Shown here in pieces: positions 1 through 64,000 of a DNA stretch of 64,000 nt (positions are counted from its first letter, which is position 1; every line of letters begins with the position of its first letter). This DNA is from Candidatus Poriferisocius sp. GTDB taxonomy: Bacteria > Actinomycetota > Acidimicrobiia > Acidimicrobiales > Bin134. The stretch is taken from NCBI GenBank assembly GCA_965208545.1, contig OZ242341.1, positions 3,492,288 through 3,556,287 on the forward strand, in the 5' to 3' direction. The position numbers were made by a program, and so were the translations under genes. The notes under the pieces are model-generated. The model worked only from the letters and a program-made list of their open reading frames with translations, was not told the origin of the DNA and searched no databases.

Positions 1-73
1 TCGGTGGCAATTGCGATTGTTTCCCCTTTAGGTCGTCGGTCAGATTGCTGGTGTCCAGGTCACTCGACGCTGT

Positions 74-469
74 TCATGTCGGATCAGTCTCGGAGCGGCT
101 GGCTCCTTTTGCCCTGCGGTGCTCGCTGCCCCATAGGTCGACGTCGAGAGCGCATTCGAGGCGGGCGATGGAGTCGGCGTCGGGCCAGGTGATGCCATGG
201 ATGATGTTGGTGATGGTGGTGGGGGAAACCCCTGAGGCCTGGGAGGCCTCCAATCCGGTGATGCGATGAGGATCGCCCGTGGACTTGTATCTGAGGGCTT
301 CCCTGAGGCGCCGGGCGACCGCCTGCATCAAGTGGGCGGTGGGCGGCGCGTCGTCGCTGAGGCAGGCGTAGGGCCATCCGCCGTCTTCGGCCCAGTGGTT
401 CGGCTTCTTCCTGCCACGCTGTCTGGGCACAGCCAAACCATACCGCTGGAATAGCGGCTGGAGAGACAA
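74..469 (-). CDS. XRE-family helix-turn-helix transcriptional regulator (cI-like)
   Basis: 131-aa ORF. The C-terminal segment ITGLEASQASGVSPTTITNIIHGITWPDADSIARLECALDVDLW reads as a typical HTH_XRE domain. It is divergent from the AlpA-like gene across an AT-rich promoter region. Confidence 0.6.
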   Translation of the reverse strand: MSLQPLFQRYGLAVPRQRGRKKPNHWAEDGGWPYACLSDDAPPTAHLMQAVARRLREALRYKSTGDPHRITGLEASQASGVSPTTITNIIHGITWPDADSIARLECALDVDLWGSEHRRAKGASRSETDPT

Positions 470-503
470 TGGCCTTGCTCGGATGCCTTCTTTCGCCCAG
501 GTG

Positions 504-547
504 TTGACTTTTTTTATTTATAAAATATACTGGTGGAGACTTGCAAG
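504..547. promoter_or_regulatory. AT-rich back-to-back sigma70-like promoter candidates
   Basis: Plus strand: TTGACT (504-509), 16 nt, TATACT (526-531). Minus strand: TTGCAA (547-542), 17 nt, TTATAA. This is the only strongly AT-rich patch between the divergent XRE and AlpA-like genes. Confidence 0.35.
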
Positions 548-720
548 CCGGGAGGCCGCACCGGTCTGAGACTTCCCTTCAGTCTCTAGAACCTCTGCAT
601 CGGGACGTCCTCTCGGCTGCAAATCGGGGGGCTGGCGTGCTGGCCGGGTTCCGGAAAGGGAGCCCGGCTGCATGCCGGCCCGCAAAGCTCGCCGACAGCG
701 GAGCCCGGACCGGGATGCAC

Positions 721-799
721 GGTGGCCCACGCTGGCCCACTGTCCTCACACCCGGCCGGCTAGGACAGCACCTGTCCTAGGGTGGCCCACGCCGGCCCA
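721..799. promoter_or_regulatory. Operator-like architecture: 19-bp direct repeats flanking a perfect 9-3-9 palindrome
   Basis: GGTGGCCCACGCTGGCCCA (721-739) and GGTGGCCCACGCCGGCCCA (781-799) match at 18/19 positions, 60 bp apart. CTAGGACAG-CAC-CTGTCCTAG lies between them at 760-780. An extra TGTCCT half-site is at 741-746. The whole element sits about 55-130 bp upstream of the AlpA-like start. Confidence 0.4.
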
Positions 800-852
800 G
801 GTGCAATCGGAGCCGGCGATTGAGAAGAGAAGCAAGGGAACAGGAGGAATCA

Positions 853-1047
853 ATGGAAGGTGAAGTTCAGATCCTGCGAATCGGCCAGGTGCTGTGCATG
901 ACGGGCCTGTCGAAGACGACGCTGTGGAGGCGTGTGCGTGCCGGAGAATTCCCCGCTCCGGTGCGCCTAGGCGGGCCTCGCAGCCGGGCTGTGGGTTGGC
1001 GGCGTGCTGATGTGGAGCGTTGGATCGGCTTGCTGGACGCTGCGTAA
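853..1047 (+). CDS. AlpA/excisionase-type (MerR-superfamily) HTH DNA-binding protein
   Basis: Sequence MEGEVQILRIGQVLCMTGLSKTTLWRRVRAGEFPAPVRLGGPRSRAVGWRRADVERWI matches the AlpA/Xis HTH_17 pattern. AGGAGG at 843-848 precedes the ATG at 853. The ORF track starts earlier, at 820. Confidence 0.7.
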   Translation: MEGEVQILRIGQVLCMTGLSKTTLWRRVRAGEFPAPVRLGGPRSRAVGWRRADVERWIGLLDAA

Positions 1048-1490
1048 GCGCTGAGGCCGCCAGGTGTGGGACCACCCCTGGCGGCCTCCTCTCAATCGGT
1101 GTGTCAATTGATCGAGGAGAATCAACTCTATCCCTACCTAAGACTAAGGCGCCCTTTGGCGAGGGGACCGGGAATTCAAGATGGCGCGTGGAACTGCAAT
1201 CTCATCGCTGCCGCTCACCACAGCCGTTCCACGACGACTTCCGCGCCCAGACCGCAGCCGGCTCACCGGGGCGACCGTTCCCGAATGCTGAAATCGCAAG
1301 ACCGAAAACGAGAGGATCCGCATGGCTTTGCAACCGACAACTCCGCTGACTGCGTGCTCCCGGGCAATCCGAAGGATGTGGCCTCTCCGCCAAGATCTTC
1401 GCCGCTCCTATCCCAAAACCAGACTGCGGCTCCTAAGGTGCGGGAGACCGCTGTTCGCATTCGGCACCGGAAAGCGGGGCAGTTGCGGCC

Positions 1491-3242
1491 ATGGAGGGTG
1501 AAGCAGCGCCCCGCAAAGCGGATCGCCGGGTTTTGGTGTGCGATGGAGTGCGGGCCGTGTTCGCCCGCCGGACGGACGGCCTGTGGAGCTTGGCGAACGA
1601 GGCGGAGTTGGCGGTGTTGGAGGGTTTGGGCGGGCCGTCGGAGCCGATTAGCCGCCTTCGGGGGATGGGGGCGGCGCTGGAGGCCGGTGTGGCGGGTCCG
1701 GGTGACATCGCCGAGCTTGGCCGCTGCCTTCGGCGTGTGGCGGCGAGCACAGAGGTGTTCGAGGCGAGGGTGCCCCCGCATCTGGCAGCAGCGGTTACGG
1801 TCGCGTGCGCGTGGTGGGACCACTACGCAGCGGCGGAGTGGCTTGGCTGGGCGGTGTCGGCGCGCCTGGAGAGCAACCTGTCGGCCGAGACGGGGGTGGG
1901 GCCGGGCTGGCTGGGCTGGGAGATCAATGCGGGGCTTCGGCCGAGAAGGGCTTGGTGGAACGGGTGTGGGTGGCTGGCGGGCCTCGGCGAAGGGTTTTGG
2001 GAGCGGCTGGCCTGCCACCGCGACGAGGCCGTGCGCCTGTCGGCCGAGGCCAGCGACCCCGACACCTCCCCGGCCCGGTTGAAAGAGATGGCGAAATGGC
2101 CGCTTTGGGAGGTCGCCGATCTGGTGTGCTCGCATCCGCGCACCCCGGCAGGGGCGTTGAAGCACCTGTGCCGGTTTCACACCCAGCATCGGCCCGTGTA
2201 CCGCACAGCGCAGAACGCCTCGGCCGACCCAGCGGTGCTGCGGTGGCTGTTCAGGGGCCGGTATCGGGGGAACTCCGGGCTGGTCGGGGATCGGGTCCTG
2301 TGGCTGTTGGCGGTGAACCCGAACACGCCCCGTGACGTTTTGGGGCGGCTGTCGCGCTCTAAGGACAGCGGCGTGTTGAGCTGGGTGGCCTGCCACCCCA
2401 ACGCCGGTCGCCGCACACTTGAGCGCCTCGCCGGGCACCCGCAATGGATTGTGCGCCGCCCCATCGCCTGGAACCCGTCCGCCCCCGACCGGCTCATCGC
2501 ATGGCTCGCCGCCGACAGGCACCGCGGAGTCCGTGCCGTGGTCGCGGAGCGCCGCGGCCTGCCCGGAGATGTGCTTGAGCAGCTGGCCGCCGACCGCAGC
2601 CTTGTGGTGCGCGCCGCCGCGGCGGCCAACCTCCAGTTGTGCGAACACATGGTGCGGCGGCTGGCCGAAGACCCCCATCCCAGGGTGCGCGCCTCCATCG
2701 CCCGCCGGACTGACGCGCCTGAAGATGTGCTGGCCGCTTTGACTGAGGACGCCGATCCCGCCGTCCGGAAGGCCTTGGGGAACAACCCGTCCGCCTCGCC
2801 CGAAGCGGTCGCTTGCCTGGCCGAAGACTCCGACCTCGGGGTGCGAAGGGCGGTATGCGCGCGCCCCGAGGTTCCCGAGGACACCATCGGGCGGTTCGCC
2901 TGTTCCGAGGACGACTGGCTGCGATGGGGCGCGGCAGCGAACACCTCCACCCCGCCCGACGTGCTCGAAGCACTGGTCGGCGACTCCGACAGCCAAGTCA
3001 AAGACGCCGCGGCCCGCAACCCGAACATCGACGAGGCCGTGCTGGAGCGCCTCGCAGCGCACCGCGACAAGTACATCCGCCACTCGGTGGTCGAGAACCC
3101 GTCGGTGCCCGACCGGCTCCTCGAAGAACTTTGCGAGGACGAATGCGCAGTCGTGTTCTCAGCAGCCGCCTACACCCTCCGCGAACGCCGCGCCCAAAAC
3201 GCTGCCCGCGAAAGAGCGGAACCGCTGGTACCTGTCGCATGA
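1491..3242 (+). CDS. Leucine-rich-repeat-variant (LRV)/HEAT-like repeat protein
   Basis: 583-aa ORF. The C-terminal half contains about eleven consecutive ~26-aa repeats of the form NP-x-(T/S/A)P-x-(D/E)-VL-x-x-LA-x-D-x-D-x-x-VR-x-A-(V/A)A. Examples: NPNTPRDVLGRLSRSKDSGV, NPSASPEAVACLAEDSDLGVRRAVCA, NPSVPDRLLEEL. Confidence 0.65.
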   Translation: MEGEAAPRKADRRVLVCDGVRAVFARRTDGLWSLANEAELAVLEGLGGPSEPISRLRGMGAALEAGVAGPGDIAELGRCLRRVAASTEVFEARVPPHLAAAVTVACAWWDHYAAAEWLGWAVSARLESNLSAETGVGPGWLGWEINAGLRPRRAWWNGCGWLAGLGEGFWERLACHRDEAVRLSAEASDPDTSPARLKEMAKWPLWEVADLVCSHPRTPAGALKHLCRFHTQHRPVYRTAQNASADPAVLRWLFRGRYRGNSGLVGDRVLWLLAVNPNTPRDVLGRLSRSKDSGVLSWVACHPNAGRRTLERLAGHPQWIVRRPIAWNPSAPDRLIAWLAADRHRGVRAVVAERRGLPGDVLEQLAADRSLVVRAAAAANLQLCEHMVRRLAEDPHPRVRASIARRTDAPEDVLAALTEDADPAVRKALGNNPSASPEAVACLAEDSDLGVRRAVCARPEVPEDTIGRFACSEDDWLRWGAAANTSTPPDVLEALVGDSDSQVKDAAARNPNIDEAVLERLAAHRDKYIRHSVVENPSVPDRLLEELCEDECAVVFSAAAYTLRERRAQNAARERAEPLVPVA

Positions 3243-3318
3243 CACGACGCAGAACGCTGTTGCCCGCAGCAGCGGGGCCAGGACACGAACGACAACCAGA
3301 TGAGGAAAGGAACAGGAC

Positions 3319-4479
3319 ATGAGCGACGAGCAAGACGAGCAACTGCCCGCAGGCGAGCTGATCGCCGAATCCCAACAGGCGGTGCTGGCCGCGATGCAGG
3401 TGCTCCTGGCAGCGAAAGTCCCGGTGCTTTTGTGGGGCGATCCAGGAACGGGCAAGACCGAGACAATCGAGCGGTACGCGGCCACAGCCGGGTGGCCAAC
3501 GACGACCGTGATCGTCTCGCTGCACGAGCCGACCGACTTCGGCGGACTGCCCGTCCGCACAGACGAAGGGGTGGTGTTCGAGCCACCCGCCTGGGCGCGC
3601 CGCGTGGCTGAGAGCCGGGAACCGCAGTTGGTGTTCTTCGACGAGGTCAACACCGCTCCGCCCGGCGTGCAGAACGCGCTGATGCGGGTCATTCTCGAAG
3701 GCCGGGTCGGCCAACTCGAGCTGGGCCAGGACGTGCGGTTCGTGGCGGCGGCAAACCCGCCCGAGCACAACATCGGCGCGTGGGACCTGTCCGCCCCCCT
3801 CGCCAGCCGCTTCGCCCACTTGAGCTGGCCCGTCTCATTGGACGAGTGGAAGCGCGGCTACCTGTCGGGCTGGCCCGACACCGGCCCGCTCGACATTCCC
3901 ATTGACGCAGCGCCGGACCCCATAGCAGTCGCCGAGCACAAAGCCACCCAGGCCGCGTTCCTCACAGCCAGGCCCGATTTGCTGTCCGCCCCTCCTCGCC
4001 AGGGGATCCCCGTGGGGGGGTTCCCCTCGCCGCGCACCTGGGAGCGCACAGCCCGCTGTTTGGCCATCGCCCACGAAGCAGCGGCCGATGAGGAGACCGA
4101 GCTGCTGGTCGCCGCCTCGCTTTTGGGAACCGGGGCCGCGGCCGAGTACCTGGCCTATGAGCACAATCTGGATCTGCCGGACACCGATCAGCTCCTCGCC
4201 GCCCCGGCCCTATTCGCCTCTTTGGAGCGCTCCGACCAGCGGCACGCCGCGCTCAGCGCGATCGTTGCCCGCGCCGCCGCCCAACCCAGCACAAGGCTGT
4301 GGAAGAAGGCTTTCAAGGTGTGCATCGCCGCGGCGCGCCAGGGAGTGCCCGACATCGCCGCAGCCGCGGCCATGCGCCTCGTCGAAATCAAACCCGCCGG
4401 AGTGGGTCTGCCCCCCGGATACGAGGTGTTCGCCGAAATCGCGGCTCAAATCCCCGTCGATAGTGACCTCGCAGCATGA
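3319..4479 (+). CDS. MoxR-like AAA+ ATPase (AAA_5/dynein-related subfamily)
   Basis: Walker A LLWGDPGTGKTE. Walker B plus sensor region QLVFFDEVNTAPPGVQNALMRVILEGRVG. The stop overlaps the next gene's start (ATGA at 4476-4479). Confidence 0.85.
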   Translation: MSDEQDEQLPAGELIAESQQAVLAAMQVLLAAKVPVLLWGDPGTGKTETIERYAATAGWPTTTVIVSLHEPTDFGGLPVRTDEGVVFEPPAWARRVAESREPQLVFFDEVNTAPPGVQNALMRVILEGRVGQLELGQDVRFVAAANPPEHNIGAWDLSAPLASRFAHLSWPVSLDEWKRGYLSGWPDTGPLDIPIDAAPDPIAVAEHKATQAAFLTARPDLLSAPPRQGIPVGGFPSPRTWERTARCLAIAHEAAADEETELLVAASLLGTGAAAEYLAYEHNLDLPDTDQLLAAPALFASLERSDQRHAALSAIVARAAAQPSTRLWKKAFKVCIAAARQGVPDIAAAAAMRLVEIKPAGVGLPPGYEVFAEIAAQIPVDSDLAA

Positions 4480-5789
4480 CCGCCCAATCCCCGACTCCTC
4501 ATCTCGGCCCCCAACTCGGACGGAGCGGCACGGACACGGAGGGCCGCCAGAAAGTGGCAGCGGCGAGGCTGTGGATCGCCCGGCACCGCCCCTACTATTC
4601 GGCCGCGCTGTTCTCCTGCCCGCTGCTGTTCACCGACCAGGCCGACACGTTCGCCATCGACGAAAAATGGCGCATTCACGTCAATCCGTCCGTCGCCGCC
4701 TCCCTCAGCGTCGAAGAGGCCGCCGGCTCGCTCGCGCACGAGCTGAACCACGCCCTTCGCGGCCATCTCGAGCGGGGCCGCCGCGCCGATGTTCCCATCG
4801 AACTGCACACGGTCTGGAACCTCGCGGCGGACTGCGAGATCAACAACGACCTTCGCGCCGACGACTTCCCCCTGCCACTCAAAGTCGTCTATCCGGAGGA
4901 CTACAGCCTGCCGCCATCAAAGATCACCGAGACCTACTACCGGCTCCTCCTCCAAAGCGCCGAAACCATCGAAATCCCCGCCATCTGCTGCCACTCGGCC
5001 ACCACCGGCCACGACATGCCGCACCCCCAGCCCGGCCTCAGCGCAGCCAGAAGACAACACCTTCGCCGCACGACCGCCCAGGCGATCCTAGACCACCAAA
5101 ACCAGCACGGCTGGGGGTCGACCCCCGGTGGACTCACCCGGTGGGCCGAACACACCGCCGTCCCGACCGCCGACTGGCGGCGCATCCTCGCCGCCGAACT
5201 GCGACGCGGCATCCAACGCCAACCCGGAACAGGCCACTGGACCTACACCCGCCCGCCACGCCGCCCCCAAAACGGCCCCATCATCGCACCCGGAACCAAC
5301 CAGCCCGCAGCCGATATCGCCGTTATTATCGACACCTCCGCCTCAATGCGCGGAACGGACCTCCAACAAGCCCTCGCCGAGACTCAAGCCGTCCTAAAGC
5401 ACACCGGCGGCCAGCACCCCATCACAGTCCACACCCACGACACCAAAACCCACACCACACAACACATCATCAACGCCAACAGAATCGAACTCGCCGGAGG
5501 AGGCGGCACCGACATGGCCGCCGCCATCCACACAGCCGCAGCCATACGACCCCAGCCCGCCGTGGTCATCGTCATCACCGACGGCTACACCCCCTGGCCC
5601 CCCACCAGACCACCCGGCAGCAACGCCACCGTCATCGCCGTCCTCACAAAACCACAAACTGTCCAACACGTCCCCGACTGGATCACTATCATCACCGCAA
5701 CCGCCCCCGGCCCATTGGCCCTCGATTGCCAGAAGGCAGGTTCAAGACGCTCAGGCCAAGCTCTGCCCCCTCAGAGAGGTTTATCTTAA
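4476..5789 (+). CDS. Putative metallopeptidase (DUF2201_N-like, HExxH) fused to a vWA domain
   Basis: N-terminal LAHELNHALRGH (HExxH). C-terminal MIDAS elements are AVIIDTSASMRG (DxSxS), GGGGTD and VITDGY. The gene is translationally coupled to the MoxR gene. Confidence 0.8.
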   Translation: MTAQSPTPHLGPQLGRSGTDTEGRQKVAAARLWIARHRPYYSAALFSCPLLFTDQADTFAIDEKWRIHVNPSVAASLSVEEAAGSLAHELNHALRGHLERGRRADVPIELHTVWNLAADCEINNDLRADDFPLPLKVVYPEDYSLPPSKITETYYRLLLQSAETIEIPAICCHSATTGHDMPHPQPGLSAARRQHLRRTTAQAILDHQNQHGWGSTPGGLTRWAEHTAVPTADWRRILAAELRRGIQRQPGTGHWTYTRPPRRPQNGPIIAPGTNQPAADIAVIIDTSASMRGTDLQQALAETQAVLKHTGGQHPITVHTHDTKTHTTQHIINANRIELAGGGGTDMAAAIHTAAAIRPQPAVVIVITDGYTPWPPTRPPGSNATVIAVLTKPQTVQHVPDWITIITATAPGPLALDCQKAGSRRSGQALPPQRGLS

Positions 5790-6130
5790 CGCGCCCTTCG
5801 GGCCATCAGCGCCGTTCAAGTCCCGCCATGGCGCAAGCGCCTGACTCAACAGGGCTCGGGCATCGGCCGAATTTCTTCGGAAACCTCCCGCACCAGCGCA
5901 GCGTCATTGCAAGAGCGCCAAGCCATCTGCAGATTTGGTGCCCCAAGGCACGCCGAAGCGAGAATCTCTCCATTTGCCGGTCAACTCGATGAGCCGAGCC
6001 GCCTGCCGGAACTTGACTACTAGCCTGCGCCTAGGGCCTGGCGTGGGTGCTATAGCCGACCAGTGGTGCCATTCATAACCCTGGTCACCGCGGCGCGAGC
6101 GCGCCCACAGATTTCTCATAGCATAACAAC

Positions 6131-6152
6131 AGTGGTAACAAAAGTGGTAACA
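6131..6152. repeat. Two 10-bp direct repeats (AGTGGTAACA) with 12-bp period, next to the tRNA 3' end
   Basis: AGTGGTAACA occurs at 6131-6140 and 6143-6152, about 45 bp from the tRNA-Sec 3' end, in an AT-richer non-coding stretch. Confidence 0.5.
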
Positions 6153-6196
6153 GAAAGCCAACAGACATATATAAGTCCAGGTCACAAGCCTTTACG

Positions 6197-6292
6197 TGGC
6201 GGAGGTGGACGGGAATCGAACCCGCCGGACGGGGATCGCCCGTCCCACCCGCTTTGAAGGCGGGGGAGCCCACCAGGTACTCAGACACCTCC
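6197..6292 (-). tRNA. selC: tRNA-Sec (anticodon UCA), with encoded CCA
   Basis: The reverse complement reads GGAGGTG..CCCGC-CTTCAAA-GCGGG..GGACGGG-CGATC-CCCGTCC..GCGGG-TTCGATT-CCCGT-C-CACCTCC-G-CCA. It has a 7-bp acceptor stem and a 7-nt anticodon loop with U33 and anticodon TCA, the same CTTCAAA loop as E. coli selC. It also has a 7-bp long variable arm, a canonical TTCGATT T-loop and a total length of 96 nt. Confidence 0.75.
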
Positions 6293-6341
6293 CAGGAAGT
6301 GGTCAGCCTACTGCCGTTCGACTTGGTCGGCCCAGGCTTGC

Positions 6342-7898
6342 CTAGCCCACTACCGCCGCGCCCTCCGGCTCGCCCACGCCGCTCATCAGCAGGCCCACCT
6401 GCTCTACGGTGGCATCGGCCCGGTCTACTCGGCCCATCACCGATCCCTCATACATAACTACCAGTCGGTCCGACAGGGCCATCACTTCGTCTAGATCTTC
6501 ACTGATCAACAAGATGGCCTTGCCTTGCGTACGCTGGGTGATCAGCTGCTCGTGGATGTACTCGGCTGCGCCGATGTCGATGCCCCGGGTGGGCTGGGCC
6601 ACCAGCAGCATCTCGGCATTGCCGCTGAACTCCCGAGCGATCACCACCTTCTGGATGTTGCCCCCCGACAGCTTGCGGGTGAGGGTGCTGGTGTTTGGCG
6701 TGCGAATCGAATAATCGCTCACCAGTTGCTTGCCGCGGGTCTCGATGGAGCTAAGGCTCAACAGTCCGTACCGCGCATAAGGCTGCTGGTCGTAGTCCGC
6801 CAAGATCAGGTTCTCGGCCACAGTGAAGTCGCCGATGCTGCCGTACTTCATGCGCTCTTCGGGTACATAGGCCAGGCCCATCGACCGCACCTGCTTGGGA
6901 GTGGGGGTTTTCACCGGATGGCCGTCGATAGAGACTTCGCCCGACTCGATCTCCCGCAGCCCGACGATGGCCTCGGCCAATTCTCGCTGCCCGTTGCCCG
7001 ACACTCCTACGATGCCCACGATCTCACCGGCCCGCACGTCGATGTTCACATCGCGTACCGCCAGCTCCTCCCGGTCGCCCCTAACCCGGAGATTCTTCAC
7101 CTCCAGTTTGGGATCGCCCGGTTCCTGTTCGGCAAGGGTGCGGGTGAATTCCACCGGGCGTCCCACCATCATCATGGCCAGCGACTCCCTGCTGGATTCT
7201 GCCGGGGTGGTGCGCCCCGAGACCTTGCCGTCACGCAGCACCGTGATCTCGTCAGAGATCTCCATCACCTCGTTCAGCTTGTGGGAGATGAACACCAGTC
7301 CTCTTCCATCGGAGCTGAGCTGTCGGAGGGTGACGAATAAATCGGAAACCTCGGGCGGGGTCAGCACCGCGGTGGGCTCGTCCAGCACCAGCAGTCTCAC
7401 GTTTCGGTACAACGCCTTAACGATCTCGGCCCGCTGCCGCTCTCCGACCGCCATCTGCCAGATATAGGCATCGGGATCGACGTGCAGGCCGAACTCCTCA
7501 GATACTTCTCGGATGCGTCTACGAATCGGCTGGAGGTTGGTCAGACTGAGCGGAGTGCCCAGCCCCAGGGCCACGTTCTCGGCCACGGTCAGGGTGTCCA
7601 CCAACATGAAATGCTGGTGAATCATGCCGATGCCGGTCTGAATCGCCACTGAAGGTGAATCAATGTTCACCGGCGTGCCGTCGAAGGCGATCGATCCCTC
7701 GTCGGGCTGGTAGAGCCCATAGAGGATCTTCACCAGCGTGCTCTTGCCCGCTCCGTTCTCCCCCAGAAGGGTATGAACCTGACCCGGCAGCACCGTGAAG
7801 TCAACGTCTTCGTTGGCCACCACGCCGGGGAAGCGCTTGGTAATACCGCGCATCTCCAGCATCGGTGCTGGCCTCGGCGCTGCCGAGTCAGTATTCAT
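6342..7898 (-). CDS. ABC transporter ATP-binding protein, duplicated-ATPase type (BMP/sugar-nucleoside class)
   Basis: Two nucleotide-binding domains are present. Walker A motifs are GENGAGKST and GVSGNGQRE. Signature motifs are LAVGERQRAEI and LSGGNIQKVVIA. Walker B motifs are LLVLDEPT and LLVAQPTRGID. Confidence 0.9.
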   Translation of the reverse strand: MNTDSAAPRPAPMLEMRGITKRFPGVVANEDVDFTVLPGQVHTLLGENGAGKSTLVKILYGLYQPDEGSIAFDGTPVNIDSPSVAIQTGIGMIHQHFMLVDTLTVAENVALGLGTPLSLTNLQPIRRRIREVSEEFGLHVDPDAYIWQMAVGERQRAEIVKALYRNVRLLVLDEPTAVLTPPEVSDLFVTLRQLSSDGRGLVFISHKLNEVMEISDEITVLRDGKVSGRTTPAESSRESLAMMMVGRPVEFTRTLAEQEPGDPKLEVKNLRVRGDREELAVRDVNIDVRAGEIVGIVGVSGNGQRELAEAIVGLREIESGEVSIDGHPVKTPTPKQVRSMGLAYVPEERMKYGSIGDFTVAENLILADYDQQPYARYGLLSLSSIETRGKQLVSDYSIRTPNTSTLTRKLSGGNIQKVVIAREFSGNAEMLLVAQPTRGIDIGAAEYIHEQLITQRTQGKAILLISEDLDEVMALSDRLVVMYEGSVMGRVDRADATVEQVGLLMSGVGEPEGAAVVG

Positions 7899-7919
7899 AC
7901 CTTGCTATTCGGCTGAGCG

Positions 7920-9998
7920 TTACTGCCCAGTGGAGATTGACCCGTCGGACAGGCCGGCGATCGTCGCCTCGGCTGAGGCCAGCACGTCGGCGGGGATGTC
8001 CATGGCGTCGTTGAACTGGATCTCCAGTCCTCCGCCATCGAAGGTCATGATGAAGGTAGTGCCACCCAAGGTTCCGCCCTTCACCTGGTCGACCACCTCA
8101 GAGAGGATGACCTCCCAGCGGTACACCTGCGAGGCCACCACGATGTCATCGCCAAGTGCGGTCTGGTTGGCCTGGGTGCCGAACCACAGCACGCCGTTCT
8201 CCTGAGCCACTCCGGTGGCGCCCACCACCATCTGGGCCGAACCGGTCAGCACGTCGGCGCCGGCGGAGATGTGCGATTGGGCAGCTTCCGCGGCCAGCGC
8301 TACGTCGGCAAATGAACCGGTGTAGACGATGTTGACCTCGACGTCGGGATTCTGCGCCGTGGCACCGGCGGCGAACCCGTCGACATAGAGCTTGGCGTCG
8401 CCCACCTCTATCGGGCCGATCACGCCGATCACGTTGCTCTCTGTGAGCTGAGCGGCCACTACGCCGTTGACGTAGCCACCGAGATCGGAGCGAACCGAGT
8501 AGGAGTTCACGTTGGGAAGACCGAAGGTGTCGACCGCGGTCCCCCAAGCGAACGATACATCGGGGAAGTCCGGAGCGATCTCCTGGAGCGGGCCGCCGTA
8601 CTGGGAGCCGTGGGCGATGACCAGGTCGTAGCCATCTTCGGCATAGCCCCGAATTGCTGCGCCCGCATCTTCCACGATGAATGTGCCGTCGGTGATGGCA
8701 AATTCGCTGATGTCCCCAGAAGCCAATAGGGCATTCACCGCGTCGAACATGCTCTGGGTGAATGCCAGGTCGTTGCTCGCGCTCGGTGCCACTACCGCCA
8801 CACGGAACGGTGCCGGCGGTGCCGGCGGGGGCGGGGGCGTGTAACTGGTCGCGGCCCGGGCTTCGGCGAGCCATGCGTCGACGGTGTCGCGGTTGTCGGC
8901 GATCCACTCGGCGGCGTGGCGGTTGACATCAGCGGTGGTGTTCTCACCGCCGGTGTCGTAGCGCGCGTTCTGCAGTGCGATGTCAACCACGCTGATCTTC
9001 ACCTGCTCCAGCAGCGTCGCCGCCGCCGGGTTCTCGACAAGGAAGTCGTTGTTGGCCGTCACCTGGATGTCAGCGGTAATGAGGAGGTTGCACGGATCAT
9101 CTGTGCAGACATCGGTGCCGAGCAGGGTGGGCGCACCCCCGTCTATCGACAGCCACATGGCCTGGTCACCAGGCCCGATGTGGTTCGTATAGAAGCTCGG
9201 GCTCCACGTGTACGCGATGAACGGGGTGCCGCTGCCAGCGCGGTCGACTGCGTCGGCGAAAGTGGCGTCGTAGCCGCCCACCTCGACCTGCTGGACCCTG
9301 CCGGTCCAACCCTTGTCTTCAATCAGGCCCGCAATGAACAGGTTGCATCCCCAACCGTCGGGGCACCCATAAATCTGGAGCACCCCATCACCGGGCTCAA
9401 TGTCGGCCGCCTCGTACAGCTCGAACAGATCCTCGTCACCCACGAGCTGATCAAGAGTTCTGATGCCGTGCTCTTCCACCAGCGACTTGTTGGTCAACAA
9501 GCCCTCGATGCCGCCGCGCTCAGCCTCAAGGCCCACCTTCGACACGTGATCGCTCACCAAAGAGCCATCGGGCATCTCGCCCGCAATGAACGGGTCGTGG
9601 TTCGGATACCAAGAATTGGCCCAGAAATCGAACTCGCGCTCAGCCATAGCCACGTACGCGTTCGAAGGCGCAAGCTCAATATCCGCAGGCTCGCTCACGT
9701 CATAGCCCAGCTCCTCCAACAGATGGTGATAGATAGCCGCCTGGAAATAGCCAGTGCTCCAGTTCGCCCGAGCCATCGTCACACTGACACCCTCACCAGG
9801 CGTCATATTCACCTCATCAGCCGCCGGAGCATCATCAGCCGCCGGAGCATCCTCCGCCGGGGCGTCATCAGCCGCCGGAGCATCCTCCGCCGGCGCAGCC
9901 CCCGGCTCGTCATCGTCATCATTGCCACAAGCAGCAACAACCAGCCCGAAGACCAGAAAAATAGCTAGCAAAACTCTCCAAAGGTTTCGCTCTCTCAT
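7920..9998 (-). CDS. Chimeric lipoprotein: OpuAC/ProX-type betaine-binding domain fused by a poly-Pro linker to a BMP-family (PnrA-like) binding domain
   Basis: Signal peptide plus lipobox LVVAAC-GNDDDD. An Ala/Asp/Pro linker follows, then a 331-aa OpuAC-like unit (ARANWSTGYFQAAIYHHLLEELGY...FWANSWYPNH). Next is the linker TSYTPPPPPAPPAP, then a BMP-like domain (FRVAVVAPSASNDLAFTQSM...GVIGPIEVGDAKLYVDGF...). Confidence 0.85.
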   Translation of the reverse strand: MRERNLWRVLLAIFLVFGLVVAACGNDDDDEPGAAPAEDAPAADDAPAEDAPAADDAPAADEVNMTPGEGVSVTMARANWSTGYFQAAIYHHLLEELGYDVSEPADIELAPSNAYVAMAEREFDFWANSWYPNHDPFIAGEMPDGSLVSDHVSKVGLEAERGGIEGLLTNKSLVEEHGIRTLDQLVGDEDLFELYEAADIEPGDGVLQIYGCPDGWGCNLFIAGLIEDKGWTGRVQQVEVGGYDATFADAVDRAGSGTPFIAYTWSPSFYTNHIGPGDQAMWLSIDGGAPTLLGTDVCTDDPCNLLITADIQVTANNDFLVENPAAATLLEQVKISVVDIALQNARYDTGGENTTADVNRHAAEWIADNRDTVDAWLAEARAATSYTPPPPPAPPAPFRVAVVAPSASNDLAFTQSMFDAVNALLASGDISEFAITDGTFIVEDAGAAIRGYAEDGYDLVIAHGSQYGGPLQEIAPDFPDVSFAWGTAVDTFGLPNVNSYSVRSDLGGYVNGVVAAQLTESNVIGVIGPIEVGDAKLYVDGFAAGATAQNPDVEVNIVYTGSFADVALAAEAAQSHISAGADVLTGSAQMVVGATGVAQENGVLWFGTQANQTALGDDIVVASQVYRWEVILSEVVDQVKGGTLGGTTFIMTFDGGGLEIQFNDAMDIPADVLASAEATIAGLSDGSISTGQ
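8851..9943. repeat. Copy A of the ~1-kb identical repeat (OpuAC-domain unit plus N-terminal linker)
   Basis: 8851-9815 matches 11372-12336 at offset 2521. 8857-9943 matches 12371-13457 at offset 3514. No nucleotide differences were noticed, and sense and antisense ORF translations are identical. Confidence 0.9.
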
Positions 9999-10206
9999 TG
10001 GTAACCCTCCAATTTAAGTCAAGCTTGGCCCGCCTCAGCGCGCGCCAACCCGCCTAGGGGCCACACCCTAAACCAAACCAGGCTTGAACGCTAGAGACTC
10101 CAAGAAGAACGTTCCAGACTGATACGGGGTCCGTTCCTGCTCCTCGTTAGGGGAGCGCGACCAATTCCTGAACGGCCGACTGGGCCTTTTGTGGTAGAAG
10201 TCGTTC

Positions 10207-11235
10207 ATGACGATCGCTTCCGAACAAGCTGCCGCCCGCACCTCCTCCCGGTCAGACGAGCAGCGGCTCATGGACGGGATCTACTGGTATGGCATTCCGA
10301 CGCTGTTCCGCTGCGAGTACGACCCCGACCCCCAAAACGCCGACATCGCCCTTGTGGGCGTGCCCCATAGCACCGGCAACGGCACGACCCAGCGCGACCA
10401 ACATCTTGGCCCCCGGGCCGTGCGGGACGTCTCAGCCATCGGCAGGCGGGTCCACGGCCAGTTCGGCATCGATCCGTGGGAGATGTGCCGCATCAACGAT
10501 CTGGGCGATGTGCCGTTGTCGGAGGGCAACAACAACGAGCGCTCCATCGAGATGATCACCGATTTCTACCGGTCGATCGACGAAGCCGGGGCGCGGCCGG
10601 TGTCCATCGGCGGCGACCATTCCATCACCGGGGGCATCCTGCAGGCCATCGGTGGCCATGAGGCCAACCTCACCGGAGGCGAGCGGGCCTGCCTGCTGCA
10701 CTTCGACGCCCACACCGACGCCTTTCACAACATCCCCCACTTCATGGGAGCCATCAAGTCGGCCGCCCACTGGGCCAGCTATCTGGTTACCGACGGCCAC
10801 GTCGACGCCGAGCACAGCGTGCAGGTCGGCATTCGGGGCAACACTCGCAGCCTCGACTGGCTCGAGCCCAGCTACGCGCTCGGTTACGAGGTGATCAAGA
10901 AGTCCGACTACGACCAAATGGGCGCCGAGAGGGTGATCGAGACCATCCACGAACGCATCGGCGACCGGCCGGTGTACATCACATTCGATCTCGACTGCCT
11001 CGACCCGACGGTGGCACCGGGCGTGGCCAATATCGAGGCCGGCATCGACGGCTTCGGGATGGACCAGGCCATGGAGCTCATCCGCTCGATGCGGGGCCGC
11101 AACGTGATCGGCGGCGACGTGGTATGCCTGATGCCGACGGTGGACTCACCCAACCAGATCACCAGCTACCGCTCGATGTCGGTGATGTTTGAGATCCTCA
11201 GCCTGATTGCCGACCGAAACTTCAACCGTCCTTAA
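10207..11235 (+). CDS. Ureohydrolase (arginase/agmatinase/guanidino-acid hydrolase family)
   Basis: Mn-binding motifs are LHFDAHTDA, GGDHSITGGILQA and ITFDLDCLDP, with GGDVVCLMP near the C-terminus. Confidence 0.85.
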   Translation: MTIASEQAAARTSSRSDEQRLMDGIYWYGIPTLFRCEYDPDPQNADIALVGVPHSTGNGTTQRDQHLGPRAVRDVSAIGRRVHGQFGIDPWEMCRINDLGDVPLSEGNNNERSIEMITDFYRSIDEAGARPVSIGGDHSITGGILQAIGGHEANLTGGERACLLHFDAHTDAFHNIPHFMGAIKSAAHWASYLVTDGHVDAEHSVQVGIRGNTRSLDWLEPSYALGYEVIKKSDYDQMGAERVIETIHERIGDRPVYITFDLDCLDPTVAPGVANIEAGIDGFGMDQAMELIRSMRGRNVIGGDVVCLMPTVDSPNQITSYRSMSVMFEILSLIADRNFNRP

Positions 11236-11291
11236 GCTTCCGCATTCACTCCCGCAGGCGTGCCTACCAATCCCACGCTTCCGCACGCGGT

Positions 11292-11319
11292 GAGGGGCGG
11301 GGCCAAAGCCCCGCCCCTC
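11292..11319. terminator. Bidirectional GC-rich hairpin terminator between convergent genes
   Basis: GAGGGGCGGGGC-CAAA-GCCCCGCCCCTC forms a perfect 12-bp stem with a 4-nt loop. It lies between the ureohydrolase stop (11235) and the SBP stop (11365). There is no clear T-tract. Confidence 0.55.
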
Positions 11320-11364
11320 CTTCGTCCTTCAAGCCCTAAGGCCTGATTTCGAGCGCTTGAAACG

Positions 11365-13524
11365 TCAGCCTGCGGCCCGGGCTTCGGCGAGCCATGCGTC
11401 GACGGTGTCGCGGTTGTCGGCGATCCACTCGGCGGCGTGGCGGTTGACATCAGCGGTGGTGTTCTCACCGCCGGTGTCGTAGCGCGCGTTCTGCAGTGCG
11501 ATGTCAACCACGCTGATCTTCACCTGCTCCAGCAGCGTCGCCGCCGCCGGGTTCTCGACAAGGAAGTCGTTGTTGGCCGTCACCTGGATGTCAGCGGTAA
11601 TGAGGAGGTTGCACGGATCATCTGTGCAGACATCGGTGCCGAGCAGGGTGGGCGCACCCCCGTCTATCGACAGCCACATGGCCTGGTCACCAGGCCCGAT
11701 GTGGTTCGTATAGAAGCTCGGGCTCCACGTGTACGCGATGAACGGGGTGCCGCTGCCAGCGCGGTCGACTGCGTCGGCGAAAGTGGCGTCGTAGCCGCCC
11801 ACCTCGACCTGCTGGACCCTGCCGGTCCAACCCTTGTCTTCAATCAGGCCCGCAATGAACAGGTTGCATCCCCAACCGTCGGGGCACCCATAAATCTGGA
11901 GCACCCCATCACCGGGCTCAATGTCGGCCGCCTCGTACAGCTCGAACAGATCCTCGTCACCCACGAGCTGATCAAGAGTTCTGATGCCGTGCTCTTCCAC
12001 CAGCGACTTGTTGGTCAACAAGCCCTCGATGCCGCCGCGCTCAGCCTCAAGGCCCACCTTCGACACGTGATCGCTCACCAAAGAGCCATCGGGCATCTCG
12101 CCCGCAATGAACGGGTCGTGGTTCGGATACCAAGAATTGGCCCAGAAATCGAACTCGCGCTCAGCCATAGCCACGTACGCGTTCGAAGGCGCAAGCTCAA
12201 TATCCGCAGGCTCGCTCACGTCATAGCCCAGCTCCTCCAACAGATGGTGATAGATAGCCGCCTGGAAATAGCCAGTGCTCCAGTTCGCCCGAGCCATCGT
12301 CACACTGACACCCTCACCAGGCGTCATATTCACCTCGACAGCCTCGGGAGGCACCCAGGGTCCGGCGACGCGGGCTTCGGCGAGCCATGCGTCGACGGTG
12401 TCGCGGTTGTCGGCGATCCACTCGGCGGCGTGGCGGTTGACATCAGCGGTGGTGTTCTCACCGCCGGTGTCGTAGCGCGCGTTCTGCAGTGCGATGTCAA
12501 CCACGCTGATCTTCACCTGCTCCAGCAGCGTCGCCGCCGCCGGGTTCTCGACAAGGAAGTCGTTGTTGGCCGTCACCTGGATGTCAGCGGTAATGAGGAG
12601 GTTGCACGGATCATCTGTGCAGACATCGGTGCCGAGCAGGGTGGGCGCACCCCCGTCTATCGACAGCCACATGGCCTGGTCACCAGGCCCGATGTGGTTC
12701 GTATAGAAGCTCGGGCTCCACGTGTACGCGATGAACGGGGTGCCGCTGCCAGCGCGGTCGACTGCGTCGGCGAAAGTGGCGTCGTAGCCGCCCACCTCGA
12801 CCTGCTGGACCCTGCCGGTCCAACCCTTGTCTTCAATCAGGCCCGCAATGAACAGGTTGCATCCCCAACCGTCGGGGCACCCATAAATCTGGAGCACCCC
12901 ATCACCGGGCTCAATGTCGGCCGCCTCGTACAGCTCGAACAGATCCTCGTCACCCACGAGCTGATCAAGAGTTCTGATGCCGTGCTCTTCCACCAGCGAC
13001 TTGTTGGTCAACAAGCCCTCGATGCCGCCGCGCTCAGCCTCAAGGCCCACCTTCGACACGTGATCGCTCACCAAAGAGCCATCGGGCATCTCGCCCGCAA
13101 TGAACGGGTCGTGGTTCGGATACCAAGAATTGGCCCAGAAATCGAACTCGCGCTCAGCCATAGCCACGTACGCGTTCGAAGGCGCAAGCTCAATATCCGC
13201 AGGCTCGCTCACGTCATAGCCCAGCTCCTCCAACAGATGGTGATAGATAGCCGCCTGGAAATAGCCAGTGCTCCAGTTCGCCCGAGCCATCGTCACACTG
13301 ACACCCTCACCAGGCGTCATATTCACCTCATCAGCCGCCGGAGCATCATCAGCCGCCGGAGCATCCTCCGCCGGGGCGTCATCAGCCGCCGGAGCATCCT
13401 CCGCCGGCGCAGCCCCCGGCTCGTCATCGTCATCATTGCCACAAGCAGCAACAACCAAAGCAATTGCTGCAAACAGTGCAAACCAAACCTTCCAATGCTT
13501 CTTCATAAGCATTTTTCCCTCCAT
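11365..13524 (-). CDS. Lipoprotein with two tandem, identical OpuAC/ProX-type betaine-binding domains
   Basis: Signal peptide plus lipobox LVVAAC-GNDDDD. The 331-aa unit EVNMTPGEGVSVTMARANW...DAWLAEAR is then present twice in frame, with a 993-bp period. Confidence 0.85.
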   Translation of the reverse strand: MEGKMLMKKHWKVWFALFAAIALVVAACGNDDDDEPGAAPAEDAPAADDAPAEDAPAADDAPAADEVNMTPGEGVSVTMARANWSTGYFQAAIYHHLLEELGYDVSEPADIELAPSNAYVAMAEREFDFWANSWYPNHDPFIAGEMPDGSLVSDHVSKVGLEAERGGIEGLLTNKSLVEEHGIRTLDQLVGDEDLFELYEAADIEPGDGVLQIYGCPDGWGCNLFIAGLIEDKGWTGRVQQVEVGGYDATFADAVDRAGSGTPFIAYTWSPSFYTNHIGPGDQAMWLSIDGGAPTLLGTDVCTDDPCNLLITADIQVTANNDFLVENPAAATLLEQVKISVVDIALQNARYDTGGENTTADVNRHAAEWIADNRDTVDAWLAEARVAGPWVPPEAVEVNMTPGEGVSVTMARANWSTGYFQAAIYHHLLEELGYDVSEPADIELAPSNAYVAMAEREFDFWANSWYPNHDPFIAGEMPDGSLVSDHVSKVGLEAERGGIEGLLTNKSLVEEHGIRTLDQLVGDEDLFELYEAADIEPGDGVLQIYGCPDGWGCNLFIAGLIEDKGWTGRVQQVEVGGYDATFADAVDRAGSGTPFIAYTWSPSFYTNHIGPGDQAMWLSIDGGAPTLLGTDVCTDDPCNLLITADIQVTANNDFLVENPAAATLLEQVKISVVDIALQNARYDTGGENTTADVNRHAAEWIADNRDTVDAWLAEARAAG
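11372..12336. repeat. Copy B of the identical repeat (C-terminal domain of the tandem SBP)
   Basis: See copy A. The junction with copy C is the 34-bp unique segment 12337-12370. Confidence 0.9.
12371..13457. repeat. Copy C of the identical repeat (N-terminal domain plus linker of the tandem SBP)
   Basis: See copy A. Identity with copy A extends through the Ala/Asp/Pro linker and lipobox and stops inside the signal peptide. Confidence 0.9.
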
Positions 13525-13614
13525 AGTTGTTTTCTCCCGCCAACGGAGAAATGCCTGAAGCTGGCAATCAGAACGCTAGTTGAATGGTCCCAAGGTCACA
13601 AGAGCCGCCCCGGT

Positions 13615-15936
13615 TTACCCGATGTCGGCCGTTGCTCCTTCCGGCTCATCGACAGAGACATACACCTGTGATCGACCGAATTTCGTCAGCACACCGGCCG
13701 TGCTCGCCATGAGGAGGAACCCCGCGACCAGGCAAATGAACGCTCCTGCGCCGCTAGCGAACTTGAGATCGGCCACCCTGAGCAGCGACGCGATCCACGC
13801 CGACGCCACAACCATCAGACTGACGCCGACGCCTGCAACCACTGCGTTCCAGCGCCGTCGCCTTTGCTCATTGCCACCGAAGACCCCGGCAGCAGGTAGC
13901 ACACAGGCGATGCCGACGATGCCGAAGGCGATAGCGAGATATCCATACTTGCTGCTGTCGCCAGCAAAGCCGTCAATGACGATCTTCTCGGTCCGTTGAG
14001 CCTCGCTGTACAGTGCGATGATCTCTTGAGCTATACGAGCTTCGACTGCTGGATCATCGGTATTCTCTGCTTGCTGCTCCAGAGCCGAAACTTGTGCCTG
14101 AAGCTCTGGTGAGACAACGGACTCGACGCGCTGATCGAAGGACCATCCCGAGAACCCAGCTATGACAATCAGCGCCGCAACAAGAGCAACCACACCGATT
14201 TGACGGTACGAAACGCCAGCTCTCAGCGGGGTGCGGGCTGCATAGGGTGCCTCCCTAAGCCAGGCCAGTGCGCCCAGGGTCGCTACCACCCCGCCCACAA
14301 TGGCGACCCAAGGACCGACTCCCATGCTATGTGTGACGTTGGCCGATGCTGCCGGCGCCCAGACATAGGCGATCGCCGCAGCCAGGGACCCAACGGCAAG
14401 CACTGCGACACCATTTGACCCAAACAGGCGAATATCTCCGCCTGGTCGTCTCAGATTGGTCACAACCGCAGCAAGGATCAACAAGGCGAAGCCGAGCACC
14501 ATGATGCCGTAGAAGGATCCACCGGTTGCATCCAAACCACGGAAGCTACGGCCTGCTAGAGGATTGGAAAGCAGCGCGATCTCATCCCCAATTTCTGCAA
14601 TGACCGCGAGTGTCTCTTCGTCCGTCACCCCCTCAGCCCCCGCCGCGACGATCACGGCATTTATCTGGGCATCGAGCACGGCAATCTCTTGGGCATGTTC
14701 GACGGGCGGGTCGACACTCGCTTCCTGAAGCTCGACCATCCCAGGGGACCTCACGGGGTCAACCTCGACGTACTCGTATCGCCCGGTGTCAATCAACCTG
14801 GCATAACCGGAAATCCTTCCCGAGTCACTCCCCCATGGCAAGAACACGGCAACAACAGCAACGAGTGCGCCGGCGGCGACGATTGCCAAGAAGCGGCGCT
14901 CGGCGGCCGACAGTGGAGCCGGGTGGCTTCTCGTCTTGGCCACGACGCCGATCGACGATGCCTGAGGAAGCAGTGCCTCGGGATCGCGACGATGGGCCCA
15001 GGCCCGGCGGATGCGTGTTAAGAGGTTTTGGCCATCACTCTCCTCAGTTTGAGAGATGCGGTCGAGCACCACTGCAACCATGAACAGAGCCAGACCGCTT
15101 GAAGCGGCTAGAGCAACGTCTAGTGCCTGCACCGCCCGAAAAACCTGCAAGCCCAATCCGCCCGCACCCATGATGGCCGCGATGCCCAGCATGGAGATAG
15201 ACAAAAGCAACGTCTGGTTTAGTCCGGTCATGATCGCGGGACGCGCCAGTGGAAGCTGGACATCTAGCAGCACGCGCCACTCGGGGGCCCCGTAGGCCCG
15301 ACTGGCCTCCACTACATCCGCGGGAACCTGTCTGACTCCAAGGTTGGTGAGACGAATTAGCGGCGGGAGGGCAAACACCATGGTGACCATCGTGGCCGGT
15401 TCGGTACCGATACCGAAGAAGAAGATGACCGGCAGCATGTACACAAACGCATGGACAACCTGCATCGCGTCGAGCACAGGTCGCACGGCATTCCACACTC
15501 CATCGAATCGGCCACAAAGGACACCGAGGGGAATGCCGATAAGGGCGCAGAGTGCGACGGCGACAATGATCATGCCCACTGTCAGCGCTGTGTCATCCCA
15601 GTATTCAATGCCGAGCAGTCCGCAGCCAGCCAACGCCAACGCGACGAACCCGCCGACCTTCACGTTGCGGGCCAGCGTGCCGATCACGAAAAAGATGAGG
15701 CAAACCGCGATCCACGGCATGTCGGTGATCTCCCACCAAGGATGGTGATCTGGGCTATCGACAAAGTTGCGGAACAGGAAAGTAAATGGCCACTCGATGA
15801 TGTCGAGCAGCCAGCCGAGGTTGAGGTCGATCCAGTTGACCATCTGCTTGACCCATTCGCCGAACGGAATCGTCCACTGGTCGAGGACCTCGTTGTCGGC
15901 AATACCGGGGGACTCCGACTGGGCCAGCAGGCTCAC
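13615..15936 (-). CDS. proW: ProW/OpuAB-type ABC permease with a ~440-aa C-terminal multi-TM extension
   Basis: The permease core is ...GIPLGVLCGRFDGVWNAVRPVLDAMQVVHAFVYMLPVIFFFGIG...EASRAYGAPEWRVLLDVQLPLARPAIMTG.... The likely GTG start at 15936 overlaps the proV stop (GTGA). The ORF-track start at 16044 lies inside proV. Confidence 0.8.
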   Translation of the reverse strand: MSLLAQSESPGIADNEVLDQWTIPFGEWVKQMVNWIDLNLGWLLDIIEWPFTFLFRNFVDSPDHHPWWEITDMPWIAVCLIFFVIGTLARNVKVGGFVALALAGCGLLGIEYWDDTALTVGMIIVAVALCALIGIPLGVLCGRFDGVWNAVRPVLDAMQVVHAFVYMLPVIFFFGIGTEPATMVTMVFALPPLIRLTNLGVRQVPADVVEASRAYGAPEWRVLLDVQLPLARPAIMTGLNQTLLLSISMLGIAAIMGAGGLGLQVFRAVQALDVALAASSGLALFMVAVVLDRISQTEESDGQNLLTRIRRAWAHRRDPEALLPQASSIGVVAKTRSHPAPLSAAERRFLAIVAAGALVAVVAVFLPWGSDSGRISGYARLIDTGRYEYVEVDPVRSPGMVELQEASVDPPVEHAQEIAVLDAQINAVIVAAGAEGVTDEETLAVIAEIGDEIALLSNPLAGRSFRGLDATGGSFYGIMVLGFALLILAAVVTNLRRPGGDIRLFGSNGVAVLAVGSLAAAIAYVWAPAASANVTHSMGVGPWVAIVGGVVATLGALAWLREAPYAARTPLRAGVSYRQIGVVALVAALIVIAGFSGWSFDQRVESVVSPELQAQVSALEQQAENTDDPAVEARIAQEIIALYSEAQRTEKIVIDGFAGDSSKYGYLAIAFGIVGIACVLPAAGVFGGNEQRRRRWNAVVAGVGVSLMVVASAWIASLLRVADLKFASGAGAFICLVAGFLLMASTAGVLTKFGRSQVYVSVDEPEGATADIG

Positions 15937-17177
15937 AGGAATACCTCTCTCTCGAAACCATCGATCAGGTTCTCGACCCGGCCCATTTCTTCCATGATGT
16001 GACGGGGGTCGAGATTCCCGACCAGCACACCCGACTCGTCGCACACCGCGATTGAAAGGCCGCGGCCAGCGGCGGCGTATACCTCGTTGAGGCGGTCGTC
16101 GGGGCCGCAGCGCTCGAAGTCGGTGCGAAGCGCACGAGCCAGATCAGTGGTACCCATGCTGGCAGCCCGGGCCGCGTCTTCGACTGTCAACAGATGGGTG
16201 GGCGCACCTGCGGCATCTAGCACGAACGCACCGATGCGGTCACCCATAGCACTGAGGGCCTCGGCGATGGTGGCACTGGCGGCAACGGGTGCCGGCACTT
16301 GCATGACCTCGTGTACCTGGATGACGCGGCCTTGGTCGACATCCTGCACAAACTCAGCCACATACCCGGTGGCCGGCTCAGTGAGGATCTCCTCGGGCGT
16401 GCCGATCTGCACGACGGCACCGTCCTTCATGATGCACACCCGATCGCCAATGCGCAATGCTTCGTTGAGGTCGTGGGTGATGAACAGGATGGTTTTGTGA
16501 AGCTCGCTCTGGATCTCCAGAAGCTCGTCCTGCATCTGACGGCGGATCAACGGGTCGAGAGCACTGAAGGCTTCGTCCATCAGCAGTATTTCAGGGTCCG
16601 AGGCCAGCGCTCGGGCCAGGCCGACCCGCTGCTGCATCCCGCCGGAGAGCTCGGCCGGCCTGTTCTGCGAATAGGCGTCTAGGCCGACCAACGCCAAAGC
16701 CCGCATGGCCGATTCGTTGCGGACGGCCTTGTCCACGCCCTGGACTTTGAGGCCGTAGCTCACGTTGTCGATGACGTTGCGGTGCGGGAACAGTGCGAAG
16801 TGCTGGAACACCATCCCCATCTGGCTCCTGCGGAAAGCCTGAAGCTCTGAACCTTCGAGAGACTGCACGTCGATGCCCTCGACTGTGACGGTGCCCGCAG
16901 TGATGTCGTGAAGCTTGTTGACGGTGCGAATGGCGGTGGACTTGCCCGATCCGGACAAGCCCATTACGACGAAAATCTCGCCCCTGGGCACCGAGAAAGA
17001 CACGTTGTCGAGGCCGACCACATGTCCGGTCTCGGCCTGAACTTCGTCTTTGCCCATCCCTGAGCTGGCCAGTTCAAAAGCTCGGCCGCCGGGCTGAGGA
17101 CCGAAAATCTTGTAGACGCCGTCCAGGACGATGATGTCATCGCCCACCTGTGCCATAGGACTCCTCCCGCCAGCCAA
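15933..17177 (-). CDS. proV: Glycine betaine/proline-type ABC transporter ATP-binding protein with C-terminal CBS region
   Basis: Walker A GLSGSGKST, signature LSGGMQQRVGLARAL, Walker B ILLMDEAFSALD. The ~130-aa C-terminal tail is typical of ProV/OpuAA. Confidence 0.9.
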   Translation of the reverse strand: MAGGRSPMAQVGDDIIVLDGVYKIFGPQPGGRAFELASSGMGKDEVQAETGHVVGLDNVSFSVPRGEIFVVMGLSGSGKSTAIRTVNKLHDITAGTVTVEGIDVQSLEGSELQAFRRSQMGMVFQHFALFPHRNVIDNVSYGLKVQGVDKAVRNESAMRALALVGLDAYSQNRPAELSGGMQQRVGLARALASDPEILLMDEAFSALDPLIRRQMQDELLEIQSELHKTILFITHDLNEALRIGDRVCIMKDGAVVQIGTPEEILTEPATGYVAEFVQDVDQGRVIQVHEVMQVPAPVAASATIAEALSAMGDRIGAFVLDAAGAPTHLLTVEDAARAASMGTTDLARALRTDFERCGPDDRLNEVYAAAGRGLSIAVCDESGVLVGNLDPRHIMEEMGRVENLIDGFEREVFL

Positions 17178-17239
17178 CGCTCCGTAACCGTAGTACGTCC
17201 CGTCTGGCGGTGTCGTTGGCTTCGGGATCCCCTAGCGGG

Positions 17240-18139
17240 TCACCGGCGACGGCGGAGGCGGCGGGCGTGGGCTTCGAGTTGCTTACGCTGCTTGCGGGTC
17301 AGGCTTTCCAGACCTTGGCTGGCTACCTGGTCAAGCAGAGCATCCATCTCGGGGGTGACCGACTCGTCACGGGTCGGAACCGCCCGCAAATGGTCTCGAC
17401 TCCGGGACCGTCGACGAGACCTCGAATGCCGAGGTTCGGTCGCAGTCTGACCCGAGCTTGACGCGAGCGACAGCTTCGGAATCCACGTGAGGTTGGTGGC
17501 GTAGCCGAATGCTCTGATGCCGAGCAGTGCCACGGCTACGGTGCAGGCCAGCACGATCAGCGCAAACCAATTGCGGTTGCTGGTGTATTGCAGAACATCA
17601 AGTCCCACTATGACTATCGCGATCACCCAGCCCGGGATGCCGGGCCAGAACCGGGCGTGGGCGTACTGGGCGGCGAAGGCCACCAAGACGCCGACCTCCA
17701 CCATCCGTAGGCCAGCTACGCCTCCGCTGACCCCCGTTAGGACCTCCAGCGCGGTGACCACAACGGCAGGGATGACGGTTAGGGCGACAAGGAAGAACGC
17801 GAATCGCCACCGTCCAAGGAGGGACTCGATCTGGGAGCCCAGCATGTAAAAGATGGCGAACAGGATGATCGTCCAGAAACTGATCTCATTGGGAATGGGC
17901 CAGGTGACCAGCCTCCAGACCTCCCCTTCCAGAACACTGCCAAGGGGCATGCCCCGAAAGGTGAGGTCCTCTGACAGCAGCACCAGATTCCGGTAGAGCG
18001 GTCCGTATTGGCCTTCAGCTGCGGTGACAACCATCGAAATGATGCCCAGGCCGACTACAAACGCGGTGGTGGAAACCGGGAATGTTCCGATGCGGAACCA
18101 GGGGTCGTCGCTGTAGCCGAAGCGCCGTGAGGGATACAT
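17240..18139 (-). CDS. Rhomboid-like polytopic membrane protein (possibly non-catalytic)
   Basis: GEVWRLVTW, GSQIESLLGRWRF and TGVSGGVAGL resemble rhomboid TM2 and TM4 motifs. The His/Asn motifs are not clear. The C-terminal tail is basic. Confidence 0.45.
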   Translation of the reverse strand: MYPSRRFGYSDDPWFRIGTFPVSTTAFVVGLGIISMVVTAAEGQYGPLYRNLVLLSEDLTFRGMPLGSVLEGEVWRLVTWPIPNEISFWTIILFAIFYMLGSQIESLLGRWRFAFFLVALTVIPAVVVTALEVLTGVSGGVAGLRMVEVGVLVAFAAQYAHARFWPGIPGWVIAIVIVGLDVLQYTSNRNWFALIVLACTVAVALLGIRAFGYATNLTWIPKLSLASSSGQTATEPRHSRSRRRSRSRDHLRAVPTRDESVTPEMDALLDQVASQGLESLTRKQRKQLEAHARRLRRRR

Positions 18140-18141
18140 GG

Positions 18142-20415
18142 CTATTGGTGGCGCATGGCGTGGGCCATCTCGGCGTCGAAATCAAATGGGGGCAGCGGGC
18201 CGGTCTCGATGACCAATGATGCCAGGCCCTCGGGGGCTTCGAACGGCGGTTGGTAGTCGTCGCACACCGGGAAAGGGCGGCCATAGCCCACGGTTAGAAA
18301 GGCTCCATCGGGGGACCAGCTGGTAGGCAGGGGTACCGGTTGCGCCCCCAGGCCGATCTCAACTCCGTCAGCAGTGAGCGTCACCTTGAACGAGCCATCC
18401 TCGGTTGGGGCCAACTCAGCACCCACCAACCGGGCACCAGATGGGATGGGGGCGACGGCCCGGCGCTCCCGCCCGTGTACCACCGCCACCCAACGGAGCT
18501 GGCCATCGGCCAAGAACATCGCCCAGCCGGAGATCCAATCGCCCTGCTCACAGATGATGCCAACGGCACCCTCGGGCAAGCCTTTGGGGAAAGCGGCCAC
18601 AGCTCGGTAGCCTCCGAACTGCAACGGACCAGTGGTTTCATGCACCTTGTCGCCGGGGACCAGTTCGTATCGCGATCGCAGCGACATCCAGGGGGCGTAC
18701 ATGTGGGCGATGCGGTTGTTCTGCGTGTCATCGAGGGGGAGCACCCCGTTGCGGTCGGCCTCGGCGTCCCACAATTCGATCATTTCGGAAAGCTTTTCGG
18801 GGTGCTGGTCGGCCAGATTCCGAGACTCGATGGGATCGGCCAGGGTATCGAACAGCTCCCACTCGTCTTCGGCGAAGTCATGGCTGCCCACGATGGCGTC
18901 TCTATCAGCGGCGGTGAACTGGTTGACGTGGTTGGTGACCGCCTTCCAGCCCTGGTGGTACATGGCCCGGCTGCCCCAACACTCGTAGTACTGGCTGGTG
19001 CGGGCGGCGCCGGGATCATCGTCGACGACGATTCGCCGCATGCTGGCGCCATCGAATGACATCTGCTCCACCCCGTCGAACATTGTCGGGGGCTGTACCC
19101 CGGCCAAATCCAGAATCGTGGGCATCACATCAGTCACGTGGGAATACTGATGGCGAAGTTCGCCCGCCGTGGCGATACCGGCTGGCCACGACAAGATCAA
19201 GGGGTCGCGCACTCCCCCTTCAAATGTGTACCGCTTCCACCGGCGGAAGGGGGTGTTGCCGGCCAGGGCCCACCCCCAGGGATAGTGCCCATAGGAGCGG
19301 ATCCCGCCGAGGTCGTCGTAGTGGGACAGCTCCAGCTCCAGGTCGTCTTCTCCCTCGCTGATGTAGTGGCGGATCTGGTTCCAGGTGCCGTCGGGCCCGC
19401 CCTCGGGCGAGCTGCCATTGTCGGAGATCAAGGCCACTACGGTGTTTTCGGCCTCGCCGGTCGACTCCAAATGGTCGAGCACTCGGCCGATGTGGTGGTC
19501 GGCGTGGCTCACGGTTCCGGCGTACACCTCCATCATGCGGGCATACAGCCGTTGGCGGACGGGGTCGACATTGTCCCAGGGCTCGACCCATTCGGGTCGC
19601 TCGGATAGTGCGACGTCGCCAGGAATGATTCCCATCTCCTTCTGACGGGCCAGCACCTCTTCTCGCCACACGTCCCAACCTTGGTCGAACTGCCCGGCAT
19701 AGCGATCGATCCACTCCAGGGGTGCATGGTGGGGGGCGTGGGGTGTGCCGGTGGCGTACCACATCATGAACGGCCGATTGGGGTCGGCCAGTCGAAGGTT
19801 GCGCAGGTAGTTGATGGCTTGGTCGGCAAGGTCGCCGTCGAGGTGGTAACCCTCCTCTGGGGTGGCGGGTGGTTCGATATAGGTCTGGTCGCGAATGAGC
19901 TTGGGGGTCCACTGGCTGGTCTCCGCGTCTATGAACCCGTAGTAGTGGTCGAACCCGACTCCGGTGGGCCACGTGTTATATGGCCCGGCGGCCCGCTGGT
20001 CCCGGGGCGTGAGGTGCCACTTCCCCACCGCGAAGGTGGCCCAACCCTCGGCTGCCAGGTATTGCGCCAACGTCCCAGCAGAATCGGGGATCTGTCCGTT
20101 GTAGCCGGGAAAGTTGACGGGTAGGTCGGTGACCATCCCAATCCCCACCCGATGGTGATTGCGCCCGGTGAGCAAGCAGGCACGGGTGGGAGAGCAGATC
20201 GCGGTGGTGTGGAAATTGGTGAACCGCAGACCCCGGCCAGCCAGGCGGTCGAGGTTGGGCGTGTCGATGTCGGAGCCATAACACCCGAGCTGAGCGAACC
20301 CGAGGTCGTCCAACACGATGACCATCACATTGGGGGCTTCGGGATCGTAGGGCCGAGGCACTGGCGGTGACGTTGATTCGGCCAGGGTGAGCCCGATGCG
20401 GTGCTCGGAGGACAC
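18142..20415 (-). CDS. Arylsulfatase (Cys-type, AtsA-like, ~757 aa), paralog 1
   Basis: Formylglycine motif CSPTRACLLTGRNHH and N-terminal VIVLDDLGFAQLGCYGS. GTG start. A 2-nt gap separates it from paralog 2. Confidence 0.9.
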   Translation of the reverse strand: MSSEHRIGLTLAESTSPPVPRPYDPEAPNVMVIVLDDLGFAQLGCYGSDIDTPNLDRLAGRGLRFTNFHTTAICSPTRACLLTGRNHHRVGIGMVTDLPVNFPGYNGQIPDSAGTLAQYLAAEGWATFAVGKWHLTPRDQRAAGPYNTWPTGVGFDHYYGFIDAETSQWTPKLIRDQTYIEPPATPEEGYHLDGDLADQAINYLRNLRLADPNRPFMMWYATGTPHAPHHAPLEWIDRYAGQFDQGWDVWREEVLARQKEMGIIPGDVALSERPEWVEPWDNVDPVRQRLYARMMEVYAGTVSHADHHIGRVLDHLESTGEAENTVVALISDNGSSPEGGPDGTWNQIRHYISEGEDDLELELSHYDDLGGIRSYGHYPWGWALAGNTPFRRWKRYTFEGGVRDPLILSWPAGIATAGELRHQYSHVTDVMPTILDLAGVQPPTMFDGVEQMSFDGASMRRIVVDDDPGAARTSQYYECWGSRAMYHQGWKAVTNHVNQFTAADRDAIVGSHDFAEDEWELFDTLADPIESRNLADQHPEKLSEMIELWDAEADRNGVLPLDDTQNNRIAHMYAPWMSLRSRYELVPGDKVHETTGPLQFGGYRAVAAFPKGLPEGAVGIICEQGDWISGWAMFLADGQLRWVAVVHGRERRAVAPIPSGARLVGAELAPTEDGSFKVTLTADGVEIGLGAQPVPLPTSWSPDGAFLTVGYGRPFPVCDDYQPPFEAPEGLASLVIETGPLPPFDFDAEMAHAMRHQ

Positions 20416-20417
20416 GG

Positions 20418-22691
20418 CTACTGGTGGCGCATGGCGTGGGCCATCTCGGCGTCGAAATCGAATGGGGGCAGCGGTCCTGTCTCAATGACCAATGAGGCCA
20501 AGCCCCCAGGGGCTTCGAACGGGGGCTGGTAGTCGTCGCACACCGGAAAGGGACGGCCAAATCCCACGGTAAGGAAGGCTCCGTCAGGAGCCCAGGTGGT
20601 GGGAAGGGGCACCGGCTCGGCACCCTGGCCGATTTCGGCTTCATCGGCGGTGAGCGTCATCGTGAATAGACCGTCTTCGGTCGGGGCCAGCTCGGTGCCA
20701 ACAAAGCGCGCCCCAACCGGGACAGGGGCGATTACCCGGTATTCCCTCCCGTGCACCACCGCCACCCAGCGGAGCTCGCCGTCAGCCAGAAACATCACCC
20801 AACCGGAGATCCAATCGCCCTGCTCGCAGATGATGCCAGCAGCACCCTGGGGCAAGCCGCCAGGAAATGCGGCCACGGCCCGGTAGCCGCCGAATTGCAA
20901 CGGTCCTGAGGCTTCATGCACCTGGTCGCCCGGGACCAGTTCGTAACGAGACCGCAGCGACATCCAGGGGGCGTACATGTGGGCGATCCGGTTGACCGCG
21001 GTGTCGTCAATGGGTAGCACCCCATTGCGGTCAGCCTCGGCGTCCCACAACTCCACCAGATCGGCCAGCTTCTCAGGGTGTTGGTCGGCCAGGTTGTGCG
21101 ATTCGGTTGGATCGGCCTCGGTGTCGAACAGCTCCCACTCGTCTTCGGCGAAGTCGTGGCTGCCCACGATGGCGTCTCGCTCGGCTGCGGTGAGCTGGTT
21201 GACGTGATTGGTGACCGCCTTCCAACCCTGGTGGTACATGGCTCGGCTGCCCCAGCACTCGTAGTACTGGCTGGTGCGGTGGTCGGGGGAGCCAGCGTTG
21301 TCGAGCACGGTCCGCATGCTGACGCCGTCGAACGACATCTGCTCCACCCCGCCGAACACGGTCGGGGGCTGCACTCCGGCCAGATCCAGAATCGTGGGCA
21401 TCACGTCGGTCACGTGGCAGTACTGGTGGCGCAACTCTCCCCGAGCAGTCATCCCGGCCGGCCACGACAAGATCAGGGGGTCGCGCACTCCGCCCTCGAA
21501 GGTGTACCGCTTCCACCGGCGAAAGGGGGTGTTGCCGGCCAGCGCCCATCCCCAGGGATAGTGCCCGGAGGAACGGAACCCGCCAAGGTCGTCTAAGTGG
21601 GACAACTCCAACTCCAGGTCGTCGGGATCGTCGCTGATGACGTGACGGTTGTGGTTCCAGCTTCCGTTGGGACCCCCTTCGGCCGAGGCACCGTTATCGG
21701 AGATGAGAGCGACCACAGTGTTGTCGGCATCACCCGATTGCTCGAGATAGTCCAGAATTCGGCCGATGTGGTGGTCGGCGTGACTCAAGAACCCGGCGTA
21801 CACCTCCATCATGCGGGCATACAGACGCTGGCGCTCGGGGTCGATCTCATCCCAAGGCTCGACCCACTCGGGTCGAGCCGACAACCCCACATCGGCGGCG
21901 ATGACCCCCATTTCCTTTTGGCGGATCAGCACCCCTTCTCGCCACACGTCCCAACCGCGGTCGAATTGCCCGGCATAGCGATCGATCCACTCCGGGGGGG
22001 CTTGGTGGGGAGCGTGGGGGGCACCGGTGGCGTACCACAGCATGAACGGCCGATCGGGGTCGGCCAGCCGCAGGTTGCGCATGTAGTTGATGGCTTGGTC
22101 GGCCAGGTCGCCTTCGACGTGGTATCCCTCCTCCGGGGTGGCCGGTGGCTCGATATACGTCTTGTCGCGGATGAGCTGGGGGGTCCATTGATTGGTCAGC
22201 CCGTTGAGGAACCCGTAGTAATGATCGAACCCAACCCCGGTGGGCCAGGTGTGATACGGCCCGGCGGCCCGCTGGTCGCGGGGGGTGAGGTGCCACTTCC
22301 CCACCGCGAAGGTGGCCCAGCCCTCAGCTCCCAGGTAGTGGGCCAACGTCCCGGCAGAATCGGGGATCTGCCCGTTATAGCCGGGGAAGTTGATGGGCAT
22401 GTCGGTGAGCATGCCCACCCCGACCCGATGGTGATTGCGCCCGGTGAGCAGGCAGGCCCGGGTCGGCGAGCAAACCGCGGTGGTGTGGAAGTTGGTGAAC
22501 CGCAACCCCCGGGCCGCTAGGCGGTCCAAGTTGGGGGTGTCGATGTCGGAGCCATAACACCCCAGTTGAGAGAAACCGAGGTCGTCCATCACGATGACCA
22601 GCACGTTGGGGGCGTGGGGGTCGTAGGGCCGCGGCACCGGCGGCGAGGTCGATTCGGCCAGGGTGAGCCCGATGCGGTGCTCGGAGGACAT
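20418..22691 (-). CDS. Arylsulfatase, paralog 2
   Basis: Same motifs as paralog 1 (CSPTRACLLTGRNHH), and collinear with paralogs 1 and 3 along the full length. Confidence 0.9.
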   Translation of the reverse strand: MSSEHRIGLTLAESTSPPVPRPYDPHAPNVLVIVMDDLGFSQLGCYGSDIDTPNLDRLAARGLRFTNFHTTAVCSPTRACLLTGRNHHRVGVGMLTDMPINFPGYNGQIPDSAGTLAHYLGAEGWATFAVGKWHLTPRDQRAAGPYHTWPTGVGFDHYYGFLNGLTNQWTPQLIRDKTYIEPPATPEEGYHVEGDLADQAINYMRNLRLADPDRPFMLWYATGAPHAPHQAPPEWIDRYAGQFDRGWDVWREGVLIRQKEMGVIAADVGLSARPEWVEPWDEIDPERQRLYARMMEVYAGFLSHADHHIGRILDYLEQSGDADNTVVALISDNGASAEGGPNGSWNHNRHVISDDPDDLELELSHLDDLGGFRSSGHYPWGWALAGNTPFRRWKRYTFEGGVRDPLILSWPAGMTARGELRHQYCHVTDVMPTILDLAGVQPPTVFGGVEQMSFDGVSMRTVLDNAGSPDHRTSQYYECWGSRAMYHQGWKAVTNHVNQLTAAERDAIVGSHDFAEDEWELFDTEADPTESHNLADQHPEKLADLVELWDAEADRNGVLPIDDTAVNRIAHMYAPWMSLRSRYELVPGDQVHEASGPLQFGGYRAVAAFPGGLPQGAAGIICEQGDWISGWVMFLADGELRWVAVVHGREYRVIAPVPVGARFVGTELAPTEDGLFTMTLTADEAEIGQGAEPVPLPTTWAPDGAFLTVGFGRPFPVCDDYQPPFEAPGGLASLVIETGPLPPFDFDAEMAHAMRHQ

Positions 22692-22693
22692 GG

Positions 22694-24964
22694 CTATTGG
22701 TGGCGCATGGCGTGGGCCATCTCGGCGTCGAAGTCGAATGGGGGCAGCGGTCCTGTCTCAATGACCAATGAGGCCAGGGCTTTGGGAGCCTCAAACGGTG
22801 GCTCGTAGTCGTCGCACACTGGGAAGGGGCGGCCAAAGCCCACGGTGAGAAAGGCCCCGTCGGGCGCCCAGTTGGTGGGCAGGGGCACCGGCTTTGCACC
22901 CTGGCCGATCTCGGCCTCGTCGGCAGTGAGCGTGACGGTGAACAGCCCGTCGTCGGTCGGGTCCAGCACCGCACCCACAAAGCGCGCTCCGGTCGGAACG
23001 GCAGCGGCGGCCCGGTGCTCCCGTCCGTGCACGACCGCCACCCAGCGGAGCTCACCGTCAGCCAAGAAGAGTGCCCAACCTGCAATCCAATCCCCTTGCT
23101 CGCAGATGATTCCGGTGGCGCCTTCGGGGAGACCATCGGGAAAGGCGGCCAGCGCCCGGTAGCCGCCGAACTGCATCGGCCCCGCGGCCTCGTGCACCTT
23201 GTCGCCGGGGACCAGTTCGTAGCGGGATCGCAGCGACATCCAAGGGGCGTACATGTGGGCAATGCGGTTCATGGCGGTGTCGTCGAGAGGCAGCACCCCA
23301 TTGCGATCGGCCTCGGCGTTCCACAACTCCACAAGTTCGGCCAGCTTTTCGGGGTGCTGTTCGGCCAGATTGTGCGACTCGGTGGGATCGGCCACGGTGT
23401 CGAACAACTCCCATTCGTCGTCGGCGAAATCGTGGCTGCCCACGATGGCGTCCCGCTCGGCGGCGGTGAGCTGGTTGACGTGGTTGGTGACCGCCTTCCA
23501 ACCGTCGTTGTACATGGCCCGGCTGCCCCAGCACTCGTAGTACTGGCTGGTACGGGCGGCGCCGGGATCATCATCGCCGATTATCGGCCGCATGCTGACG
23601 CCGTCGAACGACATCTGCTCCACCCCGCCGAACACAGTCGGTGCCTGTACCCCGGCCAAATCCAGGATCGTGGGCATCACATCAGTGACGTGGCTGTACT
23701 GATGGCGGAGTTCGCCCTGCGCAGCGATTCCAGCCGGCCAAGACAGGATCAAGGGGTCGCGCACTCCCCCTTCGAAGGTGTACCGCTTCCACCGGCGGAA
23801 AGGGGTGTTGCCTGCCAGGGCCCATCCCCAGGGATAGTGGCCAGAGGAGCGGAACCCGCCGAGGTCGTCGTAGTGGGCCAGCTCCAGTTCTAGATCGTCT
23901 TCTTCGTCGCTTATGTAGTGACGGATCTGGTTCCAACTGCCGTTGGGCCCACCTTCGGCTGAAGAGCCGTTGTCGGAGATCAACGCCACCACGGTGTTGT
24001 CGGCCTCGCCCGACTGCTCGAGATAGTCCAGTAGTCGGCCGATGTGGTGGTCGGCATGGCTCAAGAACCCGGCGTACACCTCCATCATGCGGGAATACAG
24101 ACGCTGGCGCTCGGGGTCGATCTCATCCCAAGGCTCGACCCACTCGGGTCGAGCCGACAATTCCACATCAGCAGCGATGACCCCCATCTCCTTTTGACGG
24201 GCCAGTACTTCCCCTCGCCAAACATCCCACCCCTGGTCGAATTGCCTGGCGTAGCGGTCGATCCACTCTGGAGGCGCCTGGTGGGGGGCATGGGGAGTAC
24301 CGGTGGCGTACCACATCATGAACGGCCGATCGGGATCGGCCAGCCGCAATCCCCGCAGGTAGTTGATGGCCTGCGCAGCCAGATCGGCATCAAGGTGGTA
24401 TCCCTCCTCCGGGGTGGAGGGGGGCTCGATGTAGGTCTGGTTGCGTATGAGCTGGGGGGTCCACTGGTTGGTCTCCCCGTTGAGGAACCCGTAGTAGTGG
24501 TCGAACCCGACCCCGGTCGGCCAGGTGTGATACGGCCCCGCAGCCCGCTGATCGCGCGGCGTGAGATGCCACTTCCCCACCGCGAAGGTGGCCCAACCCT
24601 CGGCGCCCAGGTATTGGGCCAAGGTTCCCGCGGAATCGGGAATCTGACCGTTATAGCCGGGGAAGTTGATGGGCATGTCGGTGAGCATGCCTACCCCGAC
24701 CCGATGGTGATTTCGCCCGGTGAGCAGACAGGCCCGGGTGGGCGAGCAGACTGCGGTGGTGTGGAAGTTGGTGAACCGCAGCCCCCGAGCCGCCAGTCGG
24801 TCCAAGTTGGGGGTGTCGATGTCTGAGCCATAGCAACCGAGCTGGGCGAAGCCGAGGTCGTCCATCACGATGACCAGCACGTTGGGGGCGTCGGGGTCGT
24901 AGGGCCGCGGCACCGGCGGCGAGGTCGAATCGGCCAGGGTGAGCCCGATGCGGTGTTCGGTCAT
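22694..24964 (-). CDS. Arylsulfatase, paralog 3
   Basis: Same motifs. The start was chosen at MTEHRIGLTL (ATG 24964) by alignment with the paralog N-termini. The ORF track extends to 25039. Confidence 0.88.
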   Translation of the reverse strand: MTEHRIGLTLADSTSPPVPRPYDPDAPNVLVIVMDDLGFAQLGCYGSDIDTPNLDRLAARGLRFTNFHTTAVCSPTRACLLTGRNHHRVGVGMLTDMPINFPGYNGQIPDSAGTLAQYLGAEGWATFAVGKWHLTPRDQRAAGPYHTWPTGVGFDHYYGFLNGETNQWTPQLIRNQTYIEPPSTPEEGYHLDADLAAQAINYLRGLRLADPDRPFMMWYATGTPHAPHQAPPEWIDRYARQFDQGWDVWRGEVLARQKEMGVIAADVELSARPEWVEPWDEIDPERQRLYSRMMEVYAGFLSHADHHIGRLLDYLEQSGEADNTVVALISDNGSSAEGGPNGSWNQIRHYISDEEDDLELELAHYDDLGGFRSSGHYPWGWALAGNTPFRRWKRYTFEGGVRDPLILSWPAGIAAQGELRHQYSHVTDVMPTILDLAGVQAPTVFGGVEQMSFDGVSMRPIIGDDDPGAARTSQYYECWGSRAMYNDGWKAVTNHVNQLTAAERDAIVGSHDFADDEWELFDTVADPTESHNLAEQHPEKLAELVELWNAEADRNGVLPLDDTAMNRIAHMYAPWMSLRSRYELVPGDKVHEAAGPMQFGGYRALAAFPDGLPEGATGIICEQGDWIAGWALFLADGELRWVAVVHGREHRAAAAVPTGARFVGAVLDPTDDGLFTVTLTADEAEIGQGAKPVPLPTNWAPDGAFLTVGFGRPFPVCDDYEPPFEAPKALASLVIETGPLPPFDFDAEMAHAMRHQ

Positions 24965-24986
24965 GGGACCAGAAGATAGGCGATGG

Positions 24987-26651
24987 CTAAGACGGGATGA
25001 GATCGAACCCCTCGTAGCCGGCGGCGGCCACTTGATCACACTTCTCGGCGTAGTCGGGGAAGCCGGGCAGAGGCATGAACACTCGGGTCTTGCCGGGGAT
25101 GTTGGCCCCCAGGTACCAGGAGTTGCAGGTGGGGTACAGCGTGTAGCTGGCTACCAGGTTCACGTGGTCCACCCAGGCTTCGGTGGCCTGCTCGGAGGCC
25201 TCGATGTGGCGGTGGCCGTTAGCCCGCATGTGGCTGATGCAGTCGCCAATCCAGTCCACGTGCTGTTCGATGCACACGATCATGTTGGCCAGCACTGAAG
25301 GGCTGCCCGGGCCGGTGATGGTGAACATGTTGGGGAAGCCGGGTACTCCCAGGCCAAGGTAGGTACGGGGTCCGGCATACCACTGCTCGCCTAAGGGGAG
25401 CCCGCCGCGGCCCTGGATGTCGATGCGGAGCAACGAGCCGGTCATGGCGTCGTAGCCGGTGGCAAACACGATCACATCCAGGTCGTATTCGGTGCCGTCG
25501 GCGGTGCGCAGGCCGCCTGGGGTGATCTCGTCAATGGTGTTCTCGCTGATGTCCACCAAGGTGACGTTGTCGCGGTTGAACGTCACGAAGTAGTCGGTGT
25601 CGAGCACCAGCCGCTTGCAACCGATGTAAGTGGTGGGGATGAGCCGCTCCGCTATCTCGGGATCCTTCACCGTCTCGCGGATCTTGTCTTTGACGAAGTC
25701 GGCAGCCACGTGGTTGGCCTCGGGGGTGCGGGCAATATCGCTGTAGGCGCCGAGGAAGGCGAAGCCGCCGATCTCCCAGCGGGTGTCGAACTCCTTGAAC
25801 GCTTCCTCTACCTCGACATCGAGAACTGAACCTTCGTTCCAGTCAAAGCGGGCGCCTAACGCGCCTTGCTGGGACTTGTTCTTCTCCCGGAGCTTGCGAT
25901 AGTTGGCCTTGACCTCGGCTTGCTCGACAGGGTCGAGAGGGTGATTGCGGGCCGGAATGGCGTATTGCGGCGTGCGCTGGAACACGGTGAGATGCTCGGC
26001 GGTCTCCGCGATCACAGGAATGGCTTGAATCCCCGATGAACCGGTGCCGATTATGCCGACCCGCTTGCCGGTGAAGTCGATGCCCTCTTTGGGGTAGCGG
26101 CCGGTGTGGCATATCTCGCCTTCGAACGAGTCGGTGCCCTCGATGTCGGGAACATTGGAGGACGAAAGACAGCCCACCGCGGTGATGAGGTACTCAGCGG
26201 ACACCAGATCGGCGTCGGGACCGGCAGGGGCGTGGTTGTGATCGATGTGGTCCACCGCAGGGGCGCTGCTGATGAGCCAGCGCCCGGATTCGTCGTCAAA
26301 GGCCGCCGTGGTGACCTTGGTGTTGAATTGCATGTCCCGATACAGGTCGTAGCGCTCGGCCACGTGCTGGGCGTAGCGGAGGATCTCGGGCTGACCCGGA
26401 TAGCGCTCGGTCCACTCCCATTCCTGCTCCAGTTCGGGATCGAAGCTGTAGCAATACTCCAGGCTCTCCACATCGCAGCGGGCGCCGGGATAGCGGTTCC
26501 AGTACCAGGTGCCGCCCACGTCGTCGCCGGTCTCATAGACCTTGGCGGTCAGCCCCATTTGCCGCAGCTTGTAGAGCATGTAGATGCCGGCAAATCCGGC
26601 GCCGATGACCACGGCGTCGTAGTGGACAGGATTCTGGTCGTTGGTGCTCAT
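24987..26651 (-). CDS. Baeyer-Villiger (flavin-containing, type I) monooxygenase
   Basis: FAD motif VVIGAGFAGIY, BVMO fingerprint FEGEICHTGRYP, NADPH motif VGIIGTGSSGIQ. Start chosen at MSTNDQNPVHYDAVV (ATG 26651). Confidence 0.85.
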   Translation of the reverse strand: MSTNDQNPVHYDAVVIGAGFAGIYMLYKLRQMGLTAKVYETGDDVGGTWYWNRYPGARCDVESLEYCYSFDPELEQEWEWTERYPGQPEILRYAQHVAERYDLYRDMQFNTKVTTAAFDDESGRWLISSAPAVDHIDHNHAPAGPDADLVSAEYLITAVGCLSSSNVPDIEGTDSFEGEICHTGRYPKEGIDFTGKRVGIIGTGSSGIQAIPVIAETAEHLTVFQRTPQYAIPARNHPLDPVEQAEVKANYRKLREKNKSQQGALGARFDWNEGSVLDVEVEEAFKEFDTRWEIGGFAFLGAYSDIARTPEANHVAADFVKDKIRETVKDPEIAERLIPTTYIGCKRLVLDTDYFVTFNRDNVTLVDISENTIDEITPGGLRTADGTEYDLDVIVFATGYDAMTGSLLRIDIQGRGGLPLGEQWYAGPRTYLGLGVPGFPNMFTITGPGSPSVLANMIVCIEQHVDWIGDCISHMRANGHRHIEASEQATEAWVDHVNLVASYTLYPTCNSWYLGANIPGKTRVFMPLPGFPDYAEKCDQVAAAGYEGFDLIPS

Positions 26652-26686
26652 GGTGGTTTGGGAGTGATTCGGGTCGGGTATGGAAC

Positions 26687-27940
26687 TCAGGCTGCGGGGC
26701 GCAGCTTGTAGCGCACCGGCAGCTTCTTGGCGCCAACGATGAGGTTGGACTCGGTGCGAACGATCGGGCCGGCTGGCTCGATCTCGACCACCCGTTCGGC
26801 CATCTGCTTGATGAGGGCCTGGGTGCTGGCCCGGGCCAGGTGCGCCCCCAAGCAATAGTGCTCGGCCCAGCCGAACCCCAGATGGCGATTGGGATGACGC
26901 CCGATGTCGAAGTCATTGGGGCGGTCGAACACGGTCTCATCCCGATTGCCCGAGGCGTAAAACATCACCACGAAGTCGCCTTCTTTCACCGGCTGACCGG
27001 CCACGGTGGCATCAGCCATGGCGGTGCGCTTCATGTAGTTGACCGGGGTGGACCACCGAACAACCTCTTCTACCGCATCTTTGATTAGTTCCGGGTTTTC
27101 CCTCAGCCGCTGAAGCTGGTCGGGATTGGCCAAGAACGCCTCTAGCGCACCCGACAGTCCGTTGCGAGTGGTGTCGTGCCCGGCGGTGAACACGATGAGG
27201 TAGTAGCCAAATGTCTCGATTTCGGGCAGGGCCTCGCCGGTGGGCAGATGGGCATTGGCCAACATGGTGGCCAAATCCTCTTGGGGATTTGCCTGGCGGT
27301 CTTTGATGATGCGGTCGAACATGGCGTAGAACTCCAAGCCCACTTCCAGGCTGGCCTCGTAGCGGCTGTCGGCCTTCCGCTGGTAGTCGGGATCGTCGCC
27401 CGACAGCAACTGCTGGGTCAGAACCAGCAGGCGCTCCTCATCTTCTTGGTCGATGCCCAGAATGGTGGACAACACCCGCAGCGGATGGCGCTGGGCGATG
27501 ACGTCCACAAAATCGCACTCCCCCTCGTCGCCCAGGCTGTCGAGCAGGGCCTTGGCGCTGTCGTGGACGATCTGGTCGAGCTGGCCTATGCCCCGGGGGG
27601 TGAAGAACCCGCTGGCCACCTTGCGGTAGAGACGATGCTCAGGCGGATCCATGCTGATGATGGTCCGCATTTGGCTGATGATGCTGCCGTGCTTCTCCAA
27701 ATCGGCGACCTGCTGGTCGCTGCGCACCGCAATGCTGTCGGCCTCGTTGCTGAACAACTCGGGCTGCATGGAGACTTCGATGATGTCGGCATGGCGAGTT
27801 ACGGCCCAGAAGTTCTGGTAGCCGTCGGGCTCGCACCAATGCACCGGAGAGTTTTGGCGCATCCAGGCCACCAATTCGTGGGGATGCCCGTTGGCGCCGT
27901 AGCGCTTGGGGGAGATGAGATCTAGGGGGTCGACGTCCAC
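26687..27940 (-). CDS. Cytochrome P450
   Basis: Heme-thiolate loop FGWAEHYCLGAHLA, I-helix FTAGHDTT, ExxR EEVVRW. Confidence 0.9.
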   Translation of the reverse strand: MDVDPLDLISPKRYGANGHPHELVAWMRQNSPVHWCEPDGYQNFWAVTRHADIIEVSMQPELFSNEADSIAVRSDQQVADLEKHGSIISQMRTIISMDPPEHRLYRKVASGFFTPRGIGQLDQIVHDSAKALLDSLGDEGECDFVDVIAQRHPLRVLSTILGIDQEDEERLLVLTQQLLSGDDPDYQRKADSRYEASLEVGLEFYAMFDRIIKDRQANPQEDLATMLANAHLPTGEALPEIETFGYYLIVFTAGHDTTRNGLSGALEAFLANPDQLQRLRENPELIKDAVEEVVRWSTPVNYMKRTAMADATVAGQPVKEGDFVVMFYASGNRDETVFDRPNDFDIGRHPNRHLGFGWAEHYCLGAHLARASTQALIKQMAERVVEIEPAGPIVRTESNLIVGAKKLPVRYKLRPAA

Positions 27941-27963
27941 GTATGAAACGTTAGTGCAACCCC

Positions 27964-29052
27964 TTACTGACTCAATATTCCGCTGCGTTGGATGATGTCT
28001 TCGGTGGCCTCAAAGCCGCCGCCGAGGGCGTCAAAGTCAACGGAGCCGATCGACAGGGCGGCCAGCGGGGGCAGCACCGGGTTGGGCTCAACCCCGCCAG
28101 CGAGGGGGTATTCGTAGGTGTTTCTCGTAAAGAAGTGCTGCGCAGACGGCGAGAGTAAGTAGGCAATGAAGCTCTGGGCTGCTTCCCGATCTTCCACGTT
28201 CTTGGTCATTGTGGCCGCCGTGATAATGAGCAGCGAACCAATGTCCTCATCGGACAAGTCGTAGTTGGCCGCCCGATGCTGCTCACCTGCCGCCTCAGCG
28301 TCGGCGGCCAGTCGGTAGTTGTAATAGTGGTTCACCAGCCCTACGTCGATCTCGCCCCTAGCGGCCGCCTCCACGATGGCCACATTGTTGGGGTAATAGC
28401 GGGCGTCGTTGTCCACCATGTCGCTCAGCCACTCGGTGGCCACCTCGTTGCCGTACTGGTCGCGGAACACGGTGAACCAGTCCACGAACGAACCGTTGGT
28501 GGCCGGTATGGCCACTCGTCCCCTCCACTCCGGTTCAGTGAGGTCGAAGACCGAGGTCGGGAGCTCGGAGGGGGGCACGCTGTCGAGATTGTGGACCAGC
28601 ACCCGCTTGCGGCCGGAAAAGCCGATCCAAGTGCCGTTGTCCCCCCGATGGTCGTCGTCGACCAGGTCGAGCACGCTGCTGTCCATAGAGGTGAGCAGGC
28701 CATTCGCCTCCAGGAAACCCACCGGCCCGGGAGAACGGGAGATGAAGACGTCGGCCTCGGTGCGGTCGCCTTCGGTGTCGATCAAGAGGGCCAAATCGGT
28801 GGACGAACCCCAGCGAACCCGGACTGATGTGCCGCTCTCGCAGGCGAACGCGTCGAAGACGGGCTTCATCAGGTTCTCACTTCGACCGGAGTAAACGGTT
28901 ACCGAAGTGCCGTTGTCGTCGGCGCACTTACCGTCGTAGACAGTGGCGGCCACGCCTTCCAGTTTCGTGCCGCTGTCGCCACCGCAGGCCGCAACCAAAA
29001 GGGCTACCGCAAGTAGTGCGCCAGCCAGCCCAGTACGGGAATTCTTGCTCAT
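27964..29052 (-). CDS. Extracellular solute-binding lipoprotein, Fe(III)-type (AfuA/FbpA-like)
   Basis: Lipobox LLVAAC-GG. VTVYSGRSENLMKPVFDAF...DVFISRSPG...GFSGRKRVLVHN is typical of the family-1 iron SBP fold. No cognate permease or ATPase is adjacent. Confidence 0.7.
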   Translation of the reverse strand: MSKNSRTGLAGALLAVALLVAACGGDSGTKLEGVAATVYDGKCADDNGTSVTVYSGRSENLMKPVFDAFACESGTSVRVRWGSSTDLALLIDTEGDRTEADVFISRSPGPVGFLEANGLLTSMDSSVLDLVDDDHRGDNGTWIGFSGRKRVLVHNLDSVPPSELPTSVFDLTEPEWRGRVAIPATNGSFVDWFTVFRDQYGNEVATEWLSDMVDNDARYYPNNVAIVEAAARGEIDVGLVNHYYNYRLAADAEAAGEQHRAANYDLSDEDIGSLLIITAATMTKNVEDREAAQSFIAYLLSPSAQHFFTRNTYEYPLAGGVEPNPVLPPLAALSIGSVDFDALGGGFEATEDIIQRSGILSQ

Positions 29053-29075
29053 GGCTGCGGAACCCTAGGAGGGCC

Positions 29076-29129
29076 GTGTCAGTTTGTCAAGTTAGCCTAA
29101 CAATTACCGTATGGATGACAAAATGACAC
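29076..29129. promoter_or_regulatory. Operator candidates upstream of the iron-type SBP: a 14-bp inverted repeat pair and a DtxR/IdeR-like core
   Basis: GTGTCAGTTTGTCA (29076-29089) matches the reverse complement of TGACAAAATGACAC (29116-29129) at 13/14 positions. Between them, GTTAGCCTAAC (29091-29101) matches the central GTTAG-S-CTAAC of the IdeR/DtxR iron-box consensus, and 13/19 positions match over the full box. Confidence 0.4.
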
Positions 29130-30350
29130 CTAGGCAGCCGGTTTGACGGATTGCCAGCGCAGCGGCATTTCCACGTAACCGTCGACCAGGCTGGAGTGCA
29201 GACGGGGCAGAGTGCGGGGGTCGTCCACTCCCAGCTCCAGACCCTCGAAGCGGTCGACAATGCCCTCGAACATCATCTTGGCCTCCAGGCGGGCCAGCGA
29301 CGCCCCCAGACAGAAATGGGGTCCGCCGGCGCCGAAGGCCACGTGTTGGCTGGCGTCTCTGGTCACGTCCAGCGTGTCGGGATTCTCGAAGGCCCGCTCG
29401 TCGCGATTGGCCGACGGATACCAGATCACCACCGGTTCGCCCGCTTTGATCTCCTGGCCCCCCACCACGGTGTCGTAGCTGGGCCGGCGCACGAATTGCA
29501 TCACCGGAGTGACATAGCGCAGCAGCTCTTCTACGGCATTGGGAACGAGCGACAAGTCGTCCTTGAGCATCTGCAACTGGTCGGGGTTGCGGATGAGCTC
29601 CAGCGTGCCGGTGGTGATGAGGTTGCGGGTGGTCTCGGAGCCCGCATTTTGCAGGAGCATGAAGAACACGTCGATCTGCATTTGGTCGAGCGACTCGCCA
29701 TCAATTTCGGCCTCCATGAGCACGCTGATGAGGTCGTCGTGGGGTTCTTTCTTGCGGATCTCGCACATCTGGTCGGCATAGGCGAACATCTGCGCTCCAG
29801 CTTCGACCATCTCGTCAGAGGTGTACTTCTCGTCAAAGCCAAAGGTGATCTCAGTCCAGTGGAAGATCTGGTGGCGGTCTTCCTCGGGCACCCCCACCAA
29901 ATCGGCAATCACCTGCAAGGGCAGCTCCACTGCGATCTCGCTAACCATCTCACAGCCGGTCTTGTCCGAAACCTGGTCGATCAGCCGATCGACCTGGGCC
30001 TGGATCCGTTCCTCCAAGTCCCGAACTCGGCGAGGGGTGAACCCCCGGTTGACGAGCTTGCGCATCTTGGTGTGATCGGGCGGGTCGAGGCTGATGAGCA
30101 TTTGCGAGTTGGAGCCGTCATCCACCGCAGGGGGCTGGTCTCCGGCCAGGAAGGGATTGGGCTGGTTCTTGAAGCAATCCGAGTCGCGCGACACCCGCTG
30201 CACGTCGGCGTGGCGGGCGACGTTCCAGAAACCGCCCCACACCGGATGCTCGCTCCAGAACACCGGCTCGGTATCCCGCTTGTGGCGGAAATAGTCGTGG
30301 GGAAATCCGTTCTTGAATGTCGCGGGGTTCCAAAGCTCCAGTGCTTCCAT
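29130..30350 (-). CDS. Cytochrome P450
   Basis: Heme loop FGAGGPHFCLGASLA, I-helix NAGSETT, ExxR EELLRY. Confidence 0.9.
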   Translation of the reverse strand: MEALELWNPATFKNGFPHDYFRHKRDTEPVFWSEHPVWGGFWNVARHADVQRVSRDSDCFKNQPNPFLAGDQPPAVDDGSNSQMLISLDPPDHTKMRKLVNRGFTPRRVRDLEERIQAQVDRLIDQVSDKTGCEMVSEIAVELPLQVIADLVGVPEEDRHQIFHWTEITFGFDEKYTSDEMVEAGAQMFAYADQMCEIRKKEPHDDLISVLMEAEIDGESLDQMQIDVFFMLLQNAGSETTRNLITTGTLELIRNPDQLQMLKDDLSLVPNAVEELLRYVTPVMQFVRRPSYDTVVGGQEIKAGEPVVIWYPSANRDERAFENPDTLDVTRDASQHVAFGAGGPHFCLGASLARLEAKMMFEGIVDRFEGLELGVDDPRTLPRLHSSLVDGYVEMPLRWQSVKPAA

Positions 30351-30368
30351 CCCTGCCTCCTCAGTTCT

Positions 30369-31154
30369 CTAGTTCGAGGGCTTTCGGCCGACCACGGCGA
30401 TCGAGACTGTGCTCATCATGACAAATCCAGGCGCTCGAACCTGAGCCAGAGCGGTCTCACCGTCTTCGGAGGTCACCAGGCCGGCCTCCACCAGCCGGGG
30501 TATAGCCCGCTCTAAAGCCATGAACCACCACTCCCCTCCCGGCTCGCCGGGTCGCATTGCCCACACGTCGCCGATGACGTCGATATCGGCCGCTCCTAGG
30601 TCGCGGAAGCGACCGGTCAGCCGCACGCCGTAGTCGGCGTCGCGCCAATCGGTTGTCGTCCCCATCGACACGAAGCGGTGGACGGTGGCATAGGGCTCGG
30701 GCAGCGACTGTTCGGCAAAGGATGCGAAAGCGCCGTCCTCGGCCACCAACCAGCCTCCGGGGACCAGGGCACTCCACAGCTTCTCGATCACCTGATCGCG
30801 CTCGGGCAGGTGCTGGAGCACGGCTCGGGCGTGGACCAGGTCGAACGCGGAGGTGGGCACGGGATCGCGGGTCACGTCGTGTTGCTCCACTACCACGTTG
30901 GGCAACACAGGGCGGTGGAATTGGAGGTCGACATCGGTGGACCACACCGTGCCGTCGGGTCCCACGCGCTTGCCCAGCCAGGCCGACACCGTGCCGCCGC
31001 CGGCGCCCACCTCCCAGCACCGCCACCCAGGGCTCAGCCCGGTGCCGTCCAGAATGCGGCGGGTGCGAGGGTCGCGGGCCTCGGCCAACATCTCGAGGCG
31101 GCTGCGCTCGATCTCCACCTCTTCATCGCGAACTCCGTAGCGATCCTCGGCCAT
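30369..31154 (-). CDS. Class I SAM-dependent methyltransferase
   Basis: SAM motif I CWEVGAGGGTVSAWL. Start chosen at MAEDRYGV (ATG 31154); the ORF track extends to 31295. Confidence 0.75.
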   Translation of the reverse strand: MAEDRYGVRDEEVEIERSRLEMLAEARDPRTRRILDGTGLSPGWRCWEVGAGGGTVSAWLGKRVGPDGTVWSTDVDLQFHRPVLPNVVVEQHDVTRDPVPTSAFDLVHARAVLQHLPERDQVIEKLWSALVPGGWLVAEDGAFASFAEQSLPEPYATVHRFVSMGTTTDWRDADYGVRLTGRFRDLGAADIDVIGDVWAMRPGEPGGEWWFMALERAIPRLVEAGLVTSEDGETALAQVRAPGFVMMSTVSIAVVGRKPSN

Positions 31155-31202
31155 GGGCGCTTCCCCTCTGTATGTGCCAGCGCAATACCGTATCGTCGCA
31201 GC

Positions 31203-32444
31203 GTGGGCGAGCACGCAGAGGACACTGCCGAACAAGCCGCATTCCGGGCAGAGGCGCGGGCCTGGTTGGAAGCTGGAGCCCCTCTGCGGGAGCACGGCAA
31301 CGGGTGGTCAACCCGTACAACCCACCCCGACGCCGCGGCGGAGAGGGCCCACATGGACCGCTGCCGGGCGTGGCAGCGAGAGCTATACGAAAGCGGATGG
31401 GCGGCCATCGACTGGCCCGTCGACCACGGCGGCCGAGGCGGAGAAAGATGGCAGCGGCAGATCTTCCAGCAAGAAGCCGCCCAGTTCGATGTCACCAGCG
31501 GCTTTCTCGCCGCGGGCATCGCCCTGGCCGGGCCAGCCATCGGTCACTTCGGCACCGATGAGCAGAAAGCCCGCCATCTGAAGCCCATGCTGCGAGGCGA
31601 TGTGGTGTGGTGCCAGCTATTCAGCGAGCCCGGCGCCGGGTCGGATCTGGCCAACTTGGCGACCAGGGCCGAACGGGACGGCGACGAGTTCGTGGTGAAC
31701 GGACAGAAGGTGTGGAACTCCTCAGCCCACTTATCGGACTGGGGAATCCTGTTGACCCGCACTGACCCCGACGCCCCCAAGCACAAGGGCATCACCTTCT
31801 TTCTGGTCGACATGGCCACCCCCGGCGTGGATCCCCGACCCATTCGCACTATCAACGGGTCGGCCCATTTCAATGAGGTGTTTTTGAGCGATGTGCGGAT
31901 CCCAGCCGAGAACGTTCTGGGCGACGTAAACAATGGGTGGGCGGTGGCCCGACTGGTGCTGGCCAATGAGTCCACCATGATTGGCGGCGGCATGGACCGG
32001 GCCGACAGCACAGCCAACCTGATCGCCCTGGCCCGGCGGTGGGGCACATCCCAAGACCCGATGGTTCGCCAGGAACTGGCCCAGGCCTACACCAAAGAGA
32101 AGCTGCTGGACTGGATGGGCCGGCGACTGCAAGAGGACGTGCGCCAGGGTCGCCGGCCCACCTTCGACGGGTCGGTGTTGAAGGTGTACTGGTCGGAGAG
32201 CCGCCGGGACCGGGGCAATCTCGGCGTGGGGATGCTGGGGGGACACGGGGTGGCCGGCGACCACGCCGACACCGCGGTGTGGGCCAATGAAGCGCTGAAC
32301 CGGTTTTGGGGGTCGATCGGCGGGGGCACCGATGAGGTGCACCGCAACAACATGGCTGAGCGGGTGCTCGGCTTGCCCCCCGAACCCCGGGTGGACAAGC
32401 ACGTCCCATGGCGGGAGCAGGTGGGCGGAACAGGCTCAAGATGA
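31203..32444 (+). CDS. Acyl-CoA dehydrogenase family protein
   Basis: WCQLFSEPGAGSDLANLATRAERDGDEFVVNGQKVWNS is typical of the ACAD middle domain. GTG at 31203 is in frame. The upstream part of the 588-aa ORF is antisense to the methyltransferase. Confidence 0.85.
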   Translation: MGEHAEDTAEQAAFRAEARAWLEAGAPLREHGNGWSTRTTHPDAAAERAHMDRCRAWQRELYESGWAAIDWPVDHGGRGGERWQRQIFQQEAAQFDVTSGFLAAGIALAGPAIGHFGTDEQKARHLKPMLRGDVVWCQLFSEPGAGSDLANLATRAERDGDEFVVNGQKVWNSSAHLSDWGILLTRTDPDAPKHKGITFFLVDMATPGVDPRPIRTINGSAHFNEVFLSDVRIPAENVLGDVNNGWAVARLVLANESTMIGGGMDRADSTANLIALARRWGTSQDPMVRQELAQAYTKEKLLDWMGRRLQEDVRQGRRPTFDGSVLKVYWSESRRDRGNLGVGMLGGHGVAGDHADTAVWANEALNRFWGSIGGGTDEVHRNNMAERVLGLPPEPRVDKHVPWREQVGGTGSR

Positions 32445-32517
32445 CCTCTTGAATTCACCTCTTGTTCATCTCGGTCGCGATCACACTTGCCGATTGCGGA
32501 AGTAAGCTGATCCCAAC

Positions 32518-33117
32518 ATGGCTGACCAAGCCACTTTCGCCGACCAGGCCATGGTCTACATGGACCAGCTTTATTCGGCGGCCCGGCGGATGACCCGGAA
32601 TGCGGCCGACGCCGAAGACTTGGTGCAAGAGACCTACTTGCGGGCCTATCGGGGCTTCGGCAACTTCCAACAGGGCACCAACCTGCGGGCTTGGCTGTTC
32701 CGAATCCTCACCAATGCGTTCATCAACTCCTACCGGAGCAAGCAGCGCAGGCCGCAGTCGGTAGACCTGGCCGGGGTCGAGGACCTTTACCTGCACCAGC
32801 GTCTGGGGGGCGACACCAAAGCCGCCCTGGGGGCCAGCGCCGAGGACGTGCTGATGGAAACGATCACCGAATCGGAGATCATCGACGCCCTGGAGTCGCT
32901 CCCCGAGGAGTACCGGATTTCCGTGCTCTTGGCCGATGTGGAGGGTTTCGCCTACAAGGAGATCGCCGAAATTTTGGACGTGCCCATAGGCACGGTAATG
33001 AGCAGGCTGCATCGGGGAAGAAAAACGCTGCAAAAGCGGTTGTTAGAGTTCGGAAAGACAAGGGGCTGGGTGGATCCACCCGACCCCGACCGGGCGCCGG
33101 CTCCGGCTGGCATCTGA
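32518..33117 (+). CDS. ECF (group 4) RNA polymerase sigma factor, SigH/SigR-like
   Basis: Region 2 is [16 protein letters not shown] and [13 protein letters not shown]. Region 4 is [31 protein letters not shown]. Confidence 0.9.
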
Positions 33118-33134
33118 TTATCGGAGGCACTGCG

Positions 33135-33419
33135 ATGACGAGGGATGAGCCTTGCTTGGGGGTTCCCAATCAATGCGACCTCTCGCGCCAGCTCATCGCC
33201 CAGGCCCTGGACGGCCAGCCCAGCGTGGAAGACGTCAGCCGAGCACGAATCGAACTGGCCAACTGCCTTCCCTGCGTTCAGATCCTCGATGTAGAGGTGC
33301 AGTTCAAGCTGGCCATGAGCCAGGCCTGCCGGGAATCGGCCCCCGCCTCCCTGCAAATCCGCATCACCGAGACCCTCCAACGGGTGGTGCTCGACGACCT
33401 GGACATCCAGGATTTTTGA
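33135..33419 (+). CDS. Zinc-associated anti-sigma factor (ZAS, RsrA/RshA-like)
   Basis: 94 aa, immediately downstream of the sigma gene. The Cys pattern C7...C14...NCLPC...C resembles RsrA, but the His of HxxxCxxC is Glu here. Confidence 0.6.
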   Translation: MTRDEPCLGVPNQCDLSRQLIAQALDGQPSVEDVSRARIELANCLPCVQILDVEVQFKLAMSQACRESAPASLQIRITETLQRVVLDDLDIQDF

Positions 33420-33479
33420 GCAGTCACGGCCGGGTTGCCCGGCATGGAGTGTTCCCAAGCAGACCACTAGGGTGAGCAC

Positions 33480-33656
33480 ATGGATTTGATCGCCGCCGTC
33501 GTGTGGCACTGGTGGATCGCCCTGCTGCTGGTAATCGGGACCGTTCCCTTGGTTATCGCCACCATCGTCGGCTACTTCACCAAGGTGGTCGGACCCCGCT
33601 ACAACAGTCGGCACCAGCGGGAAACCAGATCTCAGAGTGCCGACGACACCGACTAG
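33480..33656 (+). CDS. Small (58-aa) single-TM protein
   Basis: MDLIAAVVWHWWIALLLVIGTVPLVIATIVGYF followed by a basic tail. It is below the ORF-track cutoff, and no homology could be judged. Confidence 0.3.
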   Translation: MDLIAAVVWHWWIALLLVIGTVPLVIATIVGYFTKVVGPRYNSRHQRETRSQSADDTD

Positions 33657-33674
33657 AAGCGGCGGACATCGCCG

Positions 33675-34760
33675 GTGGTTGTTGCAGCCGACCCGGTCGA
33701 CTGGCGTCTGGCTGAACGGGTAGCCAAGAAGGTCGGCGGCCACGAGCCCTTCCTCGACTCCTACCACTACCGCGGCCTCTCCCCCGAACTGACCGAACTG
33801 ACCGCCCAAGCCGAGGAGCTGGTGGCCGCGGAAACGGGCTTGAATTCGATGGCGGGGGCGGCCCGAGCCCAGGTCACCACCCGGGCCGGTTGGGTGGCTG
33901 CCAATGTGGCCTCATTCCAGCGGCTGCTTCGCCCGGTGACCGACAAGATGGCCGAGCGGGTGTCGCAGACGTGGTTCGCCCCCGTGGCCCAGCGGGTGAG
34001 CGGTACCGAGATGGGAGCGGTGCTGGGGTGGATGTCCACCCGGGTGCTGGGCCAGTACGACCTGCTCATCATCGAAGACGACCGGCCCGAAGACCAGGAC
34101 ATGGTCTACTACGTGGGGCCCAATGTGATGGCTCTCGAGCACAAACACGGTTTCGACCCCCGCCAGTTCCGGCTGTGGCTGGCATTGCACGAGACCACCC
34201 ACCGGGCCCAGTTCACCGGCATCGAGTGGCTCCGCCCCTACTTCCTAGGCCTGGTGCAAGACGCCCTCGATGCGGCCGAGCCCGATTTGGAGCACTTCAA
34301 GCAGGTGGCCAAGCAGGTGCTAGACGCCCGTCGGCGGGGCGAGGACCCGTTGGCCGACGGAGGCCTCCCCGCCTTGTTGGCCACCCCCGAGCAGAAGGTG
34401 GTGCTGGATCGAATCGGCGGCATGATGAGCCTGCTCGAGGGCCACGGCGACATCACCATGGACCGGGCTGGTGCCAATCGCATTCCCGATGCCAGCCGGT
34501 TTGCCCGGGTGCTGCGCCACCGCCGCAACTCGGCCAAGGGGGTGTCCAAGATGGTGCAGCGCATCATCGGCATCGAGGCCAAGCTGAACCAGTACGCCGC
34601 CGGCGAGGCGTTTATCGAGACGGTGGAGGCCCGCGGCGGGCCCGAGCTCTTGAACCGGGTGTGGGAGTCGTCCGACCGGCTGCCCACCATGACCGAGATC
34701 CGCAACCCCCAGCAATGGATCGACCGGGTCAACGGCACCCCCGCCGAAGCGGCCGTTTGA
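33675..34760 (+). CDS. Zinc-dependent metalloprotease (actinobacterial DUF2342-type, upstream of tilS)
   Basis: HExxH in WLALHETTHRAQF. It occupies the conserved position before tilS-hpt seen in actinobacteria. Confidence 0.75.
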   Translation: MVVAADPVDWRLAERVAKKVGGHEPFLDSYHYRGLSPELTELTAQAEELVAAETGLNSMAGAARAQVTTRAGWVAANVASFQRLLRPVTDKMAERVSQTWFAPVAQRVSGTEMGAVLGWMSTRVLGQYDLLIIEDDRPEDQDMVYYVGPNVMALEHKHGFDPRQFRLWLALHETTHRAQFTGIEWLRPYFLGLVQDALDAAEPDLEHFKQVAKQVLDARRRGEDPLADGGLPALLATPEQKVVLDRIGGMMSLLEGHGDITMDRAGANRIPDASRFARVLRHRRNSAKGVSKMVQRIIGIEAKLNQYAAGEAFIETVEARGGPELLNRVWESSDRLPTMTEIRNPQQWIDRVNGTPAEAAV

Positions 34761-35665
34761 GCGAGGAGATCTTCTCCGAATCGGCCCCCGAGCATGCGGC
34801 CGTCAAAGTCCCCGAACTGCTGGCGCGCTGCACTTTCGCTCCTGCGGGCACCGCGGTGGACTGCGCGGTGTCGGGCGGGCCGGACTCGCTGGCATTGCTG
34901 GTGCTGGCCTCAGAAGCAGGCTGCGCGGTGACCGCCTGGCATGTGGACCACGGGCTGCGACCGGGCTCGGCCGCCGAAGCCGAGGTGGTGGCCCAGGCGG
35001 CCGCGCGCTGGGGGGCAGCCTTCGAGGCTCGCACCGCGCATTGCGAGCCTGGACCCAATCTGGAGGCCCGAGCCCGCCAAGCCCGCTACGGGGTGCTGCC
35101 CGCTGGCGTGCTCACCGGCCACACCGCCGACGACCAGGCCGAGACGGTGCTGTTGAACCTCATGCGGGGAGCAGGATTGGACGGCTTGGCCGGCATCGAC
35201 CCGACCCGTCGACCGCTGTTGGGGCTGCGCCGCCACGAGACCCAGGCGCTGTGTGAGGCCCAAGGGCTGGAGCCGGTGCAAGACCCCTCCAATCTCGACC
35301 CCGCCCATCGCCGCAACCGCATCCGCCATGAGCTGCTGCCCCTGCTCTGCGACATTGCCGAGCGCGATGTGGTGCCGATCATCGCCCGGGGCGCCAGCCT
35401 GACGGGCGGGGTACGCGACTTGCTCGATGAGCTGGCCGCGGCCATCGACCCCACCGACGCCAAGGCGTTGGCCCAGGCTCCCGAGCCCCTGGCCCAGATG
35501 GCATTGCGCCGGTGGATCCAACGCGAGACCGACGCCGACCACCCGCCTGACGCCGCTGCCATCGAGCGGGTCATGGCCGTGGTCCGAAATGAAGCTCGAT
35601 CCACCGAAATAGGCGGAGGCTGGCGAGTCACCCGATCTTCCCAACGGCTCGGCCTCCAAAGATAA
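34757..35665 (+). CDS. tilS: tRNA(Ile)-lysidine synthase
   Basis: PP-loop CAVSGGPDSLALL. The only in-frame start found is TTG at 34757, which overlaps the upstream stop. The upstream part of the long ORF overlaps the protease gene. Confidence 0.8.
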   Translation: MSEEIFSESAPEHAAVKVPELLARCTFAPAGTAVDCAVSGGPDSLALLVLASEAGCAVTAWHVDHGLRPGSAAEAEVVAQAAARWGAAFEARTAHCEPGPNLEARARQARYGVLPAGVLTGHTADDQAETVLLNLMRGAGLDGLAGIDPTRRPLLGLRRHETQALCEAQGLEPVQDPSNLDPAHRRNRIRHELLPLLCDIAERDVVPIIARGASLTGGVRDLLDELAAAIDPTDAKALAQAPEPLAQMALRRWIQRETDADHPPDAAAIERVMAVVRNEARSTEIGGGWRVTRSSQRLGLQR

Positions 35666-35684
35666 GCACCGCTAGGTTGACCCC

Positions 35685-36242
35685 GTGTCCACCGCGGCAG
35701 ACAGTGGCAACGGCGACCCCGGTCCGATCCTCATCTCCAACGAGGAGCTGACCGCCTGCATCGCAGACCTCGGCACCCGCATCACCGCCGACTACCAGGG
35801 CCGTGCTCCCCTGCTGGTGGGGGTGCTCAAGGGCGCTTTCATGTTCATGGCCGATCTGGCCCGGGCCATCGAACTGCCGGTGGAGTTCGACTTCATGGCG
35901 GTGTCGTCCTACGGAAGCTCCACCCGCACCAGCGGAGTGGTGCGGATCGTCAAGGACCTCGACCTGGATTTGGCCGGGCGCGACGTGATCCTGGTGGAAG
36001 ACATCATCGACAGCGGTCTGACCCTCAACTACCTCCGCAAGAACCTGGCCGCCCGCAACCCGGCCAGCCTGGAAGTGTGCGCCCTGCTGGTGCGCAAGGG
36101 CCGCCAGTACGAAGACCTCGACCTGCGCTACGTGGGCTTCGAGATCCCGCCCGACTTCGTGGTGGGCTACGGCCTCGACGTGGGCGAGCGCTACCGCCAA
36201 CTCCCTCACATCTGCCAATACCAGCCAAACAGCAATTCATAG
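35685..36242 (+). CDS. hpt: Hypoxanthine-guanine phosphoribosyltransferase
   Basis: PRPP motif VILVEDIIDSGLTL, with typical N- and C-terminal regions (LLVGVLKGAFMFMADL, FVVGYGLD). Confidence 0.9.
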   Translation: MSTAADSGNGDPGPILISNEELTACIADLGTRITADYQGRAPLLVGVLKGAFMFMADLARAIELPVEFDFMAVSSYGSSTRTSGVVRIVKDLDLDLAGRDVILVEDIIDSGLTLNYLRKNLAARNPASLEVCALLVRKGRQYEDLDLRYVGFEIPPDFVVGYGLDVGERYRQLPHICQYQPNSNS

Positions 36243-36997
36243 AATTAGTTGAAATACACCTTGCTTTACTGAACGGGGTGTGGCAGATTGAGGCCATCGG
36301 AGCAACTCGACAGCTCCCCTCCCGACACATCGGTAACAACCCATGCGGATGGCAAGCGAGGATCGTCGGCGTCAGCTTCCCTGGGTGATACTCGGACTGA
36401 CCGTCACCCTCACCGCGGCAATCCTCTTCGCCCTGTGGGCATCGTCGCCGCAGTGATGATTGACACTGCGTGGCACAGAGTGCTCCGTCAATTCCGCTGC
36501 CACCGCCTACAGCAAGCGGCCGAGCGAGGCGGGTGGTCTGACTGGTGCGAGGAGTGCGCGCGATTGGTGCACACGGCCTAGGTGCATGACCAGCCGACCG
36601 GCACTATGGCTCCACGATCCTCTTCAACAGAAGCACCCAAAGACGGTCGAGACTCACGTTGGTCGAATGGCCACTGTCGGTGATTCCGCGCACCATCTGA
36701 GTGTGCCCGCGCCCGGCGTGCACCCACATGCCGCTGAGATCTTTTACATCTATGGACAGTCGGCTGGGCGCTCGTTCGGCCCAGCTGCACGGGCAAACCA
36801 GCCCAATACTGCAAATGGCTCAATGATTTGAAAGGGACTGCGTACAACATCGAGACCAGCGACTTCTTTCGTGCTAGAGACGCCACCTTCTAGGCGGTAG
36901 CCAGCCCAGCCAGCCCTCGGTGGCGTTGCTCCAAACTGTCACCCTTACCAATAGCATGATGATGTATGCAAGCTAGCTGCACGCCTTTGGAGTCGCG

Positions 36998-37741
36998 GTG
37001 AGCGAGCCGCTGTTGGACCAGATTGAGTCGGAGGCGATGGACGGCGATGTCGTCAAAGCGCTGCGGCTGTGCATCAAGCTGGGTGGTCACTCTGGTAGCG
37101 CAGACTTGAGACAATGGGCTGAGCGTGAGCTAAACGGATACGACTCAGACGAAGAGGTGCCCGGTTACCGACGCATCGGCGCTCCGCTCTGCTATGACGG
37201 CACTTCGATGAGCGAGAAGGCAAGGGGTGTCGAACTCCCCATCAGCGCTCTTCCCGAATTCGCCAAAGAAGCGGCCGAAGAGGGGCTACTGATGATGATG
37301 CCAATTTCTGAGATTCGTGACATGGCTCGAACAACGGGATCTCTCAGACTCGCCCCGTCCTGGGGAGCCGAGGTGGCCCAATATATGAACGCGCATGGAT
37401 ACTCAAACGGCATCTACAGCATCTACTGGTCGGCACAACCCGGAGTCGTCAATTCAATAGCCGAGAGGGTCCGCACAGACCTCATCCGGCTGGTGAACGA
37501 AATGAGGCCCGGATTGGAAGACGGTCAAGACCTGCCCTCAAGTGACACGGCCTCCCAAGCAGTCAACGTGGTCATCAAGGGCGACAACAACCGAGTGGCC
37601 TTGAAAGGCGTCGAGCAAACCGTCCAAGGCAACACGCCTGAGAAGAGTCCGAAGCGGAAGAGACTCGAAATGGCGTACTGGGTCGCAGGGGTAGCCCTCG
37701 CTGTGGTGGCAATTGTCACCTTGATCCTCCGGTTCACCTGA
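36998..37741 (+). CDS. AbiTii-like domain protein with C-terminal TM anchor
   Basis: The N-terminus LLDQIESEAMDGDVVKALRLCIKLGGHSGSADLRQWAERELNGY matches my recollection of the AbiTii N-terminal pattern (...W...ELNGY). The C-terminal hydrophobic helix is YWVAGVALAVVAIVTLILRF. Confidence 0.5.
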   Translation: MSEPLLDQIESEAMDGDVVKALRLCIKLGGHSGSADLRQWAERELNGYDSDEEVPGYRRIGAPLCYDGTSMSEKARGVELPISALPEFAKEAAEEGLLMMMPISEIRDMARTTGSLRLAPSWGAEVAQYMNAHGYSNGIYSIYWSAQPGVVNSIAERVRTDLIRLVNEMRPGLEDGQDLPSSDTASQAVNVVIKGDNNRVALKGVEQTVQGNTPEKSPKRKRLEMAYWVAGVALAVVAIVTLILRFT

Positions 37742-37926
37742 TGATTCACCAGGCAGTCACCTGCCCACAGAGCCATATCTCATGGGCTGATGTCCGACCA
37801 GTGCTGGAGCTCTCCTCAGCGGAACAAGAGAGGTCCGAGTTGTCTCACCCGCTCACTAGAATTCTGATGTTTGCAAGCCAGAAACCTATCCCCGGACCAT
37901 CGGCAGGCAAGAGAGGTCGTAGCAAG

Positions 37927-38163
37927 ATGGGTAAGAAACCTCCAGTCCACACAGTCCCGCACGACGACGGATGGGCCAACCGGCGAGAAGGGTCAGAACG
38001 CGTCAACGAGATTTGCCCCACCATGAATGTAGCCTCGCAGGCTGGGCGCGTCAGCCCCCGGAGGGAGAGCACAGAGCACCCTGTCCTCAGAAGAGTCAGC
38101 AGGATCAACGAAGTGCAGCCTTCTACGCATGGAAGATTGCTCCACAAGCACAAGCGGCAGTGA
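37927..38163 (+). CDS. DUF2188-like small protein (possibly degraded)
   Basis: MGKKPPVHTVPHDDGWANRREGSERVNEICPT resembles the DUF2188 pattern (hVvPhddGWav.reG..ra). The C-terminal part diverges. Confidence 0.4.
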   Translation: MGKKPPVHTVPHDDGWANRREGSERVNEICPTMNVASQAGRVSPRRESTEHPVLRRVSRINEVQPSTHGRLLHKHKRQ

Positions 38164-38167
38164 ACCG

Positions 38168-38833
38168 ATGGACAAAATCCCGTTCTCGGTCTATGACTTC
38201 TTTGGCCTCCTCAGCTCAGGCACAGTCATTCTGGCGGGGGTCTGGTTTGCCCATAAGGGTGTTGATGCGTTCCAGCAGGAGCTAAACGTTGCTCAGGGCT
38301 TGGTGCTAGTCCTTGCTGCCTATCTGCTTGGACATGTAGTCGCGTCCGTTTCCAGCTTCCTGCTGGAGCGTCGACTAACCAGGGGATTTATCGGATCACC
38401 CACCGATTTGCTCTTCGGCAAGTTCCCGCCTGCTGGCTGGCGGCGGTTGTTCAGCGAATACCACAAACCGCTCCCAGAAGCGACTGCCGAACGGGTCTTG
38501 AGACGTGCCAATCAGAAGGCGGGGATTGACGAAGCTGGGGAAGCGCTTTTTTACCATTGCTTCGGTGTGGTCCGACGGGAAGAATTCCCGAGGGAGCGGT
38601 TGGCGAGCTTCCTGAATCTCTATGGCTTTGGAAGGAACACATCAATGGCGGCATTCATTAGTGCCGTCATTATCGGTATAGCAGCCACCATCAACAACAG
38701 GGTTGAATCAGATGAGTTGTGGTTTGGTGCTCTGTTAGCAGTTTTTGTAGGAGTTGTAATGTTCTTTCGTTATTTGAAATTCTATCGGCAGTATTCTGTC
38801 GAACTCTATATAACCTACGCGGAGGTCATGTAA
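38168..38833 (+). CDS. Four-TM membrane protein of unknown function
   Basis: Hydrophobic segments are FFGLLSSGTVILAGVWFA, LVLVLAAYLLGHVVASVSSFLL, AAFISAVIIGIAATI and WFGALLAVFVGVVMFF, with a ~110-aa soluble loop between TM2 and TM3. The stop overlaps the next start (ATGTAATG). Confidence 0.55.
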   Translation: MDKIPFSVYDFFGLLSSGTVILAGVWFAHKGVDAFQQELNVAQGLVLVLAAYLLGHVVASVSSFLLERRLTRGFIGSPTDLLFGKFPPAGWRRLFSEYHKPLPEATAERVLRRANQKAGIDEAGEALFYHCFGVVRREEFPRERLASFLNLYGFGRNTSMAAFISAVIIGIAATINNRVESDELWFGALLAVFVGVVMFFRYLKFYRQYSVELYITYAEVM

Positions 38834-39717
38834 TGAGCAAGATAAAGTCTTTCTCAGTTGGGAACGGCGACATGTTCTACATAAAACATGGATCAGACAA
38901 CTTCACGATCATTGATTGCTCGCTGTCAGAGGATAACAGCAAGAGAATCTTGGAGGAACTTAACTTGGAACGGTGCCGCAAAGGTATCACCCGATTCATT
39001 TCAACGCATCCTGACCAGGACCACATCAGTGGCCTAGCCAAGCTGGATGACAAAATTGAGATTCTGAACTTCTACTGTGTAAAGAACTCCGCAACCAAAG
39101 GGGACAAGACTACTGACTTCAAGCGCTATTGTGAACTTCGTGACCATAACAAGAAGGCATTTCACATTTACAGGGGATGTACCCGAAAGTGGATAAACGA
39201 GACAAGTAGCGAACGCAAATCTTCGGGAATCAACATCCTTTGGCCAGATAGAAACAATCAAGAGTTCAAAGATGCCCTCGCTCTCGCAGCAAAGGGGGAG
39301 AGTCCAAACAACATCTCGCCCATAGTCAAATACAGCTTGAATGACGGTGTAACAGCACTATGGATGGGTGACTTGGAAGCCGATTTTATGGAATCCATCA
39401 AAGACAAGATCAAGCTTCCAAAGGCGGATCTGCTATTTGCCCCACATCACGGAAGAAAATCGGGGCGTCTCCCAAAGAAATGGCTAGATGAGATCAAGCC
39501 TGGAATCATAATCGTCGGGGAAGCCCCTTCGGAGCACCTAGATTATTACAAGTCATATAGCACAATTACTCAGAACTCGGCTGGAGACATCGTGTTCGAG
39601 TGTGAGGATGGTGCAGTTCACATCTATGTATCGGAGAAGGGCTACTCCGTTGATTTCCTGACGAACGCTGGCCTGTCAGCTGGGGACGGGTACTACCTCG
39701 GCACCCTGAAGCTCTAG
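38833..39717 (+). CDS. Stand-alone ComEC/Rec2-type metallo-beta-lactamase-fold hydrolase (putative nuclease)
   Basis: HxDxDH motif in FISTHPDQDHISGL, and a downstream LFAPHHGRKSG (HHG) motif as in the ComEC MBL domain. GGAGG at 38821-38825 precedes the ATG at 38833. The gene has very low GC. Confidence 0.7.
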   Translation: MSKIKSFSVGNGDMFYIKHGSDNFTIIDCSLSEDNSKRILEELNLERCRKGITRFISTHPDQDHISGLAKLDDKIEILNFYCVKNSATKGDKTTDFKRYCELRDHNKKAFHIYRGCTRKWINETSSERKSSGINILWPDRNNQEFKDALALAAKGESPNNISPIVKYSLNDGVTALWMGDLEADFMESIKDKIKLPKADLLFAPHHGRKSGRLPKKWLDEIKPGIIIVGEAPSEHLDYYKSYSTITQNSAGDIVFECEDGAVHIYVSEKGYSVDFLTNAGLSAGDGYYLGTLKL

Positions 39718-40203
39718 CTGCATTCCAAAACCAGACCAAGTGCTCATTCCCGTCGTGGACCCGCACCAACTGGACCGCGACAGCGACGGGTGGGGCTGAA
39801 TGTCTTGAACGTATGGTCCCCGTTGTCTTGACCTCGCATTTAGCAGCCAAGCCGGTGCCTACGTCTCATCACTGCGCCGTGGGAGTTGCCGGGCCATATT
39901 CAGCCATCTGGTTCAACGACGGCCCCAAACTGCCCTGCGGTTACTCCGACGACTCAGAATGGGTCCAGTGGCTCGGCGATAACCACGCAGTCAGCTGGGG
40001 TTGAGCTGCTAGTAGTCAGCACTGGGGCCCGATGCAGGAAGCATCCCTCTGCTCGGTGTCTGGTAGCGCCTGGTTTCCGAGCGGGTTGTGGAGGCGGGGT
40101 ACGTTGTGTGCGTTGATCTCTCTGAATAGGAGCACCATGAATCCGACGGACCTCGGGCCAGTCCTCGCGCTGTTCGCAGGGGACGAATCCACATAGGCAG
40201 CTG

Positions 40204-43164
40204 ATGGACGAGTTGTTCCAAGACCCTGCGGTTGATCCTGTTCTGTGTTCTCCTTATGAGGAGCCGGATCGCCATTGGCAGCTTGATGAGGATGGGCGGG
40301 CTGATCGGACCCGGCTGCCGCTGAGGCAGAGAAGGGAGCCGTTGAGGATAAGCGTTCCCGCGGATGCGAAGGCAACGGGTCAGGGCGTGCTGAGGCTGTC
40401 GGACAGAGAGTCGAATGGGGCGGTCCTGGCCATCCGGGAGGCTGTCGGCGAGTGGCGGGCTAACGGCTATGAGGGAGCGGAGACCACCAGCAGGAGGCTG
40501 CTGTGGCATTGGACCGATCCCCAGTCGATGCGGTTGCGCCCCTTTTTCGCTCAGGTGGAGGCGATTGAGACTTTGATCTGGCTGCGGGAAGTGGCGACTA
40601 GGGCGACCCGCGCTCGGCGCGACTTAGAAGAGGAGGCTCGGAAGTACAACGACGGGATCGTCCGGCTCTGTTCAAAGATGGCGACAGGAACGGGCAAGAC
40701 GGCGGTGATGGGGATGCTCATCGCGTGGCAGACCCTCAACGCCATCAAGTCCAAGCGCACCAGGAACTTGCAGCACACCAACAAATTCGTTGTGCTCGCC
40801 CCCGGCCACACGGTGCGGCAGAGGTTGGGGGTGCTCGTGCCTTCTTCTGAGGACAATGTGTATGACGAGATGGGTTTGGTGCCCCATGATCTGCGCTCCC
40901 AGTTAAACAGGGCGCGGGTGAGGATCTTCAACTACCAAGCGTTCACCCAGAAGGACTTGATTGTCGACACCGACGCCCGCAAACTCCTCGGCAAGGCCAA
41001 GGGCGAGGACATCGAGTCTTGGGGCGCAGCGGTTCGCCGGGTGGTGGGCGACATCGCAGATGGGACCGGCTCGATCTGTGTCATCAACGACGAGGCCCAC
41101 CACTGCTATCTGCCAAAGGACTCGACAGGCCAGCGGCGCTCGCGGGAGGACAAGGACGAGGATGCACGGGCCGCTGTGTGGTTCAACGCCATCAGGGCAA
41201 TGCGCGACCAGGGCCTTCTCGGCAAGATCGGCGAGCACGGCCAGGAGTTCCCGGTCTACGACTTCTCGGCCACGCCACTGTGGATCGACACATCGCACCG
41301 CTCCGAGCCGGAGCAGTTCCAATGGGTGGTCTCTGATTTCGGGCTGATGGAAGCCATCGAGTCCGGCCTGGTGAAGGTCCCTAGGGTGCCGATTGACGAT
41401 GACAGCACCCGTGACGAGACGGTCTGGCGGAAGCTGTACGAGAACACACAGTCGAAAGACCTGGCCAAGTGGCTCGCCTCTGAGAACAGCAGCAGCCGCC
41501 TGCCCGAAGCGCTTCACGGTGCCGTGCAAGCGGTGGCCCAGGACTGGGAGCGTAAGCTCCGCGTATGGGAGGGGCACCCCCTGGATGGGAAAGGCCCAAT
41601 GCGGCAGCCGCAGCCGACCCCTCCTGTCATCATCTTCGTGGCAAACAAGATCAGCAACGCGACTGCTCTTTGGAAGTACATCGCAGGCGACATCAGCGAC
41701 GCCGGGGAGGTCACAACGGCGGCTTTCCCCGAGCTTTCCAACCTCGACGAGAACGGTCAGTGGCTCGCGGAGCCGCGAACCCTTCTGGTCCACAGCAAGA
41801 TCGGCGGGAGCGACACTGTTCCCGACCCGCTGAAAAAGATGCTGGTGCAAACAGCCGGGCTGGGCAGCAAGGCCGACGCTGAGGAGGCCGTGCGGGAGAT
41901 GCTGAACACGGTTGGCAAGCCGGGGCGGGCTGGTGCCCAGGTGCGTTGCGTCATCTCGGTGGGGATGCTCACCGAGGGGTGGGACGCGCGCACCGTCACC
42001 CACATCGTCGGATTCCGGGCCTTCGGCACCCAGCTCCTCTGCGAACAGGTCACCGGCAGGGCACTTCGCCGCACCTCCTACGACGCTTTTCGGCAGCGGG
42101 ACGGCAAAGAGCTACTTGAGGCCGAGTACGCCGATGTTGTAGGAATCCCATTCGAGTTCATGCCCAGCGTTGCCGAGCCGACACCACCCGGCGACCCCAA
42201 ACCCCGAACCAGGGTCCGCACCGTTCCGGGCCGTCACGAATACCGAGTCGGCTGGCCCCAGGCCATCGAATACATCCACGTCGCTGAGCAGGGGCGATTC
42301 GACCTCGACTCCGACAAGATCACCGCATGGTCGCCTCCGCAGTCAACCGGGGCGACCATCACCATCGTGGAAGGGGCAGCAGGCGAGGCCGGTTACATCA
42401 CTTCCATCGACGAGGACGCCCGGCCCCGCACCGCTCTGGTAGAACTGGCAGCCGCGGTAACCGCAAAGGTCTCGGCTCCCGACGGGCTGGCCAGCGGACA
42501 GGGCAAGACATCGCTATTCATCTCGGCCAACAAGGCTGTCAAGAAATGGGTGTCCCACCCGGATGTGGATGTCAACGGGATCGAAGGACTCAAGGAGATT
42601 CTCGCCGACTCGCACCACCGCCAAGCCGCCATAGAAGCGGTCCTCGAAGCGTGCAATTTCCACACCGACGCATCCCCCCGGTGCGCCCGGCTGGCCAGCC
42701 CGCCCATATGCGACACGGCCCGCATCGACTTCGAAACGACGCTCTCCCACATCGCCGAAGCGGAAAAATCGGAACTCTCCCACGCCGCCTGCCACTCCAA
42801 TCTCGAACTTCGCACCGCGACAGAATTGGACAGGCATCCGAAGGTTCAGTGCTGGGTGAGAAATTTCCAACTCGGCTGGACCATCCCCTACTGGCGCGAC
42901 GGGGTGTGGGCGCGCTACGAACCGGACTTCATAGCCGTGCTGGCCTGCGGCACCAACCTGGTCGTCGAATGCAAGGGCGTGTGGGACCACAAAGCACGCC
43001 AAGCCGCCGAGTACACCGAGCAGCACTGGATACCCAGCATCGCCGGGACCACCAGCCTGCCCGATCATCTCCGACAGTGGGCCTACACAGTGATCGACGA
43101 CCCGAACTCGATCCGACACCAGCTCGACCTCGCCATCCGCCAAGCAACCGAAAGGCAGCAATAG
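40204..43164 (+). CDS. Type III restriction enzyme Res-like SF2 helicase with C-terminal PD-(D/E)xK nuclease
   Basis: Motif I MATGTGKTAVMG, motif II VINDEAHHCY, motifs V/VI SVGMLTEGWDARTVTHIVGFRAF...GRALRR. The C-terminal nuclease region is YEPDFIAVL...LVVECKG. Confidence 0.85.
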   Translation: MDELFQDPAVDPVLCSPYEEPDRHWQLDEDGRADRTRLPLRQRREPLRISVPADAKATGQGVLRLSDRESNGAVLAIREAVGEWRANGYEGAETTSRRLLWHWTDPQSMRLRPFFAQVEAIETLIWLREVATRATRARRDLEEEARKYNDGIVRLCSKMATGTGKTAVMGMLIAWQTLNAIKSKRTRNLQHTNKFVVLAPGHTVRQRLGVLVPSSEDNVYDEMGLVPHDLRSQLNRARVRIFNYQAFTQKDLIVDTDARKLLGKAKGEDIESWGAAVRRVVGDIADGTGSICVINDEAHHCYLPKDSTGQRRSREDKDEDARAAVWFNAIRAMRDQGLLGKIGEHGQEFPVYDFSATPLWIDTSHRSEPEQFQWVVSDFGLMEAIESGLVKVPRVPIDDDSTRDETVWRKLYENTQSKDLAKWLASENSSSRLPEALHGAVQAVAQDWERKLRVWEGHPLDGKGPMRQPQPTPPVIIFVANKISNATALWKYIAGDISDAGEVTTAAFPELSNLDENGQWLAEPRTLLVHSKIGGSDTVPDPLKKMLVQTAGLGSKADAEEAVREMLNTVGKPGRAGAQVRCVISVGMLTEGWDARTVTHIVGFRAFGTQLLCEQVTGRALRRTSYDAFRQRDGKELLEAEYADVVGIPFEFMPSVAEPTPPGDPKPRTRVRTVPGRHEYRVGWPQAIEYIHVAEQGRFDLDSDKITAWSPPQSTGATITIVEGAAGEAGYITSIDEDARPRTALVELAAAVTAKVSAPDGLASGQGKTSLFISANKAVKKWVSHPDVDVNGIEGLKEILADSHHRQAAIEAVLEACNFHTDASPRCARLASPPICDTARIDFETTLSHIAEAEKSELSHAACHSNLELRTATELDRHPKVQCWVRNFQLGWTIPYWRDGVWARYEPDFIAVLACGTNLVVECKGVWDHKARQAAEYTEQHWIPSIAGTTSLPDHLRQWAYTVIDDPNSIRHQLDLAIRQATERQQ

Positions 43165-43166
43165 CA

Positions 43167-45725
43167 GTGGCCTCCAAGAATACAGCCCGCCCTCCCAGCA
43201 CCTACCGCCACGAAACAGCCAGCCGAGTGAACCAGCCCACTATCGAATCTTCCAGCTTGCTCGATGCTAAGGACAAAGCACCCAAGGAATTCACCGCCGA
43301 ACCGGCACCACATGAGCTGGTCCCTGTGGACACAGCGAAGACCGAGTATTCAGACGAACCGCAGCCCCGCCTGGCCTGGGACCGCCAAGGCCGCACATCC
43401 TCCGCTGACAAGCCGACCGAGTTCGCCGGGACCCCTCTCTATACGCGAGAAAAGGTCAACCCGCTCAGCATGATCGACCAGCTACGCAAACCCGGTGTCG
43501 GAGTGCCGTACAACCTGTTTGACGACTTCAACGGCCTCCCAGCCGATGCACAGAAATGGGAGTTCTACCAGCACTCCGGCCACTGGCAGAACCGCCTCAT
43601 CCACGGCGACAGCAGCCAGGTTATGCAATCCCTGATCGCCCGAGACGGCCTCGCAGGGCAAGTTCAGATGATCTACTTCGACCCGCCCTACGGTATCGGG
43701 TTCAAATCAAACTTCATGTCACAAACGGGCCGAACCGACGCGACCGACATCCCCTTTGGGGATACCGCACCAATTCAAGCATTCAGAGACACCTATCGAA
43801 ATGGCATCCACTCCTATTTGGACGAAATCCATGAGCGGCTCGCCCTTTTTCGTGAACTACTGGCCGACAGCGGCTCCCTATTCATGCAGATTGGTGATGA
43901 GAATGTCCATCGGGCCGCGGTCCTTTTGGACGAAGTATTTGGAGCGAGCAACAGAATTGCCACCATTCCATACACCACAGCAGGCAGCTCCTCCTCCCGA
44001 ACACTCCCAAGCGTTGCGGATTTCCTGCTCTGGTACGCAAAAGACAAAGCGCAAGTCAAGTACCACCAACTCTACGAACGTTTGAGCAGAGCCGAGAAAA
44101 TCGAATACATGAGTTCTTATGCAATGGTCGAGCTTGAAGACGGAACTACCCGCTCCCTCAAAAGAGAGGAGAGGCTTGATCCCGACGCCCAACTGCCTGC
44201 CGGTGCCCGAGTCTACAGAAGGATGCGCCTAGTCTCTCCCGGCATCTCGACAACGGGTCGGTCAGAACCTTATCAATGGGATGGCTTCAGATGGCCTTGC
44301 CCTCCGGGAATGCAGTGGGCCGTATCGCCCGAAGGACTTGACCGCCTAGCTGAGCTTGAGAGATTTGACGCCGCTGGTCCTGACTCTGAACTCAGCTGGA
44401 AACGGTATGAAGATGAGATGCCTGGCCGCCTAATCACCAATATGTGGCACCGCCAGATGTCAGCTTCCGGGAAGCGCTATGCCGTGCAAACTGCCAACTC
44501 GGTGATCGAGAGATGTATCCAGATGACAACCGATCCTGGCGATCTCGTGCTTGATCCAACTTGCGGCTCCGGCGTTACCGCTTATCTTGCAGAACATTGG
44601 GGACGAAGGTGGATAACCATCGACGTTGGACGGGTTGCCATAGCCGTCGCACGCCGCCATCTGCTCACATCGACATATCCCTGGTATCGGACCATGAATG
44701 ATGGCAGCGATCCCCTCTATGGCTTTGTGGTTGAGAAAATTCAGAGGGTGTCCACGTCCGCTCTTGCCTACGACACCGTTGACGACCCCGAGAACGCGAT
44801 CCATCTCGTTGACCGCCCCAAGGAGGACAGGAAACGCAAGCGCCTGACTGGCCCGTTCACTGTCGAATCGGCCAGCCCGTTCACTTATTTGCCGTTCGAC
44901 TCCGAAGATCCGAGGCCGGAGGACTTGGGAACCGCTTCTGGCGAAGACGCTGAACGGCTCTTGGAGGCTCTGGTGGGCAATCCGATCTGCGACAGTGACG
45001 GCGATGCCGTTTTGGAGGTGGCCGAGATCGTTCCCTGGCCGGGGGGCCGTCTCGTAACCCACGAGGCGGACTGCACCTCACCTGGTCGCCAGGCCAGGCT
45101 GACCGCCGCGGTGATGCTCGCCGCCCCAGACGTGACCGTAACCGCCGACCAGATTGCTGCGGCCGCGGCGGAGGCCCGCAGGGGCAGCAGCGACATCTCC
45201 GACCTGATCGTCGTCGCCAGCGCGTTCGACAACAACGCCCCCCACGCCGCCGGGTCGGTCAAGGTCCACAAGGTAGCCACCGCCCAAGATCTCCAAATCG
45301 CCGCTCTGGCCGGAGGCCCCGACCGGGGGGCGCTCACTCTGCTCGCCGAACCGGACGTATGGCTTGACAACACCGACGACGGGAACCTGATAGTCACCCT
45401 CGCCGGGTACGACACCTACGATCCGGCAAAGGGCAACGTCCGCTCCTCTATGGGCGACGACGTGGACTGCTGGATGATCGACACTGACCACGACGGGATG
45501 GCGTTCTTCCCCCGTCTCGTCTACTTGCCCGCCTACAAGCGCGGAGACAGCAACATCAAGAACCTGCTCAAAGCTCTGGGCAAAGACCTCGACCCCGCCG
45601 CTGCCGATGCCCTCTGCGGCCTTGAATCCCAGCCGTTCTCCCCGCCCTCAGAGGGGAACAGCATCGCCGTCAAAATCATCACCCGAGCCGGGGCGGAGAT
45701 GACCACGATTGTGGAACGCCCGTGA
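43167..45725 (+). CDS. Beta-class N6A/N4C DNA methyltransferase (Mod-like) with long N- and C-terminal extensions
   Basis: Motif IV MIYFDPPYGIGF precedes motif I LDPTCGSGVTAYLAE, which is the beta-class order. The GTG at 43167 is 2 nt after the res stop. The upstream 280 codons of the ORF overlap res. Confidence 0.85.
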   Translation: MASKNTARPPSTYRHETASRVNQPTIESSSLLDAKDKAPKEFTAEPAPHELVPVDTAKTEYSDEPQPRLAWDRQGRTSSADKPTEFAGTPLYTREKVNPLSMIDQLRKPGVGVPYNLFDDFNGLPADAQKWEFYQHSGHWQNRLIHGDSSQVMQSLIARDGLAGQVQMIYFDPPYGIGFKSNFMSQTGRTDATDIPFGDTAPIQAFRDTYRNGIHSYLDEIHERLALFRELLADSGSLFMQIGDENVHRAAVLLDEVFGASNRIATIPYTTAGSSSSRTLPSVADFLLWYAKDKAQVKYHQLYERLSRAEKIEYMSSYAMVELEDGTTRSLKREERLDPDAQLPAGARVYRRMRLVSPGISTTGRSEPYQWDGFRWPCPPGMQWAVSPEGLDRLAELERFDAAGPDSELSWKRYEDEMPGRLITNMWHRQMSASGKRYAVQTANSVIERCIQMTTDPGDLVLDPTCGSGVTAYLAEHWGRRWITIDVGRVAIAVARRHLLTSTYPWYRTMNDGSDPLYGFVVEKIQRVSTSALAYDTVDDPENAIHLVDRPKEDRKRKRLTGPFTVESASPFTYLPFDSEDPRPEDLGTASGEDAERLLEALVGNPICDSDGDAVLEVAEIVPWPGGRLVTHEADCTSPGRQARLTAAVMLAAPDVTVTADQIAAAAAEARRGSSDISDLIVVASAFDNNAPHAAGSVKVHKVATAQDLQIAALAGGPDRGALTLLAEPDVWLDNTDDGNLIVTLAGYDTYDPAKGNVRSSMGDDVDCWMIDTDHDGMAFFPRLVYLPAYKRGDSNIKNLLKALGKDLDPAAADALCGLESQPFSPPSEGNSIAVKIITRAGAEMTTIVERP

Positions 45726-45780
45726 TGTCCGAAGCAGCGCAGCGGAAAGGGTAGCCAGCGTGATAGGCGTGGACGCGGCC

Positions 45781-46719
45781 ATGAAGTTCGGCCAATATCT
45801 CGTCGGCCTGTTTGCCGACCCCCTTTTGGCAACCTGGAAGGCAAAGCGGACGGTTGAGGCCAACAAAATTCTGGCCCACGGTCAGGCCGACGTGATGGAG
45901 ATACTCGCAGCAGGAGAAGCGAGGGCCTCAGTAGGCGCGATGCTTGAACTGATCGAAGGATCTCAGTCCGTCCAAGAGCGTGTCGATAGGAGCATCGAAC
46001 AGCAGGTCGAGTCCCATTTTGAGAAGCGCCTTCACAATCTCGCTCAGATAGCCCAAAAGGCCATGCAGGCCCTACCTCAAGGCGACGTTCCGGATGTTGA
46101 GCCGGATATGGCCTGGACCTCCAGCTACTCCAGCTCTGCCCAGAACATCTCCTCAGAGGACATGCAAGAGATGTGGGCAAGGATTCTGGCTGGCGAAGTG
46201 GAAAACCAGGGCAGCACATCAATTAGAACGCTTGGGGTCTTGAGCGACCTCGATCAGCCCACAGCCCAACTGTTCAAGCGATTGTGTTCGCTGTCTGTAT
46301 CCCTCTCAATTCCAGGAACCGACCTTTACGACCACCGCGTGCCGTCCTTGGGGGGACACGCAGCGCAGAACTCCCTGGGTACCTATGGCCTCTCATTCGA
46401 CAAGCTCAACATTCTCAATGAATTCCGATTGGTGCACAACGACTATGGGGCGAGGTTTGACTATCGAACCTGCATCAGGCCGCTCCCACTGACATTCAGA
46501 TATCAGGGCCAGCATTGGGCGCTAATGAGCGAAGCGGAGTGGGATACCAAAAGGGAATTGCAGCTTTCAGGGGTTGTGCTGACAATGGCTGGGAGGGAGC
46601 TGTCTAGGGTTGTGGAACTTGAGGAGGTTCCAGAGTACGACGCTGCACTCAGGGGCCATTTTTCCCAACACGGCCTAGAGATGGTACGGGCGCAACCAGT
46701 CATAGTTGAGCAGCAGTAG
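45781..46719 (+). CDS. DUF2806-like protein
   Basis: ISSEDMQEMWARILAGEVENQGSTSIRTLGVLSDLDQPTAQLFKRL matches the DUF2806 core pattern. An alternative GTG start lies at 45760. Confidence 0.55.
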   Translation: MKFGQYLVGLFADPLLATWKAKRTVEANKILAHGQADVMEILAAGEARASVGAMLELIEGSQSVQERVDRSIEQQVESHFEKRLHNLAQIAQKAMQALPQGDVPDVEPDMAWTSSYSSSAQNISSEDMQEMWARILAGEVENQGSTSIRTLGVLSDLDQPTAQLFKRLCSLSVSLSIPGTDLYDHRVPSLGGHAAQNSLGTYGLSFDKLNILNEFRLVHNDYGARFDYRTCIRPLPLTFRYQGQHWALMSEAEWDTKRELQLSGVVLTMAGRELSRVVELEEVPEYDAALRGHFSQHGLEMVRAQPVIVEQQ

Positions 46720-46853
46720 TGGCACTCTGCCCCATCACTGCGCAAAGGTCTCCCAAGGGGGCTTTTGCTGATAGGCAACAGGCCCGGATGTAAGGTGCAT
46801 CGGCAGTTTGGCATTGGCGTCCCGATCTGTGAGTAGCTCCTTCAACATGGAGT

Positions 46854-48251
46854 TCAGATGGCCGGCGGGCTCTGCTTCTTCGCCCTCTGGTTTCGCCGGC
46901 GGCGGATCCACCAGATGAGGGCGGCGATGGCTGCGATTATGGGGAGGAAGGGCAGCACTACGCCGACCACGATCAGGATCACGCTGAACACGGCCACCAC
47001 GCCGCTGGCGCCGTCGGAGACGGAGTCGCCGAACCCGGGCAGGGCATCGTCGGTGTCCACCTGCACCCACACCACCGACTCGCCCCACACCTCGTCGAGG
47101 GCGGTGCCGTCGAAGTTGACCGGGGTGGCGGTCACTTCGAGTTCGATGGGCAGTCCCCTGGTGGCCACTCGGCCGGCCAGCCGACCGTCTTCGATGGGCA
47201 GCTCCAGCACCGCGGCCATGAGCTCGTTGGGTTCGATGCGGTTGAAGTTGCCCTGGACGGGTCGGAAGTTGTCCAGGTTGAGACGCAGGTTGCGGGTACT
47301 CACCTCCACGTCGGTGAGCGCCGAGGTGCCCGAGTTCTCCACCTCCAAGCAGAGGTAGACATCGGTTTCGGGCTCCACGGTTATGTTCTGCACGCCCAGG
47401 CACGGGTCGTCGGCGCTTTCGGACACCCAAGCGGTGACCAGGATGCCGGTGTCGGGCAGCACGGTGGGCGACTGGGTGATGGTGAGCGTGATGGTGGCCA
47501 GATCAACCTGGTTTTCCAGGGTGCGAAGTTGACCCCGCAGCCGCTCCAAGGTGGTCTCCCGATCGAGCAGCTCTCGCTCGAGCTCGGCAACGTCTTCGAG
47601 GTCGGTGGCCTGCTGGAGGAAGTTCCGTAGGCGGTCCACGCTGGCCTCGGCGGTGATGATGTGGCTTCTCAGATCAACGATGATCTCGGTCACGTCGTCG
47701 GAAGTGATGGACTGGTCGACCAGCTTTCCCACCCCCGACAGCCGTTCGAGAGCGGTGGAGAAGTCCTGGGGCAGCACCTTGAAGGTGATGTTGGTACGGG
47801 GACTGGGTTCAGTTCGCGTGTTCTGGGAGAACACGATGCCGCCCAGCCTCTGCACGATGGCCACCGCCTCCCGGCTGGCCGCCTCCACGTCTTCGGCCTG
47901 CACGGAGATCTCGGCGGTGTAGATGATGTCTCGGCCCAGATCAGCGGGGGTGAGGGCAGTGGGAACAGCCAGGCCGCCGTCGTCGCTGACGGTTTCGACG
48001 ATTGCGACTTCCTCGCTGGCAGCCTCTTCCATAGGCGCATCATCCGACGCCGGCCTATCGAGCCCCTCAGATGTGCTTTCGACGGAAGCCGCGGGCATGT
48101 CGTAGTCGGCCGGAGCGGCCGCACCGGCGTCGTCATCGCCATTGGCACCGCAGGCGGCAAACAGCACGAAGAAAGCGCTGAGCACCGCCAGCAGAACGAA
48201 GATGAGCCGACGACGTCGTGATTCGGCTGGAGTGCGATTGGTGTCGGGCAT
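46854..48251 (-). CDS. DUF4349-like secreted/membrane-anchored protein
   Basis: N-terminal TM/lipobox-like FAAC-G. The central region IIYTAEISVQAEDVEAASREAVAIVQRLGGIVFSQN...coiled coil...DLATITLTI is typical of DUF4349. A C-terminal TM helix and basic tail follow. Confidence 0.6.
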   Translation of the reverse strand: MPDTNRTPAESRRRRLIFVLLAVLSAFFVLFAACGANGDDDAGAAAPADYDMPAASVESTSEGLDRPASDDAPMEEAASEEVAIVETVSDDGGLAVPTALTPADLGRDIIYTAEISVQAEDVEAASREAVAIVQRLGGIVFSQNTRTEPSPRTNITFKVLPQDFSTALERLSGVGKLVDQSITSDDVTEIIVDLRSHIITAEASVDRLRNFLQQATDLEDVAELERELLDRETTLERLRGQLRTLENQVDLATITLTITQSPTVLPDTGILVTAWVSESADDPCLGVQNITVEPETDVYLCLEVENSGTSALTDVEVSTRNLRLNLDNFRPVQGNFNRIEPNELMAAVLELPIEDGRLAGRVATRGLPIELEVTATPVNFDGTALDEVWGESVVWVQVDTDDALPGFGDSVSDGASGVVAVFSVILIVVGVVLPFLPIIAAIAALIWWIRRRRNQRAKKQSPPAI

Positions 48252-48283
48252 GGTGTTTCTCCCCCGTGTGTGTTGTCAGATAT

Positions 48284-48309
48284 GACGAAGGCCAAGCCCG
48301 CTGGGTTCC
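48284..48309 (-). promoter_or_regulatory. ECF-type promoter candidate for the DUF4349 gene
   Basis: The minus strand reads GGAAC (48309-48305), 17 nt, CGTC (48287-48284), about 30 bp upstream of the start at 48251. It is divergent from the adjacent ECF sigma gene. Confidence 0.4.
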
Positions 48310-48385
48310 CCGAGCGATCAACTAGTGCTGTGTTACCGGTGGGTACCCTCAGAGCATCAGGGGCGCAGCTGACGACACAGATCTG

Positions 48386-48931
48386 GTGAAGAAAGCCCAA
48401 AAGGGCGACCAGGCCGCGTTCGATGCCCTGCTGCGTCGGCACTACAACCAGATCTATGCCGTCTGCCGGCGGTTGGCCGGCAACGAGGCCGATGCCCTGG
48501 ATGCCACCCAGGAGGCCCTCATTACCTTGGTACGGCGCATTGACCGCTTCGACGGGCGCTCAAAGTTCACTACCTGGATGCATCGGGTGGTGGTCAACGC
48601 TTGTCTGGACGAATTGCGGCGTCGCGGTCGGCGGCCAGTGCCTACCGCGGTGGAGGAACAGCCCTTGGCGGCTGCCGAGCGGCCGGTAGCTGAGGTGGTG
48701 GCCGATCGGCTCGATATTGAATCTGCCCTGGCTCAGCTGCCCGGGTCATTCCGGGTGCCGCTGGTGCTGTGCGACCAGCTGGGCATGAGTTACGAGGAGA
48801 TCGCCCAGGAGATGGACATTCCCCCGGGAACGGTGAGATCTCGCATTTCCCGGGGGCGTCGACGCTTGGCCGAGGTGCTGAGCGGGAACCCAGAGGGCCC
48901 TGGCCAACGTCACACTGGGGAGAAACCATGA
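48386..48931 (+). CDS. ECF sigma factor (SigM-like by position)
   Basis: Region 2 is ALDATQEALITLVRRIDRF and WMHRVVVNACLDELRR. Region 4 is LCDQLGMSYEEIAQEMDIPPGTVRSRISRGR. It is located upstream of trxB-trxA as sigM is in mycobacteria. Confidence 0.85.
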   Translation: MKKAQKGDQAAFDALLRRHYNQIYAVCRRLAGNEADALDATQEALITLVRRIDRFDGRSKFTTWMHRVVVNACLDELRRRGRRPVPTAVEEQPLAAAERPVAEVVADRLDIESALAQLPGSFRVPLVLCDQLGMSYEEIAQEMDIPPGTVRSRISRGRRRLAEVLSGNPEGPGQRHTGEKP

Positions 48932-49929
48932 GCGACGAACGCGGCGATCTGACCCCACAGGAAATGGACGAGCTGGCCTCCGCCTATCTGGACGGGGAGG
49001 CCACGCCAGAAGAGGTCGCCCTAGTGGAGGGCGATCCCCACATTCAGGCTCTGGTGGAGGAGCTCCGGGCGGTGCAGGATCTGGTGGCCGCACCGGTAGA
49101 GGCGCCTTCCGACGAAGTGCGGGACCAGATGATCGCCCGGGCCCTGGATCACCGGGCCCCGGTGGTGTCGTTGGATACAGCCCGGCGGCGGCTGCGGGCC
49201 GTTCCCCCCCAGGCCAGGGTGATTCTGGCGGCGGCTGCGGTGATTGCAGCCATTGCATTGGTCGGTGTGACCATTTTTGAGAGGCAGGGTGACGAATTCG
49301 CTGATGACGACGGCATGGCGTCAGCTCCGGCAATGGCCGACGCGCCGGCCGACGCTGAGCCTGAAGCACCGGCGCCCGTTGCTGCGGCCGAAGCCGAGAG
49401 CTTGGAAGTTCCCGAAGAGTCGGCACCCATGGATGATTCAGACGACTCGGGAGAAGCCTTCGCAGCCGAAACCCCCGCCGAGCAGGCGGGAGATGAAGAA
49501 ATGGCCATTGAACTCAGCGAAGCCCCCATGGACGACGGCTACGCCGCCGACGCCCCGGCGGAAGACTCAGGCGAACCCGAGCCGATGATGGCCGATGAGC
49601 CAGAAACCGCACCAACCTCGGGCGAAGCCCTGTTGGTATTCGAAACCACGGCTGATCTTGCCGACTACGCGCTGCTACTCACCGAAGAGCTCATTTTCGT
49701 TCGGGAAACCGAAAGACTTGACGACGCCACCGAAGTGGACCTCTTGGGCTGCCCGCTGTTCCCAGACGAGGGTCTCGAACTGCTGGCCCGATTTGATGCA
49801 TTGGTGGACGAAGTCGACGTCCAGGTTTCCGTGTACCTCGCCGATATCGACTTGCAACTCATAGAGACAACTCCGCCCCCCGAATGCGCACCGCACAACG
49901 AGAGCATCTTCCTCGGCTCGCTGGAATAG
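48928..49929 (+). CDS. Membrane-spanning anti-sigma factor
   Basis: ATGA overlap with the sigma stop. The N-terminal anti-sigma-like helix is LASAYLDGEATPEE, the single TM is VILAAAAVIAAIALVGVTIF, and the extracytoplasmic region is acidic. Confidence 0.6.
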   Translation: MSDERGDLTPQEMDELASAYLDGEATPEEVALVEGDPHIQALVEELRAVQDLVAAPVEAPSDEVRDQMIARALDHRAPVVSLDTARRRLRAVPPQARVILAAAAVIAAIALVGVTIFERQGDEFADDDGMASAPAMADAPADAEPEAPAPVAAAEAESLEVPEESAPMDDSDDSGEAFAAETPAEQAGDEEMAIELSEAPMDDGYAADAPAEDSGEPEPMMADEPETAPTSGEALLVFETTADLADYALLLTEELIFVRETERLDDATEVDLLGCPLFPDEGLELLARFDALVDEVDVQVSVYLADIDLQLIETTPPPECAPHNESIFLGSLE

Positions 49930-49988
49930 CCCCCGCGCCCCGTCCACAACATCGGAAATGACATGCCTCGGCGGTAGTCTGAGGATCT

Positions 49989-50318
49989 ATGGCTAAAGCC
50001 TCTGAGCCTAAGGAAGACCCAACCACCGCTTCGATGCTGGGGCTGTCGGAGGACTGGCCAGAACAGGCAACCGATGCCGTTGTCAACACCGTGGACAAGG
50101 TCCGCGATGTGACCACCGGGCCGGTCGTCAACTTCACCCGCCTATTGGGTTATCTCGTCTTTGGGGTATTTCCCCTGATCATCGTGCTGGTGCTGGGCAT
50201 TATCGCCGCGGTGCGAGGGCTTGAGGTAGCCACTGGGAGGGCTTGGGCCGCCCACGGAATCCTCGGTCTGGTGTTTGTGTCGCTCGGGGCCTTTGCCTGG
50301 TCGAGGCGGCCCGCATGA
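49989..50318 (+). CDS. Small two-TM membrane protein
   Basis: 109 aa with hydrophobic segments LLGYLVFGVFPLIIVLVLGIIAAV and GILGLVFVSLGAFAW. The stop overlaps the trxB start (ATGA). Confidence 0.5.
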   Translation: MAKASEPKEDPTTASMLGLSEDWPEQATDAVVNTVDKVRDVTTGPVVNFTRLLGYLVFGVFPLIIVLVLGIIAAVRGLEVATGRAWAAHGILGLVFVSLGAFAWSRRPA

Positions 50319-51286
50319 CCGAGCAGGGCATCCGCAATGTGATCATCGTCGGCTCGGGTCCGGCTGGACTGACGGCGGCCATCTACTCGGCCCGCGCCAA
50401 CCTTGCTCCCTTGGTCATCGAAGGCGAGCCGTCCTCCACCAGCGACCAGCCCGGCGGCCAATTGATGCTCACCACCGACGTGGAGAACTACCCCGGGTTC
50501 CCCGACGGAGTGATGGGCCCGGAGCTGATGATCAAGTTCCGAGAGCAAGCCCAGCGATTCGGCGCCGAGATGCTTACCGACAAGGTCACCCGGGTCGATT
50601 TTTCAGGCCCACCCCACGGCGTGTGGGTCGGCGACCCGACTGCCCCCGAGCCCACTTACCGGGCCTGGGCGGTGATCGTGTCCACCGGAGCTCAGTCGCT
50701 CATGCTCGGCCTCGAGGCCGAGGAGAGGTTGATCGGCCACGGCTTGTCCACCTGCGCCACCTGCGACGGCTTTTTCTTCCGGGATCAGCACATCGCTGTG
50801 GTGGGCGGGGGCGACTCCGCCATGGAGGAAGCCACCTTTTTGACACGGTTTGCATCGAAAGTGACGGTCATACACCGACGAGACGAGTTGCGGGCCTCGA
50901 AGATCATGCAAGACCGGGCGTTCACCAACGACCGCATCGAATTCTTGTGGAACAACGTGGTAACCGATATTCGGGGCGACGAAAAGCTGGCCGGCATCGA
51001 GGTGCAGAACACAGTCACCGGAGAGGCTTCCGTGCTCGACGTGACCGGGCTCTTCATCGCCATCGGCCACCGACCCAATACCGACTTGTTCGAGGGGCAA
51101 CTAAAACGCAAAGAGAACGGGTATTTGGTTACCGAGCCCGACTCCAGCTGCACCGAGATCGAGGGGGTCTTCGCCTGCGGCGATGTGCAGGATGACTACT
51201 ACCGCCAGGCGGTTACCGCAGCGGGGTCGGGCTGCATGGCGGCTATCGACGCCGAGCGCTGGCTGGAGTCCGCCGGACACGGCTAA
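50315..51286 (+). CDS. trxB: Thioredoxin-disulfide reductase
   Basis: FAD motif VIIVGSGPAGLTAAIY, redox centre CATCDG, NADPH motif VVGGGDSAMEEA. Confidence 0.95.
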   Translation: MTEQGIRNVIIVGSGPAGLTAAIYSARANLAPLVIEGEPSSTSDQPGGQLMLTTDVENYPGFPDGVMGPELMIKFREQAQRFGAEMLTDKVTRVDFSGPPHGVWVGDPTAPEPTYRAWAVIVSTGAQSLMLGLEAEERLIGHGLSTCATCDGFFFRDQHIAVVGGGDSAMEEATFLTRFASKVTVIHRRDELRASKIMQDRAFTNDRIEFLWNNVVTDIRGDEKLAGIEVQNTVTGEASVLDVTGLFIAIGHRPNTDLFEGQLKRKENGYLVTEPDSSCTEIEGVFACGDVQDDYYRQAVTAAGSGCMAAIDAERWLESAGHG

Positions 51287-51348
51287 TCCCAAGAACCGCT
51301 GATAGGCTGACCGTTCCCCGACCGAATCGAACGAAGGGACGCCCAAAG

Positions 51349-51678
51349 ATGGCAGAGAGCATCACCACGCTCACCAACGAAACATTCGACGAGGTCATCG
51401 GCAGCGCTGAACTGCCGGTCGTGGTCGATTTCTGGGCTGAGTGGTGCGGCCCTTGCAAGATGATCGCCCCGATCCTCGATGAGATCGCGGTGGAGAAGGC
51501 TGGCGTGATCAGCGTGGCCAAGCTCAACGTGGACGACGCCCAAGACGTTGCGCTGCGTTATCAAGTTATGAGCATTCCCACGTTGATCGTGTTCAAAGAC
51601 GGAGAACCGGCCAAGCGGATCGTCGGTGCCAAGGGCAAGCAGCAGCTGCTCCAGGAGATCGGCGAAGTCGCCTTTTGA
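51349..51678 (+). CDS. trxA: Thioredoxin
   Basis: Active site WAEWCGPCK; 109 aa. Confidence 0.95.
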   Translation: MAESITTLTNETFDEVIGSAELPVVVDFWAEWCGPCKMIAPILDEIAVEKAGVISVAKLNVDDAQDVALRYQVMSIPTLIVFKDGEPAKRIVGAKGKQQLLQEIGEVAF

Positions 51679-51728
51679 TTGTCCACCCACGCTCGTAATC
51701 TGCGGGGGGCGCAGCAGGAGCGCACAAA

Positions 51729-52709
51729 TTGGCCGATTACCACCCCCCTACCCTCAAGCGAGGAGACGAGAGCGACGACGTCGTTGCCTTGCAGCAGAAG
51801 CTGGCGACTGCGGGCTTTGCCCTGGCCCTTTCTGCAAACGGGATCTTCGATGCCTCTACCGCAGCCGCTGTAGCCGACTTCCAAGCCAGCCGCGGTCTTA
51901 GCGTCGACGGAATCTGCGGACCGCACACCTGGACCGCCCTGCAGGAAGCCAGCTGGGCCCTCGGCGACCGCAACCTCTTCTTGAGCCAGCCCATGCTGAG
52001 GGGCGACGATGTGGCCGAGTTGCAGCTTCGGCTCGGCTCAATGGGATTCGATGCGGGCCGGGTGGACGGGATATTCGGACCCGATACCGCCGGTGCGGTT
52101 GAGGAATTCCAGCTCAACAGCGGATTGGTGGCCGACGCGGTGTGCGGACCGGAGACCACCGCGGCGTTGCTGCGCATGTCTGCCCGAGTCACCCCGGCCA
52201 CGGTGGCAACGGTTCGGGAGCGGGCCAAGCTCCAGCGAACCCCCCGCCGGCTGACCGAACAGCACATCATGATCGCGTCATCGAACACAATGGCCGCGGT
52301 GGCCGGAGAATTGGCCACCGGTCTGCGGCGGTCGGGGGCGACCGTCAGCGAGGCTTGCGACTGGCCCGAATCCGACCGCGTCGACGAGGCCAACCGGCTT
52401 GAAGTGGACGTGTACTTGGGCTTGCTCCCATCAGAGGAAGCAGCATGCCGAGTGGCGTATTTTGCCACCGAGGGGTTCGTCTCCCCCGGCGGCCAGCGCT
52501 TGGCCAGCATTCTGGGCCAACGACTGCCGGCGGCATTGGGCATCGAAAGCGCCAACGTGAGGGGGATGCGGTTGCCCGTACTGCGTCACACCCGCATGAC
52601 CGCGGTCCAGTGCCTCGTCGGTCCTCCCGGCCTGGTTCAAGCCCGCCTCTCGCCCCTTGCCCGCTCTATCGAAGGCGGCCTGGCCTCTTGGGCAACCAGA
52701 CCGGCCTAA
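51729..52709 (+). CDS. Protein with two PG_binding_1 domains and an amidase_3-like C-terminal domain (CwlM-like)
   Basis: Two repeats of G..G..V..LQ..L...G......DG.FG..T..AV..FQ, then an amidase_3-like C-terminus (LEVDVYLGL...VLRHTRMTAVQC). It occupies the cwlM position after trxA. The ORF-track start is TTG. Confidence 0.7.
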   Translation: MADYHPPTLKRGDESDDVVALQQKLATAGFALALSANGIFDASTAAAVADFQASRGLSVDGICGPHTWTALQEASWALGDRNLFLSQPMLRGDDVAELQLRLGSMGFDAGRVDGIFGPDTAGAVEEFQLNSGLVADAVCGPETTAALLRMSARVTPATVATVRERAKLQRTPRRLTEQHIMIASSNTMAAVAGELATGLRRSGATVSEACDWPESDRVDEANRLEVDVYLGLLPSEEAACRVAYFATEGFVSPGGQRLASILGQRLPAALGIESANVRGMRLPVLRHTRMTAVQCLVGPPGLVQARLSPLARSIEGGLASWATRPA

Positions 52710-53588
52710 TCAAGCCTGGAGCATTACCCGGTAGATCCGCTCCAAATCATCCAGGTCAGCAAACTGAATCACCAGTTTTCCCTGGCCCTTGCCGAGCGAC
52801 ACATCCACCTTGGTATCGAGATGATCGCTCAGCAGGCTCTCCAACTCCAGCACCGCCGCTCCCCTGTCGGCACCGCTGGCCCGCTGCGCCGGCCGCTTGG
52901 CCTTCTGGGCGGCTGGTGCCACGCCCCGGGCTGCTTCTTCCACCATCCGCACCGTCAGTCCGTCTGACACCGCCTTCTTGGCTAACGTGACCAAGCGCTT
53001 CTCATTGGCGATGCCAAGCAGGGCACGAGCGTGGCCGGCTGACAGCGAGCCGCTTATGACCATGGCCTTTACTTCGTCGGGGAGCTGCAAGAGACGCACC
53101 GTGTTGGCCACCGCCGATCGGCTGCGGCCCAGCCGCTTGGCCACGGTCTCCTGAGTGAAACCGAACTCATCCATCAACTGCTGGCAGGCAGCCGCTTCTT
53201 CGATGGCATTCAGGTCTTCTCGGTGCAAGTTCTCCAATAGGGCCTGCTCCAGGGCATCAGCGTCCTCTGCGGTGCGGACCACTGCGGGAATCCGGTCCAG
53301 CCCCGCCTGTCGGGCCGCTCGGCACCGCCGCTCTCCGGCGATCAACTCATATCTTCCGTCAACACTGGGTCGAACCAGTACGGGTTGAAGTACGCCGACC
53401 TCTCGGATGGACTCTGTCAGCACGTTCAGTGAGGCCTGATCGAACTTGTCTCGCGGTTGATAGGGATTCACCGCTATCGCATCAAGGGGTAGCTCCAAAT
53501 ACGACGCTGAGCGCACCCCTTCGGCTGGGGACGCGGAGTCGGAAATCAGAGCGCTGAGGCCCCTACCCAACCCGGGCGAGCGCGCCAT
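52710..53588 (-). CDS. parB: Chromosome partitioning protein ParB
   Basis: GLGRGLSALI N-terminal box, ParB box GERRCRAARQAGL, and HTH region. Confidence 0.95.
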   Translation of the reverse strand: MARSPGLGRGLSALISDSASPAEGVRSASYLELPLDAIAVNPYQPRDKFDQASLNVLTESIREVGVLQPVLVRPSVDGRYELIAGERRCRAARQAGLDRIPAVVRTAEDADALEQALLENLHREDLNAIEEAAACQQLMDEFGFTQETVAKRLGRSRSAVANTVRLLQLPDEVKAMVISGSLSAGHARALLGIANEKRLVTLAKKAVSDGLTVRMVEEAARGVAPAAQKAKRPAQRASGADRGAAVLELESLLSDHLDTKVDVSLGKGQGKLVIQFADLDDLERIYRVMLQA

Positions 53589-54369
53589 CAGCCACCTCCT
53601 TGGCCAGCTCGCGGTAAGCCAGTGCTCCCCGAGACCGAGGATGCGTAATGGTCACCGGAGCTCCGTACGATGGGGCCTCCGCCAAGCGGATGTTCCGGGG
53701 AATTATCTGATGGCAGACCTTGTCACCGAAATAGCTGCGGATCTCCGAGGCCACCTGGGCCGAAAGCTTGGTTCGGCCGTCGTACATGACCAGCACGATA
53801 AGGGAGATCTCTAGATCGCTGTTCAGGCTGCTGCGAACCAATTCGATGTTCCGCATGAGCTGCCCAAGGCCCTCCAGCGCGTAGTACTCGCACTGGATTG
53901 GAACCATCACCTCACGGGCAGCGGCCATGGCGTTGACAGTGAGCAACCCGAGTGAAGGAGGGCAGTCCACGAATACGAAATCGAATTCCCCGTACACCGT
54001 GGAGATAGCGTTGTCGAGTCTTCGCTCGCGGTTGAACGCAGGTACCAGCTCTATCTCGGCGCCGGCCAGATCCAGTGTGGACGGTGATACCCAGAGATTC
54101 TTGATCTGGGTGGCGACGATGCTGTCCCTCATGCTCCCGTTTTGCAGCAAGACGTCGTAGGTGGAAACACCGCCGGAAAATGGATCGATGCCCAATCCGG
54201 TCGTGGCATTGGCCTGCGGGTCTAAGTCGACCACGAGCACTCGGTGGCCGTTCTCGGCAAGGCAGGCCGAGAGGTTGACGGCGGTGGTGGTCTTGCCAAC
54301 ACCGCCCTTTTGGTTGGCAACCGCTATTACGCGGCATGGCCCAGACTGATTTGATTCCTGTAGGGACAT
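53563..54369 (-). CDS. parA: Chromosome partitioning ATPase ParA/Soj
   Basis: Deviant Walker A NQKGGVGKTTT, then VLVVDLDPQ. Confidence 0.95.
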   Translation of the reverse strand: MSLQESNQSGPCRVIAVANQKGGVGKTTTAVNLSACLAENGHRVLVVDLDPQANATTGLGIDPFSGGVSTYDVLLQNGSMRDSIVATQIKNLWVSPSTLDLAGAEIELVPAFNRERRLDNAISTVYGEFDFVFVDCPPSLGLLTVNAMAAAREVMVPIQCEYYALEGLGQLMRNIELVRSSLNSDLEISLIVLVMYDGRTKLSAQVASEIRSYFGDKVCHQIIPRNIRLAEAPSYGAPVTITHPRSRGALAYRELAKEVADGALARVG

Positions 54370-54416
54370 CCAGGCAATTGTCCCTCACCCTCAACCTCGT
54401 ATCAAGCACCCCTCGC

Positions 54417-54998
54417 TCAATGTTTCACATGAAACATCGGTGTTCGGGTGGCTCGGTGGAATCTTGGGGATGTGGAGGTGAGGTTGTCAGGGGATAGGCC
54501 GTGGTCAGAGAGAAGTTGAGAGGGCCAGGGGGCGGCGTCGGGGGCGGCGCTTACTATGAGTTCGCCGCCGATGCGGAGCAGGGGAGCAGCCGCTTGAATC
54601 ACCGACAACGGCGATCCGAAACTGCGGGCTGTTACAAGATCAGCCCGGGCCTGATACTGCTGGTCTTGACCGAGGACCTCGGCGCTGGCATGGACAACAG
54701 CAACACGTTCGGACCATCCCAACCGAGCACAGTGCAGCTCCAAGAAGGCAGCCCTGGGGAGCGAGGACTCCACCAGAGTCCAATTGGACTGGGGCCAGGC
54801 TGCGGCAAGAACCAGGGCAGGCAGCCCGCCTCCGCTCCCCAAGTCCACAGCCTTGTCGGGGACAGACGCGGCAGCCGCGGCAAAGCCCAGGGAGTGGTCG
54901 ATTTGTCGGTCGATTGCCTGAGGGCCAACCCACCCCCGCTCCTGGGCTTGGTCGAGAACCGCGGTCAGTCTCGTCCAGTCGGCGCTATCCAAGGGCAC
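54417..54998 (-). CDS. rsmG: 16S rRNA (guanine527-N7)-methyltransferase
   Basis: SAM motif VDLGSGGGLPALVLA and the conserved position between jag and parA. GTG start. Confidence 0.85.
   Translation of the reverse strand: MPLDSADWTRLTAVLDQAQERGWVGPQAIDRQIDHSLGFAAAAASVPDKAVDLGSGGGLPALVLAAAWPQSNWTLVESSLPRAAFLELHCARLGWSERVAVVHASAEVLGQDQQYQARADLVTARSFGSPLSVIQAAAPLLRIGGELIVSAAPDAAPWPSQLLSDHGLSPDNLTSTSPRFHRATRTPMFHVKH
54420..54435. promoter_or_regulatory. parS centromere-like site
   Basis: TGTTTCACATGAAACA matches the parS consensus TGTTTCACGTGAAACA at 15/16 positions. It lies inside the last codons of rsmG, just upstream of parA. Confidence 0.75.
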
Positions 54999-55001
54999 GG
55001 A

Positions 55002-55958
55002 TCAATCGGGAATGATCACGACCCAGCGACGAGGCTCTTGGCCCTCCGAGACGGTGCTAACTCCATCGATGTCGGCGACGACGTCGTGAACCACCTTGCG
55101 GTCCGCTGCATTCATGGGCTCGAGGGGCCGCTCCGTACCATTGTCCCGAACCTCAAGGGCGATCTTCTCGCAGAATGACTCGAGTGCGGCCCGGCGGCGC
55201 TCGCGATACCCGCCGATGTCGACCCGGATGCGACCTTCACAGTTGCCGTCCGACTTGCGTTGCACCAGCATCCGAGAAAGGTCCTCCACCGCCCGGAGCG
55301 TGTTGCCCTTGGGTCCGATGAGCAAACCCACCCCTTGAACATTTTCCACCCGCATTTCCATTGTCTCATCGTCGACGCTCTCGGCATAGACGTCGGCATC
55401 AAGTTCAAAGGCTTCCAACAGCCCATCGAGAAACTCAATTACCAGAGTGCTCTGCTCTTGCAAGCTCATCGCGTCTTCCATTGGTTTGCTCTCCCTCGCT
55501 TTTTTCCCCTCTGGGGCTTTTGGTGAACGATTCTTGCCAGCTCCGTCGTTGCTCTTGCCGGCATTCTCAGACTTCTTCTGCTCGCGTGGAGTCCTCTCTC
55601 CACCTTTTGGTTTCGAACTGCGATTCTGGCCCTTGCCGCCCTGGTTTCTGGCACCCTGGTTTCTGGCACCCTGGCTGGCCCGATTCTTATCTTGCCGCAG
55701 ATTACCCCGATCAGACTTGCGGTTTCTGCTCCGATCTCTGTTGTTGGGTCCGCGCCGATTCCGATCACGCCGTTCCCGAGGCATAACTGGCCGTACTCGA
55801 GCCCTGATCCGGGCTTCAGTTTTGCGAATACCCAGGAGCCCGGACTTGGGCTCGTCCACGACGGAGAACTCAGCTTCGCTACGGTCTACTCCTAGGCGGT
55901 CGAGAGCCGCCTCTTCGGCTTGGGCAATGGTCTTGCCGGTGACTTCTAGCCACTCCAT
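55002..55958 (-). CDS. jag: Jag/KhpB-type RNA-binding protein (Jag_N, KH, R3H) with a long basic low-complexity linker
   Basis: N-terminal MEWLEVTGKTIAQAEEAALDRLGV. The C-terminal KH/R3H region is LLIGPKGNTLRAVEDL and EPMNAADRKVVHDVV. The linker is Arg/Asn/Lys-rich. Confidence 0.85.
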   Translation of the reverse strand: MEWLEVTGKTIAQAEEAALDRLGVDRSEAEFSVVDEPKSGLLGIRKTEARIRARVRPVMPRERRDRNRRGPNNRDRSRNRKSDRGNLRQDKNRASQGARNQGARNQGGKGQNRSSKPKGGERTPREQKKSENAGKSNDGAGKNRSPKAPEGKKARESKPMEDAMSLQEQSTLVIEFLDGLLEAFELDADVYAESVDDETMEMRVENVQGVGLLIGPKGNTLRAVEDLSRMLVQRKSDGNCEGRIRVDIGGYRERRRAALESFCEKIALEVRDNGTERPLEPMNAADRKVVHDVVADIDGVSTVSEGQEPRRWVVIIPD

Positions 55959-55960
55959 GG

Positions 55961-57202
55961 CTACCTTCTCCTCTTCTTCCGCCGGCGCCGGCGATCAGTG
56001 GGATGTGACTGATGACCCTTTTGGGTAGTCCTGCTCGACTGGCGCTGAGCCGGCGATTGACTTGACGATTTAGCGCTGCCCGGCTTCGACCCCGAAGCCT
56101 TGGTTTCCTTGGCTCGCGTGTCTTTGGCCCGTGCTTCCTTCGCCTCTGTCTCTTTGGCGGTTCGCGGTGACGTTCGCGGCCCAGAAGATGCAGTCGTGGT
56201 GCGACGGCTGCCCGTGCGCCGCTTCGGCGGCGTCCGAGATGTGGGCCGGCGCGTGCCATGATCGGTTGCCGGGGCCCTTGATCGGGCTAGTGGACGAGGC
56301 TCTTCCTCGACTGGTTCGGGAGGCTCTTCTTCCTCCTCGTCCTCCTCGGCGCTTTCTATCAAGGCCTGGCGCTCCCGGTGTGGGTTGTAGATCCGATGGG
56401 TAATCACCGCTTGCTGGCCTACTCGAACAATGTTCGAGCTCACAAAGTACAAGTTCAGACCGGCGGGAAACCCAATGGAGATGATCGGCAAGAACCAGGG
56501 CATCACCTTCATGATCATCTGTTGCTGGGGGTTGATAGGAGTATCGGGATCGCGGCGCCCTGCTATCTGGCGCTGCTGGATATAGCTCGACACCCCGATC
56601 AGCACGATCAGCAGCAAGAAGGGGAGCGCGGTGGAAAAGGAATCTCGAAAGGCATCGGTGAGGCTGGCCGACAAATCCATCCCCAGAAAGTTCATCTCTG
56701 TGTCGTTTTCGAGCGCCATCCGCAGTTCAGAATCAGCTGCCAAATACTGGGGATTGAAAGTCCGCTCAGCAAAGTCAGGCGAAGAGGCAACCCCGCGATT
56801 ACGGGGCAGTGCGCCCCAACCTGCGTATGCCCCTAAGTCACTGATTCGCCGTGTCAATCCTTGGATTAGGCGGAAAAGGACGAAAAATACGGGTAGCTGA
56901 GCGAGGATGGGAAGGCAGCTCCCCAGAGGATTCACGTTGTTGGCCTGATACAGGCGCATCATCTCTTCGTTCATCCGCTGGCGGTCGCCTTGGTACTTGG
57001 CTTGGATTTTCTTGACCTGGGGCTGAAGGGTCTGCATTCGCAGCATGGACCGCGTCGTGTAAAACGTGAGAGGGGTGAGAACCAGCATCACCGTGAGCGT
57101 GAAAAGCATGATGGCGATGCCGTAGCTGTGGCCCAGGGTGTAATAGACGCCCAACAGCCATGCGAGTCCGTCGAAGAGACCGTCGAACACCGAGTCAAAC
57201 AC
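55961..57202 (-). CDS. yidC: Membrane protein insertase YidC
   Basis: The 60-kDa-IMP core is [55 protein letters not shown], with a basic Pro/Arg/Lys-rich C-terminal tail. Confidence 0.9.
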
Positions 57203-57494
57203 CCGACACCGCCTCGCTTGCTGTCGGATCTGGGGCTAGACGGCCGTTGGTGTCGGGCACCGGATCCCAGCCAGACGGGCCTCCGGGGCGGCACCGCAGC
57301 AGTCGACGCACGCTCAGCCAGACGCCCTTGGCCGCGCCGTGCACCTCCACCGCCTCCGCTGCGTAGTAGGAGCAACTCGGGACGTACCGACAGGGACTTG
57401 GGCGATGGTCGGTAGCCCGCTGATAAGCGGTAATGAGACTTCGCATGGCTCGGGCCGGTGTGCTCATCGCCGGGGTATCGCCCTGGTGGTTCAC
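57195..57494 (-). CDS. yidD: Membrane protein insertion efficiency factor YidD
   Basis: [36 protein letters not shown] matches the YidD signature. Confidence 0.85.
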
Positions 57495-57844
57495 GGAACT
57501 AGTCTCGCCTTCCGATCCAACTCAGAAAAGCATGCCGCTAGAGAAACCCGCAGGTCAGCGAGGTTGGGTTGCCCAATTCCCCGTCGAGTGCCGATGAGGT
57601 AGAGGCCAGGAGTAAGCCCCCTTGGCGTCTCTCGATCCACTTCCCTTACCGCCTCGCGCAAACGCCGACGGATCTTGTTCCGAATCACCGCAGAACCCAG
57701 CCGTCGAGGCACCGCGTACGCAACCTGGGCCGCGCCGGCAGAGGGGTCGGGCAAATGCCTGACCCAGAGCAATCCGTCTTCCGCGCGATCTCCATCGGCA
57801 TGCAGCCGAGCGAACGTCGAACGTCCCCGAAGCCGCTCGATCAG
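57491..57844 (-). CDS. rnpA: Ribonuclease P protein component
   Basis: [22 protein letters not shown] is the RNR motif. The conserved N-terminal region ([13 protein letters not shown]) lies upstream of the ORF-track TTG at 57772, so the true start is probably a non-ATG codon near 57844 that overlaps the rpmH stop. Confidence 0.7.
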
Positions 57845-57975
57845 GCCGACAGCCTTTTGCGGCCGCGGCGCCGACGAGCATTGATGATCGCCCGCCCGCC
57901 TCTAGTCGTCATTCGATGCCGAAATCCGTGACGCCGAGCCCGGCGTAGCACATTCGGCTGATACGTGCGCTTCAC
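57841..57975 (-). CDS. rpmH: 50S ribosomal protein L34
   Basis: Hand translation gives [44 protein letters not shown] (44 aa). GTG start, with GGAGGA 5 nt upstream. It is below the ORF-track cutoff. Confidence 0.9.
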
Positions 57976-58270
57976 AACTTCCTCCAAGGCCGGGGTGGCA
58001 TCCTTTGGGACCGCCCTACAAGCGGCTCCCGTCTCCCGGCGTCCCCTCTACGCTACGGCCTGGCCCAGCACCACGACAACCAGTTGCCAACGGAGCCAAT
58101 TCACGTCCCACAACTACCACCTGAACGACAATGGCCACACCATCAACACAAGCCTCTGACCTGCGGGTATCCCCCGACCCGCCCGTGCACGAACGCAGAA
58201 GAGGTGCTACAGTCCTGAATTCCAGTCGAGGCGGTGCCAACTTGGTTGGGCATAGAAAATAGATCGCGGG

Positions 58271-58301
58271 TTATCCACAACTTATACACATATGTGGATA
58301 C
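58271..58301. promoter_or_regulatory. DnaA-box cluster upstream of dnaA
   Basis: TTATCCACA (58271-58279, perfect E. coli-type box), TTATACACA (58282-58290, one mismatch) and an inverted box TGTGGATAC (58293-58301), followed by AT-rich CATTATTATTTTGG. Confidence 0.7.
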
Positions 58302-58332
58302 CACACATTATTATTTTGGAGTTACCACCAAA

Positions 58333-59712
58333 ATGGTGTCAGCAACTGTTCTCTGGTCCTCATGCGCCAACAGCATTCGTACTCAAGTCCCCGACGCCGT
58401 CTGGCAGTCGACGTTTAATCCAGCAAAACCAACGTCCCTTGAAGAAGATGTTCTGGAACTAACGGTTCCGAATACAATCATCAAGGACCGCCTTGAGGGC
58501 GAATATTTCGAGGTCTTGAGAGACGCACTTGCCAGTTCAAACGCCACACACATCACCCTAAAGATCTCCACTGAACAAGACACGACCAGTGAAGATCTGC
58601 ATGTTGCCGTCTCCTCTCCACCGGTAGCACTTCCCGAAGTCGATAGCCCCAAGCCAGTCAGTCGAACCAACAACGCCCTTCATCCCAACTATGTTTTTGA
58701 CAAATTCGTTACCGGCCCCTCTAACCGGTTTGCCCTGGCAGCCGCCTTATCCGTAGCCGAAACCCCTGGTAAGTCGTATAATCCCTTGTTCATTCATGGC
58801 CATGCCGGCCTCGGCAAGACCCACCTTCTCCAAGCAATCGGCCACTACGTGAAGAGCCACTACGTCGATGATCAAAGGCACCCAATTAAGCGCATCGTCT
58901 ATGTTTCAACGGAGACCTTCCTTAATCAGTTCGTTGACGCGATTCGGACGAATACCCGCAGCGATTTCAAGAAGATCTATAGGGAAGTTGACGTTCTCCT
59001 AGTTGACGACATTCAATTCCTTGAAGGAAAAGAGGGCCTGCAGGAAGAATTCTTTCATACTTTCAACTCACTACATGAAGTAAACAAGCAAATAGTTCTA
59101 ACCAGTGACCGTCCACCAGACGCTATTCCGACCCTTGAAGACCGCATGACCAGTCGCTTCAAGATGGGACTTTTGACTGACATCCAACCTCCAGATATCG
59201 AAACTCGGCTTGCAATTCTGCGAAAAAAGGCTGAGCAATCGAATTTCGTGCTCGACGATGAAGTGCTTACCTTTATCGCAAGCAATATCAAGGACAACAT
59301 TCGAGAACTTGAGGGAGCTCTAACTCGGGTTACGGCATACGCCAGCTTCAACGACAGGTACTTGGATCTTGAACTGGCCAAGTACGTCCTCCGAGACATA
59401 ACCGCCCGTCGAGAGCCGCAGCCGGTCACTGCTGATGTCATCTTGAATGCCACAGCCGATCTCTTCGGTTTTCACGTCGAGGACATAGTGGGGCCGCGGC
59501 GGCAGCGACCTCTGGTGAAGGCCCGCCAAGTATCCATGTACGTCTTTCGGGAGCTGACAGAACTGAGCTACCCGGATATAGCGCGGGCCTTCGGGGGGCG
59601 CGATCACACCACAGCGATTCACGCGGTGCAGAAAATCACGAAGCAAATGGCCGAGCAGCCCGAGACTTTCAATCAAATCACCGAGCTGATTCAGAGAATC
59701 AAGAATGCGTGA
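58333..59712 (+). CDS. dnaA: Chromosomal replication initiator DnaA
   Basis: AAA+ Walker A GHAGLGKTHLLQA, Walker B LLVDDIQFL, and C-terminal DNA-binding domain ELSYPDIARAFGGRDHTTAIHAVQKI. Start chosen at ATG 58333. Confidence 0.95.
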   Translation: MVSATVLWSSCANSIRTQVPDAVWQSTFNPAKPTSLEEDVLELTVPNTIIKDRLEGEYFEVLRDALASSNATHITLKISTEQDTTSEDLHVAVSSPPVALPEVDSPKPVSRTNNALHPNYVFDKFVTGPSNRFALAAALSVAETPGKSYNPLFIHGHAGLGKTHLLQAIGHYVKSHYVDDQRHPIKRIVYVSTETFLNQFVDAIRTNTRSDFKKIYREVDVLLVDDIQFLEGKEGLQEEFFHTFNSLHEVNKQIVLTSDRPPDAIPTLEDRMTSRFKMGLLTDIQPPDIETRLAILRKKAEQSNFVLDDEVLTFIASNIKDNIRELEGALTRVTAYASFNDRYLDLELAKYVLRDITARREPQPVTADVILNATADLFGFHVEDIVGPRRQRPLVKARQVSMYVFRELTELSYPDIARAFGGRDHTTAIHAVQKITKQMAEQPETFNQITELIQRIKNA

Positions 59713-59954
59713 GCCGCCGTCCTGGGGATCGGTAGGGGATCTACGTGGGGATGAATCCCGTTTTGCTGGGGACGGGTGGGACTCCATCCCCAGCAATTCG
59801 GCGAACACCGCGTACAATCCACTTGCCTGGGGAAAGCGCGGGTGCACATAACTATCGGCTGACCAGGGGAAATGACATGTTTCCACATTTCCACCGGCCT
59901 ACTGCTAACAGCAGTAATTTAATTAACTACTACAGGTAAGAAAGCGAGAGCCCT
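59713..59954. other. Probable oriC (dnaA-dnaN spacer)
   Basis: Tandem DnaA-box-like TTTCCACA (59880-59887) and TTTCCACC (59888-59895). An AT-rich stretch AGTAATTTAATTAACTACTAC (59912-59932) is a DUE candidate. Seven WGGGGAW heptamers lie in 59723-59871. Confidence 0.6.
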
Positions 59955-61049
59955 GTGAAATTCCGATGCGAGCGAGACGCCCTCCTCGAGGCTTTGTCGT
60001 CAACCGGTAGAGCAGCGGGTACTCGCGGGGGATTCCAGTTGGTGCTGTCCGGGGTATACATGTCGCTGGCCGGCGACGAGTTGACGTTGACGGCGACCGA
60101 TCGGGAATTGACAATCACGGTGCAACTAACAGTCGCGGGAGGCGGCGACGGTGACGCGGTGGTGACTGCTCGGCTGGCTGGCGATGTCGTCCGGTCTCTT
60201 GACGCCGGTGCGGTGAATGTGGAAGTTGACGAGGACGGCATCCACATTGATTCCGCTCGCTCCAAATTCTCCCTGCAAACCATGGGAGTGGAGGACTTCC
60301 CCCAGATCGCCTCTCTAGAGGGGGATCCTGTGGTGTTGGAGGCGGAAGCCTTGTTGACCGCGCTACGCCAGGTTGTGAAAGCGGCGTCGGCAGATGAGTC
60401 CCGGCCGGTTTTGACGGGGGTGTTGTTGTCGGCGGAGCAAGAAGGCCTTCGCCTGGTCACCACAGATTCCTACCGCTTGGCGCTGTGTGACTTACCCGGT
60501 TTGGAGGTGCTCGGTTCTGACCAGAGTGTGCTGGTCCCTTCCAGGGCGTTGCATGAGGTGATTCGACTGCTGGGGGACGTTGAACAAGTGAGCGTTCGCT
60601 TCAGTGAACGGGAGGCATCGTTCACTCTGGGAGCGGTAACGGTTACCACGCGGCTGATTGAAGGGGAGTTCCCCAGTTATCAGGGATTGATCCCGAGCCA
60701 TCAGCCGAACCGCCTCACCGTGAGCACCGAGGCCTTCATTAGCGCGGTGAAGAGGGTTCGCCTGATGGCTCAGGACTCGACCCCGATTCGATTGGACATG
60801 TCAAGTACTGGGCTTGAACTATCGGCTACGACGCAAGACGTGGGTGAAGCCAGAGAGCAGCTGGACGCGGCGTTCGAAGGCGAAGATCTGACCGTGGCGT
60901 TCAATCCCGAGTACTTGCTCGACGGCGCGGAGGCCGCACCCGGTGAGGAGATTGTGCTGAACACGGTTGACGCGTTGAAGCCGGCGGTAATCCGAACACC
61001 GGATTCCGAAGAGTTCCTGTACTTGTTGATGCCCGTACGCATCAATTGA
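59955..61049 (+). CDS. dnaN: DNA polymerase III beta sliding clamp
   Basis: MKFRCERDALLEAL..., central LTGVLL...LRLVTTDSYRLA, C-terminal FLYLLMPVRI. GTG start. Confidence 0.95.
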   Translation: MKFRCERDALLEALSSTGRAAGTRGGFQLVLSGVYMSLAGDELTLTATDRELTITVQLTVAGGGDGDAVVTARLAGDVVRSLDAGAVNVEVDEDGIHIDSARSKFSLQTMGVEDFPQIASLEGDPVVLEAEALLTALRQVVKAASADESRPVLTGVLLSAEQEGLRLVTTDSYRLALCDLPGLEVLGSDQSVLVPSRALHEVIRLLGDVEQVSVRFSEREASFTLGAVTVTTRLIEGEFPSYQGLIPSHQPNRLTVSTEAFISAVKRVRLMAQDSTPIRLDMSSTGLELSATTQDVGEAREQLDAAFEGEDLTVAFNPEYLLDGAEAAPGEEIVLNTVDALKPAVIRTPDSEEFLYLLMPVRIN

Positions 61050-61056
61050 GCAGGGT

Positions 61057-62142
61057 GTGCGGCTCCAACGCCTCTGGCTAGCGGATTTTCGCAATTATTC
61101 GCAGCTCGAATTGGAGTTTCCCGCAGGCACAAACCTGATTGTGGGGTCCAATGGAGAAGGCAAGACCAACCTGTTGGAAGCGGTCTTCTATCTCGCCACG
61201 ATGACGTCGTTTCGTGTCACCTCCACTGAATCGCTGATCCGCACCGGCGCGGAGGCCTCCGGTGCGGTGGCGAGGAGCGAGATGAGGGTTGATGAAAGGG
61301 AAATTCTCTTTGAGGCCGCGTTGAAGTCGACGGGGCGCTCGCAGTTCCAGGTGAACCGCCAGAGGGTCCGCCGGAGAGACCTGCTGGGCTTGGCCCCAGT
61401 ATCGATCTTCATGCCGGACGACTTAGTCCTGCTCAAGGGGGGACCCGGAGAGCGGCGTCGCTTCCTCGACAGCGCGCTGGGCCAGATCGACCCCCGGCTC
61501 GACGCCGCGAGGTCGGACACCGAAAACATCCTGCGCCAGCGGAATGCTCTGCTTCGACAAGCCGGCGTACGTCTCAGCTCCGACGCAGCCGTGACGTTGG
61601 ATGTTTGGGACGAGAAACTCGCCGAAGTGGGGGAGCGCTTGGCTACGGCCCGAAGGAGCCTGGTGGCAGAGCTCAGCGTCGGGGTGGAATCGGCTTACGG
61701 TGAAATCGCCGGCCAGGTAACGCCGGTGGGTCTGGTATACGAGTCGACATGGCCGGCGGGCGAGCTGAAGGAGACGCTGAGCCAAGTCCGCAGTGAGGAC
61801 CTGCGTCGGGGGGCGACGACAGTGGGGCCCCATCGCGACGATATGTCTGTGGTTTTGGATGGAAGGCCGGCCCGCACCCACGCCTCTCAGGGTGAGCAGC
61901 GAACCCTGGCCTTGGCGTTGCGCCTAGCCGTACACCGGGAGCTGGAGAGGGCTACCGGCCAGTCTCCGTTGCTGCTGTTGGACGACGTGTTCTCCGAATT
62001 GGATCCTCAGCGGTCGCGCGGCGTGCTGGGTGCGTTGCAATCCGAGCAGACCCTTCTGACGACGGCGGGCGCGCTGCCCGGGGACATCGACTACACCGCC
62101 CGATTTCGGGTGACAGCTGGTCGAGTCGAGCGCGAAGAGTAA
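61057..62142 (+). CDS. recF: DNA replication/repair protein RecF
   Basis: Walker A GSNGEGKTNLLEA, signature ASQGEQRTLALALRLA, Walker B LLLLDDVFSELD. Confidence 0.95.
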   Translation: MRLQRLWLADFRNYSQLELEFPAGTNLIVGSNGEGKTNLLEAVFYLATMTSFRVTSTESLIRTGAEASGAVARSEMRVDEREILFEAALKSTGRSQFQVNRQRVRRRDLLGLAPVSIFMPDDLVLLKGGPGERRRFLDSALGQIDPRLDAARSDTENILRQRNALLRQAGVRLSSDAAVTLDVWDEKLAEVGERLATARRSLVAELSVGVESAYGEIAGQVTPVGLVYESTWPAGELKETLSQVRSEDLRRGATTVGPHRDDMSVVLDGRPARTHASQGEQRTLALALRLAVHRELERATGQSPLLLLDDVFSELDPQRSRGVLGALQSEQTLLTTAGALPGDIDYTARFRVTAGRVEREE

Positions 62143-62184
62143 GTCTCGGTTATCGAGGCCGCCCGGTGAAGGCAAACTAGGACT

Positions 62185-62502
62185 ATGGGGTGGGAACCGC
62201 TGAGCAAGTCATCGGGACCGAAGCGGCTGAAGGAAGCTCTTGATCGACTGGCATCAGGGTTGAAGGCCCCGCGGTCCCAAGTCTTGAGCATGGTCTTCGA
62301 CTCTTGGGAAGGGCTGGTTGGCTCGGTTATGGCTGCCCATTCTTCGCCGGTGCGACTGGTCGACGGCGAATTGGTAGTGGCGGTGGACGACCCCGCTTGG
62401 GCCACCGAGATGAAGTTTTTCAGCGCTGAGCTCATCAGCCGGATCAACGCCGCGGCCGAGGAGGAGGCGGTCACTTCCCTGACGGTAAGAGTCCGCCCCT
62501 GA
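62185..62502 (+). CDS. DUF721 (DciA-like) protein
   Basis: 105 aa between recF and gyrB. W..LVG..MA.HS.PVRL.DGELVV.VD.PAWATE fits the DUF721 pattern. Confidence 0.7.
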   Translation: MGWEPLSKSSGPKRLKEALDRLASGLKAPRSQVLSMVFDSWEGLVGSVMAAHSSPVRLVDGELVVAVDDPAWATEMKFFSAELISRINAAAEEEAVTSLTVRVRP

Positions 62503-62682
62503 TGACGGCTGCCGGAGGCCGGTAAACGGCTCTCCGGTGAGTCAATTAGGCCCGAAAAACTGGTAGAATTTCACTATCGGAGGCAGCGCATTTGGCCGAC
62601 TTGCCCGCGAGGCGAACGGTTCGGCGAGAGCGTCTGCCCAACCCCCCACAAGGCCCGTCTACCAGGGCAGAAAAGCCAGGTC

Positions 62683-64000
62683 GTGACTAACACGTCTGAG
62701 TCTTACAGAGCCGAAGACATAACCGTTTTGGAAGGCCTCGACGCTGTCCGAACGCGTCCGGGAATGTATATCGGGTCTACCTCGGTCACCGGGCTGCATC
62801 ACTTGGTGTATGAAGTAGTGGACAACGCCGTGGACGAGGCCATGGCCGGATTCTGCACGACCATCGAGGTGACCCTGCTGGCCGATGGTGGCTGCGAAGT
62901 TCGCGACAACGGGCGGGGCATCCCCGTCGACCCCCATCCCCAGCATCCCGACATGAGCGCAGTGGCAGTGGTGCTCACCCTCTTACACGCGGGGGGCAAG
63001 TTCGGCGGCAATGGCTACAAGGTGTCGGGCGGCTTGCACGGTGTGGGCGTATCGGTGGTGAACGCTCTGTCCACCCGTCTAGAGGTGGAGATCGATCGGG
63101 GCGGCCGTCTCCACACGATGTCGTTTGCCAATGGCGGGGAGATAACCGATGACCTGAGGGTCACCGGCGACAGTCCCGAGGATCGCACCGGGACAACGGT
63201 TCGCTTCTGGCCCGATGAGAGCATTTTCGACGACGTCCGGTTCAGGGCCCAGGGCTTGTTGGAGCGGCTTCAAATGATGGCGTTCTTGAACCGCAACCTG
63301 GAGATCAAGTTCCGCGACCTGCGTACCGACGGCACGGGCGGAGCCGACTGGACGGTGTACTGCTACCAAGACGGCATCAGCGACTTCGTTCGCGAGGTGA
63401 ACAGCTCAAAGGACGCGCTGTTCGATGAGGTCGGCTTCTTCTCGCAACAAGAGGACGGCGACGAAGTGGAGGTGGCCTTTCAGTGGAACACCGGCTACAA
63501 CTCCGACGGGCTGCACTCTTTCGCCAATGGAATCAACACCGTTGAGGGGGGCATGCATGAGGAGGGCTTCCGCAAAGGGCTCACTCGAGTCGTCAACGAC
63601 TACTGCCGGGCCAAGGGGCACCTGAAGGAGAAGGACGACAACCTGGCTGGCGAGGACATCCGCGAAGGGCTTACGGCCATCGTGAGCGTGAGGCTAAGAG
63701 AGCCGCAATTCGAAGGCCAGACCAAGGCCAAGCTGGGGAATGCGTCTATGCGCTCGCTGGTGGAACGGGCCACCAACGAGAAGTTGGCGGAGTGGCTGGA
63801 AGAGAACCCCTCCGATGCCCGCAAGATCGTAACTAAGTGCCTCCAGGCCCAGAAGGCCCGACTAGCGGCGCGCCAGGCCCGCGACGCCACCAGGCGTAAG
63901 TCAGCTCTCGACGGAGCGGGGCTGCCGGGCAAGTTGGTGGACTGCACCTCCACTGATCGGGATGAATGCGAGTTGTTCATCGTGGAGGGGAACTCGGCGG
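62683..64000 (+). CDS. gyrB: DNA gyrase subunit B (5' partial, runs off the window)
   Basis: Hand translation from GTG 62683 gives VTNTSESYRAEDITVLEGLDAVRTRPGMYIGSTSVTGLHHLVYEVVDNAVDEAMAG.... GHKL ATPase motifs are present. There is no stop before position 64000. Confidence 0.95.
   Translation, partial: MTNTSESYRAEDITVLEGLDAVRTRPGMYIGSTSVTGLHHLVYEVVDNAVDEAMAGFCTTIEVTLLADGGCEVRDNGRGIPVDPHPQHPDMSAVAVVLTLLHAGGKFGGNGYKVSGGLHGVGVSVVNALSTRLEVEIDRGGRLHTMSFANGGEITDDLRVTGDSPEDRTGTTVRFWPDESIFDDVRFRAQGLLERLQMMAFLNRNLEIKFRDLRTDGTGGADWTVYCYQDGISDFVREVNSSKDALFDEVGFFSQQEDGDEVEVAFQWNTGYNSDGLHSFANGINTVEGGMHEEGFRKGLTRVVNDYCRAKGHLKEKDDNLAGEDIREGLTAIVSVRLREPQFEGQTKAKLGNASMRSLVERATNEKLAEWLEENPSDARKIVTKCLQAQKARLAARQARDATRRKSALDGAGLPGKLVDCTSTDRDECELFIVEGNSA

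Follow-up and report, generated by a model that had tools for sequence, protein, structure and literature searches.

Does the accessory DNA next to the tRNA-Sec gene of this genome form a genomic island, and if so, how did it arrive there with no integrase in sight? In Enterobacteria, the selC-associated pathogenicity islands LEE, SHI-2, PAI-I of UPEC 536, and SPI-3 carry a tyrosine integrase of the P4 type, intact or as a pseudogene, beside selC, and the tRNA end is usually repeated directly. The stretch analysed here (64,000 nt, hereafter the window) comes from a Poriferisocius-like acidimicrobial (Acidimicrobiales) sponge or coral symbiont. We found that a lineage-specific island at tRNA-Sec is real, and that it is probably an integrase-derived remnant. 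With a probability of about 60%, positions 1-6196 represent the tRNA-proximal end of such an island, derived from an integrase-mediated event, whose integrase has since been lost or lies at a distant far end. It would be a fairly ordinary tRNA-linked genomic island, probably stranded.

The preliminary description had placed a tRNA-Sec gene on the minus strand at 6197-6292. ARAGORN called this 96-nt tRNA-SeC (anticodon tca) as the sole tRNA in the window, and Rfam model RF01852 matched it with 67.5 bits (gathering score 47, E = 1.3e-11), the alignment spanning 6201-6292 on the same strand and covering the full model (1-91). The alignment revealed a 6-bp extended D stem and a long variable arm, together with two non-canonical pairs at the base of the acceptor stem. 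Both programs thus agree on the identification, and the gene is neither a tRNA-Ser nor a pseudogene. Its sequence is 100% identical to that of L001, L023, L024, L074, L148-L153, and L159; in L156-L158 the same 96 positions are identical apart from the single flanking base shown before the 5' end of the tRNA. This complete identity holds among lineages whose flanks diverge by 8-19%, which would fit a functional selC. Pfam searches of the major ORFs detected no selA, selB, or selD in the window.

We compared the locus with related contigs and found 14 Poriferisocius-like contigs with confirmed tRNAs (L023, L024, L148-L153, and L156-L161) that lack the island and share the order ABC ATPase, tRNA-Sec, sigma-70, hypothetical gene, NadE, and GlnA. 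The ABC ATPase gene is syntenic in all island-less relatives, and the stop codon of the convergent sigma-70 gene lies approximately 30-210 nt past tRNA-Sec in the 14 contigs (approximately 30 nt in most). In 29 metagenome loci, tRNA-Sec and sigma are likewise neighbours, 7-176 nt apart. Homology between the window and the island-less loci stops at the tRNA 3' end (...CCTCCGC), and presence or absence of the adjoining DNA, with its breakpoint at that end, separates the window and L001 from the 14 island-less contigs. Moreover, CCA is encoded in the carriers (the window, L001, and L074) and absent in all 14 island-less relatives. The island takes the place of the relatives' short spacer and convergent sigma-70 gene at the tRNA-Sec 3' end. 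The earlier island reading therefore withstood comparison with relatives, in which the same genes are not beside the tRNA and sigma-70 and NadE/GlnA are found instead.

A second carrier allowed the island and its flank to be compared. Positions 1-6196 are 99.4% identical to L001 with no gaps, and identity drops to 91.6% directly past the tRNA (87.8% in the 49 nt 5' of the tRNA, 91.7% in the ABC gene, and 84% in the SBP gene). The island is conserved far more than the flank between the two carriers. Relative to the island-less L148, the right flank showed identities of 89.8% (ABC), 94.6% (SBP), and 99.0% (arginase region); it is a mosaic, 90-99% identical to L148 and 84-92% to L001. This mosaic indicates that homologous recombination is frequent here and could account for the 99.4% tract. 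In the near-identical contig (L001/L154), the island spans 22.7 kb or more, and no sigma gene occurs over that distance from the tRNA. Nothing in L154 beyond the left window edge matches the island-less loci compared. The far boundary was not found in these 22.7 kb, which leaves a simple insertion unproven. The distal genes of this contig, including cadherin/fn3 giants and a PKD protein, resemble ordinary symbiont surface proteins and not mobile-element genes.

Table 1. Features at the tRNA-Sec locus, with window coordinates, strand, and supporting evidence.
Feature	Coordinates	Strand	Evidence or remark
XRE-family HTH regulator (HTH_3)	74-469	-	Pfam HTH_3, 1.7e-07
AlpA-family small DNA-binding protein, excisionase/regulator type	853-1047	+	Pfam Phage_AlpA, 8.9e-13
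LRV/HEAT-repeat protein, gene 1 of three-gene operon	1491-3242	+	Pfam LRV 6e-33, LRV_2 1.2e-21
MoxR-type AAA+ ATPase (AAA_5)	3319-4479	+	Pfam AAA_5, 1.8e-12
Zincin-like peptidase + vWA/MIDAS protein, MoxR partner	4476-5789	+	Pfam DUF2201_N 8.6e-24, DUF2201 1.3e-17, VWA_2
Non-coding spacer, vWA gene to junction segment	5790-6118		
tRNA-proximal junction segment, attL-like	6119-6198	-	Shared with L074 island
tRNA-Sec (selC) gene, anticodon UCA, encoded CCA	6197-6292	-	ARAGORN + Rfam RF01852; island insertion point
ABC transporter ATPase, conserved chromosomal flank 5' of tRNA, outside island	6342-7898	-	Pfam ABC_tran

Pfam matches bore out the XRE, AlpA, and MoxR-vWA genes previously listed to the left of the tRNA (Table 1). 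The XRE gene is called as 118 aa (74-430) in a related contig; the AlpA ORF has an alternative start at 820 and is called as 64 aa in an identical contig. Among the MoxR-module loci compared, only L001 carries the AlpA gene, which is also the only classical mobile-element regulator in the portion of the island seen. The flank had further been described as having AT-richer non-coding patches, yet it is not AT-richer: the operon (1491-5789) is GC-richer, at 68.4%; windows of the same size elsewhere in the sequence have 61.9 ± 2.5%, and the operon exceeds every one of them (maximum 66.2%). The non-coding stretch 5790-6196 (58.7% GC) is unremarkable and within the usual range, 18% of same-sized windows being equal or lower. 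Atypical composition, in the form of the operon GC shift, is thus found together with the mobile-element regulators AlpA and XRE. The spacer contains no Pfam-matching ORF, Rfam match, or integrase remnant.

No integrase is visible in the window, in agreement with the preliminary description. Pfam searches on all major ORFs of the window found none, Phage_integrase had no match among the ORFs of the window or L154, and tblastn with two tRNA-Sec-linked integrases gave no match in either sequence. Neither a tyrosine nor a serine recombinase lies beside the tRNA in the window and L154. The description had offered two explanations, an integrase past the left window edge or a decayed, immobilised island. 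The 16.5 kb past that edge in L001/L154 contain no integrase, which favours the decayed or immobilised state over an integrase just off the edge, although the two are not fully separable. The direct repeat of the tRNA 3' end that it suggested seeking did not appear: no repeat of the tRNA 3' part of at least 13 nt is present in the window, L001, or L154. In the 22.7 kb beside the tRNA we found no attR, no relaxase, FtsK, or Rep genes, and no conjugation, replication, or phage structural genes, and IMG/VR yielded no match to the tRNA end or the MoxR gene.

The junction segment provides a further point of comparison. Within it, CCAGGTCA lies at 6177-6184 and a run of ATATAT near 6166-6172. The 10-nt sequence AGTGGTAACA is repeated in tandem, occupying 6131-6140 and again 6143-6152 with a period of 12, from +47 off the tRNA end; just 6 such tandem repeats occur in the window. 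L074 carries a different 6.4-kb insert between tRNA-Sec and sigma, encoding DUF4062, GmrSD, a beta-lactamase-family protein, and VapBC. After the tRNA, the window and L074 are 62% identical over the first ~78 nt, compared with 38-47% further in. The tandem repeats lie at +47 and +49 from tRNA-Sec in the window and L074, and at +49 in L123 and L072, which are integrase-bearing or related tRNA-Sec loci. Integrases were found at tRNA-Sec in L029, L050, L059, L114, L121, L123, and L129; in the integrase-bearing loci found, the gene lies 0.15-2.6 kb from the tRNA, and the L123 integrase includes an Arm-DNA-binding domain. The window junction resembles these loci in architecture only, the sequences having no convincing alignment. 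The tandem 10-nt repeats may be arm-type integrase sites.

From this architecture and the tRNA breakpoint, we propose that the island entered by site-specific recombination, through a tyrosine integrase with its core site in the 3' part of tRNA-Sec. The incoming DNA would have restored the tRNA end in a form that encodes CCA, and would have left behind an arm resembling attL, in which 10-nt repeats lie in tandem. The integrase may later have been lost, or may lie at an unusually distant far end, and the island would therefore now be fixed, or mobile only with an integrase in trans.

Several known systems share part of this organisation. As in the enterobacterial selC islands, accessory DNA begins at the exact tRNA-Sec 3' end, is strain-variable, and carries cargo unrelated to selenium metabolism; in contrast, the locus has no integrase in the 22.7 kb beside the tRNA, no direct repeat was detected, its host is a high-GC acidimicrobial symbiont, and its cargo is a MoxR-vWA module. 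With actinobacterial tRNA-targeting elements (pSAM2-type AICEs and actinophage prophages) and with L123 and L129, it shares insertion at a tRNA 3' end that is resupplied, an attL-side arm with tandem short repeats, and a small AlpA/Xis-type gene. However, the repeat reads GTTACCACT here, whereas L123 and L072 have GGTCACAG, and no convincing alignment joins the junctions. The island also differs from these elements in lacking int, rep, and nudix genes and FtsK-like tra; of the AICE set of int-xis, rep, and FtsK-like tra, an AlpA-type gene is the only counterpart within 22.7 kb. Integrase-less flexible islands and defence hotspots likewise occupy a fixed site between a tRNA and a housekeeping gene, with strain-variable cargo and no recombinase, but here the breakpoint is inside the tRNA gene, the tRNA end is altered, and a conserved junction segment accompanies different cargoes.

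An alternative is that the locus is a flexible hotspot of homologous recombination that was never integrase-borne, with tRNA-Sec/sigma cassettes swapped via conserved flanks and the 96-nt tRNA serving as crossover anchor. The lack of an integrase or att repeat in both the window/L154 island and the L074 island, the mosaic right flank relative to L148, and the other cargo at the same site in L074 are consistent with it, as are the degenerate extra copies of the sigma 3' end seen in L074 and L156-L158, which suggest repeated turnover at the locus. We nevertheless consider it unlikely, because the tract boundary falls inside the 96-nt tRNA with divergence back in the next 49 nt, CCA comes with the island, and the shared junction segment has its tandem repeat at an offset matching integrase-bearing tRNA-Sec elements. 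Furthermore, had recombination been anchored in sigma, this gene should still mark the far end, as it does in L074, whereas it is absent for 22.7 kb in L154.

A chromosomal inversion or translocation with its breakpoint in the tRNA-Sec/sigma spacer, bringing an unrelated region with the MoxR module to the tRNA, appears more doubtful still. The step from 99.4% to 91.6% exactly at the tRNA is unexpected for an old shared inversion, the tRNA end gained its CCA, the part of L154 beyond the left window edge has no counterpart in the island-less loci compared, and the junction segment is common to L074, whose DNA is a demonstrable insertion bounded by tRNA-Sec and sigma. Such an event would agree with the missing far end, the absence of sigma for at least 22.7 kb, and the typical symbiont genes in the distal part. 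In the related genome L026, the sigma gene has Oxidored_FMN, amidohydrolase, and acyl-CoA dehydrogenase genes as neighbours and no tRNA-Sec, and these unrelated metabolic surroundings indicate that rearrangements at the tRNA/sigma junction also occur. We judged least probable an intact, still mobile large element with its integrase and attR at the distal end, more than 22.7 kb from the tRNA. The AlpA-type excisionase-like gene and the 99.4% identity of carriers in diverged backgrounds, which suggests recent movement, would suit such an element, and the near-identical contig runs 4.9 kb past the examined part before it ends; against it stand the short tRNA-integrase distances in the integrase-bearing loci, the lack of conjugation, replication, or phage structural genes in 22.7 kb, and the negative IMG/VR search.

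The cargo of the island recurs at other loci. The MoxR ATPase has intact Walker A (GDPGTGKT) and Walker B (FFDE) motifs, and its closest solved structures are midasin AAA domains. Its gene (ending at 4479) is translationally coupled to the vWA gene (starting at 4476), whose product contains, as read from the translation, a HELNH motif in the N-terminal zincin-like domain and a DTSAS MIDAS motif; this protein has no PDB relative by sequence. In the MoxR-vWA ternary conflict systems (Kaur et al. 2020, PMC7159879), the third component is VMAP, iSTAND, FtsH, or a beta-propeller. Like these systems and the pairs RavA-ViaA, NorQ-NorD, and CbbQ-CbbO, the module couples an AAA_5 MoxR with Walker A/B motifs to an adjacent vWA/MIDAS protein, and it has a third conserved gene, multiple copies, and variable genomic contexts. 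It differs from the ternary systems in that the third gene encodes an LRV/HEAT-repeat protein, matching only LRV, LRV_2, and HEAT in Pfam, and in that the vWA protein has an N-terminal zincin domain (DUF2201_N). The bpMoxR match in Pfam (18.9 bits) is below the 27-bit cut-off. PADLOC-DB 2.0 had no model match for the operon and no hits for the LRV and vWA proteins, returning weak generic AAA matches for MoxR and a 25-bit mad1 match for AlpA. By analogy with other MoxR-vWA pairs, the vWA/MIDAS protein most likely binds a target, which ATP hydrolysis by hexameric MoxR would remodel or release; in this module a peptidase domain is attached, and the repeat protein is probably an adaptor or the target.

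Together with the XRE gene, the LRV-repeat/MoxR AAA+/vWA-zincin operon makes up an accessory module that recurs in multiple copies in these symbionts. Its surroundings vary, with IS elements and defence-type genes among them. The LRV gene is co-linear with the MoxR and vWA genes in L002-L016, and XRE homologues also lie upstream of the module in L004, L006, L007, and L010. The MoxR gene occurs in 22 related loci, with two copies in at least 3 MAGs.

ARAGORN called only one tRNA across the 64 kb window, a tRNA-SeC with anticodon tca, and the Rfam tRNA-Sec model aligned to 6201-6292 with 67.5 bits (gathering score 47), the long variable arm and the extended D stem both being visible. The two programs thus agree with the preliminary description, which had called a tRNA-Sec here. 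Because parAB, yidC, dnaN and recF lie at the right end of the window, the tRNA and its island are located about 50 kb from oriC. The acceptor stem had no more than 7 canonical pairs, after which came U-C and C-U mismatches, and the T stem of 4 pairs was extendable to 6 (G-U, G-C), whereby 13 stacked pairs are kept; this could be a 7/6 arrangement instead of the textbook bacterial 8/5.

With the ABC ATPase gene 5' of tRNA-Sec as anchor, we fetched orthologous loci and obtained 14 island-less contigs (L023, L024, L148-L153, L156-L158, L159 and L160-L161), in all of which ARAGORN detected the tRNA. In these contigs, ABC ATPase and tRNA-Sec were followed by a sigma-70 gene in convergent orientation, whose stop codon lay about 30-210 nt from the tRNA (in most of them about 30 nt), and then by a hypothetical gene, NadE, two GlnA and GlnE. 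When metagenomes were scanned with the 3' half of the tRNA, 120 loci were recovered, and the same sigma gene ended 7-176 nt from the tRNA in 29 of them. Since the adjacency is shared by the 14 contigs and these 29 loci, it is widespread and ancestral. The homology that the window shares with the island-less loci ended at 6199, in the last bases of the tRNA, and 1-6196 was absent at this site in all 14 relatives. The tRNA was identical across the window, the other carriers (L001, from Candidatus Poriferisocius, and metagenome contig L074) and the island-less genomes compared; the carriers read ...CCTCCGCCA, and CCA was absent in 14/14 island-less relatives. The tRNA is called neither tRNA-Ser nor a pseudogene by ARAGORN and Rfam, and the relatives have sigma-70 beside it instead of the same genes; for both reasons the island reading of the preliminary description stands. 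These comparisons support 1-6196 as the end, nearest the tRNA, of an island that is lineage-specific and sits at tRNA-Sec.

An RpoD-like sigma-70 gene was linked to tRNA-Sec with strong conservation over contigs of 31-75% GC, in the 29 metagenome loci (e.g. L028, L045, L097, L135) and, with the sigma gene upstream of the tRNA, in 8 loci (e.g. L042, L034); the orientation was convergent or co-directional. The spacer after the tRNA in the island-less L156-L158 contained TCAGACGGCCAAC twice, a degenerate duplicate of the sigma-70 gene 3' end. A comparable duplicate of 72 nt (78% identity) flanked a VapBC cassette in L074 (9535-9606), and these duplicates look like footprints of earlier insertions at the sigma gene end or spacer. 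The spacer of L159 was ~210 nt long, compared with the usual ~30, and carried ~125-150 nt after tRNA-Sec an inverted fragment resembling a tRNA T arm and acceptor (reverse complement GGCTTCGATTCCCGTCCAGC), which may be a past integration scar.

Pfam bore out the genes that had been named left of the tRNA, and the translations of the operon (LRV-repeat, MoxR and vWA-zincin proteins) contained Walker A and B, HExxH and MIDAS motifs, none of them broken. Non-coding patches of the flank had also been described as AT-richer, and this compositional remark was wrong: the GC content of the operon was 68.4%, higher than in every equal-sized window elsewhere in the sequence (mean 61.9%, maximum 66.2%), and that of the non-coding 5790-6196 was an unremarkable 58.7%.

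Features of the window with their coordinates, strand and basis
Feature	Position	Strand	Basis
XRE regulator (HTH_3)	74-469	-	Pfam
AlpA regulator	820/853-1047	+	Pfam
LRV/HEAT-repeat protein	1491-3242	+	Pfam
MoxR-type ATPase (AAA_5)	3319-4479	+	Pfam
vWA-zincin protein (N-terminal zincin-like DUF2201_N, vWA DUF2201)	4476-5789	+	Pfam
tRNA-Sec	6197-6292	-	ARAGORN
AbiTii	36998-37741		
ResIII helicase	40204-43164		
N6/N4 DNA methylase, type III R-M-like	42327-45725		
DUF2806	45709-46719		
Replication-origin neighbourhood (parB, parA, yidC, dnaN, recF)	52710-62142		

The absence of a visible integrase was confirmed, as none was found across the whole 64 kb window. Copies of the tRNA 3' end were sought as repeats of at least 13 nt, and none was present in the window (up to 3 mismatches allowed) or in L001 and L154, two parts of the same contig (shared k-mers). 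A promoter/terminator scan and a permissive Rfam scan of 1-6500 made no additions, and IMG/VR scans with the tRNA end and with the MoxR protein gave no provirus link.

L001 (NZ_CBDBOM010000002.1, Candidatus Poriferisocius sp.) was co-linear with window 1-10137. Identity was 99.4% with zero gaps over 1-6196 and 100% in the tRNA; past the tRNA it dropped at once to 87.8% over the 49 nt 5' of it, and the ABC and SBP genes were 91.7% and about 84% identical, respectively. The island sides of the two genomes share a far more recent common ancestor than the chromosomal sides, and the boundary between the recent and the diverged side falls inside the 96-nt tRNA. A caveat on this step is that the right flank is mosaic (window against island-less L148: ABC 89.8%, SBP 94.6%, surroundings of an arginase-family gene 99.0%), which shows that these populations often undergo homologous exchange. 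Paralogues were arrayed in tandem at 7920-13524 and 18142-25039, namely a pair of fused OpuAC/Bmp substrate-binding proteins and a run of three sulfatases of ~760 aa each; in L001 the SBP is present in three copies, and nowhere is the flank more diverged than in this region.

Exact-match look-ups with the MoxR and XRE proteins of the window returned no record. We then read the sequence left of the window from the 99.4%-identical contig, of which L001 gave 6.7 kb and L154 a further 9.9 kb, reaching 22.7 kb from the tRNA. Outward from the window genes there followed a stretch of about 1.7 kb in which no gene was recognisable, then a PKD-repeat protein of 966 aa, small hypothetical genes, an AbiEii-like/HTH pair, an ATP-grasp-like gene, an AAA_14/DUF4143 gene and two giant cadherin/fn3 proteins. 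No integrase, relaxase, FtsK, sigma gene or tRNA fragment was found in these 22.7 kb, and the part beyond the window genes matched none of the island-less loci fetched. The 9.9 kb extension, made through the HTH gene of L001, met no boundary, and the contig ends 4.9 kb past the examined part; an 87% relative of that gene proved to belong to a paralogous AbiEii-like/HTH pair elsewhere. A search for the sigma-70 gene of a carrier genome through the orthologue cluster led, for two further members, to island-less loci only; the exception was the cluster representative L026, in which the sigma gene abuts unrelated metabolic genes and tRNA-Sec is absent. The AbiEii-like/HTH pair recurred as paralogues within one sample (L154 9336-10438, L155 9324-10438) and consists of a protein of ~222 aa that weakly matches AbiEii nucleotidyltransferase and a 145-aa HTH protein with more than 2000 homologues at 70-87% identity; it is probably a toxin-antitoxin-like module.

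A second island was found in L074, where the identical tRNA-Sec was followed by 6.4 kb and then the sigma gene. This insert encodes DUF4062, a GmrSD-type restriction enzyme, a beta-lactamase-family protein and a FitA/PIN toxin-antitoxin pair, and neither an integrase nor an att repeat was present in it. The BLAST alignment of L074 with the window ran 70 nt beyond the tRNA; identity was 62% over the first ~78 nt and 38-47% deeper in. The junctions have in common TGACCTGG, an ATATAT run and a GTTACCACT-like tandem repeat of period 12, which begins at +47 (window) or +49 (L074), and can be written as CCAGGTCA-N-ATATAT-N-(GTTACCACT)x2. Just six tandem repeats of this type occur in the whole window.

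In seven metagenome loci (L029, L050, L059, L114, L121, L123, L129), a tyrosine integrase lay 0.15-2.6 kb from the tRNA-Sec 3' end; Pfam confirmed Phage_integrase for L123 and L129, the former also with an Arm-DNA-binding domain. Tandem repeats of 9-12 nt stood at fixed offsets, +49 in L123 and L072 and +98 to +101 in L129, L059, L029 and L065, and the window repeat has the +47/+49 architecture of L123/L072. Sequence homology of the window/L074 junction to L123/L072 was rejected, as they did not align and matched in architecture only. We infer that the tandem repeats are arm-type integrase sites and the junction segment an attL relic. Metagenome contig L111 (4714 nt, with no integrase on this short length) carried a 41-nt tRNA-Sec 3' fragment ending in CCA, without the 5' part of the gene; it is attR- or attP-like and comes from some element that integrates at tRNA-Sec, and a copy of this kind is missing at the window island.

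Most likely, the island would have arisen by integrase-mediated insertion into the 3' part of the tRNA, with the integrase lost afterwards; tRNA-linked islands without their former integrase are common. An integrase still present at a very distant far end is less likely; it would have to lie beyond the integrase-free 22.7 kb, on a side whose boundary was not met. A flexible hotspot at which homologous recombination exchanges cargo is likewise less likely: the mosaic flank speaks for such exchange, and against it the divergence step and the end of homology both fall in the tRNA, beside an attL-like junction. A chromosomal rearrangement is also less likely: the lack of a sigma gene over 22.7 kb and the gene order in L026 speak for it, and against it stand the divergence step at the tRNA and leftward sequence that matches none of the island-less loci fetched. 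The island is a new member of a familiar class and reveals no new mechanism. It documents tRNA-Sec as an island site outside Proteobacteria, in uncultured acidimicrobial sponge/coral symbionts, and the tRNA/sigma-70 junction, empty in 14 relatives, occupied by a MoxR-vWA module here and by defence genes in a further lineage, is a clean natural experiment and a handy marker of gene flow among symbiont populations. It is a speculative and rather improbable extension that the attL-like segment is a persistent landing pad at which clade-wide L123-type integrases in trans, or pad-pad recombination, repeatedly swap the cargo of the tRNA-Sec/sigma spacer in sponge-symbiont Acidimicrobiia; the XRE/LRV-repeat/MoxR/vWA-zincin module brought in this way would then be an undescribed MoxR-vWA ternary class, expanded in these symbionts for host interaction or defence.

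Queried with the MoxR protein, Acidimicrobiales MAGs of the sponge-type genera Candidatus Poriferisocius, Aldehydirespirator and Poriferisodalis yielded 22 loci. The LRV/MoxR/vWA-zincin triad was present in all acidimicrobial loci, often with extra LRV paralogues, with an XRE gene upstream in four loci and two triad copies in at least three MAGs. Its neighbours elsewhere were a mixture of housekeeping genes, IS110/DDE transposases and defence-type genes (e.g. KAP NTPase, Fic, Nmad2). The island at tRNA-Sec flags the triad as horizontally exchanged accessory equipment, not core metabolism. The closest solved relatives of the MoxR protein were midasin AAA domains, a PDB sequence search found no solved relative of the vWA-zincin protein, and no PADLOC or NCBIfam model matched the triad. 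Unlike published MoxR-vWA ternary systems, the triad lacks their defining third components; by analogy with characterised MoxR-vWA pairs it would most likely remodel or process a bound target in an ATP-dependent manner. A general link of the module to tRNAs was rejected, since a credible tRNA lay within 10 kb in 4/19 loci, approximately chance by our estimate.

In another Acidimicrobiales genome (L008 5433-16486), LRV-LRV-MoxR-vWA lay directly upstream of tRNA-Thr, followed by ECF sigma, Zincin_2 and hpt, and the window has the same block at 32.5-36.2 kb without the module. Directly after hpt (35685-36242), the window contains a second variable-looking block of lower GC (58.8%) at 36998-46719, which is probably a defence island.

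Follow-up and report, generated by a model that had tools for sequence, protein, structure and literature searches.

Solute-binding proteins (SBPs) are usually regarded as one protein with one fold serving one transporter. The window (the whole 64,000-nucleotide stretch of DNA analysed here) holds a gene in which a single lipoprotein reading frame carries two SBP folds, joined at the point where an exact DNA repeat ends. We asked whether such a gene is genuine, how the join came about, and what the two halves might do. Our answer, to which we assign a probability of roughly 0.68 for the explanation as a whole (working, origin and maintenance included), is that it encodes a real, conserved, lipid-anchored two-headed SBP. 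The features on which the argument draws are as follows, in window coordinates.

6342..7898 (-): tandem-ABC (CUT2/BMP-type) ATPase, from profiles; presumed motor for head 2
7920..9998 (-): fusion gene, 692-aa lipoprotein, ProX/OpuAC then BMP/PnrA (ORF, Pfam PF04069/PF02608, full-length homologues 63-88% identical)
7923..8807 (-): head 2, BMP/PnrA-type, aa 398-692 (Pfam, AF2 model, structure matches, dN/dS)
8808..8849 (-): Pro-rich inter-domain linker TSYTPPPPPAPPAP, aa 384-397 (translation, homologue alignment)
8850..9800 (-): head 1, ProX/OpuAC-type, aa 67-383 (ProX 1r9l alignment, Foldseek, invariant Trp/Cys)
9801..9926 (-): acidic Asp/Ala/Pro tether, aa 25-66 (translation; 15/18-nt periodic repeats, repeat family D4)
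9927..9998 (-): signal peptide with lipobox, MRERNLWRVLLAIFLVFGLVVAAC, Cys24 the predicted lipidation site (translation)
8851..9943 (-): repeat copy A, lipobox to last OpuAC codon (exact DNA identity with copies B and C)
11372..12336 (-): repeat copy B, in the neighbouring gene, covering its second OpuAC unit (exact DNA identity)
12371..13457 (-): repeat copy C, in the neighbouring gene, covering its lipobox, tether and first OpuAC unit (exact DNA identity)
11365..13524 (-): tandem OpuAC-OpuAC lipoprotein, 719 aa, candidate gene-conversion donor/partner (ORF, Pfam, ProX model 403.6 bits)
13615..16044 (-): 809-aa permease of the ProW/OpuAB type, its C-terminus extended by a long multi-TM region, from profiles; presumed translocon for head 1
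15933..17177 (-): ProV/OpuAA-type ATPase with CBS domain, from profiles

The fusion protein reads, in order, lipobox, acidic tether, full ProX/OpuAC domain, linker and full BMP/PnrA domain. The reading frame, Pfam and structure matches bear out the original prediction of a single lipoprotein with two unrelated, complete SBP folds, and the translation confirms the lipobox and acidic tether that it had placed ahead of the OpuAC domain. The N-terminus, MRERNLWR-VLLAIFLVFGLV-VAAC, has the make-up of a lipoprotein signal as read from the translation, with a positively charged n-region, a hydrophobic h-region and a lipobox (V-A-A-C, aa 21-24) that fits [LVI][ASTVI][GAS]C. This signal is conserved across the homologue alignment, and GGAGG lies 8 nt upstream of the ATG. 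Head 1 matched Pfam OpuAC (PF04069) over aa 72-367, with an E value of 3e-28 and 99.6 bits (cut-off 21.2), spanning model positions 2-256 of 257. It aligned with residues 4-307 of E. coli ProX (1r9l, E 2.4e-32), which was also its top Foldseek match. Residues W130/W216/W265 correspond to the Trp box W65/W140/W188 of ProX, and Cys212/Cys218 to the C136/C142 pair that forms the ProX disulfide; the Trp box and Cys residues were invariant in 22/22 fusions. Against the ProX equivalog model NF008334 (cut-off 215) the two-unit neighbour scored 403.6 bits in two stretches and the fusion 203.3 bits, just under the cut-off, and head 1 is therefore ProX-like and not to be called an equivalog.

Head 2 matched Pfam Bmp (PF02608) over aa 399-661 (E 1.5e-37, 129.7 bits, cut-off 24.1; model positions 3-269 of 301). 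The C-terminal half thus belongs to the family first proposed for it. An AF2 model of the Bmp domain built from 72 sequences (pLDDT 91.3, pTM 0.90) showed a complete fold, which Foldseek matched at TM 0.87-0.88 to AtzT, PnrA and Brucella BMP (6pii, 6yag, 3s99). Identity to these solved structures is only 20-26%, so that the ligand is not assignable from them, and a score of 82 bits against the NCBIfam 'B6' equivalog (cut-off 400) means that head 2 is not that equivalog. In a full-length AF2 run with 22 fusion sequences the Bmp half reached a pLDDT of only 20-50 because it is ~95% identical in all rows, and inter-domain contacts were not readable. The tandem-ABC ATPase lies 21 nt downstream of the fusion gene and adjoins Bmp in 80/80 related loci. 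The Bmp half and this ATPase are under strong purifying selection, with dN/dS of 0.09 and 0.10 in fusion genomes and 0.08 and 0.11 in unfused relatives.

Exact DNA comparison upheld the claim that the repeat ends at the fusion point. Positions 8851-9815 equal 11372-12336 over 965 nt, 8857-9943 equal 12371-13457 over 1087 nt, and 11378-12336 equal 12371-13329 over 959 nt. The presence of three identical copies of ~1 kb is not chance, and the figure of 100% may be a little too high if multi-mapping reads were used to polish the source assembly. Identity starts in the lipobox codons and stops at 8851, the last OpuAC codon; the neighbouring ORF 11365-13524(-) consists of two tandem OpuAC units with a period of 993 nt, or 331 aa. 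Within a genome OpuAC units shared 84-100% identity, against 43-98% between genomes; their number varied from 1 to 5 between genomes, and a tree of 41 units grouped them by genome and not by position. In 11 genomes the intra-genome repeat, at identities of 85 to 100%, ended 18-69 nt before the Bmp motif RVAVV and always in the linker, and the window fusion gene is itself a mosaic that switches at the junction. OpuAC units evolve in concert by gene conversion within a genome, and since conversion between them can go no further than their shared homology, the repeat stops at the junction. Recombination swapped the OpuAC cassette; it did not make the fusion. Over time, gene conversion would have made head 1 uniform with the other OpuAC units of its genome and replaced it from them again and again, and this would account for a 100%-identical 1.1-kb repeat that ends exactly at the domain junction. 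The same process would keep head 1 matched to its own genome's OpuAB permease type. OpuAC identity to relatives rises and falls with OpuAB identity (97/95% for locus L003, 83/76% for L004 and 67/69% for L009), and a type-3 OpuAB (44%) accompanies a type-3 OpuAC (46%).

Two simpler accounts of the junction had to be weighed against this reading. Three 100%-identical ~1 kb repeats within 6 kb are a classic setting for misassembly, and a BMP gene might have been joined to an OpuAC repeat through shared k-mers, as the original prediction had allowed for the junction at about 8851. The short-read contigs of relatives do break at the repeat (L019-L024), and the exact fusion protein is not on record elsewhere, although an exact-sequence look-up without a match is uninformative either way. 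A search for the two-domain architecture, however, found the OpuAC-Bmp order in 21 protein clusters at 63-88% identity. Among sponge-associated Acidimicrobiia (Candidatus Poriferisocius), 17 or more species-level genomes have the full-length fusion, and 7 further genomes have contigs cut at the repeat. These genomes come from independent projects and from HiFi-type, MEGAHIT and SPAdes assemblies, and they include complete 3.3-4.1 Mb chromosomes. The same in-frame junction appears in them in diverged sequence, the linker and both flanks are conserved, and the signal-peptide region of the fusion is unlike that of the neighbouring OpuAC-OpuAC gene. Recurrence across genomes and assemblers in effect refutes an artefact, to which we give almost no weight. 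It was also suggested that recombination between repeat copies had probably given rise to the chimera, which would make it recent and private to this genome. Direct repeats recombine readily, OpuAC unit counts do vary, and the repeat end and fusion point coincide exactly, but that same coincidence of boundaries was seen again in the 11 genomes described above. Lineages sharing the fusion have OpuAC halves 43-50% identical and Bmp halves 90-99% identical, and close relatives carry no unfused Bmp gene at this locus. The fusion predates the split of the species-level genomes that share it (at least 17), among which OpuAC halves differ by up to 57%, so the architecture is far older than the identical repeat, and a recent origin is very improbable. 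Judging from these comparisons, the fusion arose long ago and has been conserved among sponge-associated Acidimicrobiia; it is not a recent private chimera. It sits in a recurring synteny of sulfatase-rhomboid-OpuAA-OpuAB-[0-2 tandem genes]-fusion-ATPase.

The surroundings of unfused Bmp genes point to how the join may have arisen. The order perm1-perm2-Bmp(-Bmp)-ATPase was found in >50 loci, some of them in close relatives whose downstream sigma70/NAD-synthase genes are the same, and gene order shows an ancestral operon permease-permease-Bmp-ATPase that is split in fusion genomes. The two PF02653 permease genes of the BMP system are absent from the 64-kb window, and none lies near the fusion at any fusion locus. 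In three related fusion genomes the permease pair lies 24-37 kb from the fusion on the opposite strand, 90-96% identical to the unfused orthologue. A general loss of the BMP permeases from fusion genomes was ruled out by a perm2 search and locus look-ups, which show both kept in these three. Homology of the fusion genomes' permease locus to unfused loci stops at the perm2 stop codon, with no Bmp 5' remnant found beside perm2, and a type-3 genome has two sites, the first reading perm1-perm2-OpuAA-OpuAB and the second OpuAC::Bmp-ATPase. Because of the missing remnant and of this type-3 arrangement, we rejected one simple inversion that broke within Bmp; more than one event is needed. A neighbour-joining (NJ) tree of Bmp plus ATPase, built as a test of single origin, did not place the fusion genomes in a strictly monophyletic group, and for that reason does not decide between a single origin, several origins and later recombination. 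A rearrangement would have split the ancestral operon, and the Bmp-ATPase part would have landed behind an OpuAC lipoprotein gene; the exact order of events is one that we infer. Unfused Bmp orthologues have their own signal peptide (MKPRL...AGCGNDDD), and their Pro-rich N-terminal tethers are similar to the inter-domain linker of the fusion. The Bmp head of the fusion starts at aa 398, behind the OpuAC head, without a signal peptide of its own. It would have dropped that peptide and come to rely on the OpuAC protein for both signal peptide and lipid anchor.

We propose that the protein would work as follows. After export and lipidation at Cys24, the acidic tether would hold head 1, whose intact Trp box would take trimethylammonium or a related head group. 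Head 1 would feed the OpuA-type importer (OpuAA, OpuAB) encoded just upstream; the neighbouring sulfatases hint at a sulfated quaternary amine as its ligand. The Pro-rich linker would bear head 2, of the purine/nucleoside-binding structural group, which would feed a PF02653-type permease pair powered by the tandem ATPase. Each head most probably works with an ABC importer of its own, the ligand of each head and its translocon being predicted from sequence. The original prediction had placed two different ABC systems on either side of the gene, and this held in part: an OpuA-type system lies upstream and a BMP-type ATPase downstream, but the BMP side consists of the ATPase only, its permeases presumably lying outside the window. 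A ureohydrolase gene in the opposite orientation sits between the fusion and the OpuA operon, and co-transcription of the two is therefore not possible in this window.

Two further explanations accept the gene as real and differ in what it does. Only one head might still be a transport receptor, either because the OpuAC part mainly supplies signal peptide, anchor and promoter to Bmp, or because the Bmp head, uncoupled from its permeases, has been repurposed for sensing, scaffolding or another non-transport role. The missing Bmp signal peptide, the split operon and the lack of nearby permease genes at every fusion locus would fit, as would the presence of up to four other identical OpuAC heads in these genomes and the reuse of SBP domains as parts of kinases and channels within the data set (P0381, P0486). 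Bmp and ATPase, however, are under purifying selection of the same strength as in unfused genomes, the permease pair is kept in the three fusion genomes mentioned, and head 1 retains its Trp box in every fusion and is kept matched to the OpuAB type; we regard this explanation as unlikely. Alternatively, the two importers might form a functional unit for two related substrates, by co-regulation or as a physical supercomplex, with the fusion selected for the coupling. Components of both systems are interleaved in the two loci of the type-3 genome, and Bmp and OpuAC have been joined independently elsewhere in other orders (P0389, P0458, P0433). OpuAC is also fused to Peripla_BP_6, SBP_bac_3, SBP_bac_5 and NMT1, however, so its pairing with Bmp is not specific, and rearrangements alone, with no selection, could account for the gene order; selected coupling seems to us quite improbable. 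We therefore retain the two-headed SBP with a separate importer for each head.

Head 1 aligns over the whole ProX chain and shares its Trp65/Trp140/Trp188 box and Cys136-Cys142, and, as in E. coli ProU, ProV-like (CBS domain) and ProW-like genes are present, here upstream of the fusion. Unlike ProX, head 1 is lipid-anchored, exists in three identical copies and is joined to a second SBP, and unlike ProW the window permease has additional TM helices in an extension of ~450 aa. Head 2 has the complete fold (TM 0.85-0.88) of the BMP/PnrA lipoproteins (T. pallidum and S. pneumoniae PnrA, Borrelia BmpD, Brucella 3s99, AtzT 6pi5), and its tandem-ABC ATPase follows as in BMP operons, where unfused orthologues stand in the perm-perm-Bmp-ATPase order. 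In contrast to those lipoproteins it has no signal peptide of its own, sits behind another SBP and has its permease genes detached. In GlnPQ (Lactococcus/Streptococcus) and OpuA, the substrate-binding domains (SBDs) all come from one family, are joined covalently to the transmembrane domain (TMD) and supply one translocon (PMC8025302, PMC11065425). The fusion resembles these in carrying several binding domains per polypeptide, tethered near the translocon, and the neighbouring OpuAC-OpuAC gene is a direct analogue of such a homo-family tandem. The fusion is a separate lipoprotein gene, however, with two Pfam families and two translocon types implied, and it is an analogue of GlnPQ-type tandem-SBD importers, not a member. 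Mixed multi-SBP chains also occur in metagenomic Acidimicrobiia (P0458, Bmp-SBP_bac_3-OpuAC; P0433, Peripla_BP_6-OpuAC-Bmp-SBP_bac_5; P0490, OpuAC-Peripla_BP_6). These likewise string different SBP families on one secreted chain but differ from the fusion in domain order and partners and fall in separate 50%-identity clusters. A literature search on Poriferisocius, mixed SBP fusions and SBP gene conversion returned only the GlnPQ/OpuA tandem-SBD papers, and no paper on mixed multi-SBP chains of Acidimicrobiia was found.

A conserved lipoprotein with heads from two SBP clusters (F and B) breaks the rule of one protein, one fold and one transporter clade-wide in sponge symbionts. Public records label the fusion only as 'BMP family', and its predicted betaine-type function has therefore been overlooked; the identical repeats, for their part, break short-read assemblies at the locus. 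We suggest, tentatively and with well under even odds, that mixed 'beads-on-a-string' SBP chains may be a systematic strategy of Acidimicrobiia, in which 2-4 different SBDs would share one signal peptide and lipid anchor and the heads would be exchangeable cassettes matched to their translocon by gene conversion. OpuAC::Bmp would be the best-sampled case, and the fusion may also couple two different ABC importers physically or regulatorily. The locus offers a natural system for asking how a tethered head finds its translocon, how a binding domain and its permease co-adapt, here by gene conversion with visible cassette replacement, and how operon rearrangements create multidomain proteins.

The ORF at 7920-9998(-) encodes a protein of 692 aa, with the signal peptide, tether and linker read from the translation and the two domains located by Pfam profiles:

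up to Cys24, signal peptide and lipobox VAAC
aa 25-66, Asp/Ala/Pro tether
aa 72-367, OpuAC domain (model positions 2-256 of 257, E 3e-28)
aa 384-397, linker TSYTPPPPPAPPAP
aa 399-661, Bmp domain (model positions 3-269 of 301, E 1.5e-37)

Next to it, ORF 11365-13524(-) codes for a lipoprotein made up of two tandem OpuAC units with a 993-nt (331-aa) period. Exact DNA identity joins the two genes at 8851-9815 = 11372-12336 and at 8857-9943 = 12371-13457, and recurs inside the OpuAC-OpuAC gene (11378-12336 = 12371-13329). The identity sets in within the lipobox codons and ends in the last OpuAC codon. The original prediction of one lipoprotein carrying two unrelated folds, with a repeat ending at 8851, was therefore borne out as written by the ORF, by the OpuAC match of the N-terminal and the Bmp match of the C-terminal half, and by the exact DNA identity. 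The acidic tether is coded by imperfect 15/18-nt tandem repeats (9796-9932, 13310-13446; units such as DDAPAE and DAPAAD). Its length and composition differ widely among orthologues, and unfused Bmp proteins include (EEAPM)n runs.

The genes around the fusion, in order of transcription of the minus strand, are as follows:

18142-25039 (-), three paralogous sulfatases
after the sulfatases (-), rhomboid/DUF6576 protein
15933-17177 (-), ProV-like ATPase with a CBS domain (OpuAA)
13615-16044 (-), ProW-like permease, 809 aa (OpuAB)
11365-13524 (-), OpuAC-OpuAC gene
10207-11235 (+), agmatinase/ureohydrolase-family gene
7920-9998 (-), fusion gene
6342-7898 (-), tandem-ABC ATPase of sugar/BMP (CUT2) type, 21 nt past the fusion gene
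6197-6292 (-), tRNA-SeC, directly after the ATPase

A tblastn search of the whole 64 kb found no PF02653-type permease. In OpuAB a normal permease domain (~aa 55-350) is followed by a ~450-aa extension with about eight more predicted TM helices and two soluble loops, which matched nothing in Pfam except, weakly, DUF6350, and which is kept in relatives (773-777 aa; 694 aa in L089). The sulfatases (757, 757 and 781 aa, in tandem) share 84-85% DNA identity and are only weakly similar to choline-sulfatase and arylsulfatase models; an FMO-like and two P450 genes (24987-30350) follow them, and relatives keep this block ahead of their OpuA genes. The agmatinase-family gene moves around inside the locus, a 94%-identical copy lying between fusion and ATPase in L004. 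Past tRNA-SeC, in the stretch down to position 1, are LRV-repeat, MoxR-AAA and DUF2201/VWA genes where relatives have sigma70 and NAD-synthase genes, which points to another rearrangement or to an insertion at the tRNA. A low-GC patch (~52%) at 38-40 kb adjoins type III restriction-like helicase and DNA methylase genes (40204-45725). Since yidC (55961-57202) and dnaA (58234-59712) are present, the window lies near the chromosome origin.

The junction is not an assembly artefact. When a single genome was scanned for each species, the complete fusion occurred in 17 genomes (L003-L018, L030), complete 3.3-4.1 Mb chromosomes as well as short-read MEGAHIT/SPAdes bins, and seven more contigs were cut within the OpuAC repeat or at the contig end (L019-L024, L026). 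All of them belong to Acidimicrobiia associated with sponges, many under the name Candidatus Poriferisocius, and the synteny sulfatase(s)-rhomboid-OpuAA-OpuAB-[0, 1 or 2 OpuAC genes]-fusion-ATPase-sigma70(-)-NAD synthase(-) is conserved. Six short-read MAG contigs (L019-L024) start in the last 20-55 OpuAC codons, just ahead of the Bmp domain. Because assemblies break at the OpuAC repeat, short-read bins can easily lack the fusion or hold it cut short. Public records name it just 'BMP family ABC transporter substrate-binding protein'.

A protein search returned the OpuAC-Bmp order in 21 clusters at full-length coverage and 63-88% identity, beside 35 OpuAC-OpuAC and 63 Bmp-Bmp tandems. The fusion is thus not recent, and the proposal that recombination between repeat copies had created it did not hold: the repeat stops at the junction because the homology between its copies goes no further. 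Among 50%-identity representatives in a protein library, the OpuAC-Bmp order formed a single cluster, alongside Bmp-OpuAC (P0389), Bmp-SBP_bac_3-OpuAC (P0458; 37 members, marine Acidimicrobiales MAGs), the 1470-aa four-family chain Peripla_BP_6-OpuAC-Bmp-SBP_bac_5 (P0433) and OpuAC-Peripla_BP_6 (P0490, P0448). P0477 and P0368 are further mixed multi-SBP chains from public metagenomes; OmpA-Bmp fusions (P0375, P0376, P0384, P0396), a Ser/Thr kinase-Peripla_BP_4-OpuAC protein (P0381) and an OpuAC-OpuAC-iGluR-like channel (P0486) were also seen. Same-family tandem SBDs joined to the permease are described for GlnPQ (PMC8025302) and OpuA (PMC11065425); no description of a mixed chain like OpuAC::Bmp was found in the searchable literature.

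The two halves have separate histories. Across the aligned fusions identity stays at 90-99% in the Bmp half, and the OpuAC halves are of several types, mutually only 43-50% identical. Pairwise dN/dS in 18 fusion genomes was 0.06 for OpuAA and 0.28 for the OpuAC head (dN 0.29). OpuAC units within a genome share 84-100%, mostly 94-100%, protein identity (11 genomes), and in a tree of 41 units they cluster by genome, not by position. The repeat shared by fusion and upstream gene has 85-100% DNA identity (1174 nt at 100% in L007) and ends 18-69 nt ahead of the Bmp motif RVAVV in every genome compared. The window gene is itself a mosaic that switches at the junction: its OpuAC half is 94-100% identical in nucleotides to L003 and 62-85% to L009, and its Bmp+ATPase half 82-90% and 90-98%, respectively. 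The OpuAC half is thus in concerted evolution with cassette replacement.

The order perm1-perm2-Bmp(-Bmp)-ATPase, with two PF02653 permease genes, occurs in >50 other Acidimicrobiia loci, including Ilumatobacter, Candidatus Poriferisodalis and unfused Poriferisocius. L025, L028, L029 and L032, close relatives without the fusion, share the downstream sigma70/NAD-synthase genes, and their Bmp carries a signal peptide of its own, with a Pro/Glu-rich tether ending PFRVAVV. No fusion locus has permeases within 10 kb of the fusion. In three fusion genomes the BMP permeases are not lost; searching with perm2 and inspecting the loci showed both genes:

3,740,805-bp chromosome, perm1-perm2 (L083) ~37 kb from the fusion (L011)
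JAPOSH010000055.1, perm1-perm2 (L085) ~24 kb from the fusion (L012)
1,099,865-bp contig, perm1-perm2 (L089) ~33 kb from the fusion (L090)

The retained pair lies at its ancestral place beside Tad-pilus genes. Since it is distant from the fusion-ATPase pair and on the opposite strand, and similarity to unfused loci ends at the perm2 stop codon, the operon was broken up by at least one large rearrangement, in the simplest case by inversion, and Bmp came to follow an OpuAC gene in frame. In the type-3 genome OpuAA-OpuAB lies immediately downstream of perm2 (L089 11059-14363) and the sulfatase-rhomboid-fusion-ATPase block ~33 kb away, so that parts of two ABC importers are interleaved across two loci; the BMP ATPase stands with the binding domains of either system, ~33 kb from the permeases. 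In an NJ tree the fusion genomes do not form one clean clade.

Head 1 aligns with E. coli ProX (1r9l) residues 4-307 (E 2.4e-32); the ProX betaine box W65/W140/W188 corresponds to W130/W216/W265 and the Cys136-Cys142 pair to C212 and C218, all invariant in 22 fusion proteins. Because it scored 203 bits, slightly below the 215 cut-off of the NCBIfam equivalog, head 1 is classed as ProX-like, not ProX. The full-length model was good for head 1 only, with ProX as best PDB match, then ChoX, OpuAC, TmoX and DmpX. Predicted alone with 72 homologues, head 2 (pLDDT 91.3, pTM 0.90) superposes on AtzT, S. pneumoniae PnrA, Brucella BMP, Lbp and BmpD (TM 0.86-0.88, 20-26% identity). From sequence and models, neither domain is truncated and both look functional. 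OpuAC and OpuAB identities move together across genomes (97/95%, 83/76%, 67/69%, and 46% with type-3 OpuAB at 44%), which is the strongest evidence so far for head 1 serving its genome's OpuA translocon. Pairwise dN/dS for Bmp and the ATPase is 0.09 and 0.10 in the 18 fusion genomes, the same as in unfused relatives (0.08 and 0.11). Three other readings are less probable: that one head is only a passenger, that Bmp acts outside transport, or that selection favours coupling of the two importers.

In the reading we prefer, of two working heads, one lipid anchor and tether would display two independent receptors. The direct repeats would also account for the varying number of OpuAC heads, from 1 to 5 per genome. 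Head 1 would deliver a quaternary-ammonium type solute to an OpuA-type importer. Head 2, whose structural neighbours bind purines and nucleosides, would deliver a BMP-type ligand to a pair of PF02653 permeases powered by the neighbouring ATPase, and Bmp would obtain its export, anchoring and expression signals from the fusion.

Follow-up and report, generated by a model that had tools for sequence, protein, structure and literature searches.

The locus described here is a fresh example of an already known process, concerted evolution. Three copies of one ProX/OpuAC-type substrate-binding domain of ~320 aa (hereafter the unit, or U), spread over two neighboring lipoprotein genes, are identical in the window, by which we mean the whole 64,000-nucleotide stretch of Candidatus Poriferisocius sp. 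DNA that was analyzed. We consider it highly likely that the layout of these genes is old and that recombination keeps the copies identical, i.e., that this is a case of long-lasting concerted evolution. Jointly with this explanation, and with the same high confidence, we regard the locus as encoding an OpuA/ProU-type ABC importer of a sponge-associated Acidimicrobiia bacterium, served by a tandem (U-U) and a fusion (U-Bmp) lipoprotein.

Three identical copies of a binding domain

Base-by-base comparison gave 0 mismatches over 965 nt between positions 8851-9815 and 11372-12336, and 0 mismatches over 1087 nt between 8857-9943 and 12371-13457; beyond the limits of both matched pairs, identity drops to random at once. 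A 959-nt core (8857-9815 in the first copy) is common, letter for letter, to copies A, B and C, which all lie on the minus strand and to each of which Pfam assigns OpuAC (PF04069). Copy A (8851-9943) is the OpuAC/ProX-type unit of gene 1 and comprises the core and, upstream of it, an acidic Ala/Pro/Asp linker and lipobox (9816-9943). Copy C (12371-13457) is the first unit of gene 2, with the acidic linker and lipobox at 13330-13457, and copy B (11372-12336) is the second, C-terminal unit of the same gene, its translation ending in WLAEARAAG*. Between C and B lies a unique in-frame junction of 34 nt (12337-12370, minus strand) that encodes the Pro-rich linker (R)VAGPWVPPEAV.

A repeat search gave start-to-start spacings of 2521 nt and 993 nt, and because 993 nt equals 331 codons, copies B and C share the frame of a single ORF. 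An earlier note on this DNA had claimed the exact identity of three ~1-kb copies and an in-frame B/C tandem with a 993-bp period; the former is confirmed by the base-by-base comparison and the latter by the repeat spacing together with the ORF translation. Self-BLAST of the window, which the note had suggested, recovered two repeat families in all, the OpuAC units at ~100% identity and three sulfatase genes at 84-86% identity, in agreement with the claimed divergence of the sulfatase paralogs. Chance cannot be the origin of three perfect ~1-kb matches. Exact-sequence look-ups of genes 1 and 2 returned 0 matches in a collection that is without the source genome and hence without an independent copy of the locus, and a 40-mer across the C-B junction had 0 matches in JGI metagenome contigs.

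Gene content and predicted ligand class

Gene 2 (11365-13524, minus strand) encodes the tandem U-U lipoprotein of 719 aa, in which Pfam matches OpuAC in two stretches (198.7 bits, E 1.7e-58); the more likely start, judging from homologs, is the methionine of MLMKKHW at 13512. Gene 1 (7920-9998, minus strand) encodes the U-Bmp fusion lipoprotein of 692 aa, in which a signal peptide of its own (MRERNLWRVLLAIFLVFGLVVAAC) is followed by unit A (PF04069 at residues 72-367, profile positions 2-256 of 257, E 3e-28, 99.6 bits versus a cut-off of 21.2), a PPPPPAPPAP linker and a single-copy Bmp/PnrA-type domain (7923-8813, minus strand; PF02608 at residues 399-661, E 1.5e-37). The Bmp domain matches the "putative B6 ABC transporter SBP" model weakly, at 82 bits and far under the cut-off of 400. 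The U-Bmp architecture recurs in 17 of the 120 best homologs. By inspection of the sequence, the signal peptides of both genes end in the lipobox pattern [LVI][ASTVI][GAS]C, seen as LVVAAC and followed by GNDDDD.

Upstream of genes 2 and 1 lie an ABC ATPase and a permease of the OpuA/ProU type. The ATPase, which is of the ProV/OpuAA type and has a CBS domain (15933-17177, minus strand; Pfam ABC_tran and CBS), scores 348.8 bits against TIGR01186 (proV subfamily), over the cut-off of 326.6. Its stop codon is overlapped by the GTG start of the ProW/OpuABC-type permease (13615-15936, minus strand; 773 aa), which matches the models for ChoW (E 4e-69) and ProW (E 3e-65), under the equivalog cut-offs, and whose transmembrane part, as a structure model, matches the L. 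lactis OpuA permease 7AHC (E 2.9e-9, 31% identity). A C-terminal extension of ~430 aa is kept in >100 Acidimicrobiia permeases; a fold search with it gave no significant PDB match besides the OpuA-like transmembrane part. Directly downstream of gene 1 is a two-cassette ABC ATPase of the sugar/nucleoside (Bmp-partner) type (6342-7898, minus strand), which is syntenic in the relatives L001, L002, L004, L006 and L017. A BPD_transp_2 permease, the expected partner of the Bmp domain and the two-cassette ATPase, was found neither among the scanned ORFs of the window nor in the L001 and L002 flanks. On the plus strand between copies B and A lies an arginase/agmatinase-family ureohydrolase (10207-11235; PF00491, E 1.5e-59), which matches agmatinase models under their cut-offs. 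It is missing at the corresponding position in L001, L002, L006 and L014, and L004 has a ureohydrolase of 90% DNA identity that is, however, placed after the U-Bmp gene.

The intergenic region upstream of gene 2 (13525-13614, minus strand) is conserved, with long invariant runs in 8 genomes whose coding DNA is only 70-75% identical. It contains a Shine-Dalgarno sequence (GGAGGG) and the sequence TTGTGA-17 nt-TAGCGT, which is promoter-like by inspection and at which a consensus scan made no call. An RNA element in the gene 2 leader was considered and rejected, with 0 Rfam matches and an unstable fold (z 0.18).

The unit aligns with E. coli ProX 1R9L at E 6e-32, and, with residue numbers counted from this alignment, Trp65, Trp140, Trp188 and Cys136-x5-Cys142 of ProX are matched by identical residues in the unit; the three Trp and the GCxxGWGC motif of ProX fall on conserved residues of the unit. 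We take W65, W140 and W188 to be the aromatic box that binds the quaternary ammonium head group, and the predicted ligand class is a betaine-like quaternary-ammonium solute. At 203.3 bits against the NCBIfam ProX equivalog NF008334, short of the cut-off of 215, the unit appears as ProX-like and is not called an equivalog.

Evidence for concerted evolution

The units were compared across ~40 related genomes, and edges and interiors were examined separately in a codon alignment of 37 tandem genes (74 units). Bubble-popping and loop traversal in short-read de Bruijn assemblies can fake perfect identity, and only long-read genomes count fully.

The evidence is of several kinds. First, copies within a gene are very similar. 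In ~60 tandem homologs, themselves 40-68% identical to the window unit, the two domains of one protein are 85-100% identical; on the DNA level, tandem pairs are 85-100% identical in ~40 genomes, compared to 70-77% for other nearby single-domain paralogs. The median interior identity within the 37 tandem genes is 99.9%. Thirteen of 28 long-read assemblies have 0 interior mismatches over ~810 nt, the full range across long-read assemblies being 0 to 140. Second, the median identity at third codon positions is 96% within pairs versus 50% between genomes, and between genomes first and second codon positions are better conserved than third. Third, similarity depends on the part of the unit. The nearest neighbor of an interior is its own partner in 67 of the 74 units, and the nearest neighbor of an edge is the same position in another genome for 62 of 74 5' edges and 54 of 74 3' edges. 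Unit edges, signal peptides, linkers and tails all group by position across genomes. Fourth, homogenization of three copies is found elsewhere, i.e., in L002 (100/100/100), L015, L006 (u1 = u3, u2 95%) and L012. Mosaic tracts are present in L008, L006, L049 and L047, where identical runs exceed all 500 permutations for most pairs. For example, over nt 0-240 of L008, u1 and u3 have 2 differing sites versus 17 for u2 and u3, and over nt 300-570, u2 and u3 have 2 versus 22 for u1 and u3.

The three window copies have 0 differences among them and 48 differences in 953 nt from the L001 unit; by a simple clock, the last homogenization would thus fall within roughly the last 4% of the L001 divergence time. 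A signature of GC-biased conversion was not seen, the unit GC3 of 0.78 being not above that of the neighbors. Homogenization is not universal, as the domains of some distant tandem proteins are only 50-72% identical.

Layouts in related genomes

The two-gene layout (U-U and U-Bmp) is found in many Acidimicrobiia MAGs with units only 45-70% identical to the window unit, and near-identical copies in a 2+1 layout are present in L002, L006, L008, L012 and L015. The 5' end, upstream DNA and tail of gene 2 are orthologous to those of the tandem genes of L002, L006, L008, L012, L015 and L017; the downstream DNA of gene 2 is also orthologous to that of tandem genes with units only about 65-70% identical, and the EARAAG* tail is kept in orthologous tandem genes. 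Across relatives, genes 2 and 1 have shared signal peptides, upstream DNA, the EARAAG* tail and an ATEYT...PFRVA linker. From these orthologous signal peptides, upstream DNA, tails and linkers, we judge the two-gene layout to be old and conserved.

Other relatives are rearranged and have one-unit genes, chimeric U-Bmp, U-U-Bmp or Bmp-U-U. A tandem-type signal peptide is found on the U-Bmp gene of L004, L011 and L014, and the tandem-type gene of L017 has one unit only, the difference between one and two units being a difference between species. In the close relatives L001 and L004 there is no tandem gene, and only one unit is present. The presence in relatives of the predicted recombination products supports the suggestion in the earlier note that the locus can expand, contract and shuffle binding domains. 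We rejected the idea that L001 (U-Bmp only) arose by simple C x A deletion from a locus like that of the window, because L001 retains the fusion-type signal peptide and upstream DNA. The contig L080/P0001 was likewise rejected as an allele with at least three units: it is named "ctg51003_0x_c", with a circular flag and 0x coverage, and repeats every 980/981 nt, mostly out of frame. This 12.4-kb contig, the sole array to exceed two units, is made only of ~12.7 of them and is probably an artifact of the assembler or of PCR.

The closest relative (L081/L082) is 92.7% identical on the nucleotide level over 12.8 kb and already has the tandem-type gene start; its short-read contigs end inside the first unit, after 144 nt (k = 141) and ~57 nt, which is an independent sign of a repeat. 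The window linker VAGPWVPPEAV has no clear homology to the inter-unit linkers of relatives. Unit B and the junction could have been re-created in the window lineage by unequal crossing-over instead of simple conversion.

Alternative explanations

A one-off, very recent double duplication in the source genome only would make the copies identical because they are young, without ongoing conversion. The 0 differences among the window copies, the inter-unit linker peculiar to the window and the single unit in the close relatives L001 and L004 are consistent with such an event. However, the flanks, signal peptide and tail of gene 2 are orthologous to those of tandem genes with ~65-70% identical units, and the 2+1 layout with near-identical copies is shared with L002, L006, L008, L012 and L015. 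Moreover, the gene start in L081/L082 is already of the tandem type and the contigs there are broken by the repeat, and position-specific edges are kept in 37 genomes. Because junctions and edges are orthologous across lineages, a fresh duplication in each lineage is not credible, and we regard a recent origin of the window copies by duplication as quite improbable. Of the "very recent duplication or ongoing gene conversion" proposed in the earlier note, conversion is therefore upheld by interiors that cluster by genome, while recent duplication as the origin of the layout is contradicted by the orthologous signal peptides, upstream DNA, tails and linkers.

For the window itself, copy number and perfect identity rest on the assembly and on analogy with relatives. 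An assembly or polishing artifact, in which the repeat was duplicated or unrolled or differences were erased by consensus polishing, is suggested by the clearly suspect contig L080 (0x, circular, ~12.7 units), by the use in sponge genome projects of libraries that can be PCR-amplified ultra-low-input HiFi, and by the ability of short-read graph assemblers to create perfect identity. Assemblers, on the other hand, tend to collapse identical repeats rather than expand them. The flanks differ from copy to copy, are in frame, make biological sense and have orthologs in other genomes, the copy number of 2+1 matches the conserved layout, and the long-read assemblies span 0-140 interior mismatches, so there is no systematic erasure. 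If, as we infer, the window is from HiFi data, reads of ~10 kb would span the 4.6-kb region. Dozens of independent assemblies, from long and from short reads, show the same pattern, and the contigs that short reads give for the closest relative are interrupted exactly at the unit. Thus, the artifact that the earlier note had named as the alternative appears very unlikely.

Alternatively, no recombination would be involved and the copies would be held identical by extreme purifying selection, whether on the protein or on some nucleotide-level function that overlaps it; this would fit a domain that is conserved, and more so at first and second than at third codon positions between genomes. Yet orthologs differ at about half of the third positions at which paralogs are identical, unit proteins differ by 30-55% between genomes, so that no single sequence is required, and neither an RNA family nor a stable structure was found with Rfam and folding; this explanation is highly improbable. 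Finally, a mobile cassette that inserts into binding-protein genes could account for the several architectures (U, U-U, U-Bmp, U-U-Bmp and Bmp-U-U) but is hardly credible, as a search for inverted repeats found none, the scanned ORFs of the locus include neither a transposase nor an integrase or reverse transcriptase, the copies follow domain boundaries and keep the reading frame, and every occurrence is in a single syntenic locus.

Proposed mechanism and implications

We suggest that, in long-lasting concerted evolution of this locus, homologous recombination between direct repeats would overwrite copies far faster than point mutations build up. This recombination would proceed through non-reciprocal gene conversion as well as unequal crossing-over and would presumably depend on RecA, and its occasional by-products would be the one-unit contraction, the chimeric SP(tandem)-U-Bmp and U-U-Bmp. 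Because two tandem units are retained in ~40 species despite the instability of 1-kb direct repeats, we infer selection for more than one binding domain per lipoprotein. More speculatively, and with clear doubt on our part, the transporter may need at least two strictly equivalent domains per lipid anchor, and the locus may function as a recombinational "accordion" in sponge-symbiont populations. In this scenario, the domains would provide avidity or cooperativity at an OpuA-like translocator with the 430-aa extension, and alleles that carry one, two or three domains and either have or lack the Bmp fusion would arise reversibly and tune the uptake of host-derived betaine-type solutes. If this scenario were true, few bacterial cases of concerted evolution at the domain level would be as deep and as clean as this locus.

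The locus is a clean, replicated natural experiment, in which dozens of species have kept a complete 320-aa ligand-binding domain identical both inside a gene and from one gene to its neighbor, and in which the edges and flanks keep the history. Existing long-read metagenomes make it possible to measure directly how fast conversion occurs, how long its tracts are, how much divergence stops it, and selection for copy number. Two identical betaine-type domains per lipoprotein, together with an OpuAC-Bmp hybrid, are an unstudied transport architecture that is relevant to a long-standing question, namely what some ABC importers gain from several binding domains. The identical units also explain why short-read MAGs of sponge symbionts break at this locus.

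Comparison with known systems

The importer resembles OpuA of L. lactis and ProU of E. coli in having a ProV-type ATPase with CBS, a ProW/OpuABC-type permease and a ProX-like domain with the Trp box. It differs from them in that its binding domains sit on lipoproteins of the U-U and U-Bmp kind and in that the permease has a 430-aa C-terminal extension matching no known relative. The C-terminal half of gene 1 matches the Bmp/PnrA lipoproteins (PF02608) and, as with these, is followed by a matching two-cassette ATPase; unlike in these lipoproteins, the Bmp domain is fused behind an unrelated OpuAC domain.

The repeats of alpha C/Rib and SasG/Aap are small structural modules that are present in many copies and are tied to antigenic or length variation. 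The units share with them that they are in-frame, DNA-identical tandem repeats that are surface-anchored, are probably homogenized by recombination and may be prone to copy-number change. By contrast, the repeat here is a 320-aa ligand-binding domain, usually in exactly two copies with one more in the next gene.

Two complete SBDs in series on the outer face of the membrane are also found in GlnPQ, a type I ABC importer of Lactococcus lactis and other Gram-positives; its SBDs form one polypeptide with the permease and are reported to have different specificities and affinities (PMC8025302). The window domains, by contrast, are identical in sequence, of the OpuAC/ProX class and on a separate lipid-anchored protein. 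The locus shares with GlnPQ the serial arrangement of domains but is not a GlnPQ-type importer, since each of the two lipoprotein genes encodes a signal peptide and lipobox of its own and the permease is encoded apart from them.

In prokaryotes, concerted evolution is known from the tuf and rRNA operons. Long-lasting concerted evolution by gene conversion has been described for 26 prokaryotic genes and is considered rare in prokaryotes (Wang & Chen 2018, PMC6053082). The terms "ABC transporter" and "binding protein" are absent from the text of that paper, and our search for literature on tandem OpuAC lipoproteins or on concerted evolution of binding domains found nothing specific among the papers searched. 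As in those genes, paralogs of the unit are more similar than orthologs, synonymous sites included, across deep divergences, and recombination is the inferred driver. Unlike in those genes, the converted unit here is a domain that is repeated within one gene and in a neighbor with another fusion partner, and the edges of the unit escape conversion in a position-specific manner.

Results

Three identical copies of a substrate-binding domain in two lipoprotein genes

The locus comprises two genes built from an OpuAC/ProX-type substrate-binding unit (U), both on the minus strand. Gene 1 (7920–9998, 692 aa) encodes a U-Bmp fusion lipoprotein in which a signal peptide is followed by an acidic linker, unit A, a polyproline linker and a Bmp/PnrA-type binding domain (7923–8813, minus strand). 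Gene 2 (11365–13524, 719 aa) encodes a tandem U-U lipoprotein composed of a signal peptide with the lipobox LVVAAC, an acidic Ala/Pro/Asp linker, unit C, VAGPWVPPEAV, unit B and a final AAG before the stop codon. The two signal peptides differ, while lipobox and acidic linker are the same. Pfam places OpuAC on each unit and Bmp on the gene 1 C-terminal half. A full-length alignment pairs the unit with E. coli ProX (1R9L; E 6e-32), with identical residues at ProX Trp65, Trp140 and Trp188 and in the GCxxGWGC motif; against the NCBIfam ProX equivalog the unit scores 203 bits, slightly below the cut-off of 215.

Base by base, 8851–9815 equals 11372–12336 (965 nt) and 8857–9943 equals 12371–13457 (1087 nt), each with 0 mismatches as an earlier note had claimed, and outside both segments similarity drops at once to random level. 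Copies A, B and C, all on the minus strand, share 8857–9815 (959 nt) without a difference. A repeat search of the window gave start-to-start spacings of 2521 and 993 nt and no inverted repeats; because 993 nt corresponds to 331 codons, B and C form the in-frame tandem that the note had described. No transposase or integrase was found among the ORFs examined in the window. The acidic linkers (9814–9921 and 13328–13435) consist of 18-nt and 33-nt microrepeats encoding (A/E)PA(A/E)DD-like motifs, and their length and motif differ strongly from genome to genome.

In a self-BLAST of the whole window, the only other repeat family was three tandem sulfatase genes (18142–25039, minus strand; Sulfatase and SGSH_C domains, 757–781 aa) with 84–86% DNA identity, which bears out the contrast drawn earlier with these diverged paralogs. 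They show no sign of homogenisation, and their number in related loci (designated L001, L002 and so on) is one in L002, two in L001 and three in L081.

Upstream of gene 2 lie, on the minus strand, a ProV-type ATPase gene with a CBS domain (15933–17177) and a ProW-type permease gene (13615–15936), whose GTG start overlaps the ATPase stop. The structure model of this permease matches the OpuA permease of L. lactis in its transmembrane part. Residues about 340–773 form a C-terminal extension of ~430 aa, kept in more than 100 Acidimicrobiia permeases of 685–790 aa, with several additional transmembrane helices and loops that are long helical or small beta-sheet; it has no Pfam or NCBIfam match and, although the model is confident (pLDDT 80–95), no significant PDB fold match. 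An arginase/agmatinase-family gene (10207–11235, plus strand) separates copies B and A. Gene 1 is followed downstream by a gene for a two-cassette ATPase of the kind that partners Bmp proteins (6342–7898, minus strand). The window ORFs scanned and the L001 and L002 flanks contained no BPD_transp_2 permease, and the Bmp domain and this ATPase appear to be orphan parts of a second ABC system. Directly downstream of the ATPase gene lies a selenocysteine tRNA gene (6201–6292, minus strand; Rfam RF01852, 67.5 bits) that is 96.6% conserved in L017.

The leader of gene 2 (13525–13614, minus strand, ~90 nt) is more conserved between genomes than coding DNA. GGCTCTTGTG, ACTAGCGTTC and TTTCTCC...CGGGAGAAA are invariant, and CTAGCGTTC is found again upstream of gene 1 at about 10085–10100. 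The leader looks like a promoter (TTGTGA-17 nt-TAGCGT) as judged from its sequence, and gave neither a stable RNA fold nor an Rfam match.

Elsewhere in the window, replication-origin-type genes occupy 52710–64000 (parB, 52710–53651, minus strand; dnaN, 59940–61049; recF, 61030–62142; gyrB from 62506), a region in which GC falls to 0.53 (58–60 kb). If the origin lies here, the repeat locus is ~45–50 kb from it. A low-GC stretch (0.516 at 38–40 kb) adjoins an ORF for a 1007-aa ResIII-type helicase/restriction-like protein (40141–43164), and 38001–43164 may be an island.

The layout recurs in related genomes

A protein search with gene 2 gave 594 matches. The best 120 of these, from Acidimicrobiia MAGs wherever named, comprised 56 U-U, 42 U, 17 U-Bmp, two U-U-Bmp and one Bmp-U-U architectures. 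Each tandem protein among them is at most 67% identical to gene 2, and in nearly every one its own two domains are 85–100% identical. We compared 77 loci of species-representative genomes, together with two syntenic loci retrieved by exact protein match; the loci include sponge-symbiont lineages, e.g., Ca. Poriferisocius and Spongiisociaceae. L002 has the gene order of the window (sulfatase, DUF6576 protein, ATPase, permease, U-U gene, U-Bmp gene, two-cassette ATPase), and its units share 65% protein identity with those of the window but 100% DNA identity among themselves. The 2+1 layout also occurs in L015, L006, L012 and L008, with copies 89–100% identical to each other. In two Spongiisociaceae loci (L069, 7080–11441; L074, 7083–12694), Bmp lies directly upstream of an OpuAC unit, the reverse of the window order, followed by a U-U pair; these units are only 85–93% identical. 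In the MAG RHO1_bin_22, two contigs (L041 and L045) each carry a three-unit locus, and the units of one are 100% identical to those of the other; redundant strains in the bin or a large duplication may be the reason.

An assembly artefact is unlikely

Short-read graph assembly can manufacture perfect tandem identity, and short-read genomes were weighted less for this reason. Judged from the assembled sequence, however, several lines of evidence argue against an artefact in the window. First, the 2+1 copy number and every junction are the conserved ones. Second, 28 tandem genes classed as long-read by record names and Mb-scale contigs range from 0 to 140 interior mismatches, 13 having none; thus, real differences are kept. 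Third, the sponge sequencing project used HiFi libraries of ~10 kb and metaMDBG assembly according to its genome notes, and such reads, which we infer to underlie the assemblies, would cover the 4.6-kb region; the L001 and L002 contig names are consistent with metaMDBG. Fourth, the closest relative found, collinear with window 25951–13175 at 92.7% and likewise with three sulfatases, has short-read contigs whose sequence breaks off within the first unit, after 144 nt (k = 141) and after about 57 nt, as is typical of a repeat of high identity. Termination at the unit is also seen in several further short-read contigs. We excluded a related 12.4-kb contig (L080, 1–12427), named circular with 0x coverage: it contains nothing but ~12.7 OpuAC units in tandem, repeating every 980/981 nt and for the most part out of frame, and is almost certainly an artefact, probably generated from this repeat by the assembler or by PCR and less likely a real amplified array.

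The copies evolve in concert

The units were delimited by HMM; u1 and u2 denote the first and second units of the tandem gene and u3 the unit of the U-Bmp gene. When 37 tandem genes (74 units) were aligned by codon, the interior was most similar to that of the partner unit for 67/74 units (median identity 99.9%), whereas the edges were nearest to the same position of another genome, in 62/74 units for the first 12–14 codons and 54/74 for the last 16. In one subclade, genome after genome has unit 1 ending in ...TVDVWLAIAR-VP-VDETPG and unit 2 in ...LADSWLRAAR-LTG before the stop. Partly diverged copies are mosaic: in L008, u1 matches u3 at nt 0–240 and u2 matches u3 at nt 300–570, and for most such pairs identical runs are longer than in all 500 permutations. 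In L006 and L012, u1 equals u3 and u2 differs throughout. Whole-unit positional orthology persists between close genomes (L025/L030, L007/L008), as expected if conversion is episodic.

The earlier note had left open very recent duplication or ongoing gene conversion. Interiors that group by genome and the mosaics support conversion. Fresh duplication is contradicted by the position-specific edges and by the age of the genes: the upstream DNA, signal peptide (MLMKKHWKVW...) and tail (EARAAG and stop) of gene 2 are kept in L002, L006, L008, L012, L015 and L017, and the gene 1 signal peptide (MRERNLWRVLL...) and linker (...ATEYT...PFRVA) are likewise conserved among relatives, so that both window genes are orthologues of old genes. 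Protein-level selection cannot account for the identity, since median identity at third codon positions is 96% within tandem pairs vs 50% between genomes. Altogether, the sequence comparisons indicate that the copies are identical through concerted evolution rather than through repeated new duplications. Between the window core and the L001 unit there are differences at 48/953 sites, against 0 among the three window copies; with a simple clock and a star tree assumed, the 95% Poisson bound dates the last homogenisation to roughly the most recent 4% of the window–L001 divergence time.

Rearranged alleles

Direct repeats predict deletions, expansions and chimeras. Such products (one-unit, chimeric U-Bmp and U-U-Bmp) are present among relatives, in agreement with the earlier suggestion that the locus can expand, contract and shuffle domains. 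The tandem-type gene of L017 contains a single unit whose 5' end is of the unit-1 type and whose tail is of the unit-2 type. In L004, L011 and probably L014, U-Bmp stands behind a tandem-type signal peptide, as recombination of unit 1 with the fusion-gene unit would produce; recombination of unit 2 with that unit would give the U-U-Bmp proteins. The L002 fusion gene has evidently received a copied tandem-type signal peptide with upstream DNA. Simple unit-by-unit deletion was rejected for L001, which keeps the fusion-type 5' end though the tandem gene is absent. The agmatinase gene is flanked by direct repeats B and A and would be lost through B x A or C x A recombination. It is missing from L001, L002, L006 and L014; the L004 gene, 90% identical to that of the window, lies on the opposite side of the U-Bmp gene, downstream.

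Discussion

We suggest that three equivalent ProX-like domains on two lipid-anchored proteins bind a betaine-type quaternary-ammonium solute and would pass it to one OpuA/ProU-type translocator, while the Bmp half of gene 1 presumably feeds another transporter whose permease is not encoded nearby. RecA-dependent recombination acts efficiently on kilobase direct repeats that are separated by a few tens to thousands of bases. New mutations would be removed by conversion and unequal exchange, and the resulting identity would in turn sustain efficient recombination; a pair drifting past a few per cent would escape homogenisation. Such escape fits the bimodal interior mismatches (many 0–2, others 40–140) and the distant tandem proteins with 50–72% identical domains. 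The pair u1-u3 is often the most similar (L006, L012 and L015), and these units share additional homology in the upstream lipobox and acidic linker and sometimes in the downstream ATEF linker, which may favour conversion between them. Such repeats delete readily, yet two units persist in about 40 species, which implies selection for multiplicity of units.

In the literature searched, we found neither tandem identical OpuAC lipoproteins nor OpuAC-Bmp fusions, nor any case of binding domains evolving in concert. In-frame repeats identical in DNA are a familiar feature of Gram-positive surface proteins. Tandem binding domains are known from GlnPQ; there, however, they are joined to the permease in one polypeptide and differ in function (PMC8025302). 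Long-lasting concerted evolution in prokaryotes is regarded as rare and noteworthy (PMC6053082). Concerted evolution by gene conversion is itself a well-known process, and the locus involves no new mechanism but is an unusually clean example of it.
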